Shown: one piece after another, positions 1 through 64,000 of the stretch
How the letters are laid out: each line of letters opens with the position of its first letter
Position numbering within the stretch: the stretch's first letter is position 1
Sequence record: MH719082.1
Length of the DNA stretch: 64,000 bases
Source: Escherichia phage vB_EcoM_IME392
Reading direction: 5' to 3' (one strand)
The notes under the pieces: model-generated
Database searches by the model: none
The model's input: only the letters and a program-made list of their open reading frames with translations
What the model was told of the DNA's origin: nothing
Position numbers and translations under genes: made by a program

Positions 1-931
1 TCACATCCAGAGTTGATCCTGGTTGGAACTCTCGACCAACATCTTCCATTACGTATTCTAGAATACTGTGATCGCTATTATAACGAGAAGCAGCATCTTC
101 AAGAGTAGCGATGTAATGCTGGAAGTAGGTACGGATCTTATACCAGGAATTAAGTGATCCGAGATCAATCGTAGTTACCGGAGCTTCATTAATGTCGTCA
201 ACATAAGCTCGGATATTACTTACCTGCTTCTTGATGTTCGACACTTCCGGATACCAGTGGAGATCATCCGTCATCACCACATAGTTGCCCATATCTACTT
301 TGAGCATAGTTGCGATGATTTCCTGGATGATCGTGAACTCCACCAGATTAACGTTAGTCAATCCCCAGATTAGATCATTACTACGGTTGAATACCGTGCA
401 GTCCAGACCACCATTACGGTACTTAAACGATAGAGCAATGTTGCAGATCATATCTGCGGTATTGATGCTGCCGATGCTGTTTACCAAACCTACATCAGAA
501 TCACGGCTGGGATCGTGAATAGTAGCCACGCACTTACGGTTACCCAGGTCAGAACGGAGGCGGTCTGTTACAGTCTGGAGTTGATCGTAGTTATACAGAC
601 GCTCACCGTAAGCACCACGCCAGGTAACCATATCATCGCTAAACATCTTAGCGCGAGGAACCATAATCGACATCCAGTTATCGATTGCATAGCCACCAGA
701 CAGTACCCACAATACTTCCCCCATAATTCCGAGGATATTGTCTTTACGTTCTGGATGAGCCATCCAACGATTAATCGGATTACTTAACTCAACTACAGCA
801 TGACCGATGGATACTACCGCCGAAGAGTTAACAGAAGTTCTGGACTTCTGCAACTCACCAGCCTTATCCATAGTATTGATGCTGTTAACCAGGATTTCAG
901 TATTACTGTTACCGCGAATTACCGAGATCAT
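1..931 (-). CDS. Deoxypyrimidine-monophosphate hydroxymethylase / thymidylate-synthase-family enzyme (partial; 3' end beyond window start)
   Basis: Own translation of the minus strand from ATG 931..929 (overlaps upstream TGA as ATGA). The frame stays open to position 1. ThyA-family motifs are present: ...DLGNRKCVATIHDP..., catalytic-Cys region DMICNIALSFKY (T4 gp42-like rather than ThyA PCH), and LDCTVFNRSNDLIWGL (RSxD motif). It is absent from the ORF track because it runs off the window. Confidence 0.6.
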   Translation of the reverse strand, partial: MISVIRGNSNTEILVNSINTMDKAGELQKSRTSVNSSAVVSIGHAVVELSNPINRWMAHPERKDNILGIMGEVLWVLSGGYAIDNWMSIMVPRAKMFSDDMVTWRGAYGERLYNYDQLQTVTDRLRSDLGNRKCVATIHDPSRDSDVGLVNSIGSINTADMICNIALSFKYRNGGLDCTVFNRSNDLIWGLTNVNLVEFTIIQEIIATMLKVDMGNYVVMTDDLHWYPEVSNIKKQVSNIRAYVDDINEAPVTTIDLGSLNSWYKIRTYFQHYIATLEDAASRYNSDHSILEYVMEDVGREFQPGSTLDV

Positions 932-1662
932 TTAGAGTCCTTACGCACTGAATCAATAGACTTAACTGCAGAGGACAGTAACTCCAGACGGGCCTCCTGA
1001 GGGATCATACCAGATGGCTCATTCAGGATCATAATACCTTTACCAGTATTAGTAAAACGAGCTGTGATTGATCCAGGATACACCGGATGATTCAGAGTTA
1101 CAGAATTACACAACGCAGCACCGAATCGCTCCTCGTAGGCACGCATAGTTACCTTAAGGAGAGTAGAACTGACTGCTACAGAGTATTCCGGATCAACAAC
1201 ACGGAAGTTATTGTCCTCAATACTCTTATCCTTCGTATTGAAGAACAGAGTCATGTTATAATAATCAATAGACTCGTTACTGAGACGTAATGCCTCATCA
1301 CGAGCTTCCTGGCTAGCAAACATACTGTTATGCAGCAGGAAGTAAACGTACGAATCGAATACCGCACGATCACTGACGATCAACTCGCCACGATTGTAGG
1401 CATCCTTGAACATCTGAGTTCGCTGACGAATAAGACGCAGCTGGAACTCTACCGCTTCCATAGGATCTTCCACAGCTAAGCGCAGAATATCCATATGGGA
1501 TGTTACTCCCAGAGGAAGATGGTCACGAGTCTGTACTGCACGGAAGGTACATTCGGTTGATTCTTCCCAGCCTTTAGCCAGAGTAGATTTACCGGTACCC
1601 TGCGCACCAGACATAATTACACTGTAGCCTGGGATACTATAGTCTCTCATTATTCTCTCCAA
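928..1662 (-). CDS. P-loop nucleotide/nucleoside kinase (dNK-like); candidate hydroxymethyl-nucleotide or hydroxymethyl-DNA kinase
   Basis: Walker A GAQGTGKST. ELIVSDRAVFDSYVYF resembles the ERS-xxSDRYxF motif of dCK/dGK-type deoxynucleoside kinases. Start/stop are coupled to the hydroxymethylase gene. Confidence 0.55.
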   Translation of the reverse strand: MERIMRDYSIPGYSVIMSGAQGTGKSTLAKGWEESTECTFRAVQTRDHLPLGVTSHMDILRLAVEDPMEAVEFQLRLIRQRTQMFKDAYNRGELIVSDRAVFDSYVYFLLHNSMFASQEARDEALRLSNESIDYYNMTLFFNTKDKSIEDNNFRVVDPEYSVAVSSTLLKVTMRAYEERFGAALCNSVTLNHPVYPGSITARFTNTGKGIMILNEPSGMIPQEARLELLSSAVKSIDSVRKDSK

Positions 1663-1681
1663 TTAAGAATCTTTCCCACAT

Positions 1682-1713
1682 TTTAACAGCCTTTCAAGAC
1701 CCTAAAAGAGCGG
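1682..1713 (-). promoter_or_regulatory. Conserved promoter-like element (copy 1) upstream of kinase gene
   Basis: Plus-strand TTTAACAGCCTTTCAAGACCCTAAAAGAGCGG. On the transcribed strand this reads ...GGCTGTTAAAATG, an extended -10-like TGnTAAAAT, about 20 nt before the RBS. Confidence 0.5.
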
Positions 1714-1739
1714 ACTAAAAAGGCTGGTGTAAATGTGAA

Positions 1740-2711
1740 CTAGCTAAACTTATACCAGCGAGGTCTCATACGGATCTCGTGATTCAGTTTATGTAGTTTC
1801 GAGAATTCGCAGAATGAGTTGGTGAACATCTGACGAGTATAGAACCGCTCATCCTCCGGCATGAAGTGGAACCATTTCTCCGGCTCCCATGCATACCCGA
1901 AATGAGCACATATCTCTTTGATGTTCTGATACCACCATTCCACGAACATCTGGTAGCCGCAAGGAGGGTTCTGGTCATTAAGCATGTACCATACCCCATC
2001 CTGCGTCCCGGGTCCACATACGATAGCATCGTTATCTGTGTACGCAGTCTCTTTAGAGTAGGACATAGTTGCCCAGCATTGATATGCCATGAACGGACCT
2101 AATCCAGATACCTGTAACAGATGCTCGATGGCCTCGGTAGCGAACGGAGACTTCCATGCCAGTAAGATAGGATCACTGTAGGTCTTCACCAGATAGGCTC
2201 TGGCAGCTACACTGTACTTAATATCCTCTGGACATACTTCATTAGCCATCTTAACTGCTGTGCTAAGGAAGTAGGCATTTGATTGCTGTGGAGCAGTGAA
2301 CGGAGGACCATCCTCATAACGACGTAGCTCTTCACGACCCATGTTATGTATGTCGTCATAGCTCATCTCATAAAGAGGAAGGACTCTGCGGAAGCGATCC
2401 ATATATGAATCACCACGGTTTATCATCTGGAAGAGTACCACGTTAAGCGCCTTACTCTCCCAGCTTAGGGAATCGTTCTCCAGAATGTTCTTGATAGCCC
2501 ATACTGTTTCACGATCGTGCTTACGGAACACGTTAGTGAATTTAAACTTACTAATCCACTTATGTTCTGTCCACGGAGGAGGTAGCTTAAGTATCTCCTT
2601 CTTATAATAAACCTCAGTCCGCTCGCGGTTATACTCCACATACTCACGTAGCTCCTCGGGATTTATCATCCCGAGTAACCCGTCGAAGTGCAAACCTAAC
2701 GGTTTAGACAT
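1740..2711 (-). CDS. Hypothetical protein of the DNA-modification module (323 aa, Trp/Tyr-rich)
   Basis: ORF with an upstream promoter-like element and an RBS. Its position lies between the kinase and the BGT-like gene. No motif is recognised by eye. Confidence 0.45.
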   Translation of the reverse strand: MSKPLGLHFDGLLGMINPEELREYVEYNRERTEVYYKKEILKLPPPWTEHKWISKFKFTNVFRKHDRETVWAIKNILENDSLSWESKALNVVLFQMINRGDSYMDRFRRVLPLYEMSYDDIHNMGREELRRYEDGPPFTAPQQSNAYFLSTAVKMANEVCPEDIKYSVAARAYLVKTYSDPILLAWKSPFATEAIEHLLQVSGLGPFMAYQCWATMSYSKETAYTDNDAIVCGPGTQDGVWYMLNDQNPPCGYQMFVEWWYQNIKEICAHFGYAWEPEKWFHFMPEDERFYTRQMFTNSFCEFSKLHKLNHEIRMRPRWYKFS

Positions 2712-3790
2712 TAAAGAATACCTTCTTTGGTAAAGTAGTCTATTACTTCATCCTGAAGTTCTTGTGCGTAATCCTTGCGCAGATATAGATTCTCATACTG
2801 ATGTTTCAGCAGAGCATCACGATCTTTCAGTTTCTCTGCAATCTCCGCATTACTGGAGACGATCAGAGGAGCCAGTAGCTCTTCGGGGACGCCGCTCCGG
2901 ATTATTGTTCCAGCAGCATCTTTATCCACCAGCATCAGAGTACCAGAGCTCAGGTATTCGTAATAACGGTTAGGTGGGCTGGTATAGAACGAATTACTGG
3001 AGTTCCAGTCTTCGATAAGCAGTACCGCTGCATATTTAGCCACTTCATCCAGCATCTCTGACAGCTTAAACTTAGGCAGCCAGTTAATCGGAGCAGCAGG
3101 TCCCAGCCACTTACGTTCTTTAGGATCCAGCTCTTCCCAGTTTTCCTGCTCGTAGCCGTCAAATCCTGCAAGACCACCAGTATGTTTAGCGATGGACATC
3201 TGAGCTTTGTAGCTCGGCACCGACATAAACAGTTCCAGACCATCTTGCTGGGAGAAGTACTGAGTGAACTTATGGAAGCGGCCTTCACGAGCAGCACCGT
3301 AATACAGCAGGCTATTGTCCGGCTTATCTGACGATCCATAGCGAGGCTTACGACCAGGAACGTAGGTAAGACGGTTCCAGTTAATGTGATGATAGTTCTC
3401 TTCGCTAGGAGAATACTGATTACCCCAGGAAGTACGTTCAAATGCTGCTACAACTTTAAATACAGTAGCTGCGGTGATGTGTCTCCACTGCGGACCCTGG
3501 ATACGCATCTTAGACGAGTAATCCTGTCCAATCCAGTAGAACTTAGCTCCGACATCTGCCTGGTCTACCCAGAACTTATACATCTCGTCGCGGAACTTAC
3601 AGAAGGTAGGAACACCATTGATGGCGATAATCACGTCATATTTAGTGCCATCTTCCATAGCCTTAACGAACTTAGGAGTATCGTCCAACAGGTCAGCTTG
3701 AAGTCCGTAGGCTAACCAGGAAGCCAGAGTATTACTGGCAATGATGGATTTATCGCTGCATGGCGAAAAGTTAGTTACTGCAATCTTCAT
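2711..3790 (-). CDS. DNA beta-glucosyltransferase-like glycosyltransferase (T4 BGT-like, GT-B)
   Basis: N-term MKIAVTNF resembles T4 beta-gt MKIAIINMG. LLYYGAAREGRFHK matches T4 BGT DVIYGGSFRSGQRE. AVLLIEDWNSSNSFYTSPPNRYYEYLSSGTLMLVD matches BGT ALIIGDKNYNDNFITLRVWETMASDAVMLID. Length is 359 aa, against 351 aa for T4 BGT. RBS GGAGAAATTAAACATG. Confidence 0.6.
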   Translation of the reverse strand: MKIAVTNFSPCSDKSIIASNTLASWLAYGLQADLLDDTPKFVKAMEDGTKYDVIIAINGVPTFCKFRDEMYKFWVDQADVGAKFYWIGQDYSSKMRIQGPQWRHITAATVFKVVAAFERTSWGNQYSPSEENYHHINWNRLTYVPGRKPRYGSSDKPDNSLLYYGAAREGRFHKFTQYFSQQDGLELFMSVPSYKAQMSIAKHTGGLAGFDGYEQENWEELDPKERKWLGPAAPINWLPKFKLSEMLDEVAKYAAVLLIEDWNSSNSFYTSPPNRYYEYLSSGTLMLVDKDAAGTIIRSGVPEELLAPLIVSSNAEIAEKLKDRDALLKHQYENLYLRKDYAQELQDEVIDYFTKEGIL

Positions 3791-3815
3791 GTTTAATTTC
3801 TCCGTAGGCTGTCAC

Positions 3816-3848
3816 AATTTAACAGCCTTTTAGCTCATCAAAGAAGCG
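3816..3848 (-). promoter_or_regulatory. Conserved promoter-like element (copy 2) upstream of BGT-like gene
   Basis: CAATTTAACAGCCTTTTAGCTCATCAAAGAAGCG. Overlaps the 3' end of the GT2 gene. Confidence 0.5.
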
Positions 3849-4872
3849 AGTTAGCTGATGCCCAGCTCAGCCAGTTATCGTTGAGATCGGTCAGGTAGGA
3901 GTAATCCTTATTCAGACCGAATACAGTACGGTTAGTTCCGTCGAACTTCATTATACCAGCGCCAGGAGCTCTGATGATTGCATCTTCCGTAGCCAGACAA
4001 TATTCTTTCAAGTATTCCTGGATGTTGGGACGAATACGACGGAAGGAACTATCTGCCGAGTCATAGTGGAACATATCTGCGCAGTGCCACTGTACGTAGG
4101 ATTTATCCGGACGGCTGAGTAGTTCATTACGGGTAACCATATCTTTAGGAGAATATCCCAGCTTAGCTACAGTGACTTCGTGAATACCTCCACCATTAGA
4201 CGAAGTATCCATCAGCCAGTTTTCGTCCCAGTAGAACGAAGTACCAGTACCAGTTACCTGTCCAACCTTCCAGCCCATCGCCATACCTTTAAACAACAGG
4301 TAGCAATCTTCTCCTACGGTCAACTGTTGGAAGGTTATATCGAACAGCCAGAACATCTTCTCACTGGTCTTGACCATGATACCGAGGTCAGTGGCCGGAG
4401 CAGTGTTATTATGTGACTGACGATCGCATAGTTCAACAATCTTGTAGTTACGATTCTTGAAGCTACGGACGAACGCCATCTCAAACTCAGATCCCTCGAA
4501 GTCTATAACGGAACGGTCCAGATGGAAAATATTATCTGCGAACCAGACATCATCATCCACGAAGTAGCAGATGTCTGGACACCAGTTCTGATCCTCCATT
4601 AAAATCCATGCCTTATCAAGAGCATGAGCTCGGATTCTTCCGATTACCGGATTATCGTACTTAGGACGATGCCAGAAATTAAACTGCTCGTCCCCACCGA
4701 ACTGCTCTTCCAGAACTGCCTTATCTTCTTCGGAGGCATCCTGCATAAAGTAGAAGAAACGATACTCGATAGAGTCGTCAGTCTTCTTAGCATCTTTGAA
4801 CGACTGAATCTGACGGAGTACCGACTTCATACGATGATAGGTTGGGATGATAAAAGCCACTTTGGTAGTCAT
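3838..4872 (-). CDS. Family-2 glycosyltransferase (GT-A fold)
   Basis: N-terminal VAFIIPTYHR (GT2 IIPTYN-type motif) and DXD motif YFVDDDVWF. Confidence 0.65.
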   Translation of the reverse strand: MTTKVAFIIPTYHRMKSVLRQIQSFKDAKKTDDSIEYRFFYFMQDASEEDKAVLEEQFGGDEQFNFWHRPKYDNPVIGRIRAHALDKAWILMEDQNWCPDICYFVDDDVWFADNIFHLDRSVIDFEGSEFEMAFVRSFKNRNYKIVELCDRQSHNNTAPATDLGIMVKTSEKMFWLFDITFQQLTVGEDCYLLFKGMAMGWKVGQVTGTGTSFYWDENWLMDTSSNGGGIHEVTVAKLGYSPKDMVTRNELLSRPDKSYVQWHCADMFHYDSADSSFRRIRPNIQEYLKEYCLATEDAIIRAPGAGIMKFDGTNRTVFGLNKDYSYLTDLNDNWLSWASANSLL

Positions 4873-4878
4873 ATTTAT

Positions 4879-5490
4879 TTATCCAATTTGACGAACTAAG
4901 CGAAACCCTTCGGCGTACGGCCACTGGGCAGAATATCCACGTAAGGTGGCTAGAGCTAAGATACTCTGGGTATCTCGGTCTGACTTAATCTGGGAGTCGA
5001 ATCGTCCCATAGCCTGGCACTTACACTCAATATCGTCCTTATTCAGACGCTCGAAGTAATTAGGTTCCATCTGACCGAACTGGGTCAGGGACTCGGCATA
5101 CTCATATTCCAGGATAAGCCAGTTATACGCTCGGAGAGCTACACGAGCAGCATGATTAACTAGTTGATGGTCCTGGTGTAGGCTACTGAACGGAATATAG
5201 ACTACATCCGGCCTGATTTTAGCAACATAGTCCGCAATATCCTTAGCCAATTGCGGAATATCCTTCTGAGTCATACCATCGCCTGTGGAGGCATCGTTAC
5301 GCTCCAGGCAATGTACTTCTTTGATATTCGGATAGACACCGAATGCTGCTTCGGCTTCACCACGACGGGTCTCGTCCGGAGCAGTTACTTCGAGGATGAA
5401 AAATTGGTCGTCGCGGAATTTGCTCATAATACCTCCGCAACCCAGAATCTCATCATCGTGATGTGGGCTGATAATCAATCGTGACTTCAT
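4879..5490 (-). CDS. PIG-L/LmbE-family de-N-acetylase (GlcNAc deacetylase-like)
   Basis: Signature SPHHDDEILGCGG near the N-terminus and the second zinc-ligand motif HQDHQ. The 203-aa size is typical of MshB/BshB/LmbE proteins. Confidence 0.75.
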   Translation of the reverse strand: MKSRLIISPHHDDEILGCGGIMSKFRDDQFFILEVTAPDETRRGEAEAAFGVYPNIKEVHCLERNDASTGDGMTQKDIPQLAKDIADYVAKIRPDVVYIPFSSLHQDHQLVNHAARVALRAYNWLILEYEYAESLTQFGQMEPNYFERLNKDDIECKCQAMGRFDSQIKSDRDTQSILALATLRGYSAQWPYAEGFRLVRQIG

Positions 5491-5496
5491 TATTAA

Positions 5497-5532
5497 TCCT
5501 CGCTACACAAAAATGGGGTTAGGCCGTAGAGA
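5497..5532 (-). terminator. Hairpin + T-run (minus strand) between BCCT and PIG-L genes
   Basis: Minus strand: GGGGTTAGG-TCTCTACGG-CCTAACCCC followed by ATTTTTGTG. Confidence 0.5.
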
Positions 5533-5553
5533 CCTAACCCCGTACGCCTCTGA

Positions 5554-5588
5554 CACCTTAACAGCCTTTTAGGTCATCAAACAGGAGG
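5554..5588 (-). promoter_or_regulatory. Conserved promoter-like element (copy 3) upstream of PIG-L gene
   Basis: CACCTTAACAGCCTTTTAGGTCATCAAACAGGAGG. A hairpin/terminator follows at 5497..5532. Confidence 0.45.
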
Positions 5589-6959
5589 AGTTTCCTTAGC
5601 CAAGAATACTTTAGGTACAAAGATCTTGAGGAACCCGAATAGAATACACAATACCCCAATCAGTACCGGAACAGCCGATACAGCTACCAGAGTCTTCGTT
5701 ACAGTTACTACGTCACCACCTGCCCAGTTAAGTGCAGCAGCAACTACACCCATGCTTACAATCCAGAATACACGAGTTCTAGGAGCGGTCATGGACTCTA
5801 CCGTAATACCTGCTGAGTCATGACCTGTAATAAAGAACAGAATCACAGACACGAGGGTAATTACTGAGAATATCCATCCGCCTGGGAAATTAGCCAGAAG
5901 CTGGAAGATATCCTGAGCACCATGTTGCAAACCGGCTACACCGAATACGGTAAACCATACGTTACTGATAATGGTAGGGAACAGTACACATCCCAGGATC
6001 AGTTCGCGAATAGTACGGCCGTAAGAGATACGTGCCACAAACGCTCCGACGAATAATGCCCAACCTACCCAGGCTGCATAGTAAGCATAAGGCCAGCTAG
6101 CCAGCCATTGCTTCTCTTCAGCAGTACTGCCAATGTTTACCGACATAGGAATAATCTGGAGCAGATAGCTGCCAGAATAGGTGATGGTCTTCCAGAGGTA
6201 TTCAAAGAATGTACCACTTACAGCAACGAATGCCATAATAGATAGAGCTACGATTACATTATATCTGGATAACCACTTAACCCCACGATCGACACCAGTT
6301 ACGGCACTAAGTACAGTGCCCAGAGTCAGGAGTGCGATAATGGTGTAAGGACCAACATCCACACCAAGGAACTCTTTAAATCCAGAACTGATCGGGCCTA
6401 CTGCGTAGACGAACGACAGGGTTAAGCCTATGATGGTCGAGAAGAGTAAGCTTATCGTATTAAGGTTATTCAGAGTTCGGGACTTGAATAACTGATTAAG
6501 CGGACGGTCTTCACCACGTACATGCAGTAAGTACCCGAATGCCACCCCTACGACTGCATACACAGCCCATGCATTAAGTCCCCAGTCAAAGAAGGTAGTT
6601 ACCATATTCTGACGTTCGGACATACCCTCCTGATGATGGTACATAGGTTCGAGTACGCCATAATAAATCATGGATACACCCATACCGGTACTAAACATCA
6701 TAGAGTAATAGGTAAAGCGATTGTATTTCGGAGTACCTTTACCCAGCTTAATGTTACCATGTTTGCTGAATACAAAGAATGCCAGGAACGCCAGGAAGAT
6801 CAGCGAAGACCAGGTAAATATGAATCCATACTGAGATATAAATACAGACTTACTCCAGTCCATTACAGCACCAAACTGGGTGGGAGCAAACATAATGGCG
6901 AGTACAATACCCACCGTTACCAGCACCGTCCCCCAGGTAACTACCTTTGAATCGGACAT
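5577..6959 (-). CDS. BCCT-family (betaine/carnitine/choline) secondary transporter
   Basis: 460-aa polytopic membrane protein. N-terminal FSKHGNIKLG motif and the BCCT signature WPYAYYAAWVGWALFVGAFVARISYGRTIREL (cf. W..FYWAWW.SW.PFVG.FIARIS.GRTIRE). Confidence 0.85.
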   Translation of the reverse strand: MSDSKVVTWGTVLVTVGIVLAIMFAPTQFGAVMDWSKSVFISQYGFIFTWSSLIFLAFLAFFVFSKHGNIKLGKGTPKYNRFTYYSMMFSTGMGVSMIYYGVLEPMYHHQEGMSERQNMVTTFFDWGLNAWAVYAVVGVAFGYLLHVRGEDRPLNQLFKSRTLNNLNTISLLFSTIIGLTLSFVYAVGPISSGFKEFLGVDVGPYTIIALLTLGTVLSAVTGVDRGVKWLSRYNVIVALSIMAFVAVSGTFFEYLWKTITYSGSYLLQIIPMSVNIGSTAEEKQWLASWPYAYYAAWVGWALFVGAFVARISYGRTIRELILGCVLFPTIISNVWFTVFGVAGLQHGAQDIFQLLANFPGGWIFSVITLVSVILFFITGHDSAGITVESMTAPRTRVFWIVSMGVVAAALNWAGGDVVTVTKTLVAVSAVPVLIGVLCILFGFLKIFVPKVFLAKETPPV

Positions 6960-6962
6960 TGA

Positions 6963-7871
6963 TTATTCCTCAATTACGCCCTTAGCGATTAACTGGCGAC
7001 GGACGTATGCGTAGCCAGCAGGTGAAGTAGCGAGGACGATGTCCGCACTACGGAAGTTGGTTTCGATATAGAAGCACTCCTGAAGATCCCGAGTACAGAA
7101 GAGCTCAGTACTCATCATACCCTCGCGTACGTTACATGCATCTGCAACGAATTGCGCAACATCTTCGAAGTGGTCTACCGAATGACTATAGCCGAATCCA
7201 CGGGCATCAGTAGATATAACGTAGTTAGGGCAGTACGGAGTGAAGTCAGTATCTTCGTAGGATTTACCCTGGATAGTGAAGATATCTGCATAGTCCTTGA
7301 ACCCGCTCGGGCTAACCAGAAGATCCCAGGCAACTACCATACCATCGATAACATCTGCCTGAAGTACCAGAGAGGTAGTATATTCGTCCGGTGCCTTATC
7401 GCAGACCAAAATTGGGGAGTCTCCCAGAAGGTCCGACATAGTGCCCGCACCCTTGCCCCCGTGAACACGATCACGGCGTACAAACGCCTCCTGAGGCCTC
7501 TGGTACAGTCTGAACGACGGTACAATCAGCGAATCAGGCAGAGTTCCCAGGTTAGCTTCGGAGCGAAGGCAGGATAATTGGTCAGCTTTAGACCACGTAC
7601 TTTCGATAGCGTGCAGATCGTTACCGATTTTGGTATAGATATAGCTTTCCGGATTACGGCACTTACCCTGATTCAACTCTTCGATAACCGAGTCGAAATA
7701 AGGAAGTCGTACTGATCCCTCACGAGGAGCAGTTAACGCTACTGAGCCATGCTTGGTATGATCCTGATCAACTACCATAACCTGGTCCAGACTTACACCC
7801 ATCTTAAGAATCTGGGATAATGTAGCTGCCGTGTGATTAGTGCAGCCAATCATCAAATCTAACTTCTTCAT
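6963..7871 (-). CDS. Hypothetical protein (302 aa) of the modification module
   Basis: ORF tightly packed between the transporter and the methyltransferase, with a promoter-like element upstream. No confident family assignment. Confidence 0.45.
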   Translation of the reverse strand: MKKLDLMIGCTNHTAATLSQILKMGVSLDQVMVVDQDHTKHGSVALTAPREGSVRLPYFDSVIEELNQGKCRNPESYIYTKIGNDLHAIESTWSKADQLSCLRSEANLGTLPDSLIVPSFRLYQRPQEAFVRRDRVHGGKGAGTMSDLLGDSPILVCDKAPDEYTTSLVLQADVIDGMVVAWDLLVSPSGFKDYADIFTIQGKSYEDTDFTPYCPNYVISTDARGFGYSHSVDHFEDVAQFVADACNVREGMMSTELFCTRDLQECFYIETNFRSADIVLATSPAGYAYVRRQLIAKGVIEE

Positions 7872-7895
7872 TTTAATTCCTCAGTTAACTTGTAC

Positions 7896-7928
7896 AACCT
7901 AACAGCCTTTCGAACCCTAAAAAGAGCG
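7896..7928 (-). promoter_or_regulatory. Conserved promoter-like element (copy 4) upstream of gene 6963..7871
   Basis: ACCTAACAGCCTTTCGAACCCTAAAAAGAGCG. Confidence 0.5.
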
Positions 7929-7972
7929 AAATAATAGATATCTAGCCATCTCGTAAGATGGCTATGTATATA

Positions 7973-8713
7973 TTACTTTAATTCGGAGAGATCTGCGATC
8001 TTCACCTTAGCTGATACATCCCAGATTCCTTCACCAAATCCGGTATCTTCCAGCAGCTTAGGCACTTCACGTTTCTGTACCTTAGATTGCTCGTACTTAA
8101 GCAGAGGAATATTACCGGTCTTATCTGATTGATCCCACAGATAAGTAGCAGCACCGATGTTATCGAACAGTGCGAGATCTGGATTAAACTGGGTAAGGAG
8201 TCGGCAGTCCCAGTGAGACTTATGTTCCTCGAAAGGATTAGTTTCCGTGCCACGCTGACGATACTCATAGTTAGGAGTACCGATCACGATTTTAGCCTTA
8301 GACTGGAATAGCTTAGACAACACCATAAGCCCGTCTTCGCTATCCAGATGCTCCAACACATCCAGCCAGATAATAGTGCCGAATTTATCCAGCTCTTCAA
8401 TAGGAAGATCTTTCAACAGTTCAACGATATTGCAGATATAGATATCGCTATATACATTTACACTGCCTTTGATGTAGTCTTCGCAGATGTCCAGACCTGT
8501 AATCTGACCATCGAATCCTGCGTTACGGAGAGCAAGACCAATTTCTCCACGACCTAATCCCATATCCAGGATTGGCCCGGAGATAATTTCGTTACGGAGC
8601 ATCCATTGGAGAAAGTGCTTCTGGACTAAGTAGGAGGTGCCTCCGTTGCCCAGTGAAGCCTTCGTGACCTTAGTACCAGGAACGAAATTACACTCGATAT
8701 GTTTACCAAACAT
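7973..8713 (-). CDS. SAM-dependent methyltransferase (class I Rossmann)
   Basis: Motif I-like ILDMGLGRGEIGLAL (cf. VLDLGCGTG), and an acidic residue after beta-2 in GLDICED. Confidence 0.55.
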   Translation of the reverse strand: MFGKHIECNFVPGTKVTKASLGNGGTSYLVQKHFLQWMLRNEIISGPILDMGLGRGEIGLALRNAGFDGQITGLDICEDYIKGSVNVYSDIYICNIVELLKDLPIEELDKFGTIIWLDVLEHLDSEDGLMVLSKLFQSKAKIVIGTPNYEYRQRGTETNPFEEHKSHWDCRLLTQFNPDLALFDNIGAATYLWDQSDKTGNIPLLKYEQSKVQKREVPKLLEDTGFGEGIWDVSAKVKIADLSELK

Positions 8714-8736
8714 GTTCTGTCCTCATTAGTTTCGAC

Positions 8737-8770
8737 ACCTTAACAGCCTTTGGAGCCGTAAAAGAAGTGG
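8737..8770 (-). promoter_or_regulatory. Conserved promoter-like element (copy 5) upstream of methyltransferase gene
   Basis: CACCTTAACAGCCTTTGGAGCCGTAAAAGAAGTGG. Preceded, in the direction of transcription, by the terminator at 8781..8812. Confidence 0.5.
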
Positions 8771-8780
8771 TATTGTACAT

Positions 8781-8812
8781 ATTCAAAAATTAGGGTGGCC
8801 GAAGCCACCCTA
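8781..8812 (-). terminator. Rho-independent terminator after topoisomerase medium subunit
   Basis: Minus strand: TAGGGTGGC-UUCG-GCCACCCTA followed by ATTTTTGAAT. Confidence 0.7.
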
Positions 8813-8817
8813 GTTAG

Positions 8818-10065
8818 TTACAGTTTACCGATCATCTTCTGAATCATCTCGTCAGAAGTCTGATTCTCTACCTTAGCACGACGTTCTTGCAGATTAGCAA
8901 TGCGGTCGTCGTGATCTTTCTTACGTAGCATGCTGATGCTACGGCTAAGGCAGGAATTCAACACTTCCTGGGTAATACCGAGAGCTTTGATGATCTGAGC
9001 ATCAGACTTATCCTGCATAACCAGCTCGCCCACTTTAGGAAGAATCTGGTAAATCTCGATGTCTCGGTCAATCTTCTTAAGAGACTCAGTCTTATGGACG
9101 GAGAATGCCTGATTGTAGAGAGCCATCGTGACTGCAATCCAGTCGCGAATACCCATCGTCACCAGTTGACCATTGTAGGCTACCTGGATACGATGCGAGC
9201 GGTTCATGTAAGCAATATTCATGCATGCTTCGTGAACCTCGTCCATATCGATGGTCCTGATACGGGGAGCCTTCATTACTCGGATATAGATCTTATCCTT
9301 GGACATGTTCTTGACCAGGATCTTACCTTCTGATAACCACTTATTCAGGAACCCGATGCGAGGAGTAATTACCTCACCAGACCCGATGATGTCGATGGTG
9401 TCGGTATTGACGCGAGTTACCTTAAGGGTAAGGCCTAAGCGACCTACACCAGTTTCCCATAAGGACTTAAGGTCTGACTTACTCGGCACGATATCATACC
9501 CGTACTGAGCCTTAAGCAGATTATAATCGTCATGCTTGTAGGCTTCCAGCAGACTCTCGTAAGTGAATGCTGGGATACGGGACTGAATACCAGTAGCCCA
9601 TGAGAAGGTACCATACATCAGAGCATACGGAATAGGCACTGGAAGGTATGCGTATTCCATCTTCTCTTCACCTTCAACCTGCGGAACATAGTCCGCTAGA
9701 CCGAAGTAGTATTCTGCACGATCTTCGTTCAGGCCAACCTTCGTGTAACGAGGAGCAGCACCAGGAACTTCTTCCAGCAACTTAACGCCGAAAGATCCCT
9801 GACCATCAATAGCACCGATGCGAGCAAGACGGGAAATAGTCCCATCGATAGACTGGTCACCGAATGGGTGTAGCGACTGAGTTTCTGAGATAGCGCTCAG
9901 AGTCCCCACCAGCTTCCCACGAGCAATGCTATTCAGAGCCATGTAGATACGGCGCTGGGCAGGAATCAGGCCATCGATACCGGGAACTACACGATGAAGA
10001 GCACAATACACACTGTAGTCAGTGTAGTTCTTGGTGATGAATTCAGAAATCTTTACCTGTTCCAT
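8818..10065 (-). CDS. Type II DNA topoisomerase medium subunit (T4 gp52-like, GyrA-type cleavage domain)
   Basis: 415 aa, immediately downstream of the large subunit. The size and position match the T4 gene 39/52 arrangement. Confidence 0.65.
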   Translation of the reverse strand: MEQVKISEFITKNYTDYSVYCALHRVVPGIDGLIPAQRRIYMALNSIARGKLVGTLSAISETQSLHPFGDQSIDGTISRLARIGAIDGQGSFGVKLLEEVPGAAPRYTKVGLNEDRAEYYFGLADYVPQVEGEEKMEYAYLPVPIPYALMYGTFSWATGIQSRIPAFTYESLLEAYKHDDYNLLKAQYGYDIVPSKSDLKSLWETGVGRLGLTLKVTRVNTDTIDIIGSGEVITPRIGFLNKWLSEGKILVKNMSKDKIYIRVMKAPRIRTIDMDEVHEACMNIAYMNRSHRIQVAYNGQLVTMGIRDWIAVTMALYNQAFSVHKTESLKKIDRDIEIYQILPKVGELVMQDKSDAQIIKALGITQEVLNSCLSRSISMLRKKDHDDRIANLQERRAKVENQTSDEMIQKMIGKL

Positions 10066-10067
10066 AA

Positions 10068-12053
10068 TTACTCCTTAAACAGACCGTAGTCTTCTAACAG
10101 TTGGCGACGAGCACGAGATGAGTACAGCAACTTACGAGCGGCATCGAGATGCTCTTCATTATCATCGTAGGTTACCTGGATAAGACGGCGAGATTTCGAG
10201 TTAATGATGAATTGCTCAGTTTCTTCTTCGGTATATGACCCGAGTCCCTTACGACGTTCAACATAGCACTTATCGAAGTCGATCTTATCCTTCTCGTCAG
10301 CGTAGTAGAACTCGGTCTTCTTACCATTCTTAACTACATAGAACGGAGCTTCGAGTTTATACAGACGACCATCTTTAACCAGCTCTGGAGCATGGATAAG
10401 GAAGATTGAGCTAATGAGGTTACTGATGTGCTGACCATCAACATCAAGGTCGGTCATAATGATGATCTTACCGTAACGAGCCTTATCTATGTCAAACATC
10501 TGGCCCATACCACACCCGATAGTATTGATGATCGCCAGCAGCTCTGGGTTATTCACGAATTCCATGATATCCATGGAAGCCGAGTTACGCATCTTACCGC
10601 GAAGAGGAAGCACCGACTGATACTCATTACGCAACTTGATGATATTACCAGAAGCAGACGGACCCTCTGTGATGAACAGCTCACGAAGATCCCAGCGGTC
10701 GGACGGAGATTCGTAGATCTTCGCCATGTCACCATCCATAGCGGCCTTACGGTGATCATCACCCATCACCAGCTTAGACTTAATGAAGTCCATGTTGGAG
10801 AGTTTATTCAGGCTAGCTTTGTAAGCCAGGATCTTGGCAATCAGAGCATCAAAGAATTGCTTATTCTTCTCGTATACCAGGCTGAAGTAGAATGTGAGCT
10901 GACTCAGGCATTCTTTCTCGTAGAAGAAGTACTCGCCATAATAGTCGTAATCGTTGATTTGCTCATCATTCAGCATCAACTTATTCTTAGCCATGATTTC
11001 CCAGTCGCTCCAGGACATACCGAGGCCAGTTAACTTCTCCTTAGTCTGCGAGGAGAATGCTGTACGATAGCTGGAGAAGACGTTAGTGAACACGATCAAT
11101 CCCAGCTTAGCATCACCAACAGTGATAGCAGAGTTAACTTTATTCAGCATACCGCCGAGCGCTCTCGTGACCAGCTTCTCATGCAGACCACCATGCGGGT
11201 TATTGATCAAGTTGATCATGTCTACATGGGAGTAGGACATATTCTTATCAGAGTAGCCCAACTCACCAGAGAAGGTCAGACGATCGTTGAACGAGAACTC
11301 GTACTTGACTGTAGTATCGAGGAACAGCTTCTCATTCTCTGCAACATCACGACGAAAATCCCAGGTAGCCAGAGCTTCACCATTAACGGTGATAGTTGCA
11401 TCACGACCAATCAGGGAGATCTTCAGAGGAACAGTATCCACATCAGACCAGATGCTGCGGTACAGAGTCGCATCAGGCACCATGAAGACTGCTGTGGAGA
11501 AGTCGGTAGCCTTTAACGTCTCGAGCACTTCGTCTGGGAAGCCATCGTCGTGAAGATCATTCAGATCATTGATCACTCCATCGATTTCCATAACACCACG
11601 GCGGAATCCGAGGACATAGAACTGACCTGGCTCCATAGGGATGTGTGCCTTATCTCCCTGCATTACGCGACGGATTACAACGAATCGCTCGGACACTGCG
11701 TTAACAGCGGAGCTACCTACGCCATGGGTACCAGAGGTAATTTCACGGTTATCGCCCAGCTTAGAGCCAGCATGCAGATCTGTTACAGTAGAGAACAGAA
11801 TAGATTTAGACGGATCTTCCGGATCAGCGTAGATAGGAATACCACGTCCGTTATCGGTAACCAACTTGTAGGCTTCACGGTTAATGATCTGCACTAGGTT
11901 AGCATAACCATTAAGCAGCTCGTCCTCCGCATTATTGATTATTTCCTGGAGAGGATGAGTGTAGTTAATCGGGTCACCGAGATACATGGATACGTTCTGA
12001 CGAACGTTATCAGGGTAACGCAATCTTGTGATTTCAATAGCATGTTCTGACAT
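10068..12053 (-). CDS. Type II DNA topoisomerase large subunit (T4 gp39-like, GyrB-type ATPase + TOPRIM)
   Basis: GHKL ATPase motifs EIINNAEDE, DNGRGIP and GTHGVG. TOPRIM IIMTDLDVDGQHI. Confidence 0.85.
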   Translation of the reverse strand: MSEHAIEITRLRYPDNVRQNVSMYLGDPINYTHPLQEIINNAEDELLNGYANLVQIINREAYKLVTDNGRGIPIYADPEDPSKSILFSTVTDLHAGSKLGDNREITSGTHGVGSSAVNAVSERFVVIRRVMQGDKAHIPMEPGQFYVLGFRRGVMEIDGVINDLNDLHDDGFPDEVLETLKATDFSTAVFMVPDATLYRSIWSDVDTVPLKISLIGRDATITVNGEALATWDFRRDVAENEKLFLDTTVKYEFSFNDRLTFSGELGYSDKNMSYSHVDMINLINNPHGGLHEKLVTRALGGMLNKVNSAITVGDAKLGLIVFTNVFSSYRTAFSSQTKEKLTGLGMSWSDWEIMAKNKLMLNDEQINDYDYYGEYFFYEKECLSQLTFYFSLVYEKNKQFFDALIAKILAYKASLNKLSNMDFIKSKLVMGDDHRKAAMDGDMAKIYESPSDRWDLRELFITEGPSASGNIIKLRNEYQSVLPLRGKMRNSASMDIMEFVNNPELLAIINTIGCGMGQMFDIDKARYGKIIIMTDLDVDGQHISNLISSIFLIHAPELVKDGRLYKLEAPFYVVKNGKKTEFYYADEKDKIDFDKCYVERRKGLGSYTEEETEQFIINSKSRRLIQVTYDDNEEHLDAARKLLYSSRARRQLLEDYGLFKE

Positions 12054-12085
12054 AATTTCTCCGGTCAGGTTTAAATAAGCTCACA

Positions 12086-12120
12086 CAGTTTAACAGCCTT
12101 TGGAGGCCTCAAAGGAGCGG
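12086..12120 (-). promoter_or_regulatory. Conserved promoter-like element (copy 6) upstream of topoisomerase large subunit
   Basis: CAGTTTAACAGCCTTTGGAGGCCTCAAAGGAGCGG. Confidence 0.5.
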
Positions 12121-12752
12121 TTCACGAACAGGACTAAATCCTCTACTCTGGACTTATCTACCCACTCTGTTCTTCCTGGTAAGGACCTATTAGACTCGGA
12201 GAAGAAAGATAATCTCACTTTTGATTCTAAATCCACTCCCTCTTCTTTAGGCATCTCGATTAAGATTAGCGGGGTCATACCGATGCCTAATCCATCTAAT
12301 CTTCTTTCTATATTTGAAGTAATCCCATATTTAGCATTTCCAGATTGGTCCAATACGATATAAAAGACCACCTTACCTTCTGGAATGGTAGATATCGCTA
12401 GGTTCTTAATCACAGAGTTAGCGTATTCAGGATTCAACCATCGTTTATGATTTGAAGAGGATATCACTTTAGACATCTTCTTCTGGTAGTTCTCATCTTC
12501 CCACATTTTAATGTTGCGATTAGTCATGGAAACAGACCTAGCCCTGGTGGCGCATTCTGATCTTCCACATGTAGGACGATAGCCCTTAATCACGGATTTA
12601 AAGGAGCAGGGTTTTCCACATGAACATATTTTTACAGGAAAGAATTTTAAGTAATATTCATGCGGAGTTAAGCCATGAGATTTGGCATGGGAGGGAAATG
12701 CCTGGCCTCTTACTTCGGCAGAGCATATTCTACATTTATGATTCATAATCAT
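12090..12752 (-). CDS. Zn-finger / GIY-YIG-like endonuclease (homing-endonuclease-like)
   Basis: Several CxxC pairs at the N-terminus. The C-terminal VVFYIVLDQSGNAKYGITSNIERR fits GIY-(x9-11)-YIG...R. It sits directly upstream of the topoisomerase genes, a known homing-endonuclease hotspot in T4-like phages. Confidence 0.4.
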   Translation of the reverse strand: MIMNHKCRICSAEVRGQAFPSHAKSHGLTPHEYYLKFFPVKICSCGKPCSFKSVIKGYRPTCGRSECATRARSVSMTNRNIKMWEDENYQKKMSKVISSSNHKRWLNPEYANSVIKNLAISTIPEGKVVFYIVLDQSGNAKYGITSNIERRLDGLGIGMTPLILIEMPKEEGVDLESKVRLSFFSESNRSLPGRTEWVDKSRVEDLVLFVNRSFEASKGC

Positions 12753-12990
12753 ACCACTTAGTTAATTCAAGGAAGTCATCCATCGCGGAATTAAAGAAGG
12801 AGTCTATCTCCTTAGCCATTTCCTTGGCGAAGCGACCAGATTCGGTCGACATCACTACCTTAGCCTCGCCCATAGGGTGCTTGACCACTTCGTAGATTCC
12901 CAGATTTGGGTAATACACTATGCTGGATAGGAAGTTTACAGACTTAACCACCACAGTATTGAATTGAGTTACTTCCACCATCTTAATCAT
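12736..12990 (-). CDS. Hypothetical small protein
   Basis: 84-aa ORF in an operon-like array. No recognisable motifs. Confidence 0.35.
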   Translation of the reverse strand: MIKMVEVTQFNTVVVKSVNFLSSIVYYPNLGIYEVVKHPMGEAKVVMSTESGRFAKEMAKEIDSFFNSAMDDFLELTKWYDYES

Positions 12991-13301
12991 GCTTCACCTA
13001 CCATTTTCAGGAAGGTGTCTACCATAATCGGGTCGAAGCTATCGACATCGGCAGTATGCATCAGGGCGGAGAATAATGAGTTAGCCCAGTGCTCCGTAAC
13101 TCCGTCTTTACCTTCGAGAATTACGCAGTACTGATCTTTGGAAGGATGGTACTGAATCTTAGCAACATTGCGATTCGAGGTCAGGACCAAAATCTTGGTT
13201 CCCGAGATAGTGAAGATTCTAGACATATAATAATCCCAAATTAGAAGATCCGCAGCGGGAACGCCCCGCCACCCAAAAGAACGGGCTTTAGGAGGTCCCA
13301 T
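12987..13301 (-). CDS. Hypothetical small protein (true start may be internal)
   Basis: ORF follows a terminator hairpin. Start codon uncertain. Confidence 0.35.
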   Translation of the reverse strand: MGPPKARSFGWRGVPAADLLIWDYYMSRIFTISGTKILVLTSNRNVAKIQYHPSKDQYCVILEGKDGVTEHWANSLFSALMHTADVDSFDPIMVDTFLKMVGEA

Positions 13302-13342
13302 AAATCGTTTTATTTTTCATTATTTGAAAAATAAAATAATCT

Positions 13343-13368
13343 ACACAAAAATGGGGTCCGAAGACCCC
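13343..13368 (-). terminator. Rho-independent terminator after Mre11-Rad50 gene
   Basis: Minus strand: GGGGTC-UUCG-GACCCC followed by ATTTTTGTGTAG. Confidence 0.65.
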
Positions 13369-13373
13369 ATCAA

Positions 13374-16139
13374 CTACTCTTCCATAAACGTAGTTACGTT
13401 ATTGGAAAGGTAGGCACCAATTTTAGTGTTATATCTCTGGAAGGTAGGAACATGGGTAACCAGGATGATGTGGTTAACCGGAATGTCCTGAAGAGCATCA
13501 ATAGCTACGTCCAGAGTATTTACGTCCAGATTTCGCAGAGACTCATCCAGAATCAGACATCCTGCTCCCTTACTGAGGCTAATCAGCTTACCGATGAACA
13601 GTACGTCCACCAGGTTCTGTTGGCCACCAGACAGATCAGCATACGGAATTAACAGATCTCCAACTTTGTATTGAACATCGAAGTCAATCTTGATAGCTCC
13701 GTTAGCCTGTTCACGAACAGTAGAAATTACCATATCTCCACCAGTCATCATAGCAGCTACTTCTTTGAAGATAGAAGCAGTTACATCGCCGCTATTAGTG
13801 AACAGGCTCTGATACTCAACCAGTTTCTGATACTTAGGCTGGAGAATAGCCAACTGCGCATTAGCATCGTCGAGTTTCTTCTGAGCCTCGTCCATACGAG
13901 TCTTCAGACTACGAAGAGTAGCCATAGCGCCGATGGTAGAGTTGATCTCGATTAGCTCCTGCTCCAGCTTAGCCACTTCCTCTTCGAGAACCTGCACGGA
14001 AGGATAGGACTTAGTCTTACTCTTAAGCACTTCCACGTCGCTATTAACGGTATGGATCTTCTGACGAAGAGTAGCCACATCGTTCAGCAGACCGGACTTA
14101 CGTCTTAGTTCGGCTAATTCACTATTCTTAACGTTAAGCTTCTCTCTGAGTTCATCAGACTTAGGAGCCTTACTGATCTCAGCCTCGACAGCATCCAGCT
14201 TAGTAACAGATGCAGATCCTTGGGTTTCGAGATCATCCATCTTAGCTCTGATAGACTTCTCTACTTCTTTAATGTCCTCTTCCTTAAGGGACTGCTTACA
14301 GGTTGGGCACGTAGTAGGGATGTTGCGCATCTCGGTCTCGAGCTTAGTTAACTCCTTCTCTAAGCGAGTTAACTCATTAGTCAGAGATTCACTCTGATTA
14401 TGCAGTGACCGGATGTTACCTTCTACTTCAGATACCTCGGCATCCAGAGTAGTGATTTCGTCCCGGACCTTAGCGAGAGCGGAGTTAACCTCCTCTTCGT
14501 TAAAGTCAATCTTGAACGCAGCCAGAGAATCTTCCAGCATCTGGAGACTCTGTAGCTTACTGTCCAGATTACCCAGCTCACGGATCTTCTGACGAATATC
14601 ATCAATCTGTGGCAGGATTCGAGACTTATCTTCTTCCAGATTACTCACGTCCTTAAGTTTGGAGAAGTCGTGATCCTCCATGGTCTTAAGGACTTCTTCC
14701 TGAGCAGTTACCTGGGTCTGATAGTTACTGATCTCTACCTTACAGTTCTTAGCCGAGGCCTTTGCGACAGCTTCGTACTGGTTAATTACGGTAAGACCGA
14801 GCATCTTCGTGATCAGGTTAATACGTTCGTTGAATCCGAACTGGCTCAAGAACGGAGGACTATTCTGGGAACGATACAGAAGATCGAAGTGTTCGAGGAA
14901 TGGCAACATCTCCCAGAGCTTAGCTTCACGCTCTCGGATACTACCACCATCCATCTCATCACCATCAATCCAGACTCGGAAAGTCTGACCACCAGCCCAA
15001 TGGCGACTGATCAGGAATTCACGACCACCATACTCTAGCATCACTTCTACCAGAAGATGGTCTTGACCGCGTCTCACCACGTTACGAGGACTGTCGCTAC
15101 CAGTTAAGCAGTAGTTAAGAGCTCTCAGCAACGAGGATTTACCGTTACCAGTTTCGCCGTAGAGATAAGTAAGACCTCGCTTAAAGTTAAGCTCCAGCTT
15201 ATCAATACTGCGGAAGTTCTCTACCTTAATACTATTCAAGGTAAAGTTAAGGTCGAAGACCGACTCGGAACGATCAACGTGGGTAGACATCTCATCATGG
15301 ATATCTTTAAGACCCTTTGCCCGAACGACTTTGTCGATTACTTCTTCAACATCGATAGATTTAACTGAGATGCGTGAAGCATCCATCATCTGAGCTCTTT
15401 CACGAACTACCAGATGAGGGTAATTATCCATACCGGCAGGTACTTCATCTTCCCAGTACATCTTGAGGTATTTGTAGGAGTCAGACTCTACCGGAACCCG
15501 CTGCCAGGAAAGATCTTTAAGATCCAGCAGCACCAAGCTACCGTCCTGACAGTCACCCATCCCGTGAGGAATAGGTACGTTAACCGAGTGGGTATGACCG
15601 ATGCTGATAGGACGATGGATGTCACCAGCAAATCCCAGCTCATACTTAGTATCGTCGAACTCCTGACCAAACATAGAGGACAGAGTAATGTGGCCAATAA
15701 GGACATCTACTTTATCTTCGATAAAACTGAAGTCCTGGGTAGGACGCCAGTCGCTAAAGGCGACCTTACGGCCACCTAAGTTCAGGATTTTACCATCGAC
15801 ATATTCTGCCTTACCAGCGAGGATCGGCACCAGTGAGTTCTGGTAGTGATCAGCATCTACTGATTTGGAGTTAATGTCGTGGTTACCCAGAATATAATAA
15901 ATCTCGGTAAACTGCTCACCGAGGATCTCCATAAACTGGGATGTAGCGTGTGCAATTTTAGGCTCATGCTGAGCCTTATGCACTAAGTCGCCAGCGATAG
16001 ACAGACAGGTTACTTTATGTTCCCTGCCCATCTCCGCCATACGATGAGCTAAACCGATAAACTGCTTTAAGCGAAACCCTTCCGAGTTATGCTGCTGAAA
16101 TTCATGGATATGAATATCAGCTACGATCAACATTTTCAT
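13374..16139 (-). CDS. Fused Mre11/SbcD nuclease - Rad50/SbcC ATPase (T4 gp47+gp46 equivalents in one polypeptide)
   Basis: N-terminal phosphoesterase motifs DIHIH, GDLVH, GNHD, GHIT, GDIHRP and GHTH. From about aa 300 onward: Walker A GETGNGKSS, long coiled coils, zinc-hook CPTC, signature LSGGQQN and Walker B LILDE. Confidence 0.75.
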   Translation of the reverse strand: MKMLIVADIHIHEFQQHNSEGFRLKQFIGLAHRMAEMGREHKVTCLSIAGDLVHKAQHEPKIAHATSQFMEILGEQFTEIYYILGNHDINSKSVDADHYQNSLVPILAGKAEYVDGKILNLGGRKVAFSDWRPTQDFSFIEDKVDVLIGHITLSSMFGQEFDDTKYELGFAGDIHRPISIGHTHSVNVPIPHGMGDCQDGSLVLLDLKDLSWQRVPVESDSYKYLKMYWEDEVPAGMDNYPHLVVRERAQMMDASRISVKSIDVEEVIDKVVRAKGLKDIHDEMSTHVDRSESVFDLNFTLNSIKVENFRSIDKLELNFKRGLTYLYGETGNGKSSLLRALNYCLTGSDSPRNVVRRGQDHLLVEVMLEYGGREFLISRHWAGGQTFRVWIDGDEMDGGSIREREAKLWEMLPFLEHFDLLYRSQNSPPFLSQFGFNERINLITKMLGLTVINQYEAVAKASAKNCKVEISNYQTQVTAQEEVLKTMEDHDFSKLKDVSNLEEDKSRILPQIDDIRQKIRELGNLDSKLQSLQMLEDSLAAFKIDFNEEEVNSALAKVRDEITTLDAEVSEVEGNIRSLHNQSESLTNELTRLEKELTKLETEMRNIPTTCPTCKQSLKEEDIKEVEKSIRAKMDDLETQGSASVTKLDAVEAEISKAPKSDELREKLNVKNSELAELRRKSGLLNDVATLRQKIHTVNSDVEVLKSKTKSYPSVQVLEEEVAKLEQELIEINSTIGAMATLRSLKTRMDEAQKKLDDANAQLAILQPKYQKLVEYQSLFTNSGDVTASIFKEVAAMMTGGDMVISTVREQANGAIKIDFDVQYKVGDLLIPYADLSGGQQNLVDVLFIGKLISLSKGAGCLILDESLRNLDVNTLDVAIDALQDIPVNHIILVTHVPTFQRYNTKIGAYLSNNVTTFMEE

Positions 16140-16993
16140 GCCGACTCCAGTATCTTAGCCGTAACGGATCTGTTATATTTACCCAGTACACCATGGAAGT
16201 ACGGAGGGAATCTGAATCCTGGACAGAACTCTTCCAGAGTAGGTAGGATGCGCTGTTGCATCTGTACCTTAGACTCCTGTTCTTTAATGATGCTGTGGAC
16301 TTCTGTATCGGTTAGGATTCTGTCTAGACGCATCAGTTCCATATTAGAACGAATACGGAATTCAACCGATTGGCTTAAGCTACCATCTTTGTAGGCATTA
16401 ATCGCCTCCTTAACAGTGCTTAATCCAGTAGCCACTCCTGGAATGTTGTCGGAGCCGTCCCCGACGATGGCTTTGTAGATGAGATAATCCTTATGATCGT
16501 CCAGATCGTAGGTCTTCATTAACCAAGGAAGATCCACTAAACCATCGTCAGGATTTAAGACACAAGTATTCTCATTAATTGATAAGTACCAGTCACGGTC
16601 ACGAGAATGCAACATAACCGGACGTCCTGAATGAGCATAGTAGTAGCCTAAATCATCGGCTTCCACACCAGACACCTGGATACACTTAATACCCAATGCT
16701 GGGAAGATCTGCTCATGAAGTACATTCATAGCAGCCCACAATGCCTCAAAGCTCTCGTCATACTCACGATTAGCTTTATACTCCGGATTCTTATCTTTAG
16801 GCCTGTATCTCCACTTGCCTCGATCATATAGCATGATTAGCTCGGAGTTATATCCGTCTTCCTTAATCAACTTCGCTACACTACCAATAGTGGAGGAGAC
16901 CGTAGGACCTAAGTCCTGGGACTTACCGGCTGCGAACCAGTTACGAAGAGTCAGCCACTGACAATCGACTGGTATTAACGGGATGTCATTCAT
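16136..16993 (-). CDS. RNase H / 5'-3' flap endonuclease (T4 rnh / FEN family)
   Basis: Motifs YKANR and GVEADDLGYYY (cf. Pol I 5' nuclease GYEADD). Confidence 0.7.
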   Translation of the reverse strand: MNDIPLIPVDCQWLTLRNWFAAGKSQDLGPTVSSTIGSVAKLIKEDGYNSELIMLYDRGKWRYRPKDKNPEYKANREYDESFEALWAAMNVLHEQIFPALGIKCIQVSGVEADDLGYYYAHSGRPVMLHSRDRDWYLSINENTCVLNPDDGLVDLPWLMKTYDLDDHKDYLIYKAIVGDGSDNIPGVATGLSTVKEAINAYKDGSLSQSVEFRIRSNMELMRLDRILTDTEVHSIIKEQESKVQMQQRILPTLEEFCPGFRFPPYFHGVLGKYNRSVTAKILESA

Positions 16994-17007
16994 AGTCTAC
17001 CTAGAGC

Positions 17008-17036
17008 GTCAAAAATAAAGGGACCGAAGTCCCTTT
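17008..17036 (-). terminator. Rho-independent terminator after SSB-like gene
   Basis: Minus strand: AAAGGGAC-UUCG-GTCCCTTT followed by ATTTTTGACG. Confidence 0.7.
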
Positions 17037-17045
17037 ATTAGTTAA

Positions 17046-18056
17046 TTAATTTTTACGGAACTTGGCGAAACGGGAAGCTGCACCACCTTCTTCCTGACCT
17101 TCGTCAGACTTATCTTCGCCGGCATCTTCGACTTTATCTTCAGACTTCTCTTCGGACTTAGTTTCAGATTTATCTTCACCAGCTTCGTCAGACTTAGCCT
17201 GATCTTCGGTAGGCTCGGACTTAGCGTCAGACTTAGTATCTTCAACTTTATCGTCTGATTTAGCTTCTTCAGCCTTAGCCTCTTCCTCAGCTTTGAGCTC
17301 TTCGAAGCCATCTTCACCAACTAACGGCAGACCCTTAGCCTTACGCTGGGAGCGAATTTCGTCCAGATCTTTACGGACACGCTTAACCAGACCTACGTAC
17401 TTATCTTTATCGAAACCTTCACGAATATAAGCCTGAGACAGAGGCTGGTAAGTCTGATCCACAACTACCGGATCAGCTTTGCTGAACAGCGGAGTGAAAG
17501 TTACAGATCCCTGGTTACCACGTACCACGGTAATTTTAACCGGAGATCCTTTGACGTCTTTATCCAGCATACCTTCCAGAACTTCTGGAGAGTCTTCCGC
17601 CAGCGCCGTAATGAAGTCGGTCAGTGCGTTAGCCACTTTACCGTTACCGATCACCGCATACAGAGTATTCGGCTTCCAGTTATCAGACGGAGTGTCGGTT
17701 TTCTGCAGGAAGAAGTAGAACAGGATGTTGTACTTCAGACCGTATTTCCAGTGATTGTACTCATTCAGCTCTTCGAGCATGTCATCCAGCTCGGCATAGT
17801 TGAAGTTCTCAGGAAGATCTTCACAGTCAGACGGAGTCTGAATACCATAACTGAAGTAACCGTGAGTACGGACTTCGCGATACAGGTTACCGACAGGGTC
17901 AGTGATGATACGACCCTGATGGCTACCTTCTGGTAAGAACGTAGCATTTGGGAAGTTACCGGTACCGCCGGACTTCTCTTTACGTTCTTTCATTTTACCT
18001 GCGAGGGCTTTGATACCGGCTACGTCTAACTTCTTAACTTGAGTTTGTTCAGTCAT
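17046..18056 (-). CDS. Putative ssDNA-binding protein with an acidic C-terminal tail
   Basis: C-terminal about 70 aa are extremely D/E/K/S rich (EEAKAEEAKSDDKVED...). Position next to RNase H and replication genes. No clear gp32 Zn motif. Confidence 0.4.
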   Translation of the reverse strand: MTEQTQVKKLDVAGIKALAGKMKERKEKSGGTGNFPNATFLPEGSHQGRIITDPVGNLYREVRTHGYFSYGIQTPSDCEDLPENFNYAELDDMLEELNEYNHWKYGLKYNILFYFFLQKTDTPSDNWKPNTLYAVIGNGKVANALTDFITALAEDSPEVLEGMLDKDVKGSPVKITVVRGNQGSVTFTPLFSKADPVVVDQTYQPLSQAYIREGFDKDKYVGLVKRVRKDLDEIRSQRKAKGLPLVGEDGFEELKAEEEAKAEEAKSDDKVEDTKSDAKSEPTEDQAKSDEAGEDKSETKSEEKSEDKVEDAGEDKSDEGQEEGGAASRFAKFRKN

Positions 18057-18103
18057 CTTTGTGATCTCTATTTAAACAATGTTTCAACAATCATAATCAG
18101 AGT

Positions 18104-18140
18104 TGCCCTCTGACACCTTAACAGCCTTTCGACCCTCCAA
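18104..18140 (-). promoter_or_regulatory. Conserved promoter-like element (copy 7) upstream of SSB-like gene
   Basis: CACCTTAACAGCCTTTCGACCCTCCAAAAGAGCGGCG. Confidence 0.5.
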
Positions 18141-18152
18141 AAGAGCGGCGGA

Positions 18153-19193
18153 CTACACTTTACGCAATCGATCTATCATTTTAGCACGATGCTGCTCTTC
18201 TGTATTGATGATCGAGTACATACGAACCAACACTGACGGATCATTATCCACTCTGTTAGCCAACTTATCCAGAGCTCCTAAGTAGATACTGGTTTCTTCC
18301 TTGATTACCTTACGGACTGAGTCAGCGAAGGTAAATCCAATACTGTCTGGGTCGAACGTAATACCGTCCAGCATCACAGCCAGCATGACATTATCCTGGA
18401 AGATATCTGACTTAATGGAATCCAGCACGCTATTCTTGCGCACTGCTTCCAATATAGAAACTACCTTAGATACCTTCGGGAACCCTTTCCGGCCATTTAG
18501 TAATTCCAGGAAGGTAAAGAACTTGCCTATGTCTTTGATAGATGTGAGCAGCAGAAACAGTTCCGGATGGTGCTCTGCTAGGATCGACAGAAACATCATC
18601 TTCTCTGTATTCGTCTTAGGAATCAGATCCTGTATCGCTTTAATATCTACGTCGGTCACGATTGCTCCCATGTGTTCGAGTATGCGAGTCACGATGATCC
18701 TGTCTGTAAGATCAAGATGCTCGACCATAACCACTCCCCAGTCTAAATATAGCTGGATGATAGGTTTAAATCGTTTAGGGAGGAACTGATTCCAAAGATT
18801 AACATAGCGATGGACAGCTACCTCCTGTCGCACGCTGTAACTATTGCCTAACTCCAGAGCCTTGTAAAAATCTGAGTTCTCGGCTAATTCGGGTTCTAAC
18901 ATGTCGATCGATACTTGCTTTACTTCTTTCTTAATTATCGATTCTAGATGATCCCGAGTAACTTCTTCTGTAGTAGTTAACAGCATGTAGGTCAGGCTGG
19001 TTACTGCAGAAGATAATGCCTCTTCGGTCTGTCCTCTGAATTTATAATAAGTACACACCCGTCGGACGATCGCCAGGGATAGGGTGAATAGGGTACGAGA
19101 ATCCCTCTTCACTGAATTAATTTCCCTATTCACCAGTTCCACTAGCTTATCGACGGTAGCGTTCTCGAGGATCTCTACCATCTCTTTTATCAT
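18153..19193 (-). CDS. Hypothetical protein (346 aa)
   Basis: ORF with a promoter-like element downstream of its stop. Family unknown. Confidence 0.45.
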   Translation of the reverse strand: MIKEMVEILENATVDKLVELVNREINSVKRDSRTLFTLSLAIVRRVCTYYKFRGQTEEALSSAVTSLTYMLLTTTEEVTRDHLESIIKKEVKQVSIDMLEPELAENSDFYKALELGNSYSVRQEVAVHRYVNLWNQFLPKRFKPIIQLYLDWGVVMVEHLDLTDRIIVTRILEHMGAIVTDVDIKAIQDLIPKTNTEKMMFLSILAEHHPELFLLLTSIKDIGKFFTFLELLNGRKGFPKVSKVVSILEAVRKNSVLDSIKSDIFQDNVMLAVMLDGITFDPDSIGFTFADSVRKVIKEETSIYLGALDKLANRVDNDPSVLVRMYSIINTEEQHRAKMIDRLRKV

Positions 19194-19417
19194 TTAAATA
19201 TCTTCCTTAAGCCAGCATCTGGATCTCCTTCGTCAACCAGATCTTGCTTCATGCTAACAGCATCATTGATAGATATTTTGAACTCCTCGTCTGTTACACG
19301 AGTTATAGTTCCGTACTTACTTTCTATGGAATTACCTGGGCTGATGGAACTAAGCACCATGAATACCATAGCTTCGTTGGGCAGGGTACCTACGATATCG
19401 GACAGCTTTACACTCAT
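19190..19417 (-). CDS. Hypothetical small protein
   Basis: 75-aa ORF, translationally coupled to its neighbours. Confidence 0.35.
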   Translation of the reverse strand: MSVKLSDIVGTLPNEAMVFMVLSSISPGNSIESKYGTITRVTDEEFKISINDAVSMKQDLVDEGDPDAGLRKIFK

Positions 19418-19420
19418 ATA

Positions 19421-19870
19421 TTACCCCATACTTGATAAAGAGATAGACTTTTCGTCTAGTTCGCATACCTCCATGATTAAAATCAGGTATTCGTAATTAT
19501 CTTTATCGTTTATTAGTTTATCCATATTTAAGGTGATGGTGAACCGATCATCTATGCTAATAGCTTCCTTGACAGCATCTTCCACTGCTTTAATTAGGTT
19601 AGATACGTCACGAGTCCAGAATGACTGGCTAAACGAGAATATCATCCTAATATTCAGCATCACAGGCTTACCTTTATATACCAGGAAGTCTTCACGAGCT
19701 CCTTGCATATCTAGGGAGGATTTAACCCACTCTTTAAAGTCCTTGATGCTGGGGTCGAGATAGACCCATGATCTTCCTCCACGAGCCCTCCCGACTTTAT
19801 ACATCTCGTTTACGGAGGGGAAGTTCCCTCCGTATTGCAGCAGGTAGTTATGAGTTCCTAATACTTCCAT
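19421..19870 (-). CDS. Possible RusA-like Holliday-junction resolvase
   Basis: Weak resemblance: DVSNLIKAVEDAV resembles the RusA D.DN..K...DAL segment. Size is 149 aa. Confidence 0.3.
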   Translation of the reverse strand: MEVLGTHNYLLQYGGNFPSVNEMYKVGRARGGRSWVYLDPSIKDFKEWVKSSLDMQGAREDFLVYKGKPVMLNIRMIFSFSQSFWTRDVSNLIKAVEDAVKEAISIDDRFTITLNMDKLINDKDNYEYLILIMEVCELDEKSISLSSMG

Positions 19871-21129
19871 TAGTTCCTCCGGCCACCTCTGCCACCATAA
19901 GTCTGCATACGTGAGTATACATCACGACCGATCTGCTCGATTTCACCATGAGATCGCATAATCCATGGAGAACTAACTCCATCTTTACCACGACGGCATT
20001 TAGCTACTTTCAAGATCCCGCAGTGTTTCTCACTACGAGGACTCAGACCTACGGTTATCATCATATCCACGTTCTGCTGTTTACGAGCAGACTCACCAGC
20101 CGAGTCGATATTCAGTTCTTCCTCGCCCCAGTATTGAATCTTAGGCTGGGAAGCAACGAATACCAGACGAGCAGGTTCGTAGATAGGTTTAGCAATAGAT
20201 GTAAGTATGTCATAGATATGACCACCATCATCATACATGCTACCAGTTTCAGGACGCTTAAGGTTAGAGTCATAGTCGACTACCAGACAGTCATAGCGTT
20301 TCTTACCGCGGCAACTATCCAGATACTCTTCCAAATCTTCAGCACCTAAGCTACGAGACGGAACCGTAATCAGATCGATATAGTTCAGGATCTCACGAAC
20401 GTCGTCGGTGAGATGTTTATTAAGTTCGGCAACTACCTTGGCATAAGGAGTACCGGTGATCACTGCCGTAGCACGAGATAGGAAGTCATAGCGAGTTAAG
20501 TCTCCAAGAGCTACCCATAACGTGCGGCGACCCTGTGTAGCAAATCCGAGGACTTCCTGTAGCATGATAGCAGACTTACCACCACCAGGACGACCTACGA
20601 ACTGAATTACCTGACCAGGAATATAGCCATTGAATACTGATGCTTCAGTAACCACATCCAGAGTAGACTGGAATACGCCATCTAAACCACCGATGTCATG
20701 CTCCATTACAGTATCTACATCCAGACCACCCAGAGTATGTACCGGAATAGTTGAAGTAAGACTACGAGGAATCTCGCGAATCATATCAATCAACATTCCG
20801 GTATCTTCGGAGTTAGCCTTCATGATCTCGGTCAGTTTACGTTCCTGATAGAACTTGAAGAAGTTATTTACAATCTTCTCTATTTCTTTAGGATCCGTAA
20901 CCAGACGGAAGTTTTCAGCTAACTCCACAAAGTTAGATATGTCCTCGGCAGGACATATTTCACCAAGTATCGAATGAATTACAGCTGGGGTAGCATCCGG
21001 TAACTTAATACCGGACTCCACGAGGGCTCTTGCAATCTCAGTAGACCAGGGAAGATCATTAATAGTGAGTCCCATAGACTCTTTGATCTTAGGGTTAAAC
21101 AAACTTGCTACGTGTGTGATCTCTGACAT
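19870..21129 (-). CDS. DnaB-family replicative helicase (gp41-like)
   Basis: C-terminal RecA-like core with Walker A GRPGGGKS, ITGTP, and a Walker B-like LVVDYDSNL. Confidence 0.5.
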   Translation of the reverse strand: MSEITHVASLFNPKIKESMGLTINDLPWSTEIARALVESGIKLPDATPAVIHSILGEICPAEDISNFVELAENFRLVTDPKEIEKIVNNFFKFYQERKLTEIMKANSEDTGMLIDMIREIPRSLTSTIPVHTLGGLDVDTVMEHDIGGLDGVFQSTLDVVTEASVFNGYIPGQVIQFVGRPGGGKSAIMLQEVLGFATQGRRTLWVALGDLTRYDFLSRATAVITGTPYAKVVAELNKHLTDDVREILNYIDLITVPSRSLGAEDLEEYLDSCRGKKRYDCLVVDYDSNLKRPETGSMYDDGGHIYDILTSIAKPIYEPARLVFVASQPKIQYWGEEELNIDSAGESARKQQNVDMMITVGLSPRSEKHCGILKVAKCRRGKDGVSSPWIMRSHGEIEQIGRDVYSRMQTYGGRGGRRN

Positions 21130-21138
21130 TTCTATGTC

Positions 21139-22779
21139 CTATTTGCGAAATGATACCTTAGCGTGACTGATTACTTTCAGTCTACTTTTAATAGTTTCCA
21201 TCTTGGACTTCATCTGCTTATTCAGCATATAGTTATGCTTATCGAAGAAGAGTCCTACCTTAACTGCATCACCACGAGCCGAACGACCGATCGTCTGAAT
21301 TACGCTCTTGTATGACTTACCAGTTAATGGTATAATAGAATCTAAGTTAGGGATGTCGATCCCTTCGGTACCTACGGATGTAGTAATCAGCACTTTGAAT
21401 GCTAAATCCTGAGCTAGTTCCTTGAGTTCATCAAGTCCCAACCCATCCGCTTCGCCTACAGGTGTCCAAACTACCGAACTCGAGAAGAATACAGTATCAA
21501 TTCCAATAGCATTCAGATTCTTAGCGATCTGAACACCATCCTCGACCTGCACCATCGGGATATAGGTTATTCCTTTACCACCGAATACTTCATTATAGGT
21601 TCGTTTAATAGCCTCAGCAGTCATCATGCTACCCATATGCAGGTACAAACTACCTAACATATACTCGGGTCGCTCTTTCTGATACTTGGCAATAACAGAT
21701 CTGTCTTCTGACATCTCAACCAGTATTTCTGTCAACTCTACCGGAACAGGTAGGTCGTGCTCAATAATGGATGGTCCGCAATATGCTAATACAGCCATCC
21801 CTTTACTTGATGCTCCGAACTTAAATCCTTCTACGAGTAAACTGACGCCTTCCAGAGAATCTCCGGTAGCCGTAGTTCCCCAGATATACTCGGGATCAAT
21901 TAGTTCGGTAAGTCTCTGCCAACCAGATGCAGAGAAGTGGTGAGCCTCGTCGGCTATAATACAGTTTACCTGTTTAAAGAACTCGGCATACTCACCTTTC
22001 TTGTATTTATTAGTTCTCTGGAGTCCAGCAGGATTAATAACGTTAATCGGGCTATTTACATCCAGATCCCACGGAATAGTTACCCCGTACTTCTCAGCAC
22101 GTAGAATAATCTCTTCCTTAACTCTGTTAGCGAAAGTATAGATTAGTACTTTCTCTGTCAGACCCGCTTCCAGTACAGATTCGGCAGTACCGATCAGCAG
22201 TTCTGTCTTACCAGCACCGGTATATAAGCCAATAATTCCGAACTTAGAGTGGCAGATAGCATCTGCTGCACTCATCTGAATTTTACCCTTCTCTGGCTTA
22301 GGGTGATTCTGATAGATATCTATCCATTTCTGGCTAAAGTTAAATGCTGGATCTTCCAGACTATTATCGAACTGGGTAGGATCATCAGCAGTAGCGAACG
22401 CTGTAGCTCCTGGAATTACATCAGCTCCAGAGTTAATCAGCTGATATAACATCTGACCGACGCCTAATTGGCAGTTAACCTCTCCAGAGAATAGACTCGT
22501 ATATTTAATTTCTTTACGAGTCGGTAACATTCTCTTCATCCGCCAATTGTATTCCATAACATCTTCGATGGCGGTAGCGAACATGTGAATCTGTTTCAGA
22601 GCTTCCTGATCGTCAGCCGTGATCTTGCACAGCATACGAGGCTCGCGAGTAAAATGTACATTGTACGTTTTACCTACAGACTCGTTCTTAATCTTGGCCA
22701 GTTCCATGCGGATAGCTTTAGACACATCCGGATTTACTTTAGCCTTCTTACCTACAAGATCCTCTAGCTTTACAGACAT
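21139..22779 (-). CDS. SF2 DEAD/DEAH-box helicase (UvsW-like)
   Basis: Motif I TGAGKTE, motif II IIADEAHHF, motif III TATGD. Confidence 0.65.
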   Translation of the reverse strand: MSVKLEDLVGKKAKVNPDVSKAIRMELAKIKNESVGKTYNVHFTREPRMLCKITADDQEALKQIHMFATAIEDVMEYNWRMKRMLPTRKEIKYTSLFSGEVNCQLGVGQMLYQLINSGADVIPGATAFATADDPTQFDNSLEDPAFNFSQKWIDIYQNHPKPEKGKIQMSAADAICHSKFGIIGLYTGAGKTELLIGTAESVLEAGLTEKVLIYTFANRVKEEIILRAEKYGVTIPWDLDVNSPINVINPAGLQRTNKYKKGEYAEFFKQVNCIIADEAHHFSASGWQRLTELIDPEYIWGTTATGDSLEGVSLLVEGFKFGASSKGMAVLAYCGPSIIEHDLPVPVELTEILVEMSEDRSVIAKYQKERPEYMLGSLYLHMGSMMTAEAIKRTYNEVFGGKGITYIPMVQVEDGVQIAKNLNAIGIDTVFFSSSVVWTPVGEADGLGLDELKELAQDLAFKVLITTSVGTEGIDIPNLDSIIPLTGKSYKSVIQTIGRSARGDAVKVGLFFDKHNYMLNKQMKSKMETIKSRLKVISHAKVSFRK

Positions 22780-22781
22780 AA

Positions 22782-23300
22782 TTACTCCTCTTTACTCTGG
22801 TAAAGTAACTGGATATCTGCCGAGTTCTCGACATATTCCTGAGCTATTCGAATAGCTCTAACGACCATAGCCTTCTCTCCCCAGCTTAGGAATTCTGGGG
22901 TAGCAGCCATCTTAACTACTAACTCGCGAGAAAGATCTTCGATACACTTAATCTTGTTCGAGACCTTAGGGAACGCAAGTCTATTATTAATAGTTATACG
23001 ATCAGCAGGAATCTGGGTGAAGGTCTCGCTGAATAGTCTATCGAAATCTCCGATATTTAATTCAGTGAAATAACCCTTACCCTCTTCTGTATCGAATATA
23101 CCATGAACAACTACTTCTTGTCGAATAGATACATTTAGTAAGTACTTCGAGTTCAACAAGATAACGTAGATGCTCGAATAGCTCCGAAGATCTCGTTTCC
23201 ATGCTGATAGGGACTCAGTAGGTGATCCCTTGTATTCTACTCCCGAATTCAGAAGCATCTTACAAAATGGGTCTAGGCTGTTAATTACTACAGTACTCAT
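22782..23300 (-). CDS. Hypothetical protein (start likely ATG 23300 with RBS GAGGAGAATACA)
   Basis: ORF. The first in-frame start is GTG at 23321; ATG at 23300 has a strong RBS. Promoter-like element immediately upstream. Confidence 0.45.
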   Translation of the reverse strand: MSTVVINSLDPFCKMLLNSGVEYKGSPTESLSAWKRDLRSYSSIYVILLNSKYLLNVSIRQEVVVHGIFDTEEGKGYFTELNIGDFDRLFSETFTQIPADRITINNRLAFPKVSNKIKCIEDLSRELVVKMAATPEFLSWGEKAMVVRAIRIAQEYVENSADIQLLYQSKEE

Positions 23301-23321
23301 TGTATTCTCCTCACGTGCCAC

Positions 23322-23354
23322 AGTTTAACAGCCTTTCGACGCTAATTAAAGGTG
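23322..23354 (-). promoter_or_regulatory. Conserved promoter-like element (copy 8) upstream of gene 22782..23300
   Basis: CAGTTTAACAGCCTTTCGACGCTAATTAAAGGTGG. Confidence 0.45.
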
Positions 23355-23696
23355 GTCTTTAACAGTTCCCAGGATAGCTTCTCTGGTGTGGATTAGGCCA
23401 GATCGATTAATCTCTACTTTGGTGGTAGTCACCATTTCGAATACTTCCAGCTCAATACCAGGATGAGCCATGCATGTATGAATCAATACAGACAGAGCAT
23501 CATCATAGCTGGGATAACCAGTGGCATATTTATGATTGTCGTTCCACAGGCGGTCGGTTGCATGCCTGCGTTCGCTGATGTAAGATATCTTACCTTCTTT
23601 CATCCGGCCTACATAATACTTAGCTTCGGAATTATCCGAAATATGTAACGTTTCCATAATTTCTCCTAATGGGGAGTTTTTACCTCCCCCGAGCAA
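23346..23696 (-). CDS. Hypothetical protein
   Basis: 116-aa ORF. Confidence 0.4.
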   Translation of the reverse strand: MLGGGKNSPLGEIMETLHISDNSEAKYYVGRMKEGKISYISERRHATDRLWNDNHKYATGYPSYDDALSVLIHTCMAHPGIELEVFEMVTTTKVEINRSGLIHTREAILGTVKDHL

Positions 23697-23701
23697 AGGT
23701 A

Positions 23702-23947
23702 TTAGAATGGGCTATGACGAGATTCCGTTACTTGCAGACCGGAGAGGATCTGACCGATAAAGTCATAGCTTACACCATCTTCTACAGATGTAATCTTAAC
23801 TTCATTGGTATTTTCGATCTTCTGGCCAGTTGCCAGTAATCCGTTAGGGAGGACGACGCCTACGAATTCACGAGTATCGACTGGCTTACGAAAGTGCTTC
23901 TTAGCTGGTTTCTTATGTCTCATGAACGGATTGTTATTATAAGGCAT
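23702..23947 (-). CDS. Hypothetical small basic protein
   Basis: 81-aa ORF. Confidence 0.35.
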   Translation of the reverse strand: MPYNNNPFMRHKKPAKKHFRKPVDTREFVGVVLPNGLLATGQKIENTNEVKITSVEDGVSYDFIGQILSGLQVTESRHSPF

Positions 23948-24254
23948 TGTCTGATTCCCCTTTTATAGTATGATCTTTGAAAACTCTTAAACTATACGGA
24001 TTCTCTATTTCTTCGAACTGTAGACCATCAAAGCCATGTATCATATTCACATAGTTCATACTATACATAGTAATTCTGATTTGCCAGATCGTCGAATTAG
24101 AGGACTTACGAAATACTCTACACGGCTCACTAACTACAGCACCCTTAATCTTCCCAAGTTCCCTGAGAATACCAGTTATGTCCTCGATCTCGCAGAACGA
24201 TTGAAAGATGCGGGATGGACATCGTCTTATGGGACTAACGTCTGAACCATACAT
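23937..24254 (-). CDS. Hypothetical protein
   Basis: 105-aa ORF downstream of a promoter-like element. Confidence 0.35.
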   Translation of the reverse strand: MYGSDVSPIRRCPSRIFQSFCEIEDITGILRELGKIKGAVVSEPCRVFRKSSNSTIWQIRITMYSMNYVNMIHGFDGLQFEEIENPYSLRVFKDHTIKGESDNAL

Positions 24255-24304
24255 AATTTTACATAATAGGTAAGTTGGACACAGAAGGACGCAGTCACGC
24301 CTCC

Positions 24305-24340
24305 ACCGTTTTAACAGCCTTTTAGGTCATTAAAACGGCG
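24305..24340 (-). promoter_or_regulatory. Conserved promoter-like element (copy 9) embedded in a hairpin, upstream of gene 23937..24254
   Basis: CCGTTTTAA-CAGCCTTTTAGGTCA-TTAAAACGG. The core is flanked by a 9-bp inverted repeat. Confidence 0.45.
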
Positions 24341-24348
24341 GAGTTCAA

Positions 24349-25140
24349 TCAGTACCGAGGATCAGTATCCTGATAGTCGCGAATTAGGTCATAGACGAGC
24401 ACATCCAGACGAGTAGCATCTTCACGTTTCATGCGGGTAGGTCTGTACATATGGATACATACACAATGCTTAGACCAGACCTTAGCAGTCTGACGCTCCG
24501 TAAGTTCTTTACGGTCGATAATGTACTTCTCGAATGCGTGATAAGAGATAGGCTTTGATACTTCGACATGCTGGCACATATCGAGGAACTGCGGGTAGTC
24601 GTCAGTTAAGAAGCGACTGAATACGTCCTGGTAATAAGAGTAGTTAGGGAATTTACCACCCTGCTCCAGAGATAACGCATGAGTCTCGATCTCCTTCAAC
24701 ATCAGAGCCATAAATTCCTGATTATTGCTGGGAGAGGTCCACATGTTTATCTCGCAGTAATCTAACCGAGGGGAATAAACACGTACCTGAGTCTCGTGAG
24801 GAGTATACGTTTCGTGAGGGCTTCTGATAAAGAGAGTATCAGCATCTACATAGGAGTAACCACGAAGATCCATCATTACCTGAATCTTGAGTCGCAGATA
24901 GTCACATACAGAGGCCATCTTAGCCTTAGTTTTCAGGATATTATACGCCTTCTCCATAATAGGATCTCTGGCGAATAAATCCTGGATCATAACGCAACGG
25001 CAACCTTCGATAATATTCTCTTCGTTATCGATCACCAGTACATGATCATTAGGTCCGTATTTCTGTAAGGACTTAATGCATTCCCGAACATGGATAGGCA
25101 TTTTGGGTCCTACCCAAAGCTGGAAATAATTCTGACTCAT
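24349..25140 (-). CDS. Glycosyltransferase with DXD sugar-binding region (GT32 / Gly_transf_sug-like)
   Basis: N-terminal FQLWVGPKMP (cf. IHQIWIG). DYLRLKIQVMMDLRGYSYVDADTLF matches the D..R..L...GG.Y.D.D region. Confidence 0.5.
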   Translation of the reverse strand: MSQNYFQLWVGPKMPIHVRECIKSLQKYGPNDHVLVIDNEENIIEGCRCVMIQDLFARDPIMEKAYNILKTKAKMASVCDYLRLKIQVMMDLRGYSYVDADTLFIRSPHETYTPHETQVRVYSPRLDYCEINMWTSPSNNQEFMALMLKEIETHALSLEQGGKFPNYSYYQDVFSRFLTDDYPQFLDMCQHVEVSKPISYHAFEKYIIDRKELTERQTAKVWSKHCVCIHMYRPTRMKREDATRLDVLVYDLIRDYQDTDPRY

Positions 25141-25771
25141 AGTTACCTCTATGTTATTTATTTTAAACTGGATAGGGACTAATAAAGTAAATAGTAATTA
25201 AATACTTATTAATCTTCCTCTTATCTAATGCTAAGGGAAGCGTACTCGAGGAGTACAGAAGCTTAGCGAAGAGCGGAGTAACCATTTGATTTAAACAGTC
25301 ACCGTAGAGAGCGAAGGAGTCGCGCCCGCTTGAGGCGGCGCGACCTCCGCTTCACCAATCCTACCGGATGGACGCCTGCGACCACCCGAGCCTACCCCTG
25401 CCTCACTCACTAAAGCCACTTCGGGCTTTACCTCGTTCCGCTACGCGATACGCAGGCAGATAGCTACACTAAGTCCCCTGGAGATGGCTAGTAAGTATCC
25501 GTTACCAGACCATGTCCAACCTAACATTGACGAAGCCAGGGACTAGGCACTCCTCGCCAATAAGCTACATTAGGATTTATGTCCGTATTTCGAAGATAGG
25601 CCGATCGGGGAGACTATGCATTCATCTCTGCTCAACCAGGAAGCACCGATTAGGGTAAATACCCAAACTATCTTCTTAATGTCACTCCTCCCAGACCGCT
25701 TCGGGACTTAGCTTAAGTCTTATCCGAATAATCTGGCATCTACGACGGACCGTAGTGTATGGAGCGTACTG

Positions 25772-25806
25772 CAATTTAACAGCCTTTTGACTCATCAAAA
25801 GAGCGT
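25772..25806 (-). promoter_or_regulatory. Conserved promoter-like element (copy 10) upstream of a non-coding region (25200..25770)
   Basis: CAATTTAACAGCCTTTTGACTCATCAAAAGAGCG. Perfect dyad CTTTTGA-CTCA-TCAAAAG. No ORF lies downstream on the minus strand for about 570 nt. Confidence 0.5.
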
Positions 25807-25924
25807 AATTAGGGCCCGATTATTTCACTTAGCTTCCATCCGTTCGGGCCAACACGGATCGTACATGACGTTACCGTCGTTTCAAGTCACTCGGATTATT
25901 AGTTCCCGGTGCTCATATAAAGAT

Positions 25925-26004
25925 GGTGCCACGTAGGGAATCGAACCCTATATCAGGTAAACGTCTAGCCGTAGACTGCTGAGTGCCCTCAGCTACCCTA
26001 TCAC
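25925..26004 (-). ncRNA. tRNA-like element (T-arm TAGGG-TTCGATT-CCCTA plus CCA-like end), not foldable into a canonical cloverleaf
   Basis: GGGAATCGAACCC on the plus strand. The reverse complement ends ...CCCTACGTGGCACCA, but no complementary 5' acceptor strand was found. Two tight hairpins lie upstream. Confidence 0.3.
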
Positions 26005-26104
26005 TTAACCGAACCATCGGCAAATCTTTCACAGATACTTACACGTGATTTTCTCTGATCGGATCTGGTGATTCCTCGGAGTCGAACCGAGGAGTGGCAT
26101 AATA

Positions 26105-26180
26105 TGGTGGTCCATACTGGTTTCGAACCAGTGACCAAGCGATTATGAGTCGCCTGCTCTCACCACTGAGCTAATGGACC
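26105..26180 (-). tRNA. tRNA-Met (anticodon CAT; elongator type or Ile2-lysidine type)
   Basis: Reverse complement folds as a cloverleaf: acceptor GGTCCAT/ATGGACC, D arm GCTC-AGTGGTGA-GAGC, anticodon stem GGCGA/TCGCT with loop CTCATAA, T arm ACTGG-TTCGAAA-CCAGT, discriminator A, encoded CCA. Confidence 0.8.
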
Positions 26181-26190
26181 GAACTAGATT

Positions 26191-26280
26191 GAGCGATAGG
26201 CTATGGAGTACCTTACCATCGGGCGTCTTTCGCTAAATAGCCCATCATGGGCTACCGCAGGGGCATGACACCTATCGCTC
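26191..26280 (-). ncRNA. Stem-closed structured element (about 90 nt) immediately 5' of tRNA-Met
   Basis: 10-bp closing helix GAGCGATAGG / CCTATCGCTC, with an internal perfect hairpin TAGCCCA-TCA-TGGGCTA. No canonical T-loop, so not a standard tRNA. Confidence 0.35.
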
Positions 26281-26649
26281 AAATTGGTCGGGATCGTGGC
26301 CCACGTCGGAGGATTTGCCAAACTCCCCATTATCATAGCCTAAGCTATCCAGACGGCCGTAACTACCCTGCTCCGGTACATGCGATAATGGGGACGTATC
26401 CAAAGATGTGGAGATCCCGTTAAAATATCTTAAGCTTCTCGCTATGTGTGTCCTACACTCTACCCTTGCGGGGTACCGGAGGATGAATCCGAACTTCCTG
26501 CGACCACACACGGAGGCCCTTGCAGACGTGCTTTATTGCGCTCATCCTGGCATAGCGAGAACTTAAGATATCTATTGATGCGCACCAGATAAGTATTTCC
26601 CAAGCCATGAACTTAATCTGGGATCTTGACCTATCCAGTGCGACTTATG

Positions 26650-26725
26650 TGGTACTCCCTACTGGATTCGAACCAGTGACCGTCGGTTTAGAAGACCGAT
26701 GCTCTATCCTCTGAGCTAAGGGAGC
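26650..26725 (-). tRNA. tRNA-Arg (anticodon TCT)
   Basis: Reverse complement: acceptor GCTCCCT/AGGGAGT (G1-U72), D arm GCTC-AGAGGATA-GAGC, anticodon stem TCGGT/ACCGA with loop CTTCTAA, T arm ACTGG-TTCGAAT-CCAGT, CCA encoded. Confidence 0.8.
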
Positions 26726-26735
26726 TTAACTTTAG

Positions 26736-26802
26736 GATGACCTCTTAGCTTACCATCGCGAAAGCTACATGGAGTGTAGTTAACGTGAACTAAGAGGTCA
26801 TC
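26736..26802 (-). ncRNA. Stem-closed structured element (about 67 nt) immediately 5' of tRNA-Arg
   Basis: 13-bp closing helix GATGACCTCTTAG / CTAAGAGGTCATC, with an internal hairpin CTACA-CTCCA-TGTAG. Confidence 0.35.
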
Positions 26803-27297
26803 ATAAAATCAGTTACTGACGAATTATACTTTCCCAACCATCCACATATACTGCGTTGGCTATGTAAAGAATGCAGAACAAGCCAACGATTAAAGGATTA
26901 ATCATTGTACTTCTCCATTTAATTAAGTTACCTGCTTACTGTTACAGGGACGCCGTTCGTCGCGCCAGATTACCAATTGGCGTATTAAGCCAATCTCGCC
27001 AACCGCGTAACGCCATTGGCTGGTATCACATAGGCTTGTAGCCCTCAGTCAACCTATCCTGAGGATGAAGATCAGATACTCTCTAACGGCGGGATTGATA
27101 GTCCCAGAGTACGATCTCTTTGCCATTCTCGTATGACCTAGGAGACGACTGCCCTGGTTAAGGAGACCAGACAGCTGATATGGTTTAGTTTATTTTTAAT
27201 TTGAGTCCCACTCATACCTTACAGACTCAAGCACTGCAGACCACCATGAAGCCGACTCGTACGCTAACAGTCGACACCACGGATCCATGAAACTCCA

Positions 27298-27340
27298 ACA
27301 ATTTAACAGCCTTTCGACTCATCAAAAGAGTGTTAAATTG
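27298..27340 (-). promoter_or_regulatory. Conserved promoter-like element (copy 11) upstream of the structured non-coding region 26736..27290 and tRNA-Arg
   Basis: CAATTTAACA-GCCTTTCGACTCATCAAAAGAG-TGTTAAATTG. The core is enclosed by a 10-bp inverted repeat and is nearly identical to copy 10. Confidence 0.5.
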
Positions 27341-27481
27341 TCCGCTCCCTATCACCGAGCACTGTGATGATGGGAAAATAGGGAGCGAAGCGATTCCTAA
27401 GTTTTATCTCTTCTCTAAGTGATTAACCGTTACATACGATGTACCTTCTCGAAAGAATTAAGCCGGTATTGGCACTTCAGA

Positions 27482-27517
27482 CACTTTAACAGCCTTTCGA
27501 CCGTACAAAAGAGCGGC
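27482..27517 (-). promoter_or_regulatory. Conserved promoter-like element (copy 12)
   Basis: CACTTTAACAGCCTTTCGACCGTACAAAAGAGCGGCG, the consensus copy. A small hairpin RNA region (27336..27385) lies downstream. Confidence 0.45.
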
Positions 27518-27521
27518 GTAA

Positions 27522-28064
27522 TTAGACGCTCGCCTCAGGCACTTTAACAGCCTTTGGACGTGTAAAAAGAGCGGGATTATACCATTCTGGGGTACGATAG
27601 AAAGAGATCTTACGACCCTCTTTCTTCCAGAAGTAGAATTTATCGTTGAGGTAGTTACGGTACTTCTCGTAGACTGTCTCACCAGGAGCACCTGATACAC
27701 ATGCATACGGAGTCATATCGGTCTCTGGACCTACTACCAGATTTTTAGGTAGTGCCACAAGACGGGATAAAATTTCTTCGGTTGCATGGAGCCGTCCGGT
27801 ACGTTCAAAGAATAGCATGCATAAATAGCTTGCCAAGTCACGAACGAAGTTGTAGTTACCTGACGATTCACGAACCCACTTAGCACACGGATGATTAACA
27901 TGCGTCTGCTTATAAATACCCTCGATAGCGTTTTCGCCATCCAGAACATGATGAGCAGTAGATAATAACTGAGCACACTCAATAATCATTTTATTCTGGT
28001 GCATAGGCATACAGTGGTCCATAGCACATTCTAACGCATCTTCGTGAGTACGGAAAATATTCAC
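27522..28064 (-). CDS. Pyrimidine-dimer DNA glycosylase (T4 DenV / endonuclease V-like)
   Basis: Pyr_excise-like segment LSTAHHV...THVNHPCAKWVRESSGNY and C-terminal ...YRTPEWY (T4 denV ends RPTWYKYYG). Confidence 0.45.
   Translation of the reverse strand: MNIFRTHEDALECAMDHCMPMHQNKMIIECAQLLSTAHHVLDGENAIEGIYKQTHVNHPCAKWVRESSGNYNFVRDLASYLCMLFFERTGRLHATEEILSRLVALPKNLVVGPETDMTPYACVSGAPGETVYEKYRNYLNDKFYFWKKEGRKISFYRTPEWYNPALFTRPKAVKVPEASV
27540..27574 (-). promoter_or_regulatory. Conserved promoter-like element (copy 13), tandem with copy 12 and inside the 3' end of the DenV-like ORF
   Basis: CACTTTAACAGCCTTTGGACGTGTAAAAAGAGCGG. Confidence 0.4.
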
Positions 28065-28144
28065 AATAATTACTCCTAACGTGGTTGCTTACTTTAAGTC
28101 TCTCGTGAAAGATTTAGAGTAAGCATCGGAGGAATTACCTCCGA

Positions 28145-28179
28145 CACTTTAACAGCCTTTCGACGGCACAAAAGAGCGG
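28145..28179 (-). promoter_or_regulatory. Conserved promoter-like element (copy 14) upstream of DenV-like gene
   Basis: CACTTTAACAGCCTTTCGACGGCACAAAAGAGCGG. Confidence 0.5.
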
Positions 28180-28181
28180 TT

Positions 28182-28340
28182 TTAAATTTTACATGCATCT
28201 CCGCAGTCGTCGTCACCAGGCTGGCTGATAACTTCGTCTACGTTAACCATGCGATCTTCTACACGACGAGATGCCTCGTCTAATTCTTCCTGAGATGGGA
28301 GATTGGAGAAATCCAATTCTTCACCAGATTTATTGCCTGA
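28182..28340 (-). CDS. Small acidic hypothetical protein
   Basis: Part of ORF 28182..28388, with an internal start MSGNKSGEE. Overlaps the end of the upstream gene. Weak. Confidence 0.25.
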   Translation of the reverse strand, partial: SGNKSGEELDFSNLPSQEELDEASRRVEDRMVNVDEVISQPGDDDCGDACKI

Positions 28341-28812
28341 CATAATCACTCCACACGTTAATAACTTCTTTACCACAGGATTTAGCATAGGCTACACAGT
28401 TACCTGTGCCACCCGAACTACCATCCCATAGGGCTAATCCCATCTGACTACGGTTAACCATGTATCGGTTACGCACCATCATCTTGAAGGAATCATACCC
28501 AGGCTCGGACACTATAATTGTGCGACGACTTTTTCTGCATAGCTCAGTCCATTTTTCTGTATCTGCAGATCGCCACATTTTGGGTTGGTCAATCATAGGG
28601 ATTGTTGCAAAGTATGGTATTCCGAGATTGGCACATGCCTGAGCACATGCCATATCCCATCCTAACGCCATACCTATAAACCAGCAGTCCACGCTATTCT
28701 TAGCTGTAAGCTCCTGGATGTGATGTTCGGCAAACTGGGTAAGATGATCATGGCTAAAGTTATCCCATCCACCCAGCTTATCTGGCCTATGACCAGTCAC
28801 GAACATAAACAT
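28330..28812 (-). CDS. Hypothetical protein, possibly a SLOG/YpsA-like nucleotide-binding domain
   Basis: N-terminal MFMFVTGHRPDKLGG and a Gly-rich segment DGSSGGTGNCVAYA. The assignment is by pattern only. Confidence 0.3.
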   Translation of the reverse strand: MFMFVTGHRPDKLGGWDNFSHDHLTQFAEHHIQELTAKNSVDCWFIGMALGWDMACAQACANLGIPYFATIPMIDQPKMWRSADTEKWTELCRKSRRTIIVSEPGYDSFKMMVRNRYMVNRSQMGLALWDGSSGGTGNCVAYAKSCGKEVINVWSDYVRQ

Positions 28813-29153
28813 TACTTCTTGCCCATCTTAGCCTGCATAGCACGGACGGTATCCATGGCGCTGGCCAATTTGGCTGAAGTATCCTGCGGACCATCTTCTT
28901 CTAGCTGTTTCTTAAGGGACTCCATACGATCAGTAGTACCCTTAGTATCCATCTCGATTAATTCGTTGATGGTCGAACCACCCACGTTAGGTAACTTACC
29001 CAGCTGAGTAAGATCCTTAACTTCTGGGATTTTAACATGAAGTTGAATAGACTGGGATGCTCTCGCGAACGACCCAGCACGACGATTGTCTCCTACCTTA
29101 TTGTACAGGGAAGATAGGTTACCCAGGAACGTAATGATATCAGCAGTTTTCAT
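28812..29153 (-). CDS. Hypothetical protein (start MKTADIITF with RBS GGAGGA)
   Basis: ORF 28812..29195, trimmed to ATG 29153 preceded by GGAGGAATCAAAT. Promoter-like element at 29170..29203 is upstream. Confidence 0.45.
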   Translation of the reverse strand: MKTADIITFLGNLSSLYNKVGDNRRAGSFARASQSIQLHVKIPEVKDLTQLGKLPNVGGSTINELIEMDTKGTTDRMESLKKQLEEDGPQDTSAKLASAMDTVRAMQAKMGKK

Positions 29154-29169
29154 ATTTGATTCCTCCAAC

Positions 29170-29203
29170 AAGTTAACAGCCTTTCGACCGTACAAAAGAG
29201 CGG
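29170..29203 (-). promoter_or_regulatory. Conserved promoter-like element (copy 15) at the divergent early/late junction, upstream of gene 28812..29153
   Basis: AGTTAACAGCCTTTCGACCGTACAAAAGAGCGG. Confidence 0.5.
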
Positions 29204-29349
29204 TTTTTACTCAAAAAGACTCTTAAAATTATGTTTTCGAGCTTTACAGGACGCCCCTGCGGTCTAAAGATAGGCCTCAAAAGGGTGTTTTTGTGAAGGT
29301 TGTCCGAGGCCCGTCCGTGACGTCTTCAATTATAAACAGGAGAAATACA

Positions 29350-29823
29350 ATGGGCGAGTTAGCTAAGCAAAACTTAAGTACTATTCAAAAGGGTCTTTCC
29401 TTAGTTAATTCGGAGGGCTCTGAATCCGTAAACGTTAAAGCCCTACAAGGTAAAGAAATAGGCTTACAGATTCTTCAGTTAGGTCTGGCAGAATCCGAGG
29501 CTAACCGAGTAGCAAAGCTTAACGGGATTATAGAGATCCTGGAAAAGAAAATATTCGATCCTGAGCGATTAGATAGACTTACCGAGAAGGAGCAGATCGA
29601 GAGATATCAGCTGGCCTTAGCTAGCGCATCTCAATCGGCAGCATTCGTTAAATCGACCATCGGCTCGATTAACTGGACAGCTATCGAAGTTTCTCTCTTA
29701 AGTCTGGCATCCGCCATTGAGACAGCCAACGAAGGTCAGTCTCCTAAGGATCGTAAAGACATGTCTACTATTGCCAATAACTTGATTAAGCAGTTGGCAG
29801 AAGGCATTGGTCCTAAGGGGTAA
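29350..29823 (+). CDS. Hypothetical protein; candidate small terminase subunit
   Basis: 157-aa helical protein immediately upstream of the large terminase. RBS AGGAGAAATACAATG. Assignment by position only. Confidence 0.35.
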   Translation: MGELAKQNLSTIQKGLSLVNSEGSESVNVKALQGKEIGLQILQLGLAESEANRVAKLNGIIEILEKKIFDPERLDRLTEKEQIERYQLALASASQSAAFVKSTIGSINWTAIEVSLLSLASAIETANEGQSPKDRKDMSTIANNLIKQLAEGIGPKG

Positions 29824-29826
29824 GCC

Positions 29827-31653
29827 ATGGCTGATGCATTAGATGAGTTTATTGAAGCATGTGGCTCTAGACTCGAAGCTATGCATCAGTTAGCATTGAT
29901 GAGTGGCTACGAGGAGCGGGTTCCAACGATCCAAGAGTTCGTAATGGATCCATACTACCTGGGTAAGTCCTTGGTAGATGCTGATGGTGTCTGCTCGGTC
30001 TATCCTATTTGGATGGATGCTCTGGCTAAGATTTATCCTACTCCGTACACTTCACCAGCCGTAGAGATTTATCTCACTGGTGGTATCGGTCTTGGTAAGT
30101 CTACTGCTGCTAAGATTATCACTCTCTATGACTTGTGCAAATTGCTATGTCTTAGAGATCCTCGTGCACATTTTAAACTTCTGCCATCCACAGTAATTCG
30201 CTGGATGCTGATGAACGCCACTAAAGGTCTGTCCTACGATGTACTCTATGCAGAGATCATCGAGTGGATAGAGAATAGCCCATTCTTCAAAGGTAAGATG
30301 ACTGGTGGTAAGAATCCTCGTACTCTGTTCATTAAGAACGTAGACTTAGGATTCGGTTCTCGTGGTCAAGATGCTCTGGGTCAGGCTACCGTAGGTGCCA
30401 TCTTCTCAGAGATAAACGACATGACCGTAGTTCACGGTCAAGCAGAAGATAACTTTGATACCATCTATACTCGTATGAACTCTCGTTTCGGGGGTAAAGG
30501 GGTAGAGATGATTGGCCACTTGATTCTGGACTCTTCGAATAAGGGAAACCGTTCCTTTATCGATGTTCGTCTAGAGGATAAGGCCAAGAAAGGAATTCAC
30601 GACTATCTGTTATTCAGATACGCTCACTGGGAAGCTAAATGGCACCTCGGCGGGTATTCTGGGGAAATGTTCTACGTCTATGCTGGTGACCAGTATCGAG
30701 ATCCGTTTATCTTCGATGAGAATACTCTCAAGATTAAAGACGGTCTGGAGCCATCTCGTATTATCTCTGTACCTGTTGAACATAGACAGGAATTCGAGAC
30801 TAACATTGTTAAGTCTCTTAGGGATCTTGCAGGTGTGTCCACATTCGGTACATGGTCGTTCATCTCGTCCTACGAGGTGCTTAACCGAGCTGCTGATCAC
30901 ATTAACCCTACTGAATCTAACGTGGTGGTTCTGGACTTCTTCGATAAGGAGCAGACTCTTCACCAGACTATAGATATTCCTAGACTTGCCTTCCTTAATA
31001 AGAAGGATAGGTTCATCCATATTGACTTGGGTCTTAAGAACGACTCAACTGGTATAGCCTGTTCCTATCTCGATGGTTATGTTGACCAAGAGACTTACGA
31101 TCCTCTAACCAGTACGCGCATGGTTACTCGTGAACCTAAGATCGTTACTGAGTGGGCGTTAGAAATTACCTGCCAGCCTGGTCAGGAAGTTCCTATCTAC
31201 AAGATTAAGAACTTCTTAATAGAAGCATCTCAGCAGGGTTACCCAATTAAAATGGTAACCACCGATGGATACCAATCCACTAACTTACGTCAGGATTTAA
31301 CTCTGGCTGGGTTCGAGACTGCTCTGCTATCTGTTGACCGGACTAAAGATCCATATAACTACTTAAGGAACTCGATTCTCGAAGGTCGCAGCACTATTCC
31401 AGCTGTACCTAAGTTGATCAAAGAACTTAAGGAGCTAGAGGAAGGCGAAGGTAAATTCGACCATCCACCAGATGGCTCTAAGGATATCGCGGATGCCGTA
31501 TGTGGATCCCAATGGTCTGTTAAGGAGAATATCCATAAGATCGGGTCTACTGCTACGGTTGAAGATCTTCAAGTTGCACTCCACGAACTTAATAAGTCTA
31601 GGGATGCGAAGGAGATGTTTCGGAACATTATTAAGCAACGAGTGGGTGGCTAA
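29827..31653 (+). CDS. Terminase large subunit (gp17-like)
   Basis: Walker A IYLTGGIGLGKST and a C-terminal nuclease-domain segment containing DGSKDIADAV. 608 aa. Confidence 0.85.
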   Translation: MADALDEFIEACGSRLEAMHQLALMSGYEERVPTIQEFVMDPYYLGKSLVDADGVCSVYPIWMDALAKIYPTPYTSPAVEIYLTGGIGLGKSTAAKIITLYDLCKLLCLRDPRAHFKLLPSTVIRWMLMNATKGLSYDVLYAEIIEWIENSPFFKGKMTGGKNPRTLFIKNVDLGFGSRGQDALGQATVGAIFSEINDMTVVHGQAEDNFDTIYTRMNSRFGGKGVEMIGHLILDSSNKGNRSFIDVRLEDKAKKGIHDYLLFRYAHWEAKWHLGGYSGEMFYVYAGDQYRDPFIFDENTLKIKDGLEPSRIISVPVEHRQEFETNIVKSLRDLAGVSTFGTWSFISSYEVLNRAADHINPTESNVVVLDFFDKEQTLHQTIDIPRLAFLNKKDRFIHIDLGLKNDSTGIACSYLDGYVDQETYDPLTSTRMVTREPKIVTEWALEITCQPGQEVPIYKIKNFLIEASQQGYPIKMVTTDGYQSTNLRQDLTLAGFETALLSVDRTKDPYNYLRNSILEGRSTIPAVPKLIKELKELEEGEGKFDHPPDGSKDIADAVCGSQWSVKENIHKIGSTATVEDLQVALHELNKSRDAKEMFRNIIKQRVGG

Positions 31654-33231
31654 ATGGCAGAAAACGAAGTGGTCTCTAAGCAAGACTTAGATGACAAACC
31701 TGGTTCTCGCCAGGAGGTCTTAGCAAAGTTGCTAGACGATACCATCACTATGAAGCATAGTGATGGATTGTTGGGCACGGTACAGGCTTACCTTACCGAT
31801 CGCCTTACCAATATGGTAACCACTCGTGAAAAGTATTTCAACGAGCTGGCGAGATTTCGCTATAACTATATCACAGCTGGTATCTATGATATCATCTGCA
31901 ATGACGTGCTCACCAATACGGATGATGGTGGATTCGTCATAGAGATTGAAGGTGATGAAGAACTGACTCAGGAGGCGAACGAGCTAATTAAGGCTCTGGC
32001 CATCCCGGACTTCCTCACCTCCATTTTGCCGGAGTTACTGCACTATGGATCATACCCCTTAAGACCGTCACTGGAAGATGGCGAGGGATTGATTGGGTTG
32101 GTGGATGATTTTGATCCGCGTGATGTTATCGCAGTAACTGATTCATCCGGCCTTCCTATTTTCTTCTTCGTGAATTACACGACTAAAGATGCTGGGTACA
32201 TAGACTATGAGTCTCGTCAGAAGATGGAGTATCTAGGTCCTCAAGAGGTATCTTACCTCTCTCTGGATCAGAACTTCATTAAGCTGCCGATTCCCGATAA
32301 AGTCACTGCCCAGATGAAGCGTAAAATTACGGAAGAGTTGGGTGAAGACGAACCTATGGCTAAGCTCATGGGTAAGTCGATTAAAATTCGTTCGTCCTTG
32401 TCATTCTTATGGGGATCTCTGGATAAGCTCAAGAATATCTTGATGCTGGATAAGGTTAACGTCTATAAGACGCTGGCTAACCTCCTGAGTCCGTCTGTAA
32501 TCGGTGTTCCTCTCCCGAATAATAACGACATTAAGCAGATGAAGTCTATAGTCAACGACTATGACCAAATCATTAACAGTACTAACCTGTTTGCTGCTGA
32601 TATGAGTAACCTCCAGTTTAACCTGCAGGATATTGTATCAGTTAAAGTCGTTCCTATCTCTGGAGATCGGTCTGTACCTCAGATCCTGGATACTGGTAAG
32701 TCGGATAACACTATCGATCCAGAGAAGATCAGATCCGAGTTAGAGGTTCTGTTACAGTCCTATGGTATTCCTCTGGAATTATTCCTCGGAAGCCTTTCCT
32801 CTAAGGATAACCTAAGGACGAATATTCGTTATGCTAAGAAGATCAAGCGCATCGGTAAGAGCCTGTGTAAATGGCTGCAATATCTGCTGCTGTTACACTT
32901 CGGCTTTAAATACGAGAATCTGGATCTCGAGTTATCTGAAATTAAGGTAACACTGAAGTCCTCTATTAACGTAGATGCTCTTGAGAATATGGAGACTCAA
33001 GATCTTCTTATCACAAGTATTAATGGTATGACTGGGATGCTGGATTCTCTGAAGAACGAGATCGAGAACTCCAATTATACTATTGATAACGATGCTCTGC
33101 TTAAGGTAGTCGCGGATACTCTCGCAGACATAGGCTCTCCGTTCCACGGAGTAATTAAGCTTAAGTCCGAGGTCCCTATAACCCAGCAGACTCCTCCTGC
33201 TCCCCCAGAAGATGGTGAAGAGAATGAATAA
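31654..33231 (+). CDS. Portal protein (putative)
   Basis: 525 aa, translationally coupled to the terminase (TAAATG). Position and size as for T4 gp20. Confidence 0.55.
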   Translation: MAENEVVSKQDLDDKPGSRQEVLAKLLDDTITMKHSDGLLGTVQAYLTDRLTNMVTTREKYFNELARFRYNYITAGIYDIICNDVLTNTDDGGFVIEIEGDEELTQEANELIKALAIPDFLTSILPELLHYGSYPLRPSLEDGEGLIGLVDDFDPRDVIAVTDSSGLPIFFFVNYTTKDAGYIDYESRQKMEYLGPQEVSYLSLDQNFIKLPIPDKVTAQMKRKITEELGEDEPMAKLMGKSIKIRSSLSFLWGSLDKLKNILMLDKVNVYKTLANLLSPSVIGVPLPNNNDIKQMKSIVNDYDQIINSTNLFAADMSNLQFNLQDIVSVKVVPISGDRSVPQILDTGKSDNTIDPEKIRSELEVLLQSYGIPLELFLGSLSSKDNLRTNIRYAKKIKRIGKSLCKWLQYLLLLHFGFKYENLDLELSEIKVTLKSSINVDALENMETQDLLITSINGMTGMLDSLKNEIENSNYTIDNDALLKVVADTLADIGSPFHGVIKLKSEVPITQQTPPAPPEDGEENE

Positions 33232-33478
33232 ATCTGAGCTGCTTATGCAAGCTGTTGATGAGTCTGCTGCTACTACGTACACGCTGACTCGCCTTGCAAA
33301 AGATAACAGCGATACCGTAAATGGTGTGCTGGATAACTTCCTCCGTGACGTGCAGATCCACGATGCTGGCGCTACTGCATCTACCGATGACAATGGCGAT
33401 CTCACAGTAACTACTCGCCTCGGCGATGGTCTGACTTATATCATGGAAAAGTACGGCTTCAGCTACACTAAGTCGTAA
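33224..33478 (+). CDS. Hypothetical small head-morphogenesis protein
   Basis: ORF 33212..33478. The preferred start is ATG 33224 after the purine-rich GGTGAAGAGA. Confidence 0.4.
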   Translation: MNKSELLMQAVDESAATTYTLTRLAKDNSDTVNGVLDNFLRDVQIHDAGATASTDDNGDLTVTTRLGDGLTYIMEKYGFSYTKS

Positions 33479-33490
33479 TAAGGAACCGCT

Positions 33491-34927
33491 ATGGAAGTCG
33501 TAGACTCAGTCAATGCTGTTGACTTAGTTGAGGTATCCGAGGCAGTCCAATTCGACGTAGTTGAAAACGCATCCGAAGTTGATGGAAAATACGTCCTAGC
33601 GAAAGCTGTAGGTCCTGCGTTCTTTCCTGGTCAAACCTCTGGTAATAAAGTTTATTACCCCGAGGCGCTCTGGGAAAAAGTGCTGGCCGATGGGGACGTT
33701 AATTCCCGGCTGCAAAACCGTACCATGTTTGGTACGATTGGTCACGACATTGAGGATATCAATGACGAGGTCATCCGTCGAGGCGAACTGTCTCATATCG
33801 TAACTAAACTTTTTGTAGATGATGCTGGTGTAGGTCGAGCTGAGTATCTGGTGGTCAATACCCCGACTGGTCAGATTCTCAACACGCTACTCCGAGCAGG
33901 CTCTAAGCTGCGGGTGTCTACAAAGGCTAAGGGAGCGTTGTCCCATCCAGATGAGAATGGGGTCAAAACTCTCAGAAGCTACTATCTTAAAAGGATAGAC
34001 TTCGTACTTACCCCAGGATTCGAGCAGGCACTGCCCGAAGTAGCAGAGTCTCTGAACAAAATCCGTAACCAACTACCAGATCCCGTCGAGGAGAGTAAAA
34101 TGGAACAGAACGAATTCATTGAGCACCTTAAGACTGAGAACGCTCAGCTGAAGGCTCAGGTTGATGAATCCAAGCAGGCCAATACGGTCCTGAAAACTCA
34201 GCTGGATGAAGCGAAGACCCAACTGGCTACCGCTACCGCCCAGCTGGCTGAAGTTAACGAGTCCCTGGCTAAATACCAGACTCTGGGTACCTTCGAGCAG
34301 GTAGACGAAGCACTGACTAAAGGTGCGGAAACTATCACCACTCTGAAAGAGTCTCTGAACGAGGCTATCGAAGAGTCTGCTCACGACGTCCACGATCTGG
34401 AAGTCGTAGAAGAAGCTCTGGAGAAATACAAAGAGCTGGGTACTCCTGAAGAGATCTCCGAAGCTATCGCCACCCTGAATGGCTTGATCGAAGAGAAAGA
34501 GACCCAGGTCTGCGAATCTCTGGCCAAGAAATTCAAACGCAGCCCGAGCATGATTAAAACCATGCAGACTGCGCTGGGTGGCCTGGATAAAGTCGAAGAA
34601 GCTCTGGTAGCTGAAGCTGCCGAACTGGGCATCAAAATCGACGAATCCGACGATGGCGAAGATAAAGGCGACGGTAAAGACGATAAGGGTGATGACAAAT
34701 CCGACAAGAAAGATGGTGGGGATGACAAAGGCGACGATGCCGATGAATCCAAGAAAACTCCGTCTAAAGTCGAAGAGTCCCTGAATCGTGTAAATCGCCT
34801 GGGATCTCTGATGTCTACCAAACAGATCCGCACCAATCTGATTAATACCCAGAAAGTTGACGAGTCTGCTGGTAAAACTGCCGACGCGCCTCAATCTCGT
34901 GCCGGTAAACTGATGTCTCGTCGATAA
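33491..34927 (+). CDS. Prohead protease - scaffold fusion protein
   Basis: The N-terminal about 190 aa are globular with FGTIGHDIED (candidate catalytic His). The C-terminal about 290 aa are coiled-coil (EAL..LKESLNEAIEES...) and end in a D/K-rich acidic tail (DESDDGEDKGDGKDDKGDDKSDKKDGGDDKGDD). Confidence 0.5.
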   Translation: MEVVDSVNAVDLVEVSEAVQFDVVENASEVDGKYVLAKAVGPAFFPGQTSGNKVYYPEALWEKVLADGDVNSRLQNRTMFGTIGHDIEDINDEVIRRGELSHIVTKLFVDDAGVGRAEYLVVNTPTGQILNTLLRAGSKLRVSTKAKGALSHPDENGVKTLRSYYLKRIDFVLTPGFEQALPEVAESLNKIRNQLPDPVEESKMEQNEFIEHLKTENAQLKAQVDESKQANTVLKTQLDEAKTQLATATAQLAEVNESLAKYQTLGTFEQVDEALTKGAETITTLKESLNEAIEESAHDVHDLEVVEEALEKYKELGTPEEISEAIATLNGLIEEKETQVCESLAKKFKRSPSMIKTMQTALGGLDKVEEALVAEAAELGIKIDESDDGEDKGDGKDDKGDDKSDKKDGGDDKGDDADESKKTPSKVEESLNRVNRLGSLMSTKQIRTNLINTQKVDESAGKTADAPQSRAGKLMSRR

Positions 34928-34982
34928 CAGACTCAGTATCCGTAAGTGTAATTTGACTTTCCATGATTAAGGACTAATTTTC

Positions 34983-36410
34983 ATGACTAAGCAGAATATC
35001 GTGCTGTCTAACGTCGACGAGGCCTCCGCAGATGTAATGGCTAACGCCTACTTCGACAAATACAGCGAGCAAATGGATGCATACGCATCTAACTCCATCC
35101 TGGCGCGTGTTAACGAAAGCCTGTCTCCGTTCGAAATGATCGCAGTCGGCCAGACTCTGGACCAGTACCAGGGTTACCAGAAGTACGTCAACGAATCCAT
35201 GAGTGGCCTGGCATCTATGGGTGCTATTCCGGCAATCGCTCTGGACGTTATTACCGCATCTGTCGGTAACTCAATCCTGCCTCTGATCTGCTCTATCCAG
35301 CCGATCCCTGAAGAGCATGGTATTGTTTACTACCGTCAGATCAAAGCATCCCAGACCTCCGGCGGTTACAACGCAGGCGACGTGATCCGTGATCCGCTGT
35401 CTCGTGATAATCCTGGCGAAGGTACCCTGGGTGCCCAGCGTCGTCAGCAGGTAATCGGCACCGGTAACGGCACCGAAACTAACTTCGCTGCTACTCTGGA
35501 ACTGTATCCTGTTCGTCCGAACATGGTCTTCGTCAACATCCCTGGTGTTGGTAATGGTCAGGACGACGGTAACGGTAAGATCCTGGGCTTCGGCTTCGAT
35601 GGTACCATCAACTACAAAACTGGCGCGATCACTATCGCAGCTAAAGCAGCTGTTCCTAACACTGCTCAGGTTGCTGTTCGCTTCGACGTTGATGTTGATC
35701 TGCTGGATAACCTGGATAAAATCCAGGCTGGTCTGATCTCCAAAGATATCCGTGCGGAAATCTGGACCCTGGCTGCTGATATCGGCACCTTCGCTAACTT
35801 CGCCTTCCAGAATCGCTTCGGCCGTTCTGCAGAAGACGAAGTCGCATCCGACCTGTCCAACGAAATCACTAACGTCCTGAACGTTCGTGCTATCAAACAG
35901 ATCGCTGCGATGGCTATCGGAGAAACTATCTGGGATCAGACTCCTCCGGCTGGTGTTTCCTACGCTGAGCACAAACTGACTCTGGTTGATACCTTTGCTC
36001 GTGCTGAATCCGTGTTGCACAACAACGCTGGTGTAGGCTCTGTGAACCGTATCATCTGCGGTCGCTCTGCTGCTGCGGTATTCCGTGGTATGCCTGAGTT
36101 CACCCCAGCAGGTCAGTCTGTCGGTACTTCCGTATCTCTGTACGGCTTCTACGACGGCGTGCCGGTAATTCGTGCAACTGGTGTTATCGAAGATAACGCT
36201 GCGTATCTGATCTGCAACCCGGACGGTTACTTCAACTGCCCGCTGGCATACTCTCCGTTCATGCCGCTGATCGTTACCGATACCATCCAGAACCCGAACA
36301 ACCCGTTCCGTGGTACTAAAGCTGCTGGCGTTTGGGCGGGTATGACCCAGCTGAACCCGAACCTGGTAACCAAACTGACCTTCAAACTGGCTAACTTCTC
36401 TGGTAGCTAA
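34983..36410 (+). CDS. Major capsid protein (putative)
   Basis: 475 aa, follows the protease/scaffold. Strongly biased high-expression codon usage (ctg, ggt, cgt, aac) and a strong terminator directly downstream. Confidence 0.6.
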   Translation: MTKQNIVLSNVDEASADVMANAYFDKYSEQMDAYASNSILARVNESLSPFEMIAVGQTLDQYQGYQKYVNESMSGLASMGAIPAIALDVITASVGNSILPLICSIQPIPEEHGIVYYRQIKASQTSGGYNAGDVIRDPLSRDNPGEGTLGAQRRQQVIGTGNGTETNFAATLELYPVRPNMVFVNIPGVGNGQDDGNGKILGFGFDGTINYKTGAITIAAKAAVPNTAQVAVRFDVDVDLLDNLDKIQAGLISKDIRAEIWTLAADIGTFANFAFQNRFGRSAEDEVASDLSNEITNVLNVRAIKQIAAMAIGETIWDQTPPAGVSYAEHKLTLVDTFARAESVLHNNAGVGSVNRIICGRSAAAVFRGMPEFTPAGQSVGTSVSLYGFYDGVPVIRATGVIEDNAAYLICNPDGYFNCPLAYSPFMPLIVTDTIQNPNNPFRGTKAAGVWAGMTQLNPNLVTKLTFKLANFSGS

Positions 36411-36436
36411 GATTTGATGCGTTAAGTTGGCATTAG

Positions 36437-36476
36437 CTACGGCCTCTTATTGAGGCCGTAGTTTTTCTTGTTTTAA
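36437..36476 (+). terminator. Rho-independent terminator after the capsid gene
   Basis: GC-rich stem AGCTACGGCCTC / GAGGCCGTAGT with loop TTATT, followed by TTTTTCTTGTTTT. Confidence 0.8.
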
Positions 36477-36484
36477 TTTACTTT

Positions 36485-36514
36485 GACATATCTCGATTAG
36501 TCAAACTAAATTTA
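36485..36514 (+). promoter_or_regulatory. Sigma70-like promoter (TTGACA - 17/18 nt - TAAATT) upstream of gene 36560
   Basis: TTGACA at 36485..36490, TAAATT at 36509..36514. A similar TTGACT...TAATTT lies upstream of the capsid gene at about 34935..34965. Confidence 0.4.
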
Positions 36515-36559
36515 GTCAGGACGACACACTAGCACTAACCACCAACCAAAGAGGTAGAT

Positions 36560-37276
36560 ATGTATAAGGTAACTAATAAGTCCGAGTACACTGTTCAAGC
36601 TAACCTATCCGCAGACGGTCCGGTAAGCATCGCTCCTAAAGAGAGTCTGACCATTCGTAACCCGTCTCGCGATTTCGTTAAAGAGATCGGTCGCGTATCT
36701 AACCTGCTTTCCTATACGGAAGTAAGTGGTGATGCGTCTGGTGATCAGACCGATAAAGACGAAGTGGTCGTAGCTGAGCCAGAACATCCGAACTCGCTGG
36801 ACAAAGAGCCAGGTACTGTTATTCAGGGTACTGCTCTGACCAAAGAAGAAATTAACACTGCTGCTGAGCGCTCTGATCATAAGATCAATGACAAAGTGCC
36901 CGACACTGCGGTAGTTGGCGCTAACCAGGATGCTGCTGCACCTAAAACTGGTGGCGAGTCTAACGTCGCTCCTAAAGAAGTGACTGACGCAGAATTAAAT
37001 AACGCTGGCGCTGGCGCTGCTGCCGGTGGTGAAGATCAGGGTACTGGTAATGCGGAAGATGCTTCTGCAGATAAATCCGACTCTGGCATCCGTCAGTTTA
37101 CCGGTGAAGAACCTACCAAATCTGAAGATGACGGCGAAGGTGAGCAGTACACTCGCGAAGAGCTGGAATCTACTCACTGGGCTACCGTTAAGAGCATCGC
37201 GGAATCTAACGGTATTGACTACACCAACAAAGGTGAAGCGATCACCGCTATTCTGGATGCTAAAGTAACCAAGTAA
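36560..37276 (+). CDS. Virion-associated protein with a C-terminal HeH/LEM-like helix-extension-helix motif
   Basis: C-terminal ELESTHWATVKSIAESNGIDYTNKGEAITAILDAKV resembles HeH / Rho-N-like DNA-binding motifs. Codon usage matches the capsid gene. Confidence 0.35.
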   Translation: MYKVTNKSEYTVQANLSADGPVSIAPKESLTIRNPSRDFVKEIGRVSNLLSYTEVSGDASGDQTDKDEVVVAEPEHPNSLDKEPGTVIQGTALTKEEINTAAERSDHKINDKVPDTAVVGANQDAAAPKTGGESNVAPKEVTDAELNNAGAGAAAGGEDQGTGNAEDASADKSDSGIRQFTGEEPTKSEDDGEGEQYTREELESTHWATVKSIAESNGIDYTNKGEAITAILDAKVTK

Positions 37277-37309
37277 TAGCTAAAATTCAACGAGCCTACG
37301 GAGCATAGT

Positions 37310-37846
37310 ATGGATATTCGCAGTTTAGTTCTCCAGGGAACAGATACTCTCAGGAAGAATCAATATCCTACTGGTAAAGTAGGCTCGTTCGATTTTAACT
37401 ATGTTATGAGAAATAAACAGCTCATCGTTAAATCTCAGGCACGCCCTTCCAGTGGTGAATCGTATTCGGCATATCAGTCCCAGATTGTATTCTCTGGAGT
37501 AGGTTATTCTGATGTTCCGTCTCCTGATTTCCCTCTGACGTACAATTCTCCTAACGGGAAGATTTATCTTCAGAAGCCTACCACTCGGAATACTGTCCAG
37601 ATCAGATGTTCTTGTAAGGACGATTATTTCATGTGGCAGTACCCTAATAAGTCTAAGGGTGCTCTCCTGGGTAGATTTAAGCCGTATGTACGTAAAACAA
37701 CGGATCGTCCTCCTAGAAACCCAGGCAACGTACCAGGAATGTGTAAACATGCTCTGGCTCTCGTGAAGAATCTGTTTTCTATGGGAGTTCTCCAGCCTGA
37801 TTCTCAGGTACAAGAGTACTTATCAAGACCAACTAGGAGTATATAA
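37310..37846 (+). CDS. Hypothetical structural-module protein
   Basis: 178-aa ORF. Confidence 0.4.
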   Translation: MDIRSLVLQGTDTLRKNQYPTGKVGSFDFNYVMRNKQLIVKSQARPSSGESYSAYQSQIVFSGVGYSDVPSPDFPLTYNSPNGKIYLQKPTTRNTVQIRCSCKDDYFMWQYPNKSKGALLGRFKPYVRKTTDRPPRNPGNVPGMCKHALALVKNLFSMGVLQPDSQVQEYLSRPTRSI

Positions 37847-38133
37847 TGGTAACTGCAGCAGAAGTTCTTTCGTCTGTTGACGAAGCCACTTATACGATCA
37901 AGCGCATCAAACAGATTCGTGACGGTCGTCTGGTGATTCGTCAGAAGCGTCAGTACGCTGGTCCGGCACCTAAGCCAGGATTTAAGCGTAATCCTCAGAC
38001 TGGCAACATCGAGAAGATGACAGCTACTGAGCACCGTAAGCGTTCTAAAGCTGTCCGTAAGGTACAGCGTAAGGCCACGGTTAAGCTGAAACGCGCTAAA
38101 TCAATTCGTCGCAGAGAGGCTATGGGGTTATGA
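37846..38133 (+). CDS. Small highly basic protein (possible internal/DNA-binding virion protein)
   Basis: 95 aa with many K/R (KRSKAVRKVQRKATVKLKRAKSIRRRE). Confidence 0.4.
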   Translation: MVTAAEVLSSVDEATYTIKRIKQIRDGRLVIRQKRQYAGPAPKPGFKRNPQTGNIEKMTATEHRKRSKAVRKVQRKATVKLKRAKSIRRREAMGL

Positions 38134-38759
38134 GTCTGAGCTATGATGAACTCGTTGAATCGTTCCTGTTAGAATCAGGGCAATTTATTCTGGATAGTCT
38201 GGATGATACTGCTCTTACGCAGGACCGAGTGGAGCTTATCATAGCTAAAGAGCTAGCCACCTACTCCAGATATAAACCTAATCTGGTTACTGGAGCTTTG
38301 AATCTCTGGAATAACCGAAGATTTACTGGTAAGGATGAGCACGGTAATCCTGAGCCCATCCCTATCGTAATTCACCGACTATTCGTTAATGGTGGTTTTA
38401 CTCGCTTGATCACCAACAATAGATTCGGTACCATCTCCCAGAACTACTGGCGCTTCGATAACGGAGTGTTCAATATGTATATGGAAGATGGGCAGTACTT
38501 GTGTGAGTATGCAGTAGCGCACACCTATAATAAAGAAACTAAGTCAATCGACTCCTTAGACTTAACAGCAACTACGTTCATGAGTATGGTTCATGGTAAG
38601 ATGATGCAAGTCTTAGGCAGGTCCCGACGAGCCTTCCAGATCAGTGATAGTCCTATACTGATGGATGGTGATGCACTAATAGCGGACGGCCAACAGATGT
38701 ATGACCAGGCTATGGAAGATCTTAAAACCCAGAGCGATTACATGTTGGCTTCTATGTAA
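38130..38759 (+). CDS. Hypothetical head/neck protein
   Basis: 209-aa ORF, translationally coupled. Confidence 0.4.
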   Translation: MSLSYDELVESFLLESGQFILDSLDDTALTQDRVELIIAKELATYSRYKPNLVTGALNLWNNRRFTGKDEHGNPEPIPIVIHRLFVNGGFTRLITNNRFGTISQNYWRFDNGVFNMYMEDGQYLCEYAVAHTYNKETKSIDSLDLTATTFMSMVHGKMMQVLGRSRRAFQISDSPILMDGDALIADGQQMYDQAMEDLKTQSDYMLASM

Positions 38760-38768
38760 GAGGCTTTT

Positions 38769-39332
38769 ATGGAGAAGAGAACTCACCAGGATAGACTGGA
38801 GGAGGCTTCCCGCAAGTTCGCATTAGTTCAAATACCTTTAGCAGTGAAAACTGCTGGTATATATTGTCGGTTGTATCGTAAAGTCAACGACCTACGTGAT
38901 GAGGTCTACGGCAATTACGGAGGAGTCGACGAACTAATCCCCATTACAGCGAACTCGGTGTATTCTGGCATGGATAATGCAGTTGCATCGGCATCAGGTT
39001 CGTCGCTGGACTTATCCAGCTTGGGTACTTTAGAGGACGGTGCGCTAGCTCAGAACGAAATCGACGTCTCTTCGGGCTACGAAGTAGAAGACGAGTTCCG
39101 AGTGCTGCTTACCGCATCTCAATGGCGAATAGTAGCGGGCTATGAGGGAGGCTTCCTCGAGGATAGCGGGTATGCTTTTGCTCTTACCTCCAAGGACTTA
39201 AAGACAGGTGATGTCGTAGAGTTCGACAGGAAAGACGGAGCTCTCGCGAGATTCCGAGTAATTAAGCCGGTATCTCTTGGTCGAAAAGTGGATATCGTTA
39301 CCAGATTCCAATTATCAAACATAGGGGATTGA
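38769..39332 (+). CDS. Hypothetical head/neck protein
   Basis: 187-aa ORF. Confidence 0.4.
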   Translation: MEKRTHQDRLEEASRKFALVQIPLAVKTAGIYCRLYRKVNDLRDEVYGNYGGVDELIPITANSVYSGMDNAVASASGSSLDLSSLGTLEDGALAQNEIDVSSGYEVEDEFRVLLTASQWRIVAGYEGGFLEDSGYAFALTSKDLKTGDVVEFDRKDGALARFRVIKPVSLGRKVDIVTRFQLSNIGD

Positions 39333-39333
39333 T

Positions 39334-39999
39334 ATGGCTAGTTTGGCGATCACTCCTGCTGATGTAATTGCTGCTCTTAATAAGTGGTTAGCTACTAACT
39401 ATAAGACTGTTAAGAGTATCGTGTTTGATCCTATGGCTGGTTATGAAACATCCATAGAGAATGTCAGAGCCACGAGTATTCAATTGAATAACTATCGTGA
39501 GGCTAAATCCACGATGCCGATTCTGTCGTGGAACCGGACGCCCTTCCGCAGAGGAGATATGGGTAAAACCATATCCCAGAAGATGAAAGGTGCCGATGGT
39601 AAATGGTACAACGTAACTGTAGCCATGATGAAGATGGACTACAGATTCGTATTCTTCGCCACGAATATGAAAGATGTTGAGCAGTTTGAGGTTGACTGGT
39701 TAACACAGCGTGGGTTAAACGGGATTACGAATGCTACAGTGAACATGGGGCAGTCGCTAGGTGAATTTACCTTCGCCTTAAACTGGGGCATGTCTCTGGA
39801 AGATATAACCTTTAATCTGGAGACTAATTACTACAAAGCCTTAACTGGCTCTGCGGAGATTAGTGGACCGGTTATATCAGCCACGGAACTGGGTGAGGAT
39901 GACCTCAATAACCTTATCGAGGTGGTTGAGTTCCAACTCCAGTCCTGTAATGGCGGAGTACTTCCGGATAAGTTTACAATTACAGATCTCGGAGATTAA
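39334..39999 (+). CDS. Hypothetical neck/tail-completion protein
   Basis: 221-aa ORF immediately before the sheath operon. Confidence 0.4.
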   Translation: MASLAITPADVIAALNKWLATNYKTVKSIVFDPMAGYETSIENVRATSIQLNNYREAKSTMPILSWNRTPFRRGDMGKTISQKMKGADGKWYNVTVAMMKMDYRFVFFATNMKDVEQFEVDWLTQRGLNGITNATVNMGQSLGEFTFALNWGMSLEDITFNLETNYYKALTGSAEISGPVISATELGEDDLNNLIEVVEFQLQSCNGGVLPDKFTITDLGD

Positions 40000-40000
40000 G

Positions 40001-40192
40001 ATGTCTGAACAAAATAAAACCGACGCCCCAGTTAGCGAAAAGGTTCGCCTGTTCTCTATTGTGGATTATGACGTCGAGATCACCATTAAAGGTGGTCAAA
40101 CTATCCTCGTTCCTCCGAAGGGCATCCTGAAAGATGTTCCTAAAGAGTGGCTGGAAGATGTCAAACTTCCTGCTGGCGTTAAGATGAAATAA
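40001..40192 (+). CDS. Small hypothetical protein (63 aa, start MSEQNK)
   Basis: Internal ATG 40001 of ORF 39863..40192, preceded by GGAGATTAAG. Confidence 0.35.
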   Translation: MSEQNKTDAPVSEKVRLFSIVDYDVEITIKGGQTILVPPKGILKDVPKEWLEDVKLPAGVKMK

Positions 40193-40202
40193 GGAGATTT
40201 AA

Positions 40203-42002
40203 ATGTCTGCACCACGCGTAAGCTATGCGGAGCGCGATCTGAGTGCGTACGTTCCTGCCACTGAGACTATTTATGCGGCTATCGTAGTTGATGCTGTTAA
40301 AGGTCCGGTAGAGAAACCGATCGTGCCTGGCAATGCTCCCAACTTCCTGAAAATCTTTACGCCAAATGAGCAAATCGACATCGGTATGTCTACTGCGCAC
40401 TTCTCTGCGCTAACCGTGTTGGAGAAATACTCCAGCGTGGTGGTAGTTCGTGCTGCTTCTGCTGATGCTCGCTATTCAGGCGCTCTGGTAAATAAAGACG
40501 GTACCGTCGTTACTGCCAGTGATATTAAAGATCCGTCTGCAGTGGATATGGACGACGAGTCCTTCCTGATCGCAGCAGCTAACCAGGGTCTTTGGGGTGA
40601 TGAACTCCGCTTCCAGGTACTCGGCTATAAAGCTACTGAGACTGTCGCCGTAACTGGTGGTATTCTTAAGTCTACCCAGAAATGGGGTGCTGGTTATCCG
40701 GTTAAACTGGCTGGCTCTAACCTGCCTGCTGAAGTAAATGATTACACCACTTACTTCGCAGTACCTGCTGCTGGTGGTATTAAGCTGGCAACCAGCCGAG
40801 CTAATGCTACCGCATCTACTCCTGTTACATTGACCGTGTCCGATGCTACTGGAGTTATCGTATCTCCAGCTGTGGAGTACACCAAGATCCCTAATACCTT
40901 CAATCTGCGGGTATTTAAAGCGGACGATCTGGTTAATCCAGTGCTGGACGTAATCGGTTCTAAGATCAATGGTCTTAAGGATCAGGACAATAAGTCTCTG
41001 TACATCGAAGATGTTACTGCCGACAATATCTACGCTCAGGTGTTTAATAACCCTCTGAACACTGATCCGGTTACTGACATCGTTATCCCAGCAGCATTGG
41101 GTGGTGGTTCTAACGGATCTCCTGTTACCGATGGAGACTGTATTCGTGCTCTGAATAAGCTCAACAACCCTCGTGAATTCGCTATTAAAGTGATCATGAA
41201 CGGTGGTCGTACTTCTCAGGCATACGGTTCAGCGATCATCGCACTGGCAGAGTCCCGTGCTGACTGCGTCGGTATTACCTCGGTTCCTCTGACTGCACAG
41301 GGTGGTGTATCTCCTGCCCAGTCTATGGTTAACTATCGTAAGCACGACACTAACTGGGATACCAGTTATGCTGCCATGTATGCGCCTCACGTTAAGATCT
41401 ACGATCGTTACAACGACCGTAATCTGTGGGTATCTCCGGACGGCGTTGCGACGAAGGCTATCTTCGATACCGCATCTAACTTCGAGATCTGGTACCCAGT
41501 GGGTGGTAACAAGCGTGGCGTGGTTAACGTGCTGGATACGTACGTACACCTGCTAGACTCTGACCAGGATCTTCTGTATGATGCGGGTATTAACCCTATC
41601 GTATTCGAAGAAGGAGAAGGTATCAAGATCTGGGGTCAGAAGACTCTTCAGTATGCCAGCTCTATGCTGGATCGTCTGAATGTCCGACTCCTGCTGGTTA
41701 CCATCGGTCCGGCTATCCGTAAACTGCTGGCGAACTTCCTGTTCGAATTCAACGATGCGGATACTCGTGCGCTGGCTAAAGGTATGGTCGATACCTATAT
41801 GGATTCGATCATGGCTCGTCGCGGTGTTACTAAGTATGTCACTATCTGTGATGATACCAACAACACTGCAAGCGATGTGGATAACCATATCCTGCGAGTA
41901 AGCCTGCTGGTTTGCCCGAATAACTCGACCGAATACATCCCTCTGACTATTGGTATTACCAATAACAGTGTGGACTTCGATCTGGCCGCGGAAGCACTGT
42001 AA
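40203..42002 (+). CDS. Tail sheath protein
   Basis: 599 aa. The C-terminal conserved sheath segment DAGINPIVFEEGEGIKIWGQKTL is present. Highly biased codon usage. Confidence 0.8.
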   Translation: MSAPRVSYAERDLSAYVPATETIYAAIVVDAVKGPVEKPIVPGNAPNFLKIFTPNEQIDIGMSTAHFSALTVLEKYSSVVVVRAASADARYSGALVNKDGTVVTASDIKDPSAVDMDDESFLIAAANQGLWGDELRFQVLGYKATETVAVTGGILKSTQKWGAGYPVKLAGSNLPAEVNDYTTYFAVPAAGGIKLATSRANATASTPVTLTVSDATGVIVSPAVEYTKIPNTFNLRVFKADDLVNPVLDVIGSKINGLKDQDNKSLYIEDVTADNIYAQVFNNPLNTDPVTDIVIPAALGGGSNGSPVTDGDCIRALNKLNNPREFAIKVIMNGGRTSQAYGSAIIALAESRADCVGITSVPLTAQGGVSPAQSMVNYRKHDTNWDTSYAAMYAPHVKIYDRYNDRNLWVSPDGVATKAIFDTASNFEIWYPVGGNKRGVVNVLDTYVHLLDSDQDLLYDAGINPIVFEEGEGIKIWGQKTLQYASSMLDRLNVRLLLVTIGPAIRKLLANFLFEFNDADTRALAKGMVDTYMDSIMARRGVTKYVTICDDTNNTASDVDNHILRVSLLVCPNNSTEYIPLTIGITNNSVDFDLAAEAL

Positions 42003-42012
42003 GGAGATCAGG

Positions 42013-42537
42013 ATGCCGCCTATTACTTTGGATCAAGTCCGCAATCTGGGAGACTTCGCCACGATCGTCGACTGGGAATTACAGTTCATCACTGTACCTT
42101 CCGGCCTGAATAATCTGTCGGATGCAGTCTTCCTGCGTTGCGAATCTTCGGATATTCCGAAAAAGACTGGTACTTCCACATCTATCCAGATTCGTGGTCT
42201 GGTGCCAGTTAAACAGCCTGGGATTTACGCTCCTCCTCAGACTCTTACACTAACCTGTAACGAAACTGTGGATAACGCAATCGCTCAGCAGATTGCTAAC
42301 TGGCGTGAAATGTGCTACCAGACTGGTACTGGTGTTGCTGGTCGTACTCAGGATGTTAAGGCGAAACTGCGTCTTAAACGTCTGAATCGTCAGAAAGTCG
42401 GTATCTGGTATTATGATCTCGAAGGTGTATTCCTGGAAGATTATGATGCTGGTGGCCAGCTGGGCTCTACTTCGGCTGACGTACTGAAACCAGTCCTGAC
42501 GTTGTCCTACGACGACTTCAAGGAAGGAGCTCTTTAA
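42013..42537 (+). CDS. Tail tube protein (putative)
   Basis: 175 aa directly after the sheath. Start ATG 42013 with RBS GGAGATCAGG. Confidence 0.5.
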   Translation: MPPITLDQVRNLGDFATIVDWELQFITVPSGLNNLSDAVFLRCESSDIPKKTGTSTSIQIRGLVPVKQPGIYAPPQTLTLTCNETVDNAIAQQIANWREMCYQTGTGVAGRTQDVKAKLRLKRLNRQKVGIWYYDLEGVFLEDYDAGGQLGSTSADVLKPVLTLSYDDFKEGAL

Positions 42538-42551
42538 TAGAGAGGTAGACC

Positions 42552-43028
42552 GTGTTTTTGAATAATGTTCAACAAGTACGGTCTATCGAATGGGGACAAA
42601 TGCACTTGTGGGATGTAAGATTCCCTGATGCTCCGTCCCCATTCTCCGACTGGTTTCCTGCTACGGATTATCAGTTGAACTCAGTAACTGGGTTAGCTAT
42701 GTCTCAGCAGTTTTACATGCGAGATTTTAAGTTCCCCCAGAGTAAAGGATCTCCGGATTTAACATTCCAGGTATTGGACGATGAGAAGATGACACTCCAT
42801 GAGTGGTATCAGCATTGGTTCGATGAAATATACCAGGAATCTTCCGGAGTACTTACTTTAGCTGAGTGTGTTAGACCAGTTATAGTAGCTACCTTAAATC
42901 GTCAGAGACAGAGAGTGTTGTTAGAGACATTCTATGTATTCCCAGACGGTGCGGTAAACAGAAGTGGCTCGTCCAATTCGGATCAAGTCAACTTCACAAT
43001 GAACTTCATCATAGCAGGTAAGAACTAA
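42552..43028 (+). CDS. Tail tube paralogue / tube-initiator-like protein
   Basis: 158 aa with a GTG start after GAGAGG. Second tube-sized protein, analogous to T4 gp19 and gp48/54. Confidence 0.4.
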   Translation: MFLNNVQQVRSIEWGQMHLWDVRFPDAPSPFSDWFPATDYQLNSVTGLAMSQQFYMRDFKFPQSKGSPDLTFQVLDDEKMTLHEWYQHWFDEIYQESSGVLTLAECVRPVIVATLNRQRQRVLLETFYVFPDGAVNRSGSSNSDQVNFTMNFIIAGKN

Positions 43029-43034
43029 GGATCA

Positions 43035-43865
43035 ATGATGGAAACTGTATCTCGTGAAGAATTAGCGTCCCAGAAGGCTTCCGAGGAAGTCGTTGCTGCG
43101 ACTCCTGTAGTCGATCCGGCTACGTCAGACTCTACTGGTATTCTGATTACCGCGGAACAGCTTCCGTCTCGGTTCTTAGCTTACCCTGCTGGTACCACTA
43201 TTTCGTATAAGCCCTACAGCTTCGGCGAAGTAGAGAGATGGTCCCACGGTAAGATGACTCTTGAGCAGAAGATCGAACTAACCTTCGCCAACATCGAAAC
43301 TCGCGGTATAACTAAGGGACAGATCGTATTCGAAGATCTCCTCCTTATTATGGTACTCCGTAAGTTAACCACGTTCTCTAAGAACGAGTGGCGTCTTTCC
43401 TACACATGCCCAGGTTGCCAGGAATATATCTCCTCTAGCCGTAGCTTAAGCGAGATTATCTTCCAGGACTTAACCGAAATAGAAGAATTGCCTATTATCC
43501 TCGATCTTCCTAATGGGGATACTCTGGAATTCACCCCGTTTACGGTTGATGATATGATGGTGTGCCGTCGTATCTCTCCCGAGCGCTCTGCGGAAGTAGA
43601 GTTGCCTAAGATGGTCCGTAATAAGACCTACGAAGAAGCCAAGAAGATTATCCTCGAGAATAAAGACTCTGATATAATTCAGGCTCTTCAGATGATCGAC
43701 GAGATTCTTGACTTTGGTCGCCAGTATATTGAATGTGCTTGCCCTAAGTGTGGACATAAGGCCGAAGTAACGGTCAAGGGGGTAAGCCAACTGGCGGAAC
43801 CGTTTCGTAGAGATGAAGTCTCTATTAAACATCTCATCTCTTTTGGCAAGAAGAAACATGGTTGA
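43035..43865 (+). CDS. Putative tail assembly chaperone with Zn-ribbon
   Basis: CPGC ... CPKCGH cysteine pairs. Positioned between the tube genes and the tape measure. Confidence 0.3.
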   Translation: MMETVSREELASQKASEEVVAATPVVDPATSDSTGILITAEQLPSRFLAYPAGTTISYKPYSFGEVERWSHGKMTLEQKIELTFANIETRGITKGQIVFEDLLLIMVLRKLTTFSKNEWRLSYTCPGCQEYISSSRSLSEIIFQDLTEIEELPIILDLPNGDTLEFTPFTVDDMMVCRRISPERSAEVELPKMVRNKTYEEAKKIILENKDSDIIQALQMIDEILDFGRQYIECACPKCGHKAEVTVKGVSQLAEPFRRDEVSIKHLISFGKKKHG

Positions 43866-43943
43866 TCTTTACCACGTGAAAAGGATGGACTTTTCCGAGG
43901 CATTCCACCATTATCAAGAAATAGTTGCTGCGGAGAGTAAATA

Positions 43944-46802
43944 ATGGTTAGCATAGTTAGAGGCATATCTGGGATTGCTCGTACAGAAGCTACCGATCCG
44001 ATTAAGGATGCCTCTGATTACGAGCATGCCAGGTCTAAATTGGAAGAAGATCTTATCGGGATCCGTTCTACGGTTAAGATACTCTCCAGCAACGATGTAG
44101 ATGTAGGTCTTAGCTCCGATGAAGTTAAGACCCTGAATACACTGATGGGTAAGTTTTACGGCAGGGCTAAGTTCTCTACCCAGGAAGCTGAGCAGCTGAT
44201 CTCCTTAAGAGATAAAGTCGGCCAGGTTGCGGATATGTACGCTACTGCCGAGGATCAAAAGGCCATCGCTGCGGAATCTTTACTCGACACCTATCAGTCA
44301 ATATTAAATGACTCTAGACTTACTCGTGGCGTCCGTATGACTGCTATGAGAGAACTGAGTGGGTTACTTCGGGTACTTAACGTATCCAATTCCTCACTTA
44401 GTACTATCAATATGCGGAAGAATAACCGCATCATTGAGCAAGCTAGAGCTGAGTTAGCCAATCAGAACGTAAAGATTAAATATTCTGATACGGTAAAGGT
44501 TGCTAACTTAACGAACAGGAGTAAGGATGAGAGGGATACTCTTGACAGATTTAACATACGTCAAACTGGCCGTAATTTAAGGGATTCGTTCCTTAATACC
44601 CCATCGCAGTTTTCCGTAGGTTCTGTCCGCAAGGAAGCACTCTCATCAGGTCTAGGTGCCTTAGGTTTAGGGGACCTGGATAGTGTATTCGGTATATCTG
44701 ATAAATTGGATGGTGCCATATCATCCATGTTCCGTAAAAGGAAAGATGAACCGGATACTACTGACGAAGAATTAAAGGCCATATCTCGAGAGATTCTTAA
44801 ATCAGAAAATAAACCCGATGGAGAATCTTCCACTGAGGCCTCTGCTAAAGTCGACGGTAAAGAGGCTAAGGTCGAGATTACTACTCCAGATGCTACTGTA
44901 AATCCAAAACCCAGTTTCGGACCTACTCCAGAAGAGGAGCAGAATCAGAAGCTGGACGAGATTAACAACAGCATTCGAGAGTTAATTAATGAGACTAGGT
45001 CTGGCCAGGACGAACTGTCCCGTAAGCAGACTCAGTTAATTAATGGTCAGTCTACTTTGGTGGATATCGATGAGCAACTGGTATCGGTAACCAGAGCTAA
45101 TGGAAGAGCTAACCATGAAGAAATTGATCCTTTCGCTAACGAACAGAAGCAGGGTGCTGCTGATTCTATCTTTGATGATCTTATCGGTGGTGGCGATGAG
45201 CGTGGCCGCAGAGGTAGAAGAGGTAGGGGAAGAAGAGGCAGGACTCGTCTCGGTCGTGGACTCAGCAGGTTCGGTAGACTCGGCAGGATGGCAGGCAGAG
45301 CAGTCGACGCAGCTGCCACCGGAGGACTTGCGAGAGGTGCTGCTCGTGGAGGTGGTGCGCTTCTGAGAGCTGGCCTTAAGGGAGCTAAGTTCATCCCAGG
45401 AATCGGGTTAGCCGTAACTGCTGGTATGGGAGTTTATGATGCTGTCTCTGGATGGGATGGAGATAAGGCTAAGGAACTATTCGGTAGTGACGATAACTGG
45501 GCTAAGGCTGGCTCATCTGCAGCCTCACTATCCTCTGGGTTAACTTTAGGGTTAGCATCTCCAGAGGATGTAGTGAATGTCGCTAAGTCTGCTGTAGATA
45601 CTGTACAGAAGACATACGAAGGTGCGGTTAATATTGCAAATAACCTAACGGCGTCATTCTCAGGGATGTATAAGAATGCGTCCGACTGGCTTTCCAAGTC
45701 CGTCTCCGATACATCTAAGTGGTTCTCCGATAGTTACGACTCAGTAACCAAGTCCATAACCGGAGAAATCAGTGAATTATCTAACTTGGTTACAGAATTT
45801 ATAAATGATCCTATGAAGTCTATAGGTGAAGGTATTGGTGGCCTATTTGATTGGCTATCAGACCTACCGGTAGTCGGTGACTTCTTTAAAGGACTTAAGA
45901 AAGGAGCTGTTGCGGTATCCAATGGGATTATCGGAGCAGGTGCCTCCATAGTTAATGGCGCAAGAGCTGTTGGTGGAATAATATCCAATGGTTATGACAG
46001 TGCTGTTGATGCCGGTGGTAGTATCCTACAGTCCGCTATGCAGAATGCCTCTCGATACCTCCCAAGCTCTAAGGAGCAGACGGAGCGTAAGAACAATCTG
46101 GCAGAGTATGCTAAGCAGCAGGGAATCGACGATAAAGAATTGGCTCTATTCATGGGCCAGGTTCAGCATGAATCTGGTAACTTCCGTTATAATAAAGAAC
46201 TAGCCTCTGGTAAAGCGTACGAGGGTCGTAAAGACCTGGGTAACGTAAATCCTGGGGACGGGGTTCGTTATAAGGGTCGTGGCTGGATACAGCTTACTGG
46301 TAGGGCTAATTACCAGAAATATGGTAAGATGCTGGGTATAGATCTCGAAAATAATCCGGAGATGGCTGAAGATCCTGAAATCGCCAATAAGTTGGCGGTT
46401 GCATATTGGAAAGATCGTGTGCGACCACAGCTGGAGAAGAAAGGATCTACTGTTGAAGTGGCAACTAAGGCAGTCAATGGTGGGTATAATGGGTTAGCAG
46501 ACCGTGCTGCATATACTGCAGAATGGATGAAGAATGGTTCTGATGCTGAGGCATCTAAGTCAGGAGCTACCCAGGTTGCTCAGAACGTACCTCTCGAGGT
46601 CCCTAAAGCTCCTACCCCTACAGACGATGTTAATAAACAACGTCAAGATCAGAATAATCAATTGGCTGCTATGGCTGCTGGTTCCACCAGAAATCAGGAT
46701 CCTGCTGCTATAACTCCTAACGTACCTTCAGTGGTTACGGATAAGAGTGACACTATTGATGACTATGGTCTGGCGTTCTTCAACAAGATGGTGTTCTCAT
46801 AA
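43944..46802 (+). CDS. Tail tape-measure protein with a C-terminal glycoside-hydrolase (GH19/chitinase-like lysozyme) domain
   Basis: 952 aa. N-terminal coiled coils, a Gly/Arg-rich low-complexity segment (RGRRGRRGRGRRGRTRLGRGLSRFGRLGR) and Gly-rich putative TM segments. C-terminal GQVQHESGNFRYNKE...YKGRGWIQLTGRANY...AVNGGYNG is typical of COG3179/GH19-like lysozymes. Confidence 0.7.
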   Translation: MVSIVRGISGIARTEATDPIKDASDYEHARSKLEEDLIGIRSTVKILSSNDVDVGLSSDEVKTLNTLMGKFYGRAKFSTQEAEQLISLRDKVGQVADMYATAEDQKAIAAESLLDTYQSILNDSRLTRGVRMTAMRELSGLLRVLNVSNSSLSTINMRKNNRIIEQARAELANQNVKIKYSDTVKVANLTNRSKDERDTLDRFNIRQTGRNLRDSFLNTPSQFSVGSVRKEALSSGLGALGLGDLDSVFGISDKLDGAISSMFRKRKDEPDTTDEELKAISREILKSENKPDGESSTEASAKVDGKEAKVEITTPDATVNPKPSFGPTPEEEQNQKLDEINNSIRELINETRSGQDELSRKQTQLINGQSTLVDIDEQLVSVTRANGRANHEEIDPFANEQKQGAADSIFDDLIGGGDERGRRGRRGRGRRGRTRLGRGLSRFGRLGRMAGRAVDAAATGGLARGAARGGGALLRAGLKGAKFIPGIGLAVTAGMGVYDAVSGWDGDKAKELFGSDDNWAKAGSSAASLSSGLTLGLASPEDVVNVAKSAVDTVQKTYEGAVNIANNLTASFSGMYKNASDWLSKSVSDTSKWFSDSYDSVTKSITGEISELSNLVTEFINDPMKSIGEGIGGLFDWLSDLPVVGDFFKGLKKGAVAVSNGIIGAGASIVNGARAVGGIISNGYDSAVDAGGSILQSAMQNASRYLPSSKEQTERKNNLAEYAKQQGIDDKELALFMGQVQHESGNFRYNKELASGKAYEGRKDLGNVNPGDGVRYKGRGWIQLTGRANYQKYGKMLGIDLENNPEMAEDPEIANKLAVAYWKDRVRPQLEKKGSTVEVATKAVNGGYNGLADRAAYTAEWMKNGSDAEASKSGATQVAQNVPLEVPKAPTPTDDVNKQRQDQNNQLAAMAAGSTRNQDPAAITPNVPSVVTDKSDTIDDYGLAFFNKMVFS

Positions 46803-47437
46803 TGGCAGTATTAGACATCGAGAAGCTATACGCGAATCCAGATGCTAGAATTGTCTTAGTCCATCCTGGTAACAAGTCCCGTACTGTAGGTCTTATAGAG
46901 ACGGATTTCGGATTCGATATTTCGTCTCTGTTTGAATCTGGTGAAAACTTGATGGCTGGTACCTTAACGCGAGGTGCTAACGCGGTAGCTAATACCGTGG
47001 GTATGGATCAGATGGTTATACGAAATATTCGTGAAACTATCGCTCAGTGGCGAGGAAGTACCAAACCAGTATTTCCAGTGCCTCTGACAATTATCTCATA
47101 CAATCCATCCATCAGACCTTTGGACATAGTTAAAGAGTTCCTGGCTGGGGTAACATACACTACCAAGAACGGACTTATGTTCGGAGCTCCTAATGGGTAC
47201 TCTGTAACCAAGGCGACTGGTAATTTCAATCCGGATACCGCTATAACAGGTACATGGACTCTGCAGATCGGCCAGTGGTTCAGGGCAACTAGCCTTATAC
47301 TCGTGAACGTGTCGACTCAGTACAGCAAGGAAATAGCTCGCTCTACTGGTCAGCCGTTATGGGCTAAGGTGCAACTGTCCTTCACCCCAGCATATCTGCC
47401 GGATGAGGATCATGTAAGATCCTGGTTTATTAAATAG
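46802..47437 (+). CDS. Hypothetical baseplate/tail protein
   Basis: 211-aa ORF, translationally coupled to the tape-measure gene. Confidence 0.4.
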   Translation: MAVLDIEKLYANPDARIVLVHPGNKSRTVGLIETDFGFDISSLFESGENLMAGTLTRGANAVANTVGMDQMVIRNIRETIAQWRGSTKPVFPVPLTIISYNPSIRPLDIVKEFLAGVTYTTKNGLMFGAPNGYSVTKATGNFNPDTAITGTWTLQIGQWFRATSLILVNVSTQYSKEIARSTGQPLWAKVQLSFTPAYLPDEDHVRSWFIK

Positions 47438-47444
47438 GTGACTT

Positions 47445-47822
47445 ATGTTCAAGATAGACTCAGACAAATTGGCTCAGAGGTATGATATCTCTAAATTCAT
47501 GTCTAATGAGAATGGGTCTATCTTGGACTCTGTTGATTCTGAATTTATGTACAAACTGAAGAATCTTTCTCGGTATGGTACATATACAGTGATCTCAGAA
47601 GTGGGTAGACCCGACCTACTCTCAGAACGAATCTATGGTGCTGGATTGACTCAGTACTGGTGGATTCTTATGATGGTGAATGAGTTGCGGTTCCCATGGG
47701 ACTTAACCATGAACTTAGTTCTGAGATATCCACTGATTGACGATCTGGAAGATATTTACTTCTCGCTGACTCCAGATGTGTCATCTGTCTCCGCTACTGC
47801 TAAAGTGGAGAGCTTATCATGA
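47445..47822 (+). CDS. LysM-like tail protein (P2 gpX-like)
   Basis: YTVISEVGRPDLLSERIYG...QYWWILMMVNEL resembles the LysM / Phage_tail_X pattern. Confidence 0.45.
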   Translation: MFKIDSDKLAQRYDISKFMSNENGSILDSVDSEFMYKLKNLSRYGTYTVISEVGRPDLLSERIYGAGLTQYWWILMMVNELRFPWDLTMNLVLRYPLIDDLEDIYFSLTPDVSSVSATAKVESLS

Positions 47823-48943
47823 TAGGTGTAAAAGGTCAATATGTTGCCATGTTTAAGATTGGCGACTTTAAAGACTTCATCGGCCCTAGAGATCTTATCC
47901 AGTTTAAGATCATCGAAGAGGCTGGTAACGTTATGCCTACTTATGAGCTAGTTTTCGAGTGCCGAGATGAGCAAATAGTCTCAGTACTCAAGGAAGGCAA
48001 TTTCATTTATGCCAGTTTCGGTCGTAACGAAGCTAGCATGATTAACGTTAAGTTAGCCATCCTAAAACGTCAGAAAACTAATTTCGGAGTAGGGTCTCAA
48101 ATCCTCAGAGTACTGGGAGTCTTCGGAGCTGTTCCGTACAGAATAGATTCCCAGGCAGCAAGTCATACTGGTACCTCAATAGAGGTGATGAAGTCTATAG
48201 TCTCTAAGTATTTTAAGGCAGACTTCAATTGCCCAGCATCTGATAACAAGATGAACTGGCTGCAGAATAACATTAACGATCGAGATTTCGTTAACCAGTT
48301 ATGGCTTCACAGTAATTTAAACTCCGATACTCCATTGGTAGGTATTACTACTGATGGTTTGTTTAGGGTCCGGTCTATCTCTACAGCAGTGGACAGGAAT
48401 AATCCTAACTGGAAGTTAACTTCCCTAGAGACCAAAGATGCCGGTGCTATTTATTACGATAAGCCACCTAACATCTATAGCGATTCAGGAGCAGTAAATG
48501 CTCTTGGTGGCTATGCCAAATCCAGGATTGTTCACAATCAGAGCGACAATCAGTCGTTCTACTCCACTCCTCAGGGATCCCCTATCCTATCAGTATCGAG
48601 TAATCAGGAAGTCTCGGATACGGGACGGCGTCTGGGAGGAGTGTCCATCCTTAATGAGAATGTACATTCTTCCTACCATTCGTCCTTCGATTACAACATC
48701 CGAAACCTCCTCCGATTATCCATGATGAAAGCCAAGGTCGAGATTACTGGGTATTATTTCAATATCAGAGTTCTCGATTCTGTGTTACTTAAAGAAGACT
48801 CTGATGCTCGTCGTAAGGAAGCCAATATGGATTCGTCAGGTCTTTGGCTAACCCAGAAGGTGTGCAGGATCTTCACTAACAAAGACTTATGTACCGTCCT
48901 TACGTTATGCAGAGATGGGATGAATAATTCCAGAGAGGTTTAA
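47819..48943 (+). CDS. Baseplate hub / P2 gpD-like tail protein (putative)
   Basis: 374 aa, between the X-like and spike genes (P2 order X-D). Start ATGA-coupled. Confidence 0.3.
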   Translation: MIGVKGQYVAMFKIGDFKDFIGPRDLIQFKIIEEAGNVMPTYELVFECRDEQIVSVLKEGNFIYASFGRNEASMINVKLAILKRQKTNFGVGSQILRVLGVFGAVPYRIDSQAASHTGTSIEVMKSIVSKYFKADFNCPASDNKMNWLQNNINDRDFVNQLWLHSNLNSDTPLVGITTDGLFRVRSISTAVDRNNPNWKLTSLETKDAGAIYYDKPPNIYSDSGAVNALGGYAKSRIVHNQSDNQSFYSTPQGSPILSVSSNQEVSDTGRRLGGVSILNENVHSSYHSSFDYNIRNLLRLSMMKAKVEITGYYFNIRVLDSVLLKEDSDARRKEANMDSSGLWLTQKVCRIFTNKDLCTVLTLCRDGMNNSREV

Positions 48944-48945
48944 GT

Positions 48946-49605
48946 ATGATAAATATTATAGACCTCATGCGTAATGGTCAGGATCCTCTGAAGGCCATCC
49001 ATAAGGGAGTAGTCGTTGATAATAACGACCCTGCCCAAAAATGCAGAGTAAAGGTTAGGGTTCCTGGGGTACTCGATGGTGATGGTATCCCATGGGCCAT
49101 TCCTATTGCATCTGCATTCCTGGGGGATGGGGAATCTGACCGTGTGGAAATACCAGAAGTAGGTACCGAGGTATCTGTCTCGTTCCCCACAGGAGATCAG
49201 CATTTCCCATTCTACACTGGGAGATGGCACTCTAAGGAAGTCCCGGAAGAGTTTAAAGAGAATTATCCCAATAGGTACGGATTTAAGGATTCTACCGGCA
49301 CTGTATTCTATATAGATAAAGTGTCTAAGGAAGTTCATTTTAAGCACTGTTCTGGATTTCAGTTCGATATTGACCAAGAGGCTAATTTTACTCTCACCAC
49401 CCCAGGAGGAGGTAAGGTCGATATCGCTAAAGCTCTGGAGATAATCGCCAAAGAGCATATCAAACTGGATACTCCTCTTGTCGATGGAACAGGAGAGATC
49501 AAGGACAAGGTTCGCAAGATGTCGGAAGATCGCGCTATCTACAACGGTCACGATCATGTTGGCGATAGTGGTGGTAGTACATCTCCGCCTAACTCTAAAC
49601 AGTAG
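48946..49605 (+). CDS. Baseplate central spike protein (gp5 N-terminal OB / P2 gpV-like)
   Basis: GVVVDNNDPAQKCRVKVRVPGVLDGDGIPWAIPI...GTEVSVSFPTGDQHFPFYTGRW is the typical Phage_base_V OB-fold segment. Confidence 0.6.
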   Translation: MINIIDLMRNGQDPLKAIHKGVVVDNNDPAQKCRVKVRVPGVLDGDGIPWAIPIASAFLGDGESDRVEIPEVGTEVSVSFPTGDQHFPFYTGRWHSKEVPEEFKENYPNRYGFKDSTGTVFYIDKVSKEVHFKHCSGFQFDIDQEANFTLTTPGGGKVDIAKALEIIAKEHIKLDTPLVDGTGEIKDKVRKMSEDRAIYNGHDHVGDSGGSTSPPNSKQ

Positions 49606-49610
49606 GTTCA

Positions 49611-49981
49611 TGATGGTTCAGCCAATTTATCGAGATATAGACCAGACCCTTAAGCGTAACTCGCTTAAGGATGGTGATGCAGTATTTCAGGCCATAGTTA
49701 ATGTACTGAAGACTCGCAAAGGTACCAGAATGTTTAATATGGAGTTTGGTTCTAATCTCGAAGATATCATCATGGAACCATGCGACGATATCACTGGTCT
49801 GCAAGTTTATGCAGAGGTGGTCGACGCTGTTACGAGATGGGAGCCAAGAGCCCTGTTAGACCGAGGTAAAACTAAGGTTACTCCTGATCCGGATAATCAC
49901 ATATTCTGGGTAGACTTATGGTTCTCTGTCAAAGGAATCGATGGTCAAGAATTTAACTACGAGGTGGGTCTGAAACGATGA
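49611..49981 (+). CDS. Baseplate wedge protein gp25 / P2 gpW family
   Basis: RGTRMFNMEFGSNLEDIIMEPCDDITGLQVYAEVVDAVTRWEPRALL matches the GPW_gp25 pattern. Start ATG 49611 follows the stop of the spike gene; the upstream extension in the ORF track is rejected. Confidence 0.7.
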
Positions 49982-51351
49982 ACATAATTCAAGATTCCTC
50001 TCTATCCTTCGACCAGATCAGAACGGATTTAGAGAACTATATTAAGTCTCTTCCAGATTATGAGACTAAGTGGAAGGACTTCTACGAGGCTGGTGCTGGC
50101 GAAACAGTACTTAATACTGGTGCTGGTATCACTGCATTCTTAGCTTACGCTGCCTACATGAACCGCCGAGATTCGTTACTGGATTTCGGCAATATGACCT
50201 CGACCATCGTGTCTATTGGGTCTGCATTAGGTTACGTGTATAATCGTAAATCTGCTCCTCTTCTCCAGATTACGTTTACATCCACTGAGCAAGTTTACTG
50301 GGATAAGGAAGATCCTATCGGTAACTACATGGGTCGTTCTCTGGTTCTCACCAACTCCACCCAAATAGAAGTTGGCGTGAACACCATTGTGGTTGCTATA
50401 GGTGATTGGGTCTCTCAGGAGATAACCATCACTGATGCTAAGGATTTTAAAGGTATCAACGTACCTATTCAGCCTGATAATAATCTGGTTAACCTGTATA
50501 TCGATGGAGAGAAGATCTCCTACACCACAGCTGCGGAAGATATGGATTCGGACAATGTCCTAATTCGTTCTTACTTCTCGGGAATATTCATTATCTTCGG
50601 GAACGGGTCACTGGGCAGGAAGGCTGCTGTTAACCAGGTACTTAAGATAGAGTACGTTGCTCCCGCTGATAAACTAGATGGGTTAACTCTGGATCCTACC
50701 AAGATTCAGTTATACGTTGAAAATACGAGTAACTCATCTGAAGTTAAATACCCTGGGTCAGACCCTGATAGTCCTGAGAAGATCGTTGCTATTGCTCCTG
50801 GTTATTATTCAGCCAAGAGACGTCTGGTTACTCTGGACGATTACGCTTCGATAGGTGCTTCTTATCAGGGTGTGGTAAGTGCTAACGCTGCTCTTCCGAC
50901 TACTTCTTGCTGCTCGGTTAACGTCTCGTACCTACGAGCCGATGAATTAACCATGAATGATGCTATGAAGGCAGATTTCGAGAAGTATATGCTGCAGTAC
51001 GCCATGCTGGGTTCTAACATAAATGTTATAGACCCTATCAGGATCATGGTCGATGTTAAGATGCGAGTGGTTATTGACTCCGGAGCTGATACGGATGCCA
51101 TTACCAAGAAGATTCGTGAAACCATAAATAAAAAGTGCATGACTAACGGTGCATTCTTTACGGTTAACGATATGACTCTGCCAGAGTCTCTTCGCGTTAG
51201 ACGTATCTACATTAAGCAGCCTATTCTTGACCGACAGGCTAAGTACAATGAGTACTATAAGCTCCGCAAACTGGAGATCAGTTATACGGAAGATCGGACT
51301 CTGGTAGATTCCGGAGGCACAGATAAGAATGCGGGGTATGAGTATGGCTAA
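49978..51351 (+). CDS. Baseplate J-like protein (gp6 / P2 gpJ family, putative)
   Basis: 457 aa, ATGA-coupled to the gp25-like gene. Position as in P2/T4 W-J. Confidence 0.4.
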   Translation: MNIIQDSSLSFDQIRTDLENYIKSLPDYETKWKDFYEAGAGETVLNTGAGITAFLAYAAYMNRRDSLLDFGNMTSTIVSIGSALGYVYNRKSAPLLQITFTSTEQVYWDKEDPIGNYMGRSLVLTNSTQIEVGVNTIVVAIGDWVSQEITITDAKDFKGINVPIQPDNNLVNLYIDGEKISYTTAAEDMDSDNVLIRSYFSGIFIIFGNGSLGRKAAVNQVLKIEYVAPADKLDGLTLDPTKIQLYVENTSNSSEVKYPGSDPDSPEKIVAIAPGYYSAKRRLVTLDDYASIGASYQGVVSANAALPTTSCCSVNVSYLRADELTMNDAMKADFEKYMLQYAMLGSNINVIDPIRIMVDVKMRVVIDSGADTDAITKKIRETINKKCMTNGAFFTVNDMTLPESLRVRRIYIKQPILDRQAKYNEYYKLRKLEISYTEDRTLVDSGGTDKNAGYEYG

Positions 51352-52822
51352 GTTCAACACTCTAGATTACTTCTCTCCTAACCTTAGAGGGAACGAGTTA
51401 TATAAGTTCTTCTCGCAGGTGCTGGATCATGGTCTAGAGACTGTTGTCTTTCCGGAGATGGATAAAAATACGGCGATTTATGATCCTAGTAAACCGTCTT
51501 ATGATCCGATTTATATCCTGGAGCTACTGGGTCAACCAGACTTAGCAGATCTCATAACTACCGAGGTAGACCAGAACTCAGTATCTGTACTCCTCCCAAG
51601 TATCCTTGATAACAAGGGTATGAAGGATGGGGTTGATCTTATCTTTAAGCTGATAAATGTAGAGATAGAAGAGATATTGTATCAGAAGACTCCGGAAGGC
51701 TGCTCACTGGCAACCATCCTGCTTCCTAAGAACGTGATCTTGTCTACTCGGCAGATTAAGCTAATTGATCGTCTGTCGCGTAAGGTATTTCCGATATGCG
51801 TAAGACTTACCGGTATCGCTAACTGTCTTCCAGATGGCGTTGAATCTCTCGGAAGCGCCTCCTTGGACACCAGTTGGTTGCTAGACACATCAATCCTGGA
51901 TGGTTCAGTAGGTATACGAGTCCCAGATATTTCGGATACTCTATGGCTGCGATTCTGTCTCGATATTATGTCGGAGATGGAAGTACCTCTTGAAGTGTTG
52001 ATTGATCGCTTCTCGGATCGTCTGATGAACTCTTATCTGACTGTATTCGATAGGAGAACTATCAAGCTAGATAATGGTCTTATTCTGGATATGGGTACAT
52101 ACTTAGATCTCCAGAATACCGACACTGCTCACAGCAGACTCTATAGCTCATTGGCTAAGTTTAATGTAGATTTAAGCGCCGATTCCAGAACTACTGAGAT
52201 TGAGTCCTTACTGGACTTATCAGACTTGGTAGCTGGGTTGGAGTTTAAGTCCTCTATGCTGCGTGAGATCTTCCTGTTCTTGGATATCGACCTCTCAGAG
52301 TTCGGATTCCAGAATTACATGGATAGGAAGATAGAGCACTTATCCAAGGGGATAGAGCAAGTAAATTATGGATATGAGGGTGGTAATTACGCTGATGGTT
52401 ACGATTTAACTAACTATCAGGGTTTCGAATACGAGAACTTATACGTAATCCAATCTCATCGTGATGGCCAAACTCAGCGTAGCGGGACGGCTTATTACGG
52501 ATTGCCGGAAATAGACTGGCTACACTTCGAAGGTATGGACTTCATTAATGGGTCTTACCTGCTGGATGGTACTCGTTATCTTCACCAGGAGTTCATTAAA
52601 AAGATCAAAGTGTACGATTGGTATACTCATTGGTCTAGCTACCGAGAAGCTATGTTCCTAACCACTCATAAGACCGAAAGACTCTTAGAGAAACGGGATG
52701 GGACTATTCTCCATGACGGAACTTATAATCGCGGTGAGAAAGTAACTCGTTACGGATTCGAACCTCTGTACAACGACGTTATTAGTCACGATGATACTTA
52801 CTATCGCGATGCCAATCTATAG
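51344..52822 (+). CDS. Baseplate wedge / P2 gpI-like protein (putative)
   Basis: Start ATG 51344 (MAKFNT) overlaps the stop of the J-like gene. 492 aa. Confidence 0.3.
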   Translation: MAKFNTLDYFSPNLRGNELYKFFSQVLDHGLETVVFPEMDKNTAIYDPSKPSYDPIYILELLGQPDLADLITTEVDQNSVSVLLPSILDNKGMKDGVDLIFKLINVEIEEILYQKTPEGCSLATILLPKNVILSTRQIKLIDRLSRKVFPICVRLTGIANCLPDGVESLGSASLDTSWLLDTSILDGSVGIRVPDISDTLWLRFCLDIMSEMEVPLEVLIDRFSDRLMNSYLTVFDRRTIKLDNGLILDMGTYLDLQNTDTAHSRLYSSLAKFNVDLSADSRTTEIESLLDLSDLVAGLEFKSSMLREIFLFLDIDLSEFGFQNYMDRKIEHLSKGIEQVNYGYEGGNYADGYDLTNYQGFEYENLYVIQSHRDGQTQRSGTAYYGLPEIDWLHFEGMDFINGSYLLDGTRYLHQEFIKKIKVYDWYTHWSSYREAMFLTTHKTERLLEKRDGTILHDGTYNRGEKVTRYGFEPLYNDVISHDDTYYRDANL

Positions 52823-52830
52823 GTGATTAG

Positions 52831-53598
52831 ATGAGCAATTATACTGGGGCATTTAACTTTCATGCTCAGGTGTACCAATTTGAAGAAAGTGATGTGGTTA
52901 AAGGTGGCCCGGACGGCATTGATAACGTGCCTCTTACCCAGCTGTCAGATCGTACGTTTTATCTTAAGGCTCTTGCTGACTTTACATTCCTTAAGCTATT
53001 CAATCTTAATCCTCTCGGCTCGTTCAAACAAGGATTCCAGATTAACGTGGCTGGGTATGCGGTCTTCGACGAGGCCTCCGGTAAGTGGTTTAAGTGGACA
53101 GGATCTCTACCTAAAGTAGTGGTTAAGTCTTCTAAGCCAGAAACTACTGGAGGTATCTATGATCCAACCACCAATCCGAGCGGTAAGTGGGTGGCTATTG
53201 ACTTCAGTGTTCTAGACCTTGGCGCTGGGGTTAAGATCCCTACAGCAGCTGCTCCTGGTAATCTGTATAGCGGTAAGTACAATCCAGCCTTCGTTAAGAT
53301 TGAGAATGTCTCCAATCTAGACATAGCAGAAGCCATATATACCAGACTAGGGAATGTGGTTACTGTTAATGGCAAGATCACTGCTTCTGCTACCGATGCC
53401 GGAGAAGTAATGAAAATAGGAATTGGCTTACCTATTAACGCTACCTTCTCAGATGACTCAAGCCTCTCAGGAGTTGGCGTTGGTATAGTAGCTGGTCAGA
53501 TTTATGCCGATGTGGACAGTAGTGTGGCTGTTCTTGAGATTAATCAGGGTAGTACAGACGAGCTGTCTCTGAGATACACGTTCTCTTACACTATATAA
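52831..53598 (+). CDS. Tail fibre/tailspike-associated protein with shared N-terminal anchor module
   Basis: N-terminal ...GGPDGIDNVPLTQLSDRTFYLKAL... and G.W.KW.GSLPK.V motifs are shared with 53611, 59505 and 62616. Confidence 0.45.
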   Translation: MSNYTGAFNFHAQVYQFEESDVVKGGPDGIDNVPLTQLSDRTFYLKALADFTFLKLFNLNPLGSFKQGFQINVAGYAVFDEASGKWFKWTGSLPKVVVKSSKPETTGGIYDPTTNPSGKWVAIDFSVLDLGAGVKIPTAAAPGNLYSGKYNPAFVKIENVSNLDIAEAIYTRLGNVVTVNGKITASATDAGEVMKIGIGLPINATFSDDSSLSGVGVGIVAGQIYADVDSSVAVLEINQGSTDELSLRYTFSYTI

Positions 53599-53610
53599 TA
53601 GGATATCGAA

Positions 53611-54528
53611 ATGGGTACTTATCAGGGTAAAAATCAGTACGTAGAGGACATCTATACCTTCGAACGTACTGACAAAGTGTCGGGTGGTGATGACGGTATT
53701 GATAACGTACCCATTAAGAATCTTACCGACAGAACTACATATCTCCGTAGTCTAGCATTGAATTCATTCCTGGATATCTATGGGATTAACCCAGTAGGTA
53801 CTTTCGGGATAGGATTTGATCTCCAGGACTCTGGGGATGGTGTGTATGACGAGGTGTCTGGCAAGTGGTATTACTGGCTAGGCTCCTTCCCCAAATCTGT
53901 TGCCGAGAATTCTTCTCCGGAAGATACTGGTGGTATCTTCGACCCAGAAAGTAATCCAGATGGATTATGGACTGAGGTAATTCCGGTAAACCAGCGTCAG
54001 GTAGATATGGCTGCTCGGGCATTCCGAGTTAAGACCGAAGAAGTCCAGTTCATGAAAGTAGGTCGTCCTCTCGACGGCTTTCGTGTATTGTATGACTTAG
54101 CTTCCCAGGAAGCTTATCGTTTACCTATGGATATCCCTGAAGGATCAACTATTGTTAGCTTAACAGACGGAGGGTGGCTAGAGCATAGCAATGGCAGGGT
54201 AAACTTATCTGCTTACGCCGTCGAATTAGAAGAGTATAAGTACTTTACCGGAGGCGACTTCAGTACCGGCTTTACTCTACGTCAGAACCACTGCATAGTT
54301 ATGCATGATGGTGTTCTGTATCGCTGGGATGGCGATTTTCCGAAGACCGTAAATGCTAACAGTACTCCAGAATCAGACGGTATTGGTGATGGTAAATGGG
54401 TTCCTGTTAAGACTGGTGCCCTGTATCGCTATGCTACTGTTGCCCAGTTAGATAGTGTTGAGAATGCTCTAACTACTCGCATAAACGAAGTAGAGAGCGC
54501 CGCTTTTGTTAACGCATTACTGTTCTAA
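53611..54528 (+). CDS. Tail fibre/tailspike-associated protein (paralogue of 52831)
   Basis: N-terminal 120 aa are paralogous to 52831. The G.Y.W.G.FPK.V...S.P...G module occurs twice. Confidence 0.45.
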   Translation: MGTYQGKNQYVEDIYTFERTDKVSGGDDGIDNVPIKNLTDRTTYLRSLALNSFLDIYGINPVGTFGIGFDLQDSGDGVYDEVSGKWYYWLGSFPKSVAENSSPEDTGGIFDPESNPDGLWTEVIPVNQRQVDMAARAFRVKTEEVQFMKVGRPLDGFRVLYDLASQEAYRLPMDIPEGSTIVSLTDGGWLEHSNGRVNLSAYAVELEEYKYFTGGDFSTGFTLRQNHCIVMHDGVLYRWDGDFPKTVNANSTPESDGIGDGKWVPVKTGALYRYATVAQLDSVENALTTRINEVESAAFVNALLF

Positions 54529-54537
54529 GGAATACCC

Positions 54538-54879
54538 ATGGCAGCTAAATTTAAACGAGCTAGCGCTACGCTAACTAAATCTGAATCTACCATTTATACT
54601 ACTCCGGCTACTGGTGCTATAATCGTTGGAATCCTGGCAGCCCATAATGGTGTTACAGATGCTGCAGCTCAGTTTCAGCTTAAGATTAAACCTGCATCTG
54701 GAAATGATGTATACCTGCTAGGTAAAGACACTAATCTTCCTCAGAAGTCGGCATTGAATATCGATTCTGCTAAGGTAATTCTCATGGATGGTGATCAGGT
54801 AGTAGCTTCAGCATCTGCTGTAGATACTTCTAATAACTCGAACATGGTAGACCTGACTCTTTCCATTGTGGAGAACTAA
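54538..54879 (+). CDS. Small hypothetical tail-fibre-cluster protein
   Basis: 113-aa ORF with RBS AAGGA. Confidence 0.4.
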   Translation: MAAKFKRASATLTKSESTIYTTPATGAIIVGILAAHNGVTDAAAQFQLKIKPASGNDVYLLGKDTNLPQKSALNIDSAKVILMDGDQVVASASAVDTSNNSNMVDLTLSIVEN

Positions 54880-54880
54880 T

Positions 54881-56227
54881 ATGGGTGGTTATATTGGTTT
54901 CAATCCATCTGATGGTGCTGGTGAACTTCGTAATGAATTGACTCCTAAGATCAAGAACAACCAGGATAACATCATCGAGTTGTGGGCGAATGACTTAGCC
55001 GATTGTGGTTACAATCTGGCAGCTACTTTCGAGTTCGGTGGTATCTTATCTAACCGATTCGATCTGGTAGTATCTCTTGATCGTCAGCGTGCATATTCAT
55101 GGAAGGGTAACTTTCCAGTAGATATTGCAAACGCACCTATCACCCATTCTAATTGGGTACCTTGGTCGATCGACCAAATGGGTGCTGGTAACTTATTGGA
55201 AGTTAAGTGGGTATCCTCTCGTAAGTTATTAGGGTCACCATTATGGGGTGGATTCGTAGCAGCTGATGGTGGTATCTTCTCACGTATCTTGTATCCTGAT
55301 ACTTGGGCAGCAGTCAATGCTGGACTAGTACAAGTATGTCCTGAAGCTGACTGGGTAGCTGATCCTACTAAGCGCCACTGCTATACTACTGGTGATGGTA
55401 CTACTACCTTCCGAGTACCTGACTTAAATGGTGCGTACCGTCATCCTAGTGACTCCTCTAAGAACTCCATTCCAGGATTATTCTTACGTGGTGATAATGG
55501 TAGTGACTACGGATACGTCCAGCGTAATGCTGCACCTAATATTACTGGTATTATACAAGGTCGTACTTCTGGTACTTATGGTCGACTATTCAGTCAATCT
55601 ACTATTAATAGTGGAGCATTACAAACTAGTGATGAGAATGGTGGTGAATTCGCTACTGGTACAGTAACTGCATCGACTCCATCTGATCGTATGAGTAAGT
55701 TACTATTTGATGCATCAAAATCACTTACACCAGGTGCTGAGGCTTACGGTCGTGCTGAACCTAATGGTGCACCTGCTGATGAAGTCCGACCTAACAGTGC
55801 AGTAGGTTGTTACGCTATCCGTCTACAAGGTCGAGTTGTGAATCCCGGTACGGTGGATCTGTTATCATTAGTTGATACAGTTGCAGGTATGACTATAGGT
55901 AATACACCTAGCAGTAATCAGATTCCTAACATGAAGCATTGGACTCGTGGAGGGTCAGGTCGTGCATGGTGGAGGAAAGAACCTGATGGATTCATTAGAC
56001 AGGGAGGATTCTTTACTGCTAATGTTAGACCTGGTTCAGGTACTAAAGTGTACGTTGATGTAACATGGGCTATACCATTCCCTAATGAATGTAACTCAGT
56101 AACCGTAGGTGATGCTGGATTCGGTGATGGTAATATGTGGGGCGCCACTAATATCACCAGGACTGGAGCTCGTTTATGGTGTAGCGCAGTAGGCGAGGGT
56201 GGTTACTACTTGGCTGAGGGCTACTAA
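54881..56227 (+). CDS. Tail fibre protein with phage tail-collar-like domain
   Basis: Start ATG 54881 after GGAGAA. The ORF-track start 54866 is TTG. ...KRHCYTTGDGTTTFRVPDLNGAYRHP...LFLRGDNGSDYGYVQRNAAPN is paralogous to 56667. Confidence 0.55.
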   Translation: MGGYIGFNPSDGAGELRNELTPKIKNNQDNIIELWANDLADCGYNLAATFEFGGILSNRFDLVVSLDRQRAYSWKGNFPVDIANAPITHSNWVPWSIDQMGAGNLLEVKWVSSRKLLGSPLWGGFVAADGGIFSRILYPDTWAAVNAGLVQVCPEADWVADPTKRHCYTTGDGTTTFRVPDLNGAYRHPSDSSKNSIPGLFLRGDNGSDYGYVQRNAAPNITGIIQGRTSGTYGRLFSQSTINSGALQTSDENGGEFATGTVTASTPSDRMSKLLFDASKSLTPGAEAYGRAEPNGAPADEVRPNSAVGCYAIRLQGRVVNPGTVDLLSLVDTVAGMTIGNTPSSNQIPNMKHWTRGGSGRAWWRKEPDGFIRQGGFFTANVRPGSGTKVYVDVTWAIPFPNECNSVTVGDAGFGDGNMWGATNITRTGARLWCSAVGEGGYYLAEGY

Positions 56228-56655
56228 TGGCTAATTATCTATATAGCAATTCTCGTAAATCGTTCTATCCAGTATCGTTAATAGAAAATTATCAAAATAG
56301 CATAAACGGATTACCTGAAGATTTAGTAGAAGTCAGTGATTCTGACTTTAATGAATTTTCTCAGAGTCGTACTAATGAGTGCTGTAATTTAACTGAATCA
56401 GGATTCGAGTGGATTCCTAAAGGTCCTGAACCAGTATCAGTCGAAGATGCTCATCGTATCAAGAGTATCTTGATAAATAGTGCTAATAAGACTATTAGTA
56501 CCTGGCAGACTAAGTTGATGCTTAATAGACTATCTGACGAAGATAAAGTCAAACTGAATGCTTGGTTGGACTACATCGATGAGCTGGAAGCTATCAATCC
56601 TGACTCAGTAGAAGATACATCAGCTATCCCGTGGCCTACTGCTCCTGAAGCATAA
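56227..56655 (+). CDS. Tail fibre assembly chaperone (Tfa-like)
   Basis: C-terminal LNRLSDEDKVKLNAWLDYIDELEAINPDSVEDTSAIPWPTAPEA matches the Caudovirales tail-fibre-assembly-protein C-terminal pattern (...W.DY...L.....P..WP..P). Confidence 0.55.
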   Translation: MANYLYSNSRKSFYPVSLIENYQNSINGLPEDLVEVSDSDFNEFSQSRTNECCNLTESGFEWIPKGPEPVSVEDAHRIKSILINSANKTISTWQTKLMLNRLSDEDKVKLNAWLDYIDELEAINPDSVEDTSAIPWPTAPEA

Positions 56656-56666
56656 AGAGGTATAAA

Positions 56667-58118
56667 ATGTCAAATGGATATATTGGTACCTACCCTAAAT
56701 TCGCTATTTATTCTCCTGAGAAATTGGCGAAAGGTACCACCACTAAGACTCTGCAGTATGCTCCAGGATCAGCTTATGCAATTCTGGTAGTAGTAGGCGG
56801 GGCGATTCAGGAACCTAACGTAGCCTATACTGTAGCAGGTAATGTCATTACTTTCACGGAGACGCTCCCGTACGATGGATGGGTTCAGTACCGTGGACTT
56901 GAAGGTAAGGATGCTACTGACTTTATCGCAGCTGCAGGTGATCCAGTACTATCAGCACGTTGGGCATTCTCACGTGATCATATCTGGGATGGATTCGTTC
57001 CACTAGATGGTCAGGAATTATCTCGTGCTATGTACCCGTCAGCATGGGAGGCTATCAATGCTGGATTAGTACCAGTCGAGGATGATGCTGCATGGTTGGC
57101 TGATCCCAAGAAACGTGCATCGTTTACTAAGGGTGATGGTACTTCAACATTCCGAGTACCTGACCTTAATGGTAAGTTGGGTGATTCTATAAAGGGACTG
57201 CACATCCGTGGAGATAATGGTGATTCAGCTCGTACCGGTAAAGTACTCCAGAATGGCGCTCCGAATATTACAGGATACACTAATTTATTAGGGTATAACA
57301 CATGGGCAAATAATGCCGGAGCGGCCAACGGTGCATTAAACTTAAGCCAGGGTTTAGCATTCTCCAACGGTACCGATTTAGTTGTAAACTCTTCTTACAG
57401 AGAATTAAGAGCTAATTTAGATGCATCTAAATCTAATGCATCTTATGGTCGTGACGGCACTGATGAAGTGCGTCCTAATGCAGCTATTGGATGCTGGGTA
57501 GTCAAGTTATTCGCAGGTATCGCTAATGCTGGTGTAGCTGATCTGCAGCAAGTGCTAGTCACGTTAGCTGGTAAGATGGATAAGACCAAGTACGAATTCG
57601 GTGTACCAATGATTGGCGTACCATTCTACTGGCCATCGGATAAGATGCCTGATGAAGTATATCCTGAGCTGAAAGGTATGCACTTCATCCAAGCTCGTGG
57701 TGATAACTTCGATGCTGAACTGTATCCTAAGTTAGCTACTGTTTATCCTAATAATAAGTTACCAGATTTACGTGGTGAATTCATCCGTGGTTGGGATGAC
57801 GGACGTGAAGTGGATACTGGACGAGCTCTGCTATCGCGTCAATCACATTCAATTATTGAACACTCACACTATATGGAGTTGTGGACAGGTGACGTACTTC
57901 ATTCTGGGGATGCTAGAGATGGGGTAAATGCAGGAGTACTGGCTACCTATGGTGATGGTGGGTCAATTAAATCTGACGAATCAGGTAATCATGTACCCTC
58001 CTTAGTACGAGCTATTAATACTCGTAATATTAATCGTTACAACGTAAATAGCGAAAATATAAGCACAGAAAACCGTCCACGTAACGTAGCATATAACATC
58101 ATTGTAAGGGCATTATAA
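56667..58118 (+). CDS. Tail fibre protein with phage tail-collar domain
   Basis: ...KKRASFTKGDGTSTFRVPDLNG... and C-terminal LPDLRGEFIRGWDDGREVDTGRAL, the canonical collar-domain motif. Confidence 0.65.
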   Translation: MSNGYIGTYPKFAIYSPEKLAKGTTTKTLQYAPGSAYAILVVVGGAIQEPNVAYTVAGNVITFTETLPYDGWVQYRGLEGKDATDFIAAAGDPVLSARWAFSRDHIWDGFVPLDGQELSRAMYPSAWEAINAGLVPVEDDAAWLADPKKRASFTKGDGTSTFRVPDLNGKLGDSIKGLHIRGDNGDSARTGKVLQNGAPNITGYTNLLGYNTWANNAGAANGALNLSQGLAFSNGTDLVVNSSYRELRANLDASKSNASYGRDGTDEVRPNAAIGCWVVKLFAGIANAGVADLQQVLVTLAGKMDKTKYEFGVPMIGVPFYWPSDKMPDEVYPELKGMHFIQARGDNFDAELYPKLATVYPNNKLPDLRGEFIRGWDDGREVDTGRALLSRQSHSIIEHSHYMELWTGDVLHSGDARDGVNAGVLATYGDGGSIKSDESGNHVPSLVRAINTRNINRYNVNSENISTENRPRNVAYNIIVRAL

Positions 58119-58726
58119 TGAGCATTGAATTTAACGATCAAGGTTTTGCCACCACTTCTGGTAAAGTGATGGTTTATAACTACAATGAAGATACTCGTGA
58201 ATTCACATTTAATCGTGAAGAGTTTATCTACGTAGGTGTATCGGTACCAGCTCACTCCACAATCGTTCCAGTGCCTGCAGAACGTGAAGGATATGCTCGA
58301 GTGTATCATGAAGATACCAAGAAGTGGGAATATGTAGAAGATCACCGTGGAGTAGAAGTTTACTCAAAAGCTGATCAAACTAAAGTAACTATCCAGGAAC
58401 TCGGACCTATCGACGATATCTACACTACGATTGCTCCTACTTCAATCCATGATAATTGGGATGAAGATACTGGTGCATGGGTACTAGATGAAGTTGCTGA
58501 GCACGAAGCTAAGGTGGTTGCGGCTGATGCCAAGAAAGTAACATTGATTGAGGATGCTAATGCTTATATCAATAGTAAGCAGTGGCCATCCAAACTGGCA
58601 ATGGGCCGACTGAGCGATGCTGATAAAGTCAAGTTCAATTTGTGGCTAGATTATCAGGAGGAAGTAGAAGCTATTGAAACTACTGATCCTGATACTATCG
58701 TATGGCCAGAAGCACCTGCTAAGTAA
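58118..58726 (+). CDS. Tail fibre assembly chaperone (Tfa-like), paralogue of 56227
   Basis: C-terminal MGRLSDADKVKFNLWLDYQEEVEAIETTDPDTIVWPEAPAK. Confidence 0.55.
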   Translation: MSIEFNDQGFATTSGKVMVYNYNEDTREFTFNREEFIYVGVSVPAHSTIVPVPAEREGYARVYHEDTKKWEYVEDHRGVEVYSKADQTKVTIQELGPIDDIYTTIAPTSIHDNWDEDTGAWVLDEVAEHEAKVVAADAKKVTLIEDANAYINSKQWPSKLAMGRLSDADKVKFNLWLDYQEEVEAIETTDPDTIVWPEAPAK

Positions 58727-58801
58727 TATTTATTAAGGGGTAGTTATGTCAATTAATTACATGACTCCAGATAGTATCGTGATTGTAAGTGAGGTGTCAA
58801 T

Positions 58802-59425
58802 ATGAGCCTCACCCGTCTTAAGTATTTAATGAACGAAGGTACAGATGCTGAAGTTGAAGCGTATCTACGCCAGCTGGGTATCGGTAATGGAGCTCCATTA
58901 ATAGGAGTACCGTTCCCGTGGGTTCATCCTACCAAGATGCCTGATGAGATATTTACTTCAATGAAGGGTATGCGATTTCTGAAGATGAATGGTCAGACAT
59001 TCGATCCAGAAACATACCCAGAACTGGCTAAGCTATGGACAACTAATCAGTTACAAGATCTACGTGCACAATTTATCCGTGGATGGGATGACGGTCGAGG
59101 CATGGATGCAGGACGAACGATCAATACTGGTCAGTCAGATTCTGCCCCAGAAATATCTGGTTGGTTCAGGACTGTTAATACTGAGAATGCATCAATCTGG
59201 GAAAGCATAACATCAGGATTTGGTTCTGGAGCTCTCTACGGTACTAATACTAAAGGTCAGTATTATAGATTAGCGGGACTTCCAATGGATATTAACGCTA
59301 CCTATAAGTATCCTACAGTAATTAACTTCTTGGCATCACGATCATCTTCAGTATATGGACGAAACGGCACCAATGAAATTGTACCTAAAAACGTAGCATT
59401 TCTGTACATCGTTCGAGCTAAATAA
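58802..59425 (+). CDS. Short tail fibre protein with tail-collar domain
   Basis: LQDLRAQFIRGWDDGRGMDAGRTIN collar motif. 207 aa. Confidence 0.6.
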   Translation: MSLTRLKYLMNEGTDAEVEAYLRQLGIGNGAPLIGVPFPWVHPTKMPDEIFTSMKGMRFLKMNGQTFDPETYPELAKLWTTNQLQDLRAQFIRGWDDGRGMDAGRTINTGQSDSAPEISGWFRTVNTENASIWESITSGFGSGALYGTNTKGQYYRLAGLPMDINATYKYPTVINFLASRSSSVYGRNGTNEIVPKNVAFLYIVRAK

Positions 59426-59504
59426 ATAAATAGCTACAATAGCAGGTGCAACTTGTACATGGGTTATGATAAACGAAGTGTTGACAATATCATAGGGTGA
59501 TTAA

Positions 59505-62492
59505 ATGTCTTATAATCCAATTGTAGAAGGGTCAACTTGGCCCGAGACTATTCGCCGCTTAGAAAAGACGGATAGGGCAGAAGGCGGTCAACTAGTTACT
59601 AATTCTAAGGATGAACCAGTATCCGGACATATTAATCATCCAATAACCCAATTAGCTACTAGAACCTCCATTTTAAAAAAGTCTAATTTATCGATAATTA
59701 ATAATACTAAAGAACAGTGGAAGTTATTACTCGGTGACTTAGGACTAACTCTTGTTGGCACTTTTGAAGAAGGTGCTACAGTAAACAGTAAAAAGGATGC
59801 TGTCTGGCATATTGATGGTGGCCAGTGCTACGTGTGGGGTGGCGTGCTCCCTAAGACTGTATATGCTAACTCCTCACCGCTAACTACTGGTGGTGTCTCT
59901 TCTGATGCTTGGGTTAGTATTGGTGATACCGCACTGCGAGGGCAAATATCAGACCCGGATGGTGCAACAAAATACCCCGAATTGCAGATTGCTCGATGGC
60001 GTGACATTTTCGACCCTCGTGGTTGGGGAGCTAAAGGTGATGGATTAGTCGATGATACTGTGGCTCTTAATAATCTGTTAAGCGCTGCTCCAGTAGGTCA
60101 GAAAATTAATGGTAACGGCAGAACCTATAAAGTATCCGCACTTCCAGATATTAGCAGATTCGTTAACACTCGTTTCGTTTATGAGCGTATTCCTGGCCAG
60201 CCGCTTTATTATGTATCTGACGAGTTTGTTCAGGGTGAGTTAATTAAAATAACCGATACCCCTTATTACAATGCTTGGCCTCAGGATAAAGCGTTCGTTT
60301 ACGACGATGTTATTTACTGTCCGTTCATGGCTAGCGATCGGCACGGGGTTAGCAGGCTTCATGTATCCTGGGTTCGCTCAGGTGATGACGGACAGACCTG
60401 GACGACCCCGGAGTGGCTAACTGACCTACACCCTAATTACCCAACAGTTAACTACCACTGTATGAGTATGGGGGTGATGCGTAATCGTCTCTTTGCGATG
60501 ATTGAGACCCGTACTTTAGCAGCTAACGCATTAGTGACCTGTGAGTTGTGGGATCGCCCCATGTCCCGTAACTACCATCTGACAGGTGGTATAACAAAAG
60601 CTGCCAACCAGCCTGTGGCTGTAATTACCATCCCTGAACACGGTCTTTTTGCTGGGGATTTTGTTAACTTCTCGAACTCTGGGGTGACTGGCGTTTCTGG
60701 GAATATGACTGTAACTTCAGTTATTGACCGCAACACGTTTACAGTTACCACGCCAAATCAACAAGCATTCGACCAAAATAACTCTACCAGCCGCTGGCAT
60801 ATGGGGACATCGTTCCATCAGTCACCATGGCGTAAAACCAGCCTTGGATTGATCCCTATGGTTACCGAGGTTCACAGTTTTACCGCCATCAATAACGATT
60901 CATTCATGATGGGGTACCATCAGGGTGATGTTGCTCCGCGTGAAGTAGGTATGTTGTATTTCCCTGATGCATTTAACAATCCTGGGCATTATATAAAACG
61001 ACGTATCCCTGCTGAATATGAGCCGGATGCGGCAGAACCCTGTGTTAAATATTTTGACGGTGTTCTTTATGTTGTAACCCGTGGAACTCGGTCGGACCGT
61101 CTGGGTAGTTCGCTTCATCGTAGTAATGATTTGGGTATAACCTGGCAATCATTGAGGTTCCCGAATAATGTCCACCACTCCACCCTGCCATTCGCTAAGG
61201 TAGGAAACGAACTGATTCTTTTCGGCACTGAACGCGCCGACAACGAGTGGGAAGCAAACGCACCCGACCAGCGATATTTTAGTTCTTACCCACGAACGTT
61301 TTACACGCGAGTGAACCTCGACACCTGGAACCTGGATAATACTCAGTGGGTGAATATCACTGACCAGATTTATCAGGGTGGTATTGTTAACTCTGGCGTC
61401 GGTGTCGGATCGGTCGTCGTGAAAGATAGTTATATCTATTACATGTTCGGTGGGGAAGACCATCTGAACCCATGGACATATGGAGATAACTTAGAGAAAG
61501 ACCCATTCAAATCAGACGGTCATCCCTCAGATTTGTATTGTTACAAAATGCAGATCGGTCCAGACAATCGTGTTTCTCGTGATTTCAGGTACGGTGCTGT
61601 ACCTGACAGAGCGGTTCCAGTGTTTTTTGATACGAATGGAGTTCGCACTGTTCCTGCTCCAATGGAATTTACAGGGGATTTGGGTTTAGGTCATGTGACC
61701 ATTAGAGCCAGCACCAGTAGTAACATTCGCTCTGAAGTTTTAATGGAAGGTGAGTATGGGTTTATCGGGAAATCTGTACCGACTAATAACCCTGCAGGTC
61801 AGCGCATCATATTTTGCGGAGGCGACGGTACCAGTTCTTCTACTGGTGCACAGATTACGCTTTACGGTGCGAGTAACACAGCTTCTCGCAGGATAGTTTA
61901 CAACGGAGATGAGCATCTGTTTCGGAGTGCTGATGTTAAGCCTTATAACGATAACGTCATTGCGCTTGGTGGGCCTAGCAACCGTTTCACCACTGCATAC
62001 CTCGGAAGCAACCCTATTGTTACTTCTAACGGAGAGAAGAAAACAGAGCCGGTAGTTTTTGATGATGCTTTTTTAGATGCTTGGGGCGATGTTCATTACA
62101 TCATGTATCAGTGGTTGGATTCTGTACACCTGAAAGGAAATGACGCTAGAATCCATTTTGGCGTAATTGCTCAGCAGATCCGCGATGTATTCATTGCTCA
62201 CGGTCTGATGGATGAGAACAGCACGGATTGCCGCTATGCTGTTCTGTGTTACGACAAATATCCTCGCATGACAGACATGGTGTTCTCTCACTATGAAATA
62301 GTTGAACACACTGACGAGGAGGGTAATGTCACTACCACGGAAGAACCTGTATACACCGAGGTGGTTATTCACGAAGAGGGTGAGGAGTGGGGTGTGAGGC
62401 CTGATGGAATTTTCTTTGCTGAGGCAGCATTCCAGAGAAGAAGACTGGAAAGAATCGAAGCCAGACTTTCCGATCTTGAAAAGAAGCAGTAA
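59505..62492 (+). CDS. Tailspike/depolymerase-like protein: N-terminal anchor module, pectate-lyase-like beta-helix, C-terminal S74 intramolecular chaperone domain
   Basis: WGAKGDGLVDDTVALNNLLSAAP (pectate-lyase_3-like). The C-terminal ...SNGEKKTEPVVFDDAFLDAWGDVHYIMYQWLD...IHFGVIAQQI...RLERIEARLSDLEKKQ is typical of the peptidase-S74 autocleaving chaperone domain. Confidence 0.65.
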   Translation: MSYNPIVEGSTWPETIRRLEKTDRAEGGQLVTNSKDEPVSGHINHPITQLATRTSILKKSNLSIINNTKEQWKLLLGDLGLTLVGTFEEGATVNSKKDAVWHIDGGQCYVWGGVLPKTVYANSSPLTTGGVSSDAWVSIGDTALRGQISDPDGATKYPELQIARWRDIFDPRGWGAKGDGLVDDTVALNNLLSAAPVGQKINGNGRTYKVSALPDISRFVNTRFVYERIPGQPLYYVSDEFVQGELIKITDTPYYNAWPQDKAFVYDDVIYCPFMASDRHGVSRLHVSWVRSGDDGQTWTTPEWLTDLHPNYPTVNYHCMSMGVMRNRLFAMIETRTLAANALVTCELWDRPMSRNYHLTGGITKAANQPVAVITIPEHGLFAGDFVNFSNSGVTGVSGNMTVTSVIDRNTFTVTTPNQQAFDQNNSTSRWHMGTSFHQSPWRKTSLGLIPMVTEVHSFTAINNDSFMMGYHQGDVAPREVGMLYFPDAFNNPGHYIKRRIPAEYEPDAAEPCVKYFDGVLYVVTRGTRSDRLGSSLHRSNDLGITWQSLRFPNNVHHSTLPFAKVGNELILFGTERADNEWEANAPDQRYFSSYPRTFYTRVNLDTWNLDNTQWVNITDQIYQGGIVNSGVGVGSVVVKDSYIYYMFGGEDHLNPWTYGDNLEKDPFKSDGHPSDLYCYKMQIGPDNRVSRDFRYGAVPDRAVPVFFDTNGVRTVPAPMEFTGDLGLGHVTIRASTSSNIRSEVLMEGEYGFIGKSVPTNNPAGQRIIFCGGDGTSSSTGAQITLYGASNTASRRIVYNGDEHLFRSADVKPYNDNVIALGGPSNRFTTAYLGSNPIVTSNGEKKTEPVVFDDAFLDAWGDVHYIMYQWLDSVHLKGNDARIHFGVIAQQIRDVFIAHGLMDENSTDCRYAVLCYDKYPRMTDMVFSHYEIVEHTDEEGNVTTTEEPVYTEVVIHEEGEEWGVRPDGIFFAEAAFQRRRLERIEARLSDLEKKQ

Positions 62493-62615
62493 ATAAAGAC
62501 TTTTACCGTAGGTAGGAGAAGGTAGAGGCTTCAATTTAAGATTTAACTTAAACTAATCACCACTCTAAAGTTACTAAGTGTTTGTACATCATGTAATATT
62601 TTATGGAGATCACCA

Positions 62616-64000
62616 ATGGGCGGTCGTTCTAAGTTATTTAGCGAACTGGGCGGAGCTCCTCTTAATACTTATCAGCATGATAACCAGACTCTCGATATTC
62701 GCGAGTTAGAAAATCAGCAGAAAGTATTAGACGAGACTCTTGCCGAAACAATAGGCAACGTTAACGAGTTGCAACAGACTGCTGGTCAGTCTATGTATAT
62801 CCTCGGTAACTATGCCTCCGGAATGGTGATCGAGAACGACCGCCAGTACGTCAGATATGATAATCTGCTGTACTATTGGACTGGTCCTGTACCGTTCACT
62901 ACCACCGGCAACTTCTACGAAGAATCCTACTGGACTGGTGGGGTACAGAGCGGTATCGAGTGGAGTTACGAGGTACAGGAAGATGGGGAATTCGAGTTTA
63001 ATATTCCTTACTCCTTTACCAACGTACGTCTATTCGTAGGTGGTGTCCGCCTTACTCGCGTAGAAGATTACACTATCGATGTGATTAATCGCAAGATCAC
63101 TCTGACTAAGGTTAAGCTGTCGAAGGGTGTCCTGGTGACTGCCGAGCTGAACTCTCGTGATGCTCTTAGCGTTACCCAGGATCGCATCGATAGCCTTACC
63201 AGAGAGATCTCAGAGAAAGTAGGTTTCGTTAATTACAAACTTACTGATCTGTCTGAAGGTCAGAGCCTGACTCTCACTACCAGAGTCCAGACTGTAAGCT
63301 TCTCAGTAAATGGGGAGTATTATAAATGGGATGGCGTTCTTCCTAAAGTTGTTAATTATGGAGATCCGGAGCCATCTCAATCTGAACAGGGGACTGGTAA
63401 GTGGATTCCTGTAGGTTCTGGTGCTCTTAAGTCAGAGCTCATGACTGCTGGCGAAACTACTGGTGCTGCTATTGTCTATCTGAGATATGGTGGCACGGTG
63501 GCTGATGGTATTCGATACATCACCCCAGAAATGGCTCGAGCTAAAGGCGACGGTACTACGGACGATACAGCAGCTCTTCGCTCTGCTGTTACCCTGGCTA
63601 AGACTTATGGTCTTAAGCTTATGGGTATGGGTACTTACAAGATCTCTAACCAATCGGTGGATATTTCCGGGGTAGTGATCGAGAACCTAACCATAGTTGG
63701 TACCGGTGCTAGTTCACAGCTGCTGGTTAATGGCGATACGGACATAACTAAGCTGAACCTTAGCAAATGCGGTATTCGTCACATCAACGGTATCTTTAAA
63801 CTCGACCAGTTCGAAATTAATGACTGTTCTGCGACTGCTGCTCTGCTGTGTCAGCAATTAGCAGCTAATAGCCAACTGTTCGTCACTAATGGTATTATGC
63901 GTCGCTGTAACTATGGTTACCTCCGTCAGGGTAGTCCTGCATCTTCCAAGCCGCTCACTGCGACTCTGCTACAGAACTTACAGTTCTTCGACATGAAGAG
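62616..64000 (+). CDS. Second tailspike-like protein (partial; continues beyond window end)
   Basis: ATG 62616 after GGAGA. The frame is open to 64000 by own translation. MARAKGDGTTDDTAALRSAVTLAKTYGLKLMG is a pectate-lyase-like motif, and the YKWDGVLPKVV anchor-module variant is present. Confidence 0.5.
   Translation, partial: MGGRSKLFSELGGAPLNTYQHDNQTLDIRELENQQKVLDETLAETIGNVNELQQTAGQSMYILGNYASGMVIENDRQYVRYDNLLYYWTGPVPFTTTGNFYEESYWTGGVQSGIEWSYEVQEDGEFEFNIPYSFTNVRLFVGGVRLTRVEDYTIDVINRKITLTKVKLSKGVLVTAELNSRDALSVTQDRIDSLTREISEKVGFVNYKLTDLSEGQSLTLTTRVQTVSFSVNGEYYKWDGVLPKVVNYGDPEPSQSEQGTGKWIPVGSGALKSELMTAGETTGAAIVYLRYGGTVADGIRYITPEMARAKGDGTTDDTAALRSAVTLAKTYGLKLMGMGTYKISNQSVDISGVVIENLTIVGTGASSQLLVNGDTDITKLNLSKCGIRHINGIFKLDQFEINDCSATAALLCQQLAANSQLFVTNGIMRRCNYGYLRQGSPASSKPLTATLLQNLQFFDMK

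What the first reader, a model, noticed from the sequence alone, without database searches (positions are those of the whole stretch)
52831..64000. Recurrent about 35-aa module G-x-(Y/W)-x-W-x-G-x-(L/F)-P-K-x-V...S-P-x-x-(T/D)-G...W in five consecutive tail fibre/tailspike proteins
The motif is seen in 52831 (SGKWFKWTGSLPKVVVKSSKPETTGGIYDP), twice in 53611, in 59505 (GQCYVWGGVLPKTVYANSSPLTTGGVSSDAW) and in 62616 (GEYYKWDGVLPKVVNYGDPEPSQSEQGTGKW). In 52831, 53611 and 59505 it is preceded by a shared ...TD...GG....P...L.DRT.YL N-terminal block.

A shared small N-terminal domain on otherwise unrelated receptor-binding proteins is the hallmark of a common docking site, a branched multi-tailspike adaptor complex like that described for multi-tailspike enterobacterial phages.
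Basis: seen in the sequence. Interest (0 to 1): 0.55.

Follow-up and report, generated by a model that had tools for sequence, protein, structure and literature searches.

The report
Known tailspike head domain, repeated
The repeated 35-60 residue motif is real, but it is the catalogued "D2 head" domain of phage tailspikes (Pfam PF18668), which also occurs in single-tailspike phages, so here it marks the joint between anchor and swappable receptor-binding body rather than a special docking site.

Summary
Five strong copies of the motif lie in four receptor-binding proteins (RBPs) starting at 52831, 53611 (two copies), 59505 and 62616. A sub-threshold copy lies in 54881. The proteins are not consecutive.

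All five copies score above the Pfam cut-off for PF18668 (Tail_spike_N). This is the D2 "head" subdomain solved in CBA120 TSP1/3/4 and G7C gp63.1.

The shared N-terminal block is also real. It matches the N-termini of tail fibres of Mu/P2-like myophages such as BcepMu gp52.

The window is Escherichia phage vB_EcoM_IME392 or a near-identical phage.

The docking-site reading is only partly supported:
- In CBA120, docking is reported for D1 and the gp10-like XD domains, not for D2.
- In relatives, similarity breaks at or inside D2, so D2 looks like the conserved joint where bodies are exchanged.

A branched multi-RBP apparatus remains plausible, for other reasons. Single gp10-like XD domains lie in 56667 and 62616. 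Protein 53611 is a body-less, selectively maintained anchor-D2-D1-D2-neck protein.

Verdict: new member of a known kind, modest interest.

The parts
51329..52822 (+). 497-aa baseplate protein at the gpI/gp7 position, the likely socket for the type-A anchors
   Evidence: Gene order is V spike, gp25/W, J-like, this gene, then RBPs, the same as BcepMu V-W-J-I-fibre. It has no Pfam or PHROG family. Against EP_H11 its N-terminal 200 aa are about 100% identical but its C-terminal half only 25-55%, so it diverges together with the RBP set.
52831..53598 (+). 255-aa short RBP: anchor A (aa 1-58), D2 module (aa 59-124, nt 53005-53202), C-terminal beta 'knob' (aa about 125-255)
53611..54528 (+). 305-aa body-less 'head-only' protein: anchor A (aa 1-58), D2 (59-124, nt 53785-53982), D1 (126-205, nt 53986-54225), D2 (206-268, nt 54226-54414), neck-like tail that I read as helical (269-305)
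   Evidence: Residues 126-272 match the D1-D2 head of CBA120 TSP3 (5w6f) at E 1.6e-28. The two PF18668 copies score 47.2 and 61.7 bits. Only one 50%-identity cluster among 1.84 billion representatives has this full architecture. dN/dS is 0.09.
54538..54879 (+). 113-aa protein of unknown role; first gene of the variable cassette
   Evidence: It is only 33% identical to its L002 counterpart, while the flanking 53611 is 96% identical. There is no PDB or Pfam match. It is not XD-like. The AlphaFold2 model failed with pLDDT 34.
54881..56227 (+). 448-aa tail fibre with a sub-threshold D2-like stretch (aa 48-82, nt 55022-55126) and a Gp53-like C-terminus, followed by its assembly protein (56227-56655)
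   Evidence: Pfam Gp53-like_C and Caudo_TAP. The D2-like stretch scores 18.1 bits, E 0.003.
56667..58118 (+). 483-aa tail fibre with an N-terminal gp10-like XD domain (aa about 8-82, nt 56688-56912) and a collar tip, followed by its assembly protein (58118-58726)
   Evidence: A Kuttervirus XD HMM hits it at E 6.9e-6. PDB entry 9k4a, with tandem domains, matches at E 1.1e-5. Pfam Collar.
58802..59425 (+). 207-aa collar-tip-only paralogue of the 56667 C-terminus, with no anchor
   Evidence: PHROG matches cover only the C-terminal parts of tail-fibre profiles. A 40-nt repeat at 57642/58934 is 78% identical.
59505..62492 (+). 995-aa endosialidase tailspike: anchor B (aa 1-80), D2 (81-140, nt 59745-59924), K1F-type endosialidase (aa 176-840), S74 intramolecular chaperone (aa 844-901)
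   Evidence: Pfam domain set. It is 80% identical and gap-free with K1F-like phiYIO1-1 gp43 from aa 77 onwards; D2 is about 40% identical and the rest at least 75%. DNA similarity to K1F starts at about nt 59906, the end of D2.
62616..64000 (+). Colanidase-like tailspike, cut by the window end (873 aa in L002): anchor C, weak D2-like stretch (aa 63-100), XD domain (aa 107-184, nt 62934-63167), D2 (aa 209-267, nt 63240-63416), then the start of the body
   Evidence: PF18668 scores 25.9 bits. PHROG 6117 'colanic acid degradation'; the L002 homologue carries Pfam WcaM.

Best explanation
The module is the D2 'head' subdomain of trimeric phage tailspikes (Pfam PF18668). In CBA120 TSP1 it is a helix followed by a small antiparallel beta-sandwich.

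In this IME392-type myovirus each RBP is a three-part chimera:
1. A lineage-specific N-terminal anchor fixes it to the virion. Types A and B are the Mu/P2-like fibre anchor. Type C is different. Two fibres instead start with a GYIG peptide, and one of them with an XD domain.
2. D2 follows as a conserved trimeric spacer or joint just before the neck.
3. An exchangeable receptor-binding body comes last: a knob, a K1 endosialidase or a colanidase-like beta-helix.

Because D2 is conserved across many phage genera, it is the place where bodies are swapped by recombination. That is why otherwise unrelated RBPs share it.

Shown here: domain identities, domain order, similarity breakpoints and purifying selection.

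Inferred:
- Anchors A and B plug into the baseplate protein 51329.
- The XD domains of 62616 and 56667, and perhaps the body-less 53611, provide secondary branch points.
- The virion therefore carries a multivalent, partly branched RBP set.
For: - Five copies score above the Pfam cut-off.
- A profile of the module hits the solved D2 domains of CBA120 TSP1/3/4, G7C gp63.1 and others at E 1e-20 to 5e-11, and nothing else.
- D2 is distinct from XD2/XD3.
- D2 lies between unrelated anchors and unrelated bodies in many genera, including single-RBP phages.
- Breakpoints: 59505 against L002_15305 is about 100% identical for aa 1-100 and falls to about 20% within D2. Against L003_15389 it falls after aa 60. 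Against K1F-like gp43 the high identity starts right after D2.
- Pas et al. [quoted passage not shown] It is conserved in Kaguna-, Kayfuna-, Justusliebig- and Nouzillyviruses, in Gamaleyavirus RBP2 and in all Kuttervirus RBPs except TSP2. They propose it as a recombination hotspot. That distribution matches the occurrence of D2.
- The anchor block matches the N-termini of BcepMu gp52-type fibres, which sit directly after the gpI gene. It occurs there without D2.
- The C-terminal half of 51329 diverges together with the RBP set.
- XD domains are supported by reciprocal profile hits on the crystallographic XD positions.
- Both short proteins are under purifying selection, with dN/dS 0.075 and 0.09.
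Against: - No structure or interaction data exist for this phage.
- AlphaFold2 did not fold the anchor or D2 region with confidence (pLDDT below 50), so the D2 fold rests on sequence homology only.
- In 52831, 53611 (first copy) and 59505, D2 directly follows the anchor without D1, so a contribution of D2 to docking cannot be excluded.
- The breakpoint argument rests on four related loci.
- DNA identity between the copies in this genome is only what the protein conservation imposes (66%), so recombination between copies within one genome is not indicated.
- The XD assignments have modest statistics (hhalign probability 84%).
Confidence: 0.7

Rival explanations
1. D2, together with the N-terminal block, is a common docking domain that plugs several RBPs into one adaptor, giving a CBA120/G7C-like branched complex in which the module itself makes the contacts.
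For: D2 is found in the secondary branches of known branched complexes: TSP1 and TSP3 of CBA120, gp63.1 of G7C and a Kuravirus-type gp13. TSP1 and TSP3 bind through their D1-D2 heads (PMC8825819). The locus encodes XD domains that could be the platforms.
Against: In CBA120 the binding surface is assigned to D1 and to XD2/XD3, and TSP2 lacks D2 yet is part of the complex. D2 is present in single-tailspike phages. Here it follows three different anchors. Only 53611 has a D1, and that D1 is internal.
Confidence: 0.15
2. D2 is an accessory carbohydrate-binding domain. Its fold resembles CBM5/12 chitin-binding domains. It would give each RBP a weak, generic affinity for surface glycans.
Against: The same paper notes that glycan binding by head domains has never been reported. 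D2 sits at the virion-proximal end, far from the cell. No CBM family is hit even at E up to 10.
Confidence: 0.1
3. The two short proteins, 52831 and 53611, are decaying remnants of tailspikes that lost their bodies, and the repeated module is a leftover of duplications with no present function.
For: 53611 ends right after the neck. 52831 and 53611 are tandem paralogues, 47-50% identical over aa 1-124. EP_H11 has a 780-aa full tailspike at the same position.
Against: Both ORFs are intact and conserved at 91-96% amino-acid identity in independent metagenome contigs, with dN/dS 0.075 and 0.09 across all subdomains. 52831 has a folded knob-like C-terminal domain.
Confidence: 0.05

Closest known systems
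CBA120 / Kuttervirus TSP1-4 branched tailspike complex (PDB 4oj5, 5w6f, 5w6h, 7rej)
   Same: The D2 domain is homologous (E about 1e-15 to 1e-17). 53611 carries a complete D1-D2 head (E 1.6e-28 to TSP3). gp10-like XD domains are present. Several RBPs with different enzymatic bodies are encoded in tandem.
   Different: There is no TSP4-like trunk with AD-XD1-XD2-XD3. XD domains occur singly, in a fibre and in a tailspike. Most RBPs have anchor + D2 without D1. The anchors are of the Mu/P2-like fibre type. Tail fibres with assembly proteins are mixed in with the tailspikes.
G7C gp66 / gp63.1 two-branched tailspike (PDB 4qnl)
   Same: gp63.1 has the same D1-D2 head, and D2 is matched at E 5e-11 by the module profile.
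   Different: G7C is an N4-like podovirus with one trunk and one branch. No gp66-like trunk was found here.
K1F gp17 and K1F-like endosialidase tailspikes (for example phiYIO1-1 gp43)
   Same: 59505 aa 77-994 is collinear and 80% identical. It has the same D2, End_N_terminal, beta-propeller, stalk and S74 chaperone order.
   Different: The T7 gp17-type N-terminal tail-binding domain is replaced by anchor B. K1F-like phages have a single tailspike.
Tail fibres of Mu/P2-like myophages (BcepMu gp52, phiE255 gp25, Klebsiella prophage SGNH tailspike)
   Same: They share the N-terminal block of about 50 aa (44-55% identity). The gene sits immediately after the gpI-position baseplate gene.
   Different: Those phages encode one or two RBPs, and their anchor is not followed by D2. 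Here three RBPs carry the anchor.
phi92 / rV5-like 'Swiss-army-knife' myophages
   Same: They are multivalent, combining an endosialidase, a colanidase-like tailspike and several fibres. D2 copies are present in these genomes.
   Different: The baseplate lineage is unrelated. The nearest baseplate relatives here are EP_H11, Acinetobacter phage Ab1-TPeters and Rhizobium and Vibrio phages. No DNA similarity exists outside the endosialidase.

Membership tests
Pfam PF18668 Tail_spike_N (D2 head subdomain) | HMM score at or above the curated gathering score (25 bits) | tested here: met
   The five copies score 41.6, 47.2, 61.7, 60.8 and 25.9 bits. The copy in 54881 scores 18.1 bits and is not a member by this test.
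Pfam PF18668 Tail_spike_N (D2 head subdomain) | Homology to the crystallographic D2 (TSP1 residues 97-154 and equivalents) | tested here: met
   The profile of the copies hits 4oj5 at 99-155, 5w6f at 98-154, 5w6h at 85-141 and 4qnl at 103-152, with E 1e-17 to 5e-11. D2 boundaries are from PMC3966878.
Pfam PF18668 Tail_spike_N (D2 head subdomain) | Fold: helix plus small antiparallel beta-sandwich | tested here: inconclusive
   The AlphaFold2 model of 52831 has pLDDT below 50 over aa 1-115 because the alignment is shallow.
CBA120-type branched tailspike complex | Trunk protein with baseplate anchor plus tandem gp10-like XD1-XD2-XD3 domains | tested here: not met
   Only single XD domains were found, in 56667 (aa 8-82) and 62616 (aa 107-184). 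No TSP4-like N-terminus is present.
CBA120-type branched tailspike complex | Branch tailspikes start with a D1-D2 head that docks on XD domains | tested here: not met
   D1 is found only inside 53611, preceded by anchor + D2. 52831, 59505 and 62616 lack D1.
CBA120-type branched tailspike complex | Physical assembly of the RBPs into one complex | not testable with these tools
   This needs multimer modelling, pull-downs or cryo-EM.
T4 gp10-like XD domain | Profile similarity to the structurally defined XD2/XD3 of TSP4 and TSP2 | tested here: met
   A Kuttervirus XD HMM hits 56667 (6.9e-6) and 62616 (2e-4). hhalign gives probability 83.6%, E 8e-6. The reciprocal profile lands on TSP2 24-82 and 103-159 and on TSP4 274-329. 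PDB matches are 9k4a at 1.8e-12 and 9d83 Gp49 at 2.8e-7. The statistics are modest.
T4 gp10-like XD domain | Beta-jellyroll fold and partner binding | not tested
   No structure prediction was made for these segments.
Mu/P2-like fibre N-terminal anchor (BcepMu gp52 type; no Pfam model) | Conserved N-terminal block at the very N-terminus of a fibre encoded next to the gpI-position baseplate gene | tested here: met
   The block alignment is. tblastn hits the N-termini of BcepMu gp52, phiE255 gp25 and others. Synteny is shown.
Mu/P2-like fibre N-terminal anchor (BcepMu gp52 type; no Pfam model) | Direct binding to the baseplate wedge | not testable with these tools
   It is inferred from synteny and from the co-divergence of the 51329 C-terminal half.
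K1F-type endosialidase tailspike | End_N_terminal + beta-propeller + beta-barrel + stalk + S74 chaperone | tested here: met
   Pfam hits range from 2.3e-205 to 1e-8. The protein is 80% identical to phiYIO1-1 gp43.
SP6 / K1-5 gp37-type tailspike adaptor | T7 gp17-like N-terminal tail-binding domain in a short adaptor protein | tested here: not met
   No Phage_T7_tail hit occurs in any protein of the cluster.

The most novel reading that the evidence does not exclude
Protein 53611 (anchor-D2-D1-D2-neck, no receptor-binding body) is a dedicated branching hub. It would be a tailspike 'head' kept under selection purely as an adaptor on a Mu/P2-type baseplate. The fast-swapping cassette that starts at 54538, and the GYIG-N-terminus fibres, would dock onto it. 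This would be a way of building a branched RBP complex that differs from the gp10-like TSP4/gp66 trunks and from the T7-like gp37 adaptor.
Probability: 0.25. Interest if true: 0.55.

Novelty: new member of a known kind. Interest (0 to 1): 0.3.

Why it matters
The result mainly clarifies. A motif that looks like a special docking signature is a catalogued, very widespread tailspike head domain, found in 1644 phage records. Its recurrence should not be read as evidence for a branched adaptor.

For phage engineering, the locus is a clean example of anchor, D2 joint and exchangeable body. A K1 endosialidase cassette that is T7-like elsewhere has been grafted onto a Mu-type myovirus anchor at the D2 boundary. 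This points to D2 as a practical splice point for host-range swaps.

The body-less head protein 53611 and the hypervariable 54538 are small open questions about how this little-studied IME392/EP_H11 lineage mounts eight or more RBP genes on a simple baseplate.

Tried and rejected
- A PDB profile search with the N-terminal anchor block found no hit at E up to 10, so its structure is unknown.
- I suspected that 54538 is an XD-like domain. hhalign gave probability 0.2% against both XD profiles, so I rejected this. phmmer against PDB gave nothing. AlphaFold2 failed with pLDDT 34, so no fold search was run.
- I considered read-through or fusion of 53611 with 54538, which are in the same frame 9 nt apart. 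This is rejected: the stop is TAA, followed by an AGGA Shine-Dalgarno sequence and an ATG.
- I looked for long DNA repeats between module copies that could drive intragenomic recombination. Only 20-nt matches were found, and the cores are 66% identical.
- CBM5/12 or any other Pfam family on the isolated modules: none at E up to 10.
- An IMG/VR scan for relatives of 53611 found none.
- The search for homologous proteins returned only close relatives, so the AlphaFold2 alignments were shallow.
- Alignment A9, meant for an XD/D2 prediction, was misaligned by MAFFT and was not used.
- A literature search for PDB entry 9D80 found nothing. The phage of origin of 9d80-9d84 (Gp48/Gp49) remains unknown to me.
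- The IME392 genome paper (Hu et al. 2021, Arch Virol 166:2505, cited in PMC12210895) is not in the library.
Full report
**What is in the region.** Window 47.8-64 kb encodes a simple contractile-tail baseplate:
- a 374-aa protein of unassigned family;
- a V-type spike (PF04717);
- a gp25/W protein;
- a J-like wedge protein;
- a 497-aa protein with no known family at the gpI/gp7 position.

A tandem array of receptor-binding protein (RBP) genes follows on the same strand:

| Start | Length | Nature |
|---|---|---|
| 52831 | 255 aa | short RBP |
| 53611 | 305 aa | head-only protein |
| 54538 | 113 aa | unknown |
| 54881 | 448 aa | fibre, Gp53-like C-terminus |
| 56227 | 142 aa | tail fibre assembly protein |
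| 56667 | 483 aa | fibre, collar tip |
| 58118 | 202 aa | tail fibre assembly protein |
| 58802 | 207 aa | collar tip only |
| 59505 | 995 aa | K1F-type endosialidase with S74 chaperone |
| 62616 | over 461 aa | colanidase-like tailspike, cut by the window end |

The 255-aa protein is 100% identical to a protein of Escherichia phage vB_EcoM_IME392 (116,460 bp) (the same protein is BFVD entry A0A385ISJ4). The window is therefore that phage or a near-identical one. The closest record in the phage collection is EP_H11. Its wedge protein is 97.6% identical, but its RBP set is different.

**Check of the observation.** The strict pattern G..[YWF].W.G.[LF]PK.V occurs exactly five times in the six-frame translation of the whole window. 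All five stretches pass Pfam's curated threshold for PF18668. The N-terminal block shared by 52831, 53611 and 59505 is real, with ten invariant positions across eight sequences.

- There are four proteins, not five, and they are not consecutive.
- The domain is about 60 aa long.
- A fifth, sub-threshold copy lies in 54881 (aa 48-82). A further weak one in 62616 (aa 63-100) is seen only by my own HMM.

**What the module is.** A profile of the copies hits only the D2 subdomains of solved tailspikes, at E 1e-20 to 5e-11. These are CBA120 TSP1 (4oj5, 99-155), TSP3 (5w6f), TSP4 (5w6h), G7C gp63.1 (4qnl), 9d84 Gp48, 9occ gp13, 8x8m and others.

D2 in TSP1 is residues 97-154. It is a helix plus an antiparallel beta-sandwich that resembles a chitin-binding domain, and its function is unknown (PMC3966878).

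The module is not the gp10-like XD2/XD3 docking domain. Neither my HMM nor Pfam matches the XD regions of Kuttervirus TSP4 or TSP2. In CBA120, binding was assigned to the D1-D2 heads of TSP1 and TSP3, with the TSP1 contact drawn at D1, and to XD2 and XD3 (PMC8825819).

**Distribution of D2.** tblastn with one copy finds 1644 phage records. Two single-tailspike examples were checked directly:
- K1F-like phiYIO1-1 gp43 has a T7 tail N-domain (10-114), D2 (156-211), then the endosialidase.
- The Jerseyvirus NBSal007 tailspike has D2 followed by a P22-type body.

**The N-terminal block.** It matches the first 50 residues or so of tail fibres of Mu/P2-like myophages such as BcepMu gp52 and phiE255 gp25, and of proteins of Klebsiella, Pasteurella and Pseudomonas temperate phages.

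In BcepMu the fibre directly follows the gpI gene, the same synteny as here. In BcepMu gp52 and in a Klebsiella prophage SGNH tailspike the block occurs without D2. In other metagenomic proteins it occurs with D2. Anchor and D2 are therefore independent modules.

No solved structure matches the block.

Three anchor classes exist in the lineage:
- type A: 52831, 53611 and the EP_H11 780-aa protein;
- type B, with a 10-aa insertion: 59505, the EP_H11 560-aa protein, L002_15305 and L003_15389;
- type C: 62616, the EP_H11 824-aa protein, L002_18212 and L003_17963.

**Evidence that D2 is the joint for body exchange**:
- 59505 against L002_15305 is about 100% identical over aa 1-100 and drops within D2 to about 20%; the body there is a different enzyme.
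- Against L003_15389 the drop comes after aa 60.
- Against the K1F-like gp43 the alignment is gap-free from aa 77. D2 is about 40% identical and everything after aa 137 is 75-90% identical.
- DNA similarity to K1F starts at about nt 59906, the 3' edge of D2.

Pas et al. [quoted passage not shown] It is present in Kaguna-, Kayfuna-, Justusliebig- and Nouzillyviruses, in Gamaleyavirus RBP2 and in all Kuttervirus RBPs except TSP2, and they propose it as a recombination hotspot. TSP2 is also the one Kuttervirus tailspike without D2, so I infer that their motif lies in D2.

**Other features that bear on a branched complex.**
1. gp10-like XD domains. An HMM built only from the four crystallographically defined Kuttervirus XD2/XD3 domains picks out 56667 (aa 41-74, E 6.9e-6), 62616 (aa 131-181, 2e-4) and L002_12801 from 31 RBP-cluster proteins. 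hhalign between the two profiles gives probability 83.6%, E 8e-6. The reciprocal profile lands on TSP2 24-82 and 103-159 and on TSP4 274-329. It also hits 9k4a (two tandem domains, 1.8e-12), 9d83 Gp49 (2.8e-7) and 9d80_D 234-292, directly upstream of that protein's D1-D2 head.
2. Protein 53611 is anchor A + D2 + a complete D1-D2 head (E 1.6e-28 to TSP3) + a 35-aa neck-like tail, and then it stops. Among 1.84 billion representative proteins only its own cluster has this architecture. It is under purifying selection in every subdomain (dN/dS 0.09).
4. Related metagenome contigs keep the trio of 255 aa, 316 aa and about 110 aa after the baseplate and then carry different fibres and tailspikes. 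The variable cassette starts exactly at 54538, which is 33% identical while its neighbour is 96% identical.
5. The C-terminal half of the baseplate protein 51329 diverges between this phage and EP_H11 together with the RBP anchors, while its first 200 residues are about 100% identical. This suggests, but does not show, that it carries the sockets.

**Mechanism proposed.**
- Shown: D2 identity, domain order, anchor classes, breakpoints and selection.
- Inferred: anchors A and B bind the 51329/J-like wedge periphery, as in Mu-like phages.
- Inferred: D2 is a trimeric spacer and the conserved splice point before the neck.
- Inferred: the XD domains, and possibly 53611, give secondary branch points, so the virion displays a knob protein, two fibres, a K1 endosialidase and a colanidase-like spike.

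I put about 0.7 on this overall picture. Domain identity is near certain. The view that D2 is a joint and not the docking element is about 0.7. A truly branched topology is about 0.5.

**Comparison with known systems.** The locus works like the multivalent RBP sets of CBA120, G7C, RaK2 and phi92 and uses the same building blocks (D1, D2, XD). It fails two defining features of the CBA120 architecture. There is no AD-XD1-XD2-XD3 trunk, and no branch starts with D1-D2.

It is therefore a new member of the known kind 'modular, multivalent tailspike and fibre cluster', with a minor new variant in the head-only protein 53611. Interest is modest (0.3). A specialist would recognise the domain at once, and Pfam annotation of these very proteins already exists.

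Noticed in passing
window 54538-54879: The 113-aa protein is only 33% identical between this phage and contig L002, although the neighbouring 53611 is 96% identical. It marks the start of the swapped fibre cassette. It has no family, PDB match or usable model.
   Followed up: partly
window 58802-59425 (and 57642-57681 / 58934-58973): The 207-aa ORF is a paralogue of only the collar-tip C-terminus of fibre 56667, with no anchor or shaft and no assembly protein of its own. It may be an orphan or alternative tip cassette. A 40-nt stretch is 78% identical between the two.
   Followed up: partly
window 51329-52822 versus L001 17367-18866: The baseplate protein at the gpI position is about 100% identical to EP_H11 over aa 20-200 but only 25-55% in its C-terminal half. 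The exchange boundary of the whole RBP module therefore lies inside this gene.
   Followed up: partly
window 54881, 56667; L002 11299: Three fibres start with a shared M-x(0-2)-G-Y-I-G N-terminal peptide (MGGYIGFNP, MSNGYIGTYP, MGYIGPNY). It may be a short docking peptide. Its significance was not tested.
   Followed up: no
window 54881-56227 versus 56667-58118: The two fibres are paralogous in their central shafts (50-70% identity over aa about 120-220 of 54881) but have different N-termini and tips. Each is followed by its own lambda gpK-type assembly protein.
   Followed up: no
window 26105-26180 and 26650-26725 (- strand): Two tRNA genes, Met-CAT and Arg-TCT, lie in the gap between the leftward gene block (1-25 kb) and the rightward structural block (from 29.8 kb). 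The GC skew changes sign near 30 kb.
   Followed up: no
PDB 9d80-9d84 (matches to 53611 and to the XD profile): Unpublished or unlocated entries contain a 410-aa 'Gp49' with two XD domains together with a 777-aa 'Gp48' that has a D1-D2 head. This looks like a solved short-adaptor/tailspike pair and would be the best structural comparator. I could not identify the phage.
   Followed up: partly
window 43944-46802: A 952-aa ORF upstream of the baseplate corresponds to the L002 gene with a Glyco_hydro_19 hit. EP_H11 annotates its homologue as a lytic transglycosylase. It is probably the tape-measure or tail lysin protein.
   Followed up: no

Follow-up and report, generated by a model that had tools for sequence, protein, structure and literature searches.

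The interval 54538-59425 of Escherichia phage vB_EcoM_IME392, a 116-kb lytic myovirus of E. coli, is a single horizontally acquired receptor-binding (host-recognition) module of six genes, orf113, fibA, tfa1, fibB, tfa2 and fibC, all of which lie on the + strand of the window analysed here, i.e., a stretch of 64,000 nucleotides from the sequence record MH719082.1. The explanation of the whole that we regard as probable is that of an acquired receptor-binding module of six proteins, in which the last one, fibC, would act as a plug-in mini-fibre. A preliminary description had delimited the five open reading frames from fibA to fibC, and all of these were recovered at the same positions. The features of the module are as follows:

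54538-54879, + strand: orf113, 113 aa, first gene of the module; GC3 0.298, 88-97% conserved in all relatives
54881-56227, + strand: fibA, tail fibre, 448 aa, with a weak Tail_spike_N-like N-terminus, a collar-type D1 and a Gp53-like_C tip
55193-55888, + strand: D1 of fibA (aa 105-336), collar-type core with a variable insert at ~55550-55763 (conservation profile, blastn mosaic)
56227-56655, + strand: tfa1, tail fibre assembly chaperone, 142 aa (Caudo_TAP, 68.5 bits)
56227-56475 and 56476-56655, + strand: variable N-domain and conserved C-domain of tfa1, respectively
56667-58118, + strand: fibB, tail fibre, 483 aa, comprising a beta-repeat at the N-terminus, then D1, a helical linker and the D2 tip
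56946-57572, + strand: D1 of fibB (aa 94-302), with a variable insert at ~57175-57488 (conservation profile, blastn mosaic)
57600-58118, + strand: D2 of fibB (aa 312-483), gp37/P1-Sv-type collar with a hypervariable head (~57828-58067) and a conserved C-terminal strand
58118-58726, + strand: tfa2, tail fibre assembly chaperone, 202 aa (Caudo_TAP, 61.9 bits)
58802-59425, + strand: fibC (S protein), tip-only mini-fibre, 207 aa, 35% identical to D2 of fibB and 100% identical to an IME392 protein
58802-58888, + strand: N-terminal peptide of fibC (aa 1-29), MSLTRLKYLMNEGTDAEVEAYLRQLGIGN, proposed docking element
59132-59371, + strand: hypervariable head of fibC (aa 111-190), pN/pS ~0.9

Shine-Dalgarno-like sequences precede all five genes from fibA to fibC, and the stop and start codons overlap as TAATG at both the fibA/tfa1 and the fibB/tfa2 junctions, which indicates that the translation of each fibre is coupled to that of its Tfa. 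The gene that follows fibC is an endosialidase with an S74 chaperone domain of its own, and IME392 also encodes, beside the module, Tail_spike_N adaptor-like proteins and tailspikes. Given its position and conservation, orf113 may be an adaptor; the protein is found in one other cluster only among the 5.8 billion proteins searched, and the searches of Pfam and the PDB returned no match, with no detectable homologue of known function.

Extent and origin of the module

The composition of the DNA marks out the block clearly, given that the lowest six GC3 values among the 58 ORFs of the window are those of the six module genes (0.29-0.32, against 0.467±0.045 in the other 52 ORFs; Mann-Whitney p 3.6e-5). 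The region had been proposed to be AT-richer than its flanks, which holds for the overall GC content (42.8% vs 45.9%) as well as for the codons, and the low-GC3 block takes in orf113, so that the module begins one gene upstream of fibA, at 54538.

The module is, in addition, 85-94% identical at the nucleotide level to that of uncultured phages of ~112 kb (L004 and L006), in a blastn match that begins exactly at 54537 and stops at ~58852. The backbones of these phages have only one baseplate protein in common with IME392, at 23% identity, and their GC3 (~0.27-0.40) matches that of the module. On the other hand, none of the six genes is present in EP_H11, the closest relative of the IME392 backbone, the structural genes of which are 95.6% identical. 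The island of low GC3, the identity with phages of unrelated backbone and the absence from EP_H11 together make a clear case for horizontal exchange.

Modular exchange had already been suggested, and this part of the suggestion stands, but a fibre with its Tfa is not the unit exchanged. Exchange is seen either of the whole block from orf113 to the S gene or of sub-genic pieces inside it, namely the D1 and D2 variable inserts and the combination of fibA tip and Tfa1 N-domain. The module is a clean natural example of the cut sites of recombination in receptor-binding genes; these lie at the edges of the variable inserts and at the boundary of the two Tfa domains. In other respects, the region is an already annotated tail-fibre cluster and a fairly ordinary, though informative, case of phages mixing their receptor-binding parts.

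Relationships among the fibres and their chaperones

The three fibre genes had been described as paralogous regions that share two motifs, a claim that survives in part. Alignment supports the pair fibA-fibB, through D1 (aa 105-336 and aa 94-302, respectively; 40% identity, E 5e-41), and the pair fibB-fibC, through D2 (aa 312-483 of fibB and aa 30-206 of fibC; 35% identity, E 2e-32), but not the pair fibA-fibC, for which the best BLASTP hit is not significant (E 0.35) and the relation is found at the profile level only (hhalign probability 92%, E 5e-7). A remote link between the D1 and D2 types is seen between fibB 175-280 and fibC 87-205 (E 4e-7). Both motifs are real, but GDGT(T/S)TFRVPDLNG occurs only in fibA and fibB, and RGWDDGR only in fibB and fibC. 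The possibility that the similarity reduces to low-complexity Gly/Thr runs was checked by alignment and does not hold, the homology being significant. The paralogy is real but chain-like, passing from fibA to fibB via D1 and from fibB to fibC via D2.

The tandem arrangement of cassettes fared similarly, given that a Tfa gene does indeed follow both fibA and fibB, but the two cassettes are not duplicates of one another: their tips differ (Gp53-like_C in fibA, a gp37/P1-Sv-type collar in fibB) and the N-domains of their Tfa proteins are unrelated; the parts in common are the internal D1 and the C-domain of Tfa only.

The fibA protein matches PHROG tail-fibre families, and its N-terminus resembles PDB 8x8m (E 0.0013) and, below threshold, Tail_spike_N (E 0.01). 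Its tip (aa 367-448) scores 29.4 bits against Gp53-like_C (PF21882; cut-off 24.9) and also matches the Sv' ORF of a prophage, L009 (E 2e-6). The fibB protein, which bears the NCBI label “putative collar fiber protein” (vB_EcoM_IME392), has an N-terminus similar to a repeat in the K1 depolymerase 9k4a (E 8e-6). Its D2 scores 40.9 bits, at aa 338-373, against the Pfam Collar family (PF07484; cut-off 24), and its isolated D1 24.3 bits. Both fibC (17.8 bits) and D1 of fibA (17.4 bits) fall below this cut-off, and their collar homology is established instead through fibB (E 2e-32 and 5e-41, respectively) and through the gp37 collar profile (E 6.7e-18).

The D2 tip matches the T4 gp37 tip (2XGF) with E 3.9e-10 as a single sequence and E 6.7e-18 in a profile search, and is 59% identical to a p15B-type Sc/SvN protein. 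Across the relatives, its collar is 93-97% identical and its head 23-25%, and the single HxH of the head (H399-S-H401) aligns with an HxH of gp37. For fibC, the profile comparison with 2XGF (E 6.7e-18) covers the collar at the N-terminus as well as the strand “RPRNVAF.YIVRA” at the C-terminus. The AF2 models have low confidence outside the collar cores, and although the top Foldseek match of the fibC model is again 2XGF (E 1.3e-4), the TM is only 0.23, given that the middle of the model is unreliable.

The presence of a Tfa-like chaperone after each of the first two fibres, as had been proposed, is borne out by the Caudo_TAP scores (PF02413; 68.5 bits for Tfa1 and 61.9 bits for Tfa2, against a cut-off of 22.1) and by the matches of the Tfa proteins to the “tail fiber assembly” families PHROG 188 and 105 (E 6.5e-31 and 1e-57). 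Only the C-terminal 64 aa are common to Tfa1 and Tfa2, at 50% identity; the homologues of Tfa2 consist of Caudo_TAP_N plus Caudo_TAP, and Tfa2 is 90-92% conserved in all relatives. The identities of the Tfa1 N-domain and the fibA tip vary together, being 0.92 and 0.95 in L003 vs 0.27 and 0.25 in L004-L007. The N-domain of Tfa2 and the D2 collar, by contrast with the D2 head, which drops to 0.23-0.25, both remain at 0.93-0.97, so that this N-domain follows the constant frame of the collar and not the head. The two patterns fit the published two-domain model of Tfa, in which a variable N-domain binds the fibre and a conserved C-domain trimerises (PMC9608196).

The S family and the possible roles of fibC

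The third fibre had been taken for an orphan without a chaperone, and no Caudo_TAP gene in fact follows fibC, but the S family to which it belongs is conserved, consisting of tip-only proteins of 176-211 aa that each relative encodes singly or in pairs behind tfa2 (ten intact genes in L002-L007, L017 and L018). All have a conserved N-terminal peptide, a hypervariable middle, and a conserved T4 gp37-like collar and C-terminal strand. In IME392, fibC has a GAGG ribosome-binding site (RBS) of its own after a 75-nt spacer.

The 29-aa peptide is kept in all the S1 and S2 paralogues of five or more phages and has the lowest pN of any segment (0.17), with synonymous sites saturated (pS 0.70); it is under purifying selection. 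The heads have a pN of 0.63 and a pN/pS of ~0.9, and cannot be aligned among the S paralogues, and the S collars are only ~45-55% identical to the D2 collar of fibB. AF2 predicts helices at residues 4-12 and 15-24 of the fibC peptide (pLDDT 70-78), which has no other occurrence in the 64-kb window, and a sequence search for its docking partner found none. The head of fibC resembles those of the fibre tips of E. coli and Salmonella prophages and of “variable tail fiber protein” ORFs, at 43-45% identity, and fibC has no HxH motif, which several S paralogues possess. On these grounds, fibC is a member of a conserved family rather than a decayed orphan or remnant.

In the mechanism proposed here, the Gp53-like tip of fibA would be folded by the coupled Tfa1, and the D2 tip of fibB would be served by the coupled Tfa2. 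The fibC protein would be a D2-type tip behind the conserved two-helix peptide, translated separately and presumably trimerising as the tips of gp37 and gp12 do. Most likely it shares the upstream Tfa2 with fibB, which would account for its lack of a dedicated chaperone, and most likely it is attached to the fibre apparatus by its conserved N-terminal peptide, adding one receptor specificity; the relatives carry two such tips. As D1 of each of the long fibres has its own variable insert, the module would present five hypervariable surfaces, and the putative multi-receptor host range suggested in the preliminary description is a reasonable expectation. It is also possible, though less likely than not, that the S proteins form a plug-in adhesin system, in which the 29-aa peptide would dock interchangeable gp37-like tips on one scaffold and Tfa2 would fold them all, and a lytic phage would show at once the tips that temperate phages pick singly by inversion.

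It is also conceivable, though unlikely, that fibC is a virion fibre that does not use Tfa2, folding either unaided or with the help of a general chaperone, be it of the phage (gp57A-like) or of the host. T4 gp12, which has the same collar fold as fibC, needs only gp57A. A D2-type tip may not need the adjoining Tfa either, given that ORF83 of PY100, a short gp37-like fibre, follows a Tfa without similarity to Tfa2 or to Tfa1, and chaperone dependence in the module is not absolute, since the fibA of L017 exists without any tfa1. Each S gene is nevertheless found directly downstream of Tfa2, which is at least 90% conserved and whose N-domain follows the collar frame and not the head, and the pairing of a D2-type tip with a Tfa2-type chaperone is conserved out to P2-like prophages (37-39% identity).

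We judge it distinctly unlikely that the S proteins are soluble, non-virion trimeric knobs, either set free on lysis or active inside the infected cell, which mask receptors (superinfection exclusion) or keep the progeny off debris. Such a role would agree with the lack of a shaft or recognisable baseplate-attachment domain, only 29 aa preceding the collar, and with the translation of the S genes apart from the coupled fibre-Tfa pairs, hairpins lying between the genes in the relatives. However, the S genes sit in a block of structural receptor-binding proteins and were transferred along with it, and the fibC sequence contains neither a signal peptide nor a membrane segment. Paralogues that diverge elsewhere but keep a strongly conserved N-terminal peptide are also what a shared docking element would predict, and branched tailspike systems, for instance those of K1-5/SP6, KP32 and CBA120, are known to have short N-terminal anchors that are likewise conserved.

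It is quite improbable that fibC has no function as a protein and is only a relic or a silent spare cassette, a truncated copy of a fibre tip that serves as a donor for recombination with the tip of fibB. The frame of fibC is that of D2 of fibB, with the collar and C-terminal strand around a variable head, and in L006 and L007 the S2 gene has an exact match of 45 nt with the collar of the phage's own fibB, plus a 26-nt match of 92% at the 3' end, which agrees with the exchange of heads. The order and number of S genes also differ between phages, and the fibC-like gene of L018 is frameshifted. Each of the ten intact S genes has, however, its own ATG and GAGG RBS, fibC and fibB of IME392 have no exact match longer than 14 nt, and the most conserved segment, despite the saturated synonymous sites, is precisely the N-terminal peptide that fibB lacks.

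Finally, it is extremely improbable that a programmed rearrangement of the DNA, of the kind known from Mu G, P1 C, e14 P and p15B Min, joins fibC to the fibre shaft as an alternative exon for the C-terminus of fibB. In favour of this stand the 43-45% identity of fibC to “variable tail fiber protein” ORFs of 168-182 aa from E. coli prophages, the likeness of D2 to the Sc/SvN protein and the invertase of the L009 prophage with the same tip/Tfa pairs. However, tblastn with that invertase finds nothing in the 64-kb window (best E 1.4) or in the loci of L002-L007, the genes share one strand, the inverted repeats are of at most 17 nt (82-93% complementary), at chance level, the start, RBS and N-terminal peptide of fibC are its own and conserved, and a direct-repeat deletion would take out tfa2.

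If the plug-in reading of fibC is true, the gain, loss or reordering of S genes would retune the host range with the fibre genes untouched, and a new specificity would amount to the insertion of a gene of ~600 bp, without rebuilding the fibre or supplying a new chaperone. Tips that dock via the peptide and share Tfa2 would also offer a compact modular scaffold for the engineering of host range.

Comparison with known systems

The two types of tip and chaperone correspond to the two arms of the invertible tail-fibre segments of temperate phages (P2/Mu/P1-like), which in IME392 are hard-wired in tandem. In the L009 prophage, for example, one arm has a D2-type tip and a Tfa2-type chaperone, 39% and 37% (full length) identical to D2 and Tfa2, and the inverted arm has a Gp53-like tip and a Tfa1-type chaperone (Tfa', 32% identical to Tfa1 over the full length), with a Hin/Gin-type invertase adjoining. 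The module shares with the lambda Stf/Tfa, P2 H/G, Mu S/U and P1/p15B S/U pairs homologous tips and chaperones, with the chaperone gene directly downstream of the fibre, and a Tfa with a variable N-domain and a conserved C-domain (PMC9608196).

Unlike the invertible G, C, P and Min segments, the 64-kb window of IME392 has neither an invertase nor inverted arms, and both tips are borne on complete, co-directional fibre genes of one strand, so that they are presumably expressed and displayed together rather than alternately. The module also has, unlike the phages with invertible segments, additional tip-only genes with a start codon of their own and a conserved N-terminal peptide. The module connects the range of tips found in lytic phages with the phase-variable ones of temperate phages and plasmids.

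With T4 gp37 (2XGF) and gp12, D2 of fibB and fibC share the collar, the variable distal part and a chain that returns to the collar, but fibC has only 207 aa, with no shaft and no HxH, and the nearby chaperone is of the Tfa type and not gp38 or gp57A. The D1 domains of fibA and fibB are homologous to two internal repeats of LtfA from phage DT57C (PDB 8hqz; E 8e-30 and 1.4e-33, respectively). The fibres of DT57C are described as branched, LtfB being attached through LtfA (PMC10713586), and since the D1-like parts of LtfA are unresolved in the structure, this likeness does not demonstrate a docking role for D1. Unlike IME392, DT57C is a siphovirus, whose fibre relies on an intramolecular chaperone instead of a Tfa.

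A similar gene order is found in ORF81-82-83 of Yersinia phage PY100, where a fibre carrying D1-type domains and a Tfa are followed by a gp37-like collar fibre of 255 aa without a chaperone of its own. PY100 differs from IME392, however, in having a single fibre-Tfa pair, and in the different 70-aa N-terminus and many HxH repeats of ORF83.

A short N-terminus that is conserved on divergent receptor-binding proteins and plugs them into one scaffold is likewise known from anchor-branch systems, such as those of K1-5/SP6, the Klebsiella KP32-type phages, CBA120 (TSP1-4) and G7C (gp63.1/gp66). One other comparable attachment is that of S16 gp38, which is joined to gp37 via short N-terminal helices (PMC9608196). 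Unlike these tailspikes and the S16/T2 gp38 adhesins, which are of beta-helix or gp38 fold, the S proteins are fibre tips of the collar type.

Composition, boundaries and transfer of the module

The three fibre and two chaperone ORFs proposed in the preliminary description are all present on the + strand, each with a Shine-Dalgarno-like sequence ahead of it, and with one further gene upstream (orf113) they make up a six-gene module, which is flanked by two short Tail_spike_N proteins upstream and by a K1F-type endosialidase downstream.

Genes of the module and its flanks (window positions)
52831-53598, short protein (255 aa), Tail_spike_N, no enzymatic or fibre domain
53611-54528, short protein (305 aa), Tail_spike_N, no enzymatic or fibre domain
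54538-54879, + strand, orf113, first gene of the module, one gene upstream of the region first described, where GC3 drops
54881-56227, + strand, fibA, fibre
56227-56655, + strand, tfa1, tail fibre assembly (Tfa) chaperone
56667-58118, + strand, fibB, fibre
58118-58726, + strand, tfa2, Tfa chaperone
58802-59425, + strand, fibC, short fibre
59505-62492, endosialidase, with Tail_spike_N, K1F-type catalytic domains and a Peptidase_S74 chaperone
62616-64000, tailspike gene that runs off the window end, with Tail_spike_N (aa 217-267) and a pectate-lyase-like start

The AT-richness that had been ascribed to the region is borne out, given that GC3 is 0.29-0.32 in six consecutive genes from orf113 on, which are the six lowest values among the 58 ORFs of the window (Mann-Whitney p 3.6e-5), the remaining 52 having a mean of 0.467±0.045 and a minimum of 0.385. 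For orf113 itself, no homologue in the PDB, no Pfam match and no informative database homologue were found.

The horizontal exchange that had been suggested on these grounds is supported by direct evidence, as the whole block has moved between unrelated backbones. By megablast there is a single relative in GenBank, EP_H11, with 95.6% nucleotide identity through the structural genes as far as position ~51958, and homologues of the six module genes are all absent from it; a megablast of the fibre region against GenBank phages returned no match. On the other hand, three uncultured contigs of ~112-113 kb (L004, L006 and L007) carry the block at 85-94% nucleotide identity, which starts exactly at 54537 and stops ~50 nt into fibC, and outside of it they share with the window just one baseplate protein, 23% identical. 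The module is also borne by an IME392-like contig (L003). The GC3 of the three uncultured contigs, about 0.27-0.40, is similar to that of the module, which hints that the L004 type is nearer the donor. The module is itself a mosaic of conserved and replaced stretches, and the latter coincide with the inserts of the internal collar-type domains (D1) of fibA and fibB, the head of the fibB C-terminal tip (D2), and a unit formed by the fibA tip and the Tfa1 N-domain.

The nucleotide identity with EP_H11 ends within the gene at 51329-52822 (497 aa; protein 63% identical overall), so that the junction of recombination between the backbone and the receptor-binding proteins lies within a coding sequence. 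The two short Tail_spike_N proteins are likely adaptors for tailspikes, and the N-terminus of a 780-aa EP_H11 protein matches both at about 39%. The catalytic part of the endosialidase is 87-90% nucleotide-identical to endosialidases of the unrelated phages YX22 (155 kb) and UE-S5a (74 kb), its identity to K1F being about 79%, which points to a separate horizontal acquisition beside the module. In the tailspike gene that runs off the window, the N-terminal region has a small beta-repeat motif in common with the fibB N-terminus.

Domain relationships and folds of the fibres

Each of the first two fibres is followed by a Tfa chaperone, as had been described, both of these being assigned to Caudo_TAP (68.5 and 61.9 bits; cut-off 22.1). 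At both fibre-chaperone junctions the stop and start codons overlap as TAATG, which implies translational coupling, and 75 nt of spacer lie between tfa2 and fibC, which has a GAGG of its own. In the spacers on either side of fibC, neither a promoter and terminator scan nor RNA folding gave anything above shuffled controls. In relatives, the corresponding spacer carries a GC-rich hairpin that includes 8-10 consecutive G residues (L003 9242-9348, L004 9192-9296), from which the IME392 spacer (58727-58801) differs by ~32 nt missing between two ACTCC repeats, its own folds not being significant.

The 448-aa fibA ends in a Gp53-like_C domain and the 483-aa fibB carries the Pfam Collar domain, which is matched by fibC below threshold only; in the 116,460-bp IME392 record, whose proteins are 100% identical, fibB and fibC are annotated as "putative collar fiber protein" and "putative tail fibers protein", respectively. 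The N-terminal 100 aa of fibA and fibB are 94-100% conserved across all relatives. A GYIG motif opens both fibA (MGGYIGF, 54881-54901) and fibB (MSNGYIGT, 56667-56690), and may be an attachment element common to both.

The three fibres had been regarded as mutual paralogues, a relationship that holds as a chain from fibA through fibB to fibC rather than three ways. The D1 domains of fibA (105-336) and fibB (94-302) are 40% identical (E 5e-41), and D2 of fibB (312-483) is 35% identical to fibC 30-206 (E 2e-32), fibA and fibC having no significant similarity by BLASTP. As the similarity is strong and spans whole domains, it is not limited to low-complexity Gly/Thr runs. Of the two motifs thought to be common to all three, GDGT(T/S)TFRVPDLNG belongs to D1 and is absent from fibC, and RGWDDGR belongs to D2 and fibC and is absent from fibA. 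Given a secondary fibB-fibC alignment (E 4e-7) and a profile-profile match of D1 to D2 and the fibC family (92% probability, E 5e-7, alignments from five phages), D1 and D2 are distant homologues. When fibA, fibB and the short proteins are aligned with their relatives, all four collar-type domains follow one plan, in which a hypervariable insert of 60-100 aa sits between a conserved core and a C-terminal strand that is conserved as well, so that, together with the fibA C-terminal tip, the module carries five variable surfaces.

D2 and fibC have a profile match (E 6.7e-18) to the collar of the receptor-binding tip of T4 gp37 (PDB 2XGF), and they also match the "short tail fiber" 9cuy and T4 gp12. 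The 2XGF match spans the N-terminal collar and the extreme C-terminal strand, with a non-alignable stretch between them. The AF2 model of fibC, which has 2XGF as its top Foldseek match, is confident solely at the collar (32-90), the last strand and two N-terminal helices (4-12 and 15-24); that of fibB (mean pLDDT 42.8) was too poor for a fold search. D1 has homologues in two internal repeats of LtfA, the L-shaped tail fibre of the T5-like phage DT57C (PDB 8hqz; E 1e-33 and 8e-30), in whose structure these domains are not resolved. The fibA N-terminus is weakly like Tail_spike_N (PDB 8x8m E 0.0013, Pfam E 0.01), and that of fibB matches a small beta-repeat found in two copies in a Klebsiella K1 depolymerase (E 8e-6).

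The tip-only family and its probable chaperone

In every relative, tfa2 is directly followed by one or two genes of the fibC family (S genes, 176-211 aa; S1 and S2 for first and second copy). All ten copies start with MSLTRLK(Y/Q)LM.EGTD.E...YL..LG.G.GAP, followed by a conserved collar, 60-100 fully divergent residues and the end RP(R/K)N(V/I)AF.Y(I/M)(V/I)RAK. Their 5' ends carry many synonymous nucleotide differences, and across the paralogues all segments have a pS of about 0.7, with pN at 0.17 for the N-terminal 29 codons, 0.28 for the collar and 0.63 for the head, so the peptide is maintained by selection at the protein level and not by DNA homogenisation. A six-frame search of the window revealed no further copy of it. 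The third fibre does lack its own chaperone, as had been noted; with its conserved peptide, its collar and the selection pattern, however, fibC is not a decaying orphan fragment and belongs instead to a small family of tip-only mini-fibres, both conserved and shuffled.

The order of the S types varies among phages, the fibC-like gene being first in L002 and second in L018, where it is split by a frameshift (1143-1677; pseudogene or assembly error). Other hairpins precede the second S gene in relatives. In L006 and L007, S2 (10001-10534) and the fibB of the respective phage are identical over 45 nt of the collar and match at 92% over 26 nt at the 3' end; these two matches flank the variable head and are consistent with a past exchange of heads. 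No recent gene conversion between fibC and fibB was found in IME392, the longest exact match being 14 nt.

The Tfa1 N-domain co-varies with the fibA tip. In L003, the fibA tip is 95% and the Tfa1 N-domain 92% identical; in L004-L007, these fall to 24-29% and 27-28%, the Tfa1 C-domain still being 73-78% identical. For Tfa2, the N-domain and the D2 collar are both 93-97% identical across relatives, the D2 head going down to 23-25%, which suggests that Tfa2 recognises the conserved collar frame and not the head. The similarity between Tfa1 and Tfa2 is confined to the last 64 residues (50% identity). These patterns fit the published two-domain model, with a variable N-domain for binding of the fibre tip and a conserved C-domain for trimerisation (PMC9608196). 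In one contig with an IME392-like backbone (L017 435-3238, Logan SRR10902854), a fibA of 453 aa, whose Gp53-like tip is a different one, is directly followed by fibB, the tfa1 gene being absent.

Around the observed anatomy, homologies, boundaries, transfer, co-variation and selection, a mechanism may be proposed in which fibA and fibB would be trimeric fibres with tips folded by the coupled Tfa proteins, and fibC would form a gp37-like trimeric knob. The latter probably relies on Tfa2, which would explain the absence of its own chaperone, and probably docks on the fibre apparatus through its N-terminal peptide, adding a receptor specificity; candidate docking partners are the highly conserved orf113, the N-terminal regions of fibA and fibB, or Tfa2 itself.

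Comparison with known fibre systems

A similar layout is found in Yersinia phage PY100 (L019 3086-6234), where the genes stand in the order of fibB-tfa2-fibC. The fibre ORF81 contains two D1-type domains, of which one has several HxH motifs; next come a Tfa and then a short gp37-like fibre of 255 aa, which has numerous HxH repeats and lacks its own chaperone. The PY100 Tfa has no similarity to Tfa1 or Tfa2 despite this layout, which, like the lack of tfa1 in L017, is a counter-indication to a Tfa2-dependent fibC.

The fibre switches of temperate phages offer another parallel. On a P2-like prophage contig (L009), a fibre with a D2-type tip (39% identical) is followed by a Tfa2-type chaperone (37%, full length), and the inverted arm, which adjoins a Hin/Gin-type invertase, bears a Tfa1-type chaperone (32%, full length, E 1e-19) and, on a short ORF, a fibA-type tip (E 2e-6). 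A p15B-type "Sc/SvN" protein is 59% identical to fibB D2, head included, and prophage fibre tips, as well as "variable tail fiber protein" ORFs of 168-182 aa, are 43-45% identical to fibC. With tfa2, an IMG/VR search returned no close relatives, only P2-like prophages at 37-56% identity. Unlike in these switches, the module genes are all on one strand, and neither an invertase (in the window or the relatives) nor crossover repeats (in the window) were found; given this, the tip and chaperone types that temperate elements alternate stand in tandem in IME392.

Finally, fibre-Tfa pairs, collar domains, mosaic exchange and phages with multiple receptor-binding proteins are well known, and the genes were already annotated as fibres. 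The new points are that a transferable six-gene module has been delimited, that a tip-only family with a selected N-terminal peptide and an apparently shared chaperone has been recognised, and that the module's tips and chaperones match, at the sequence level, both arms of invertible segments.
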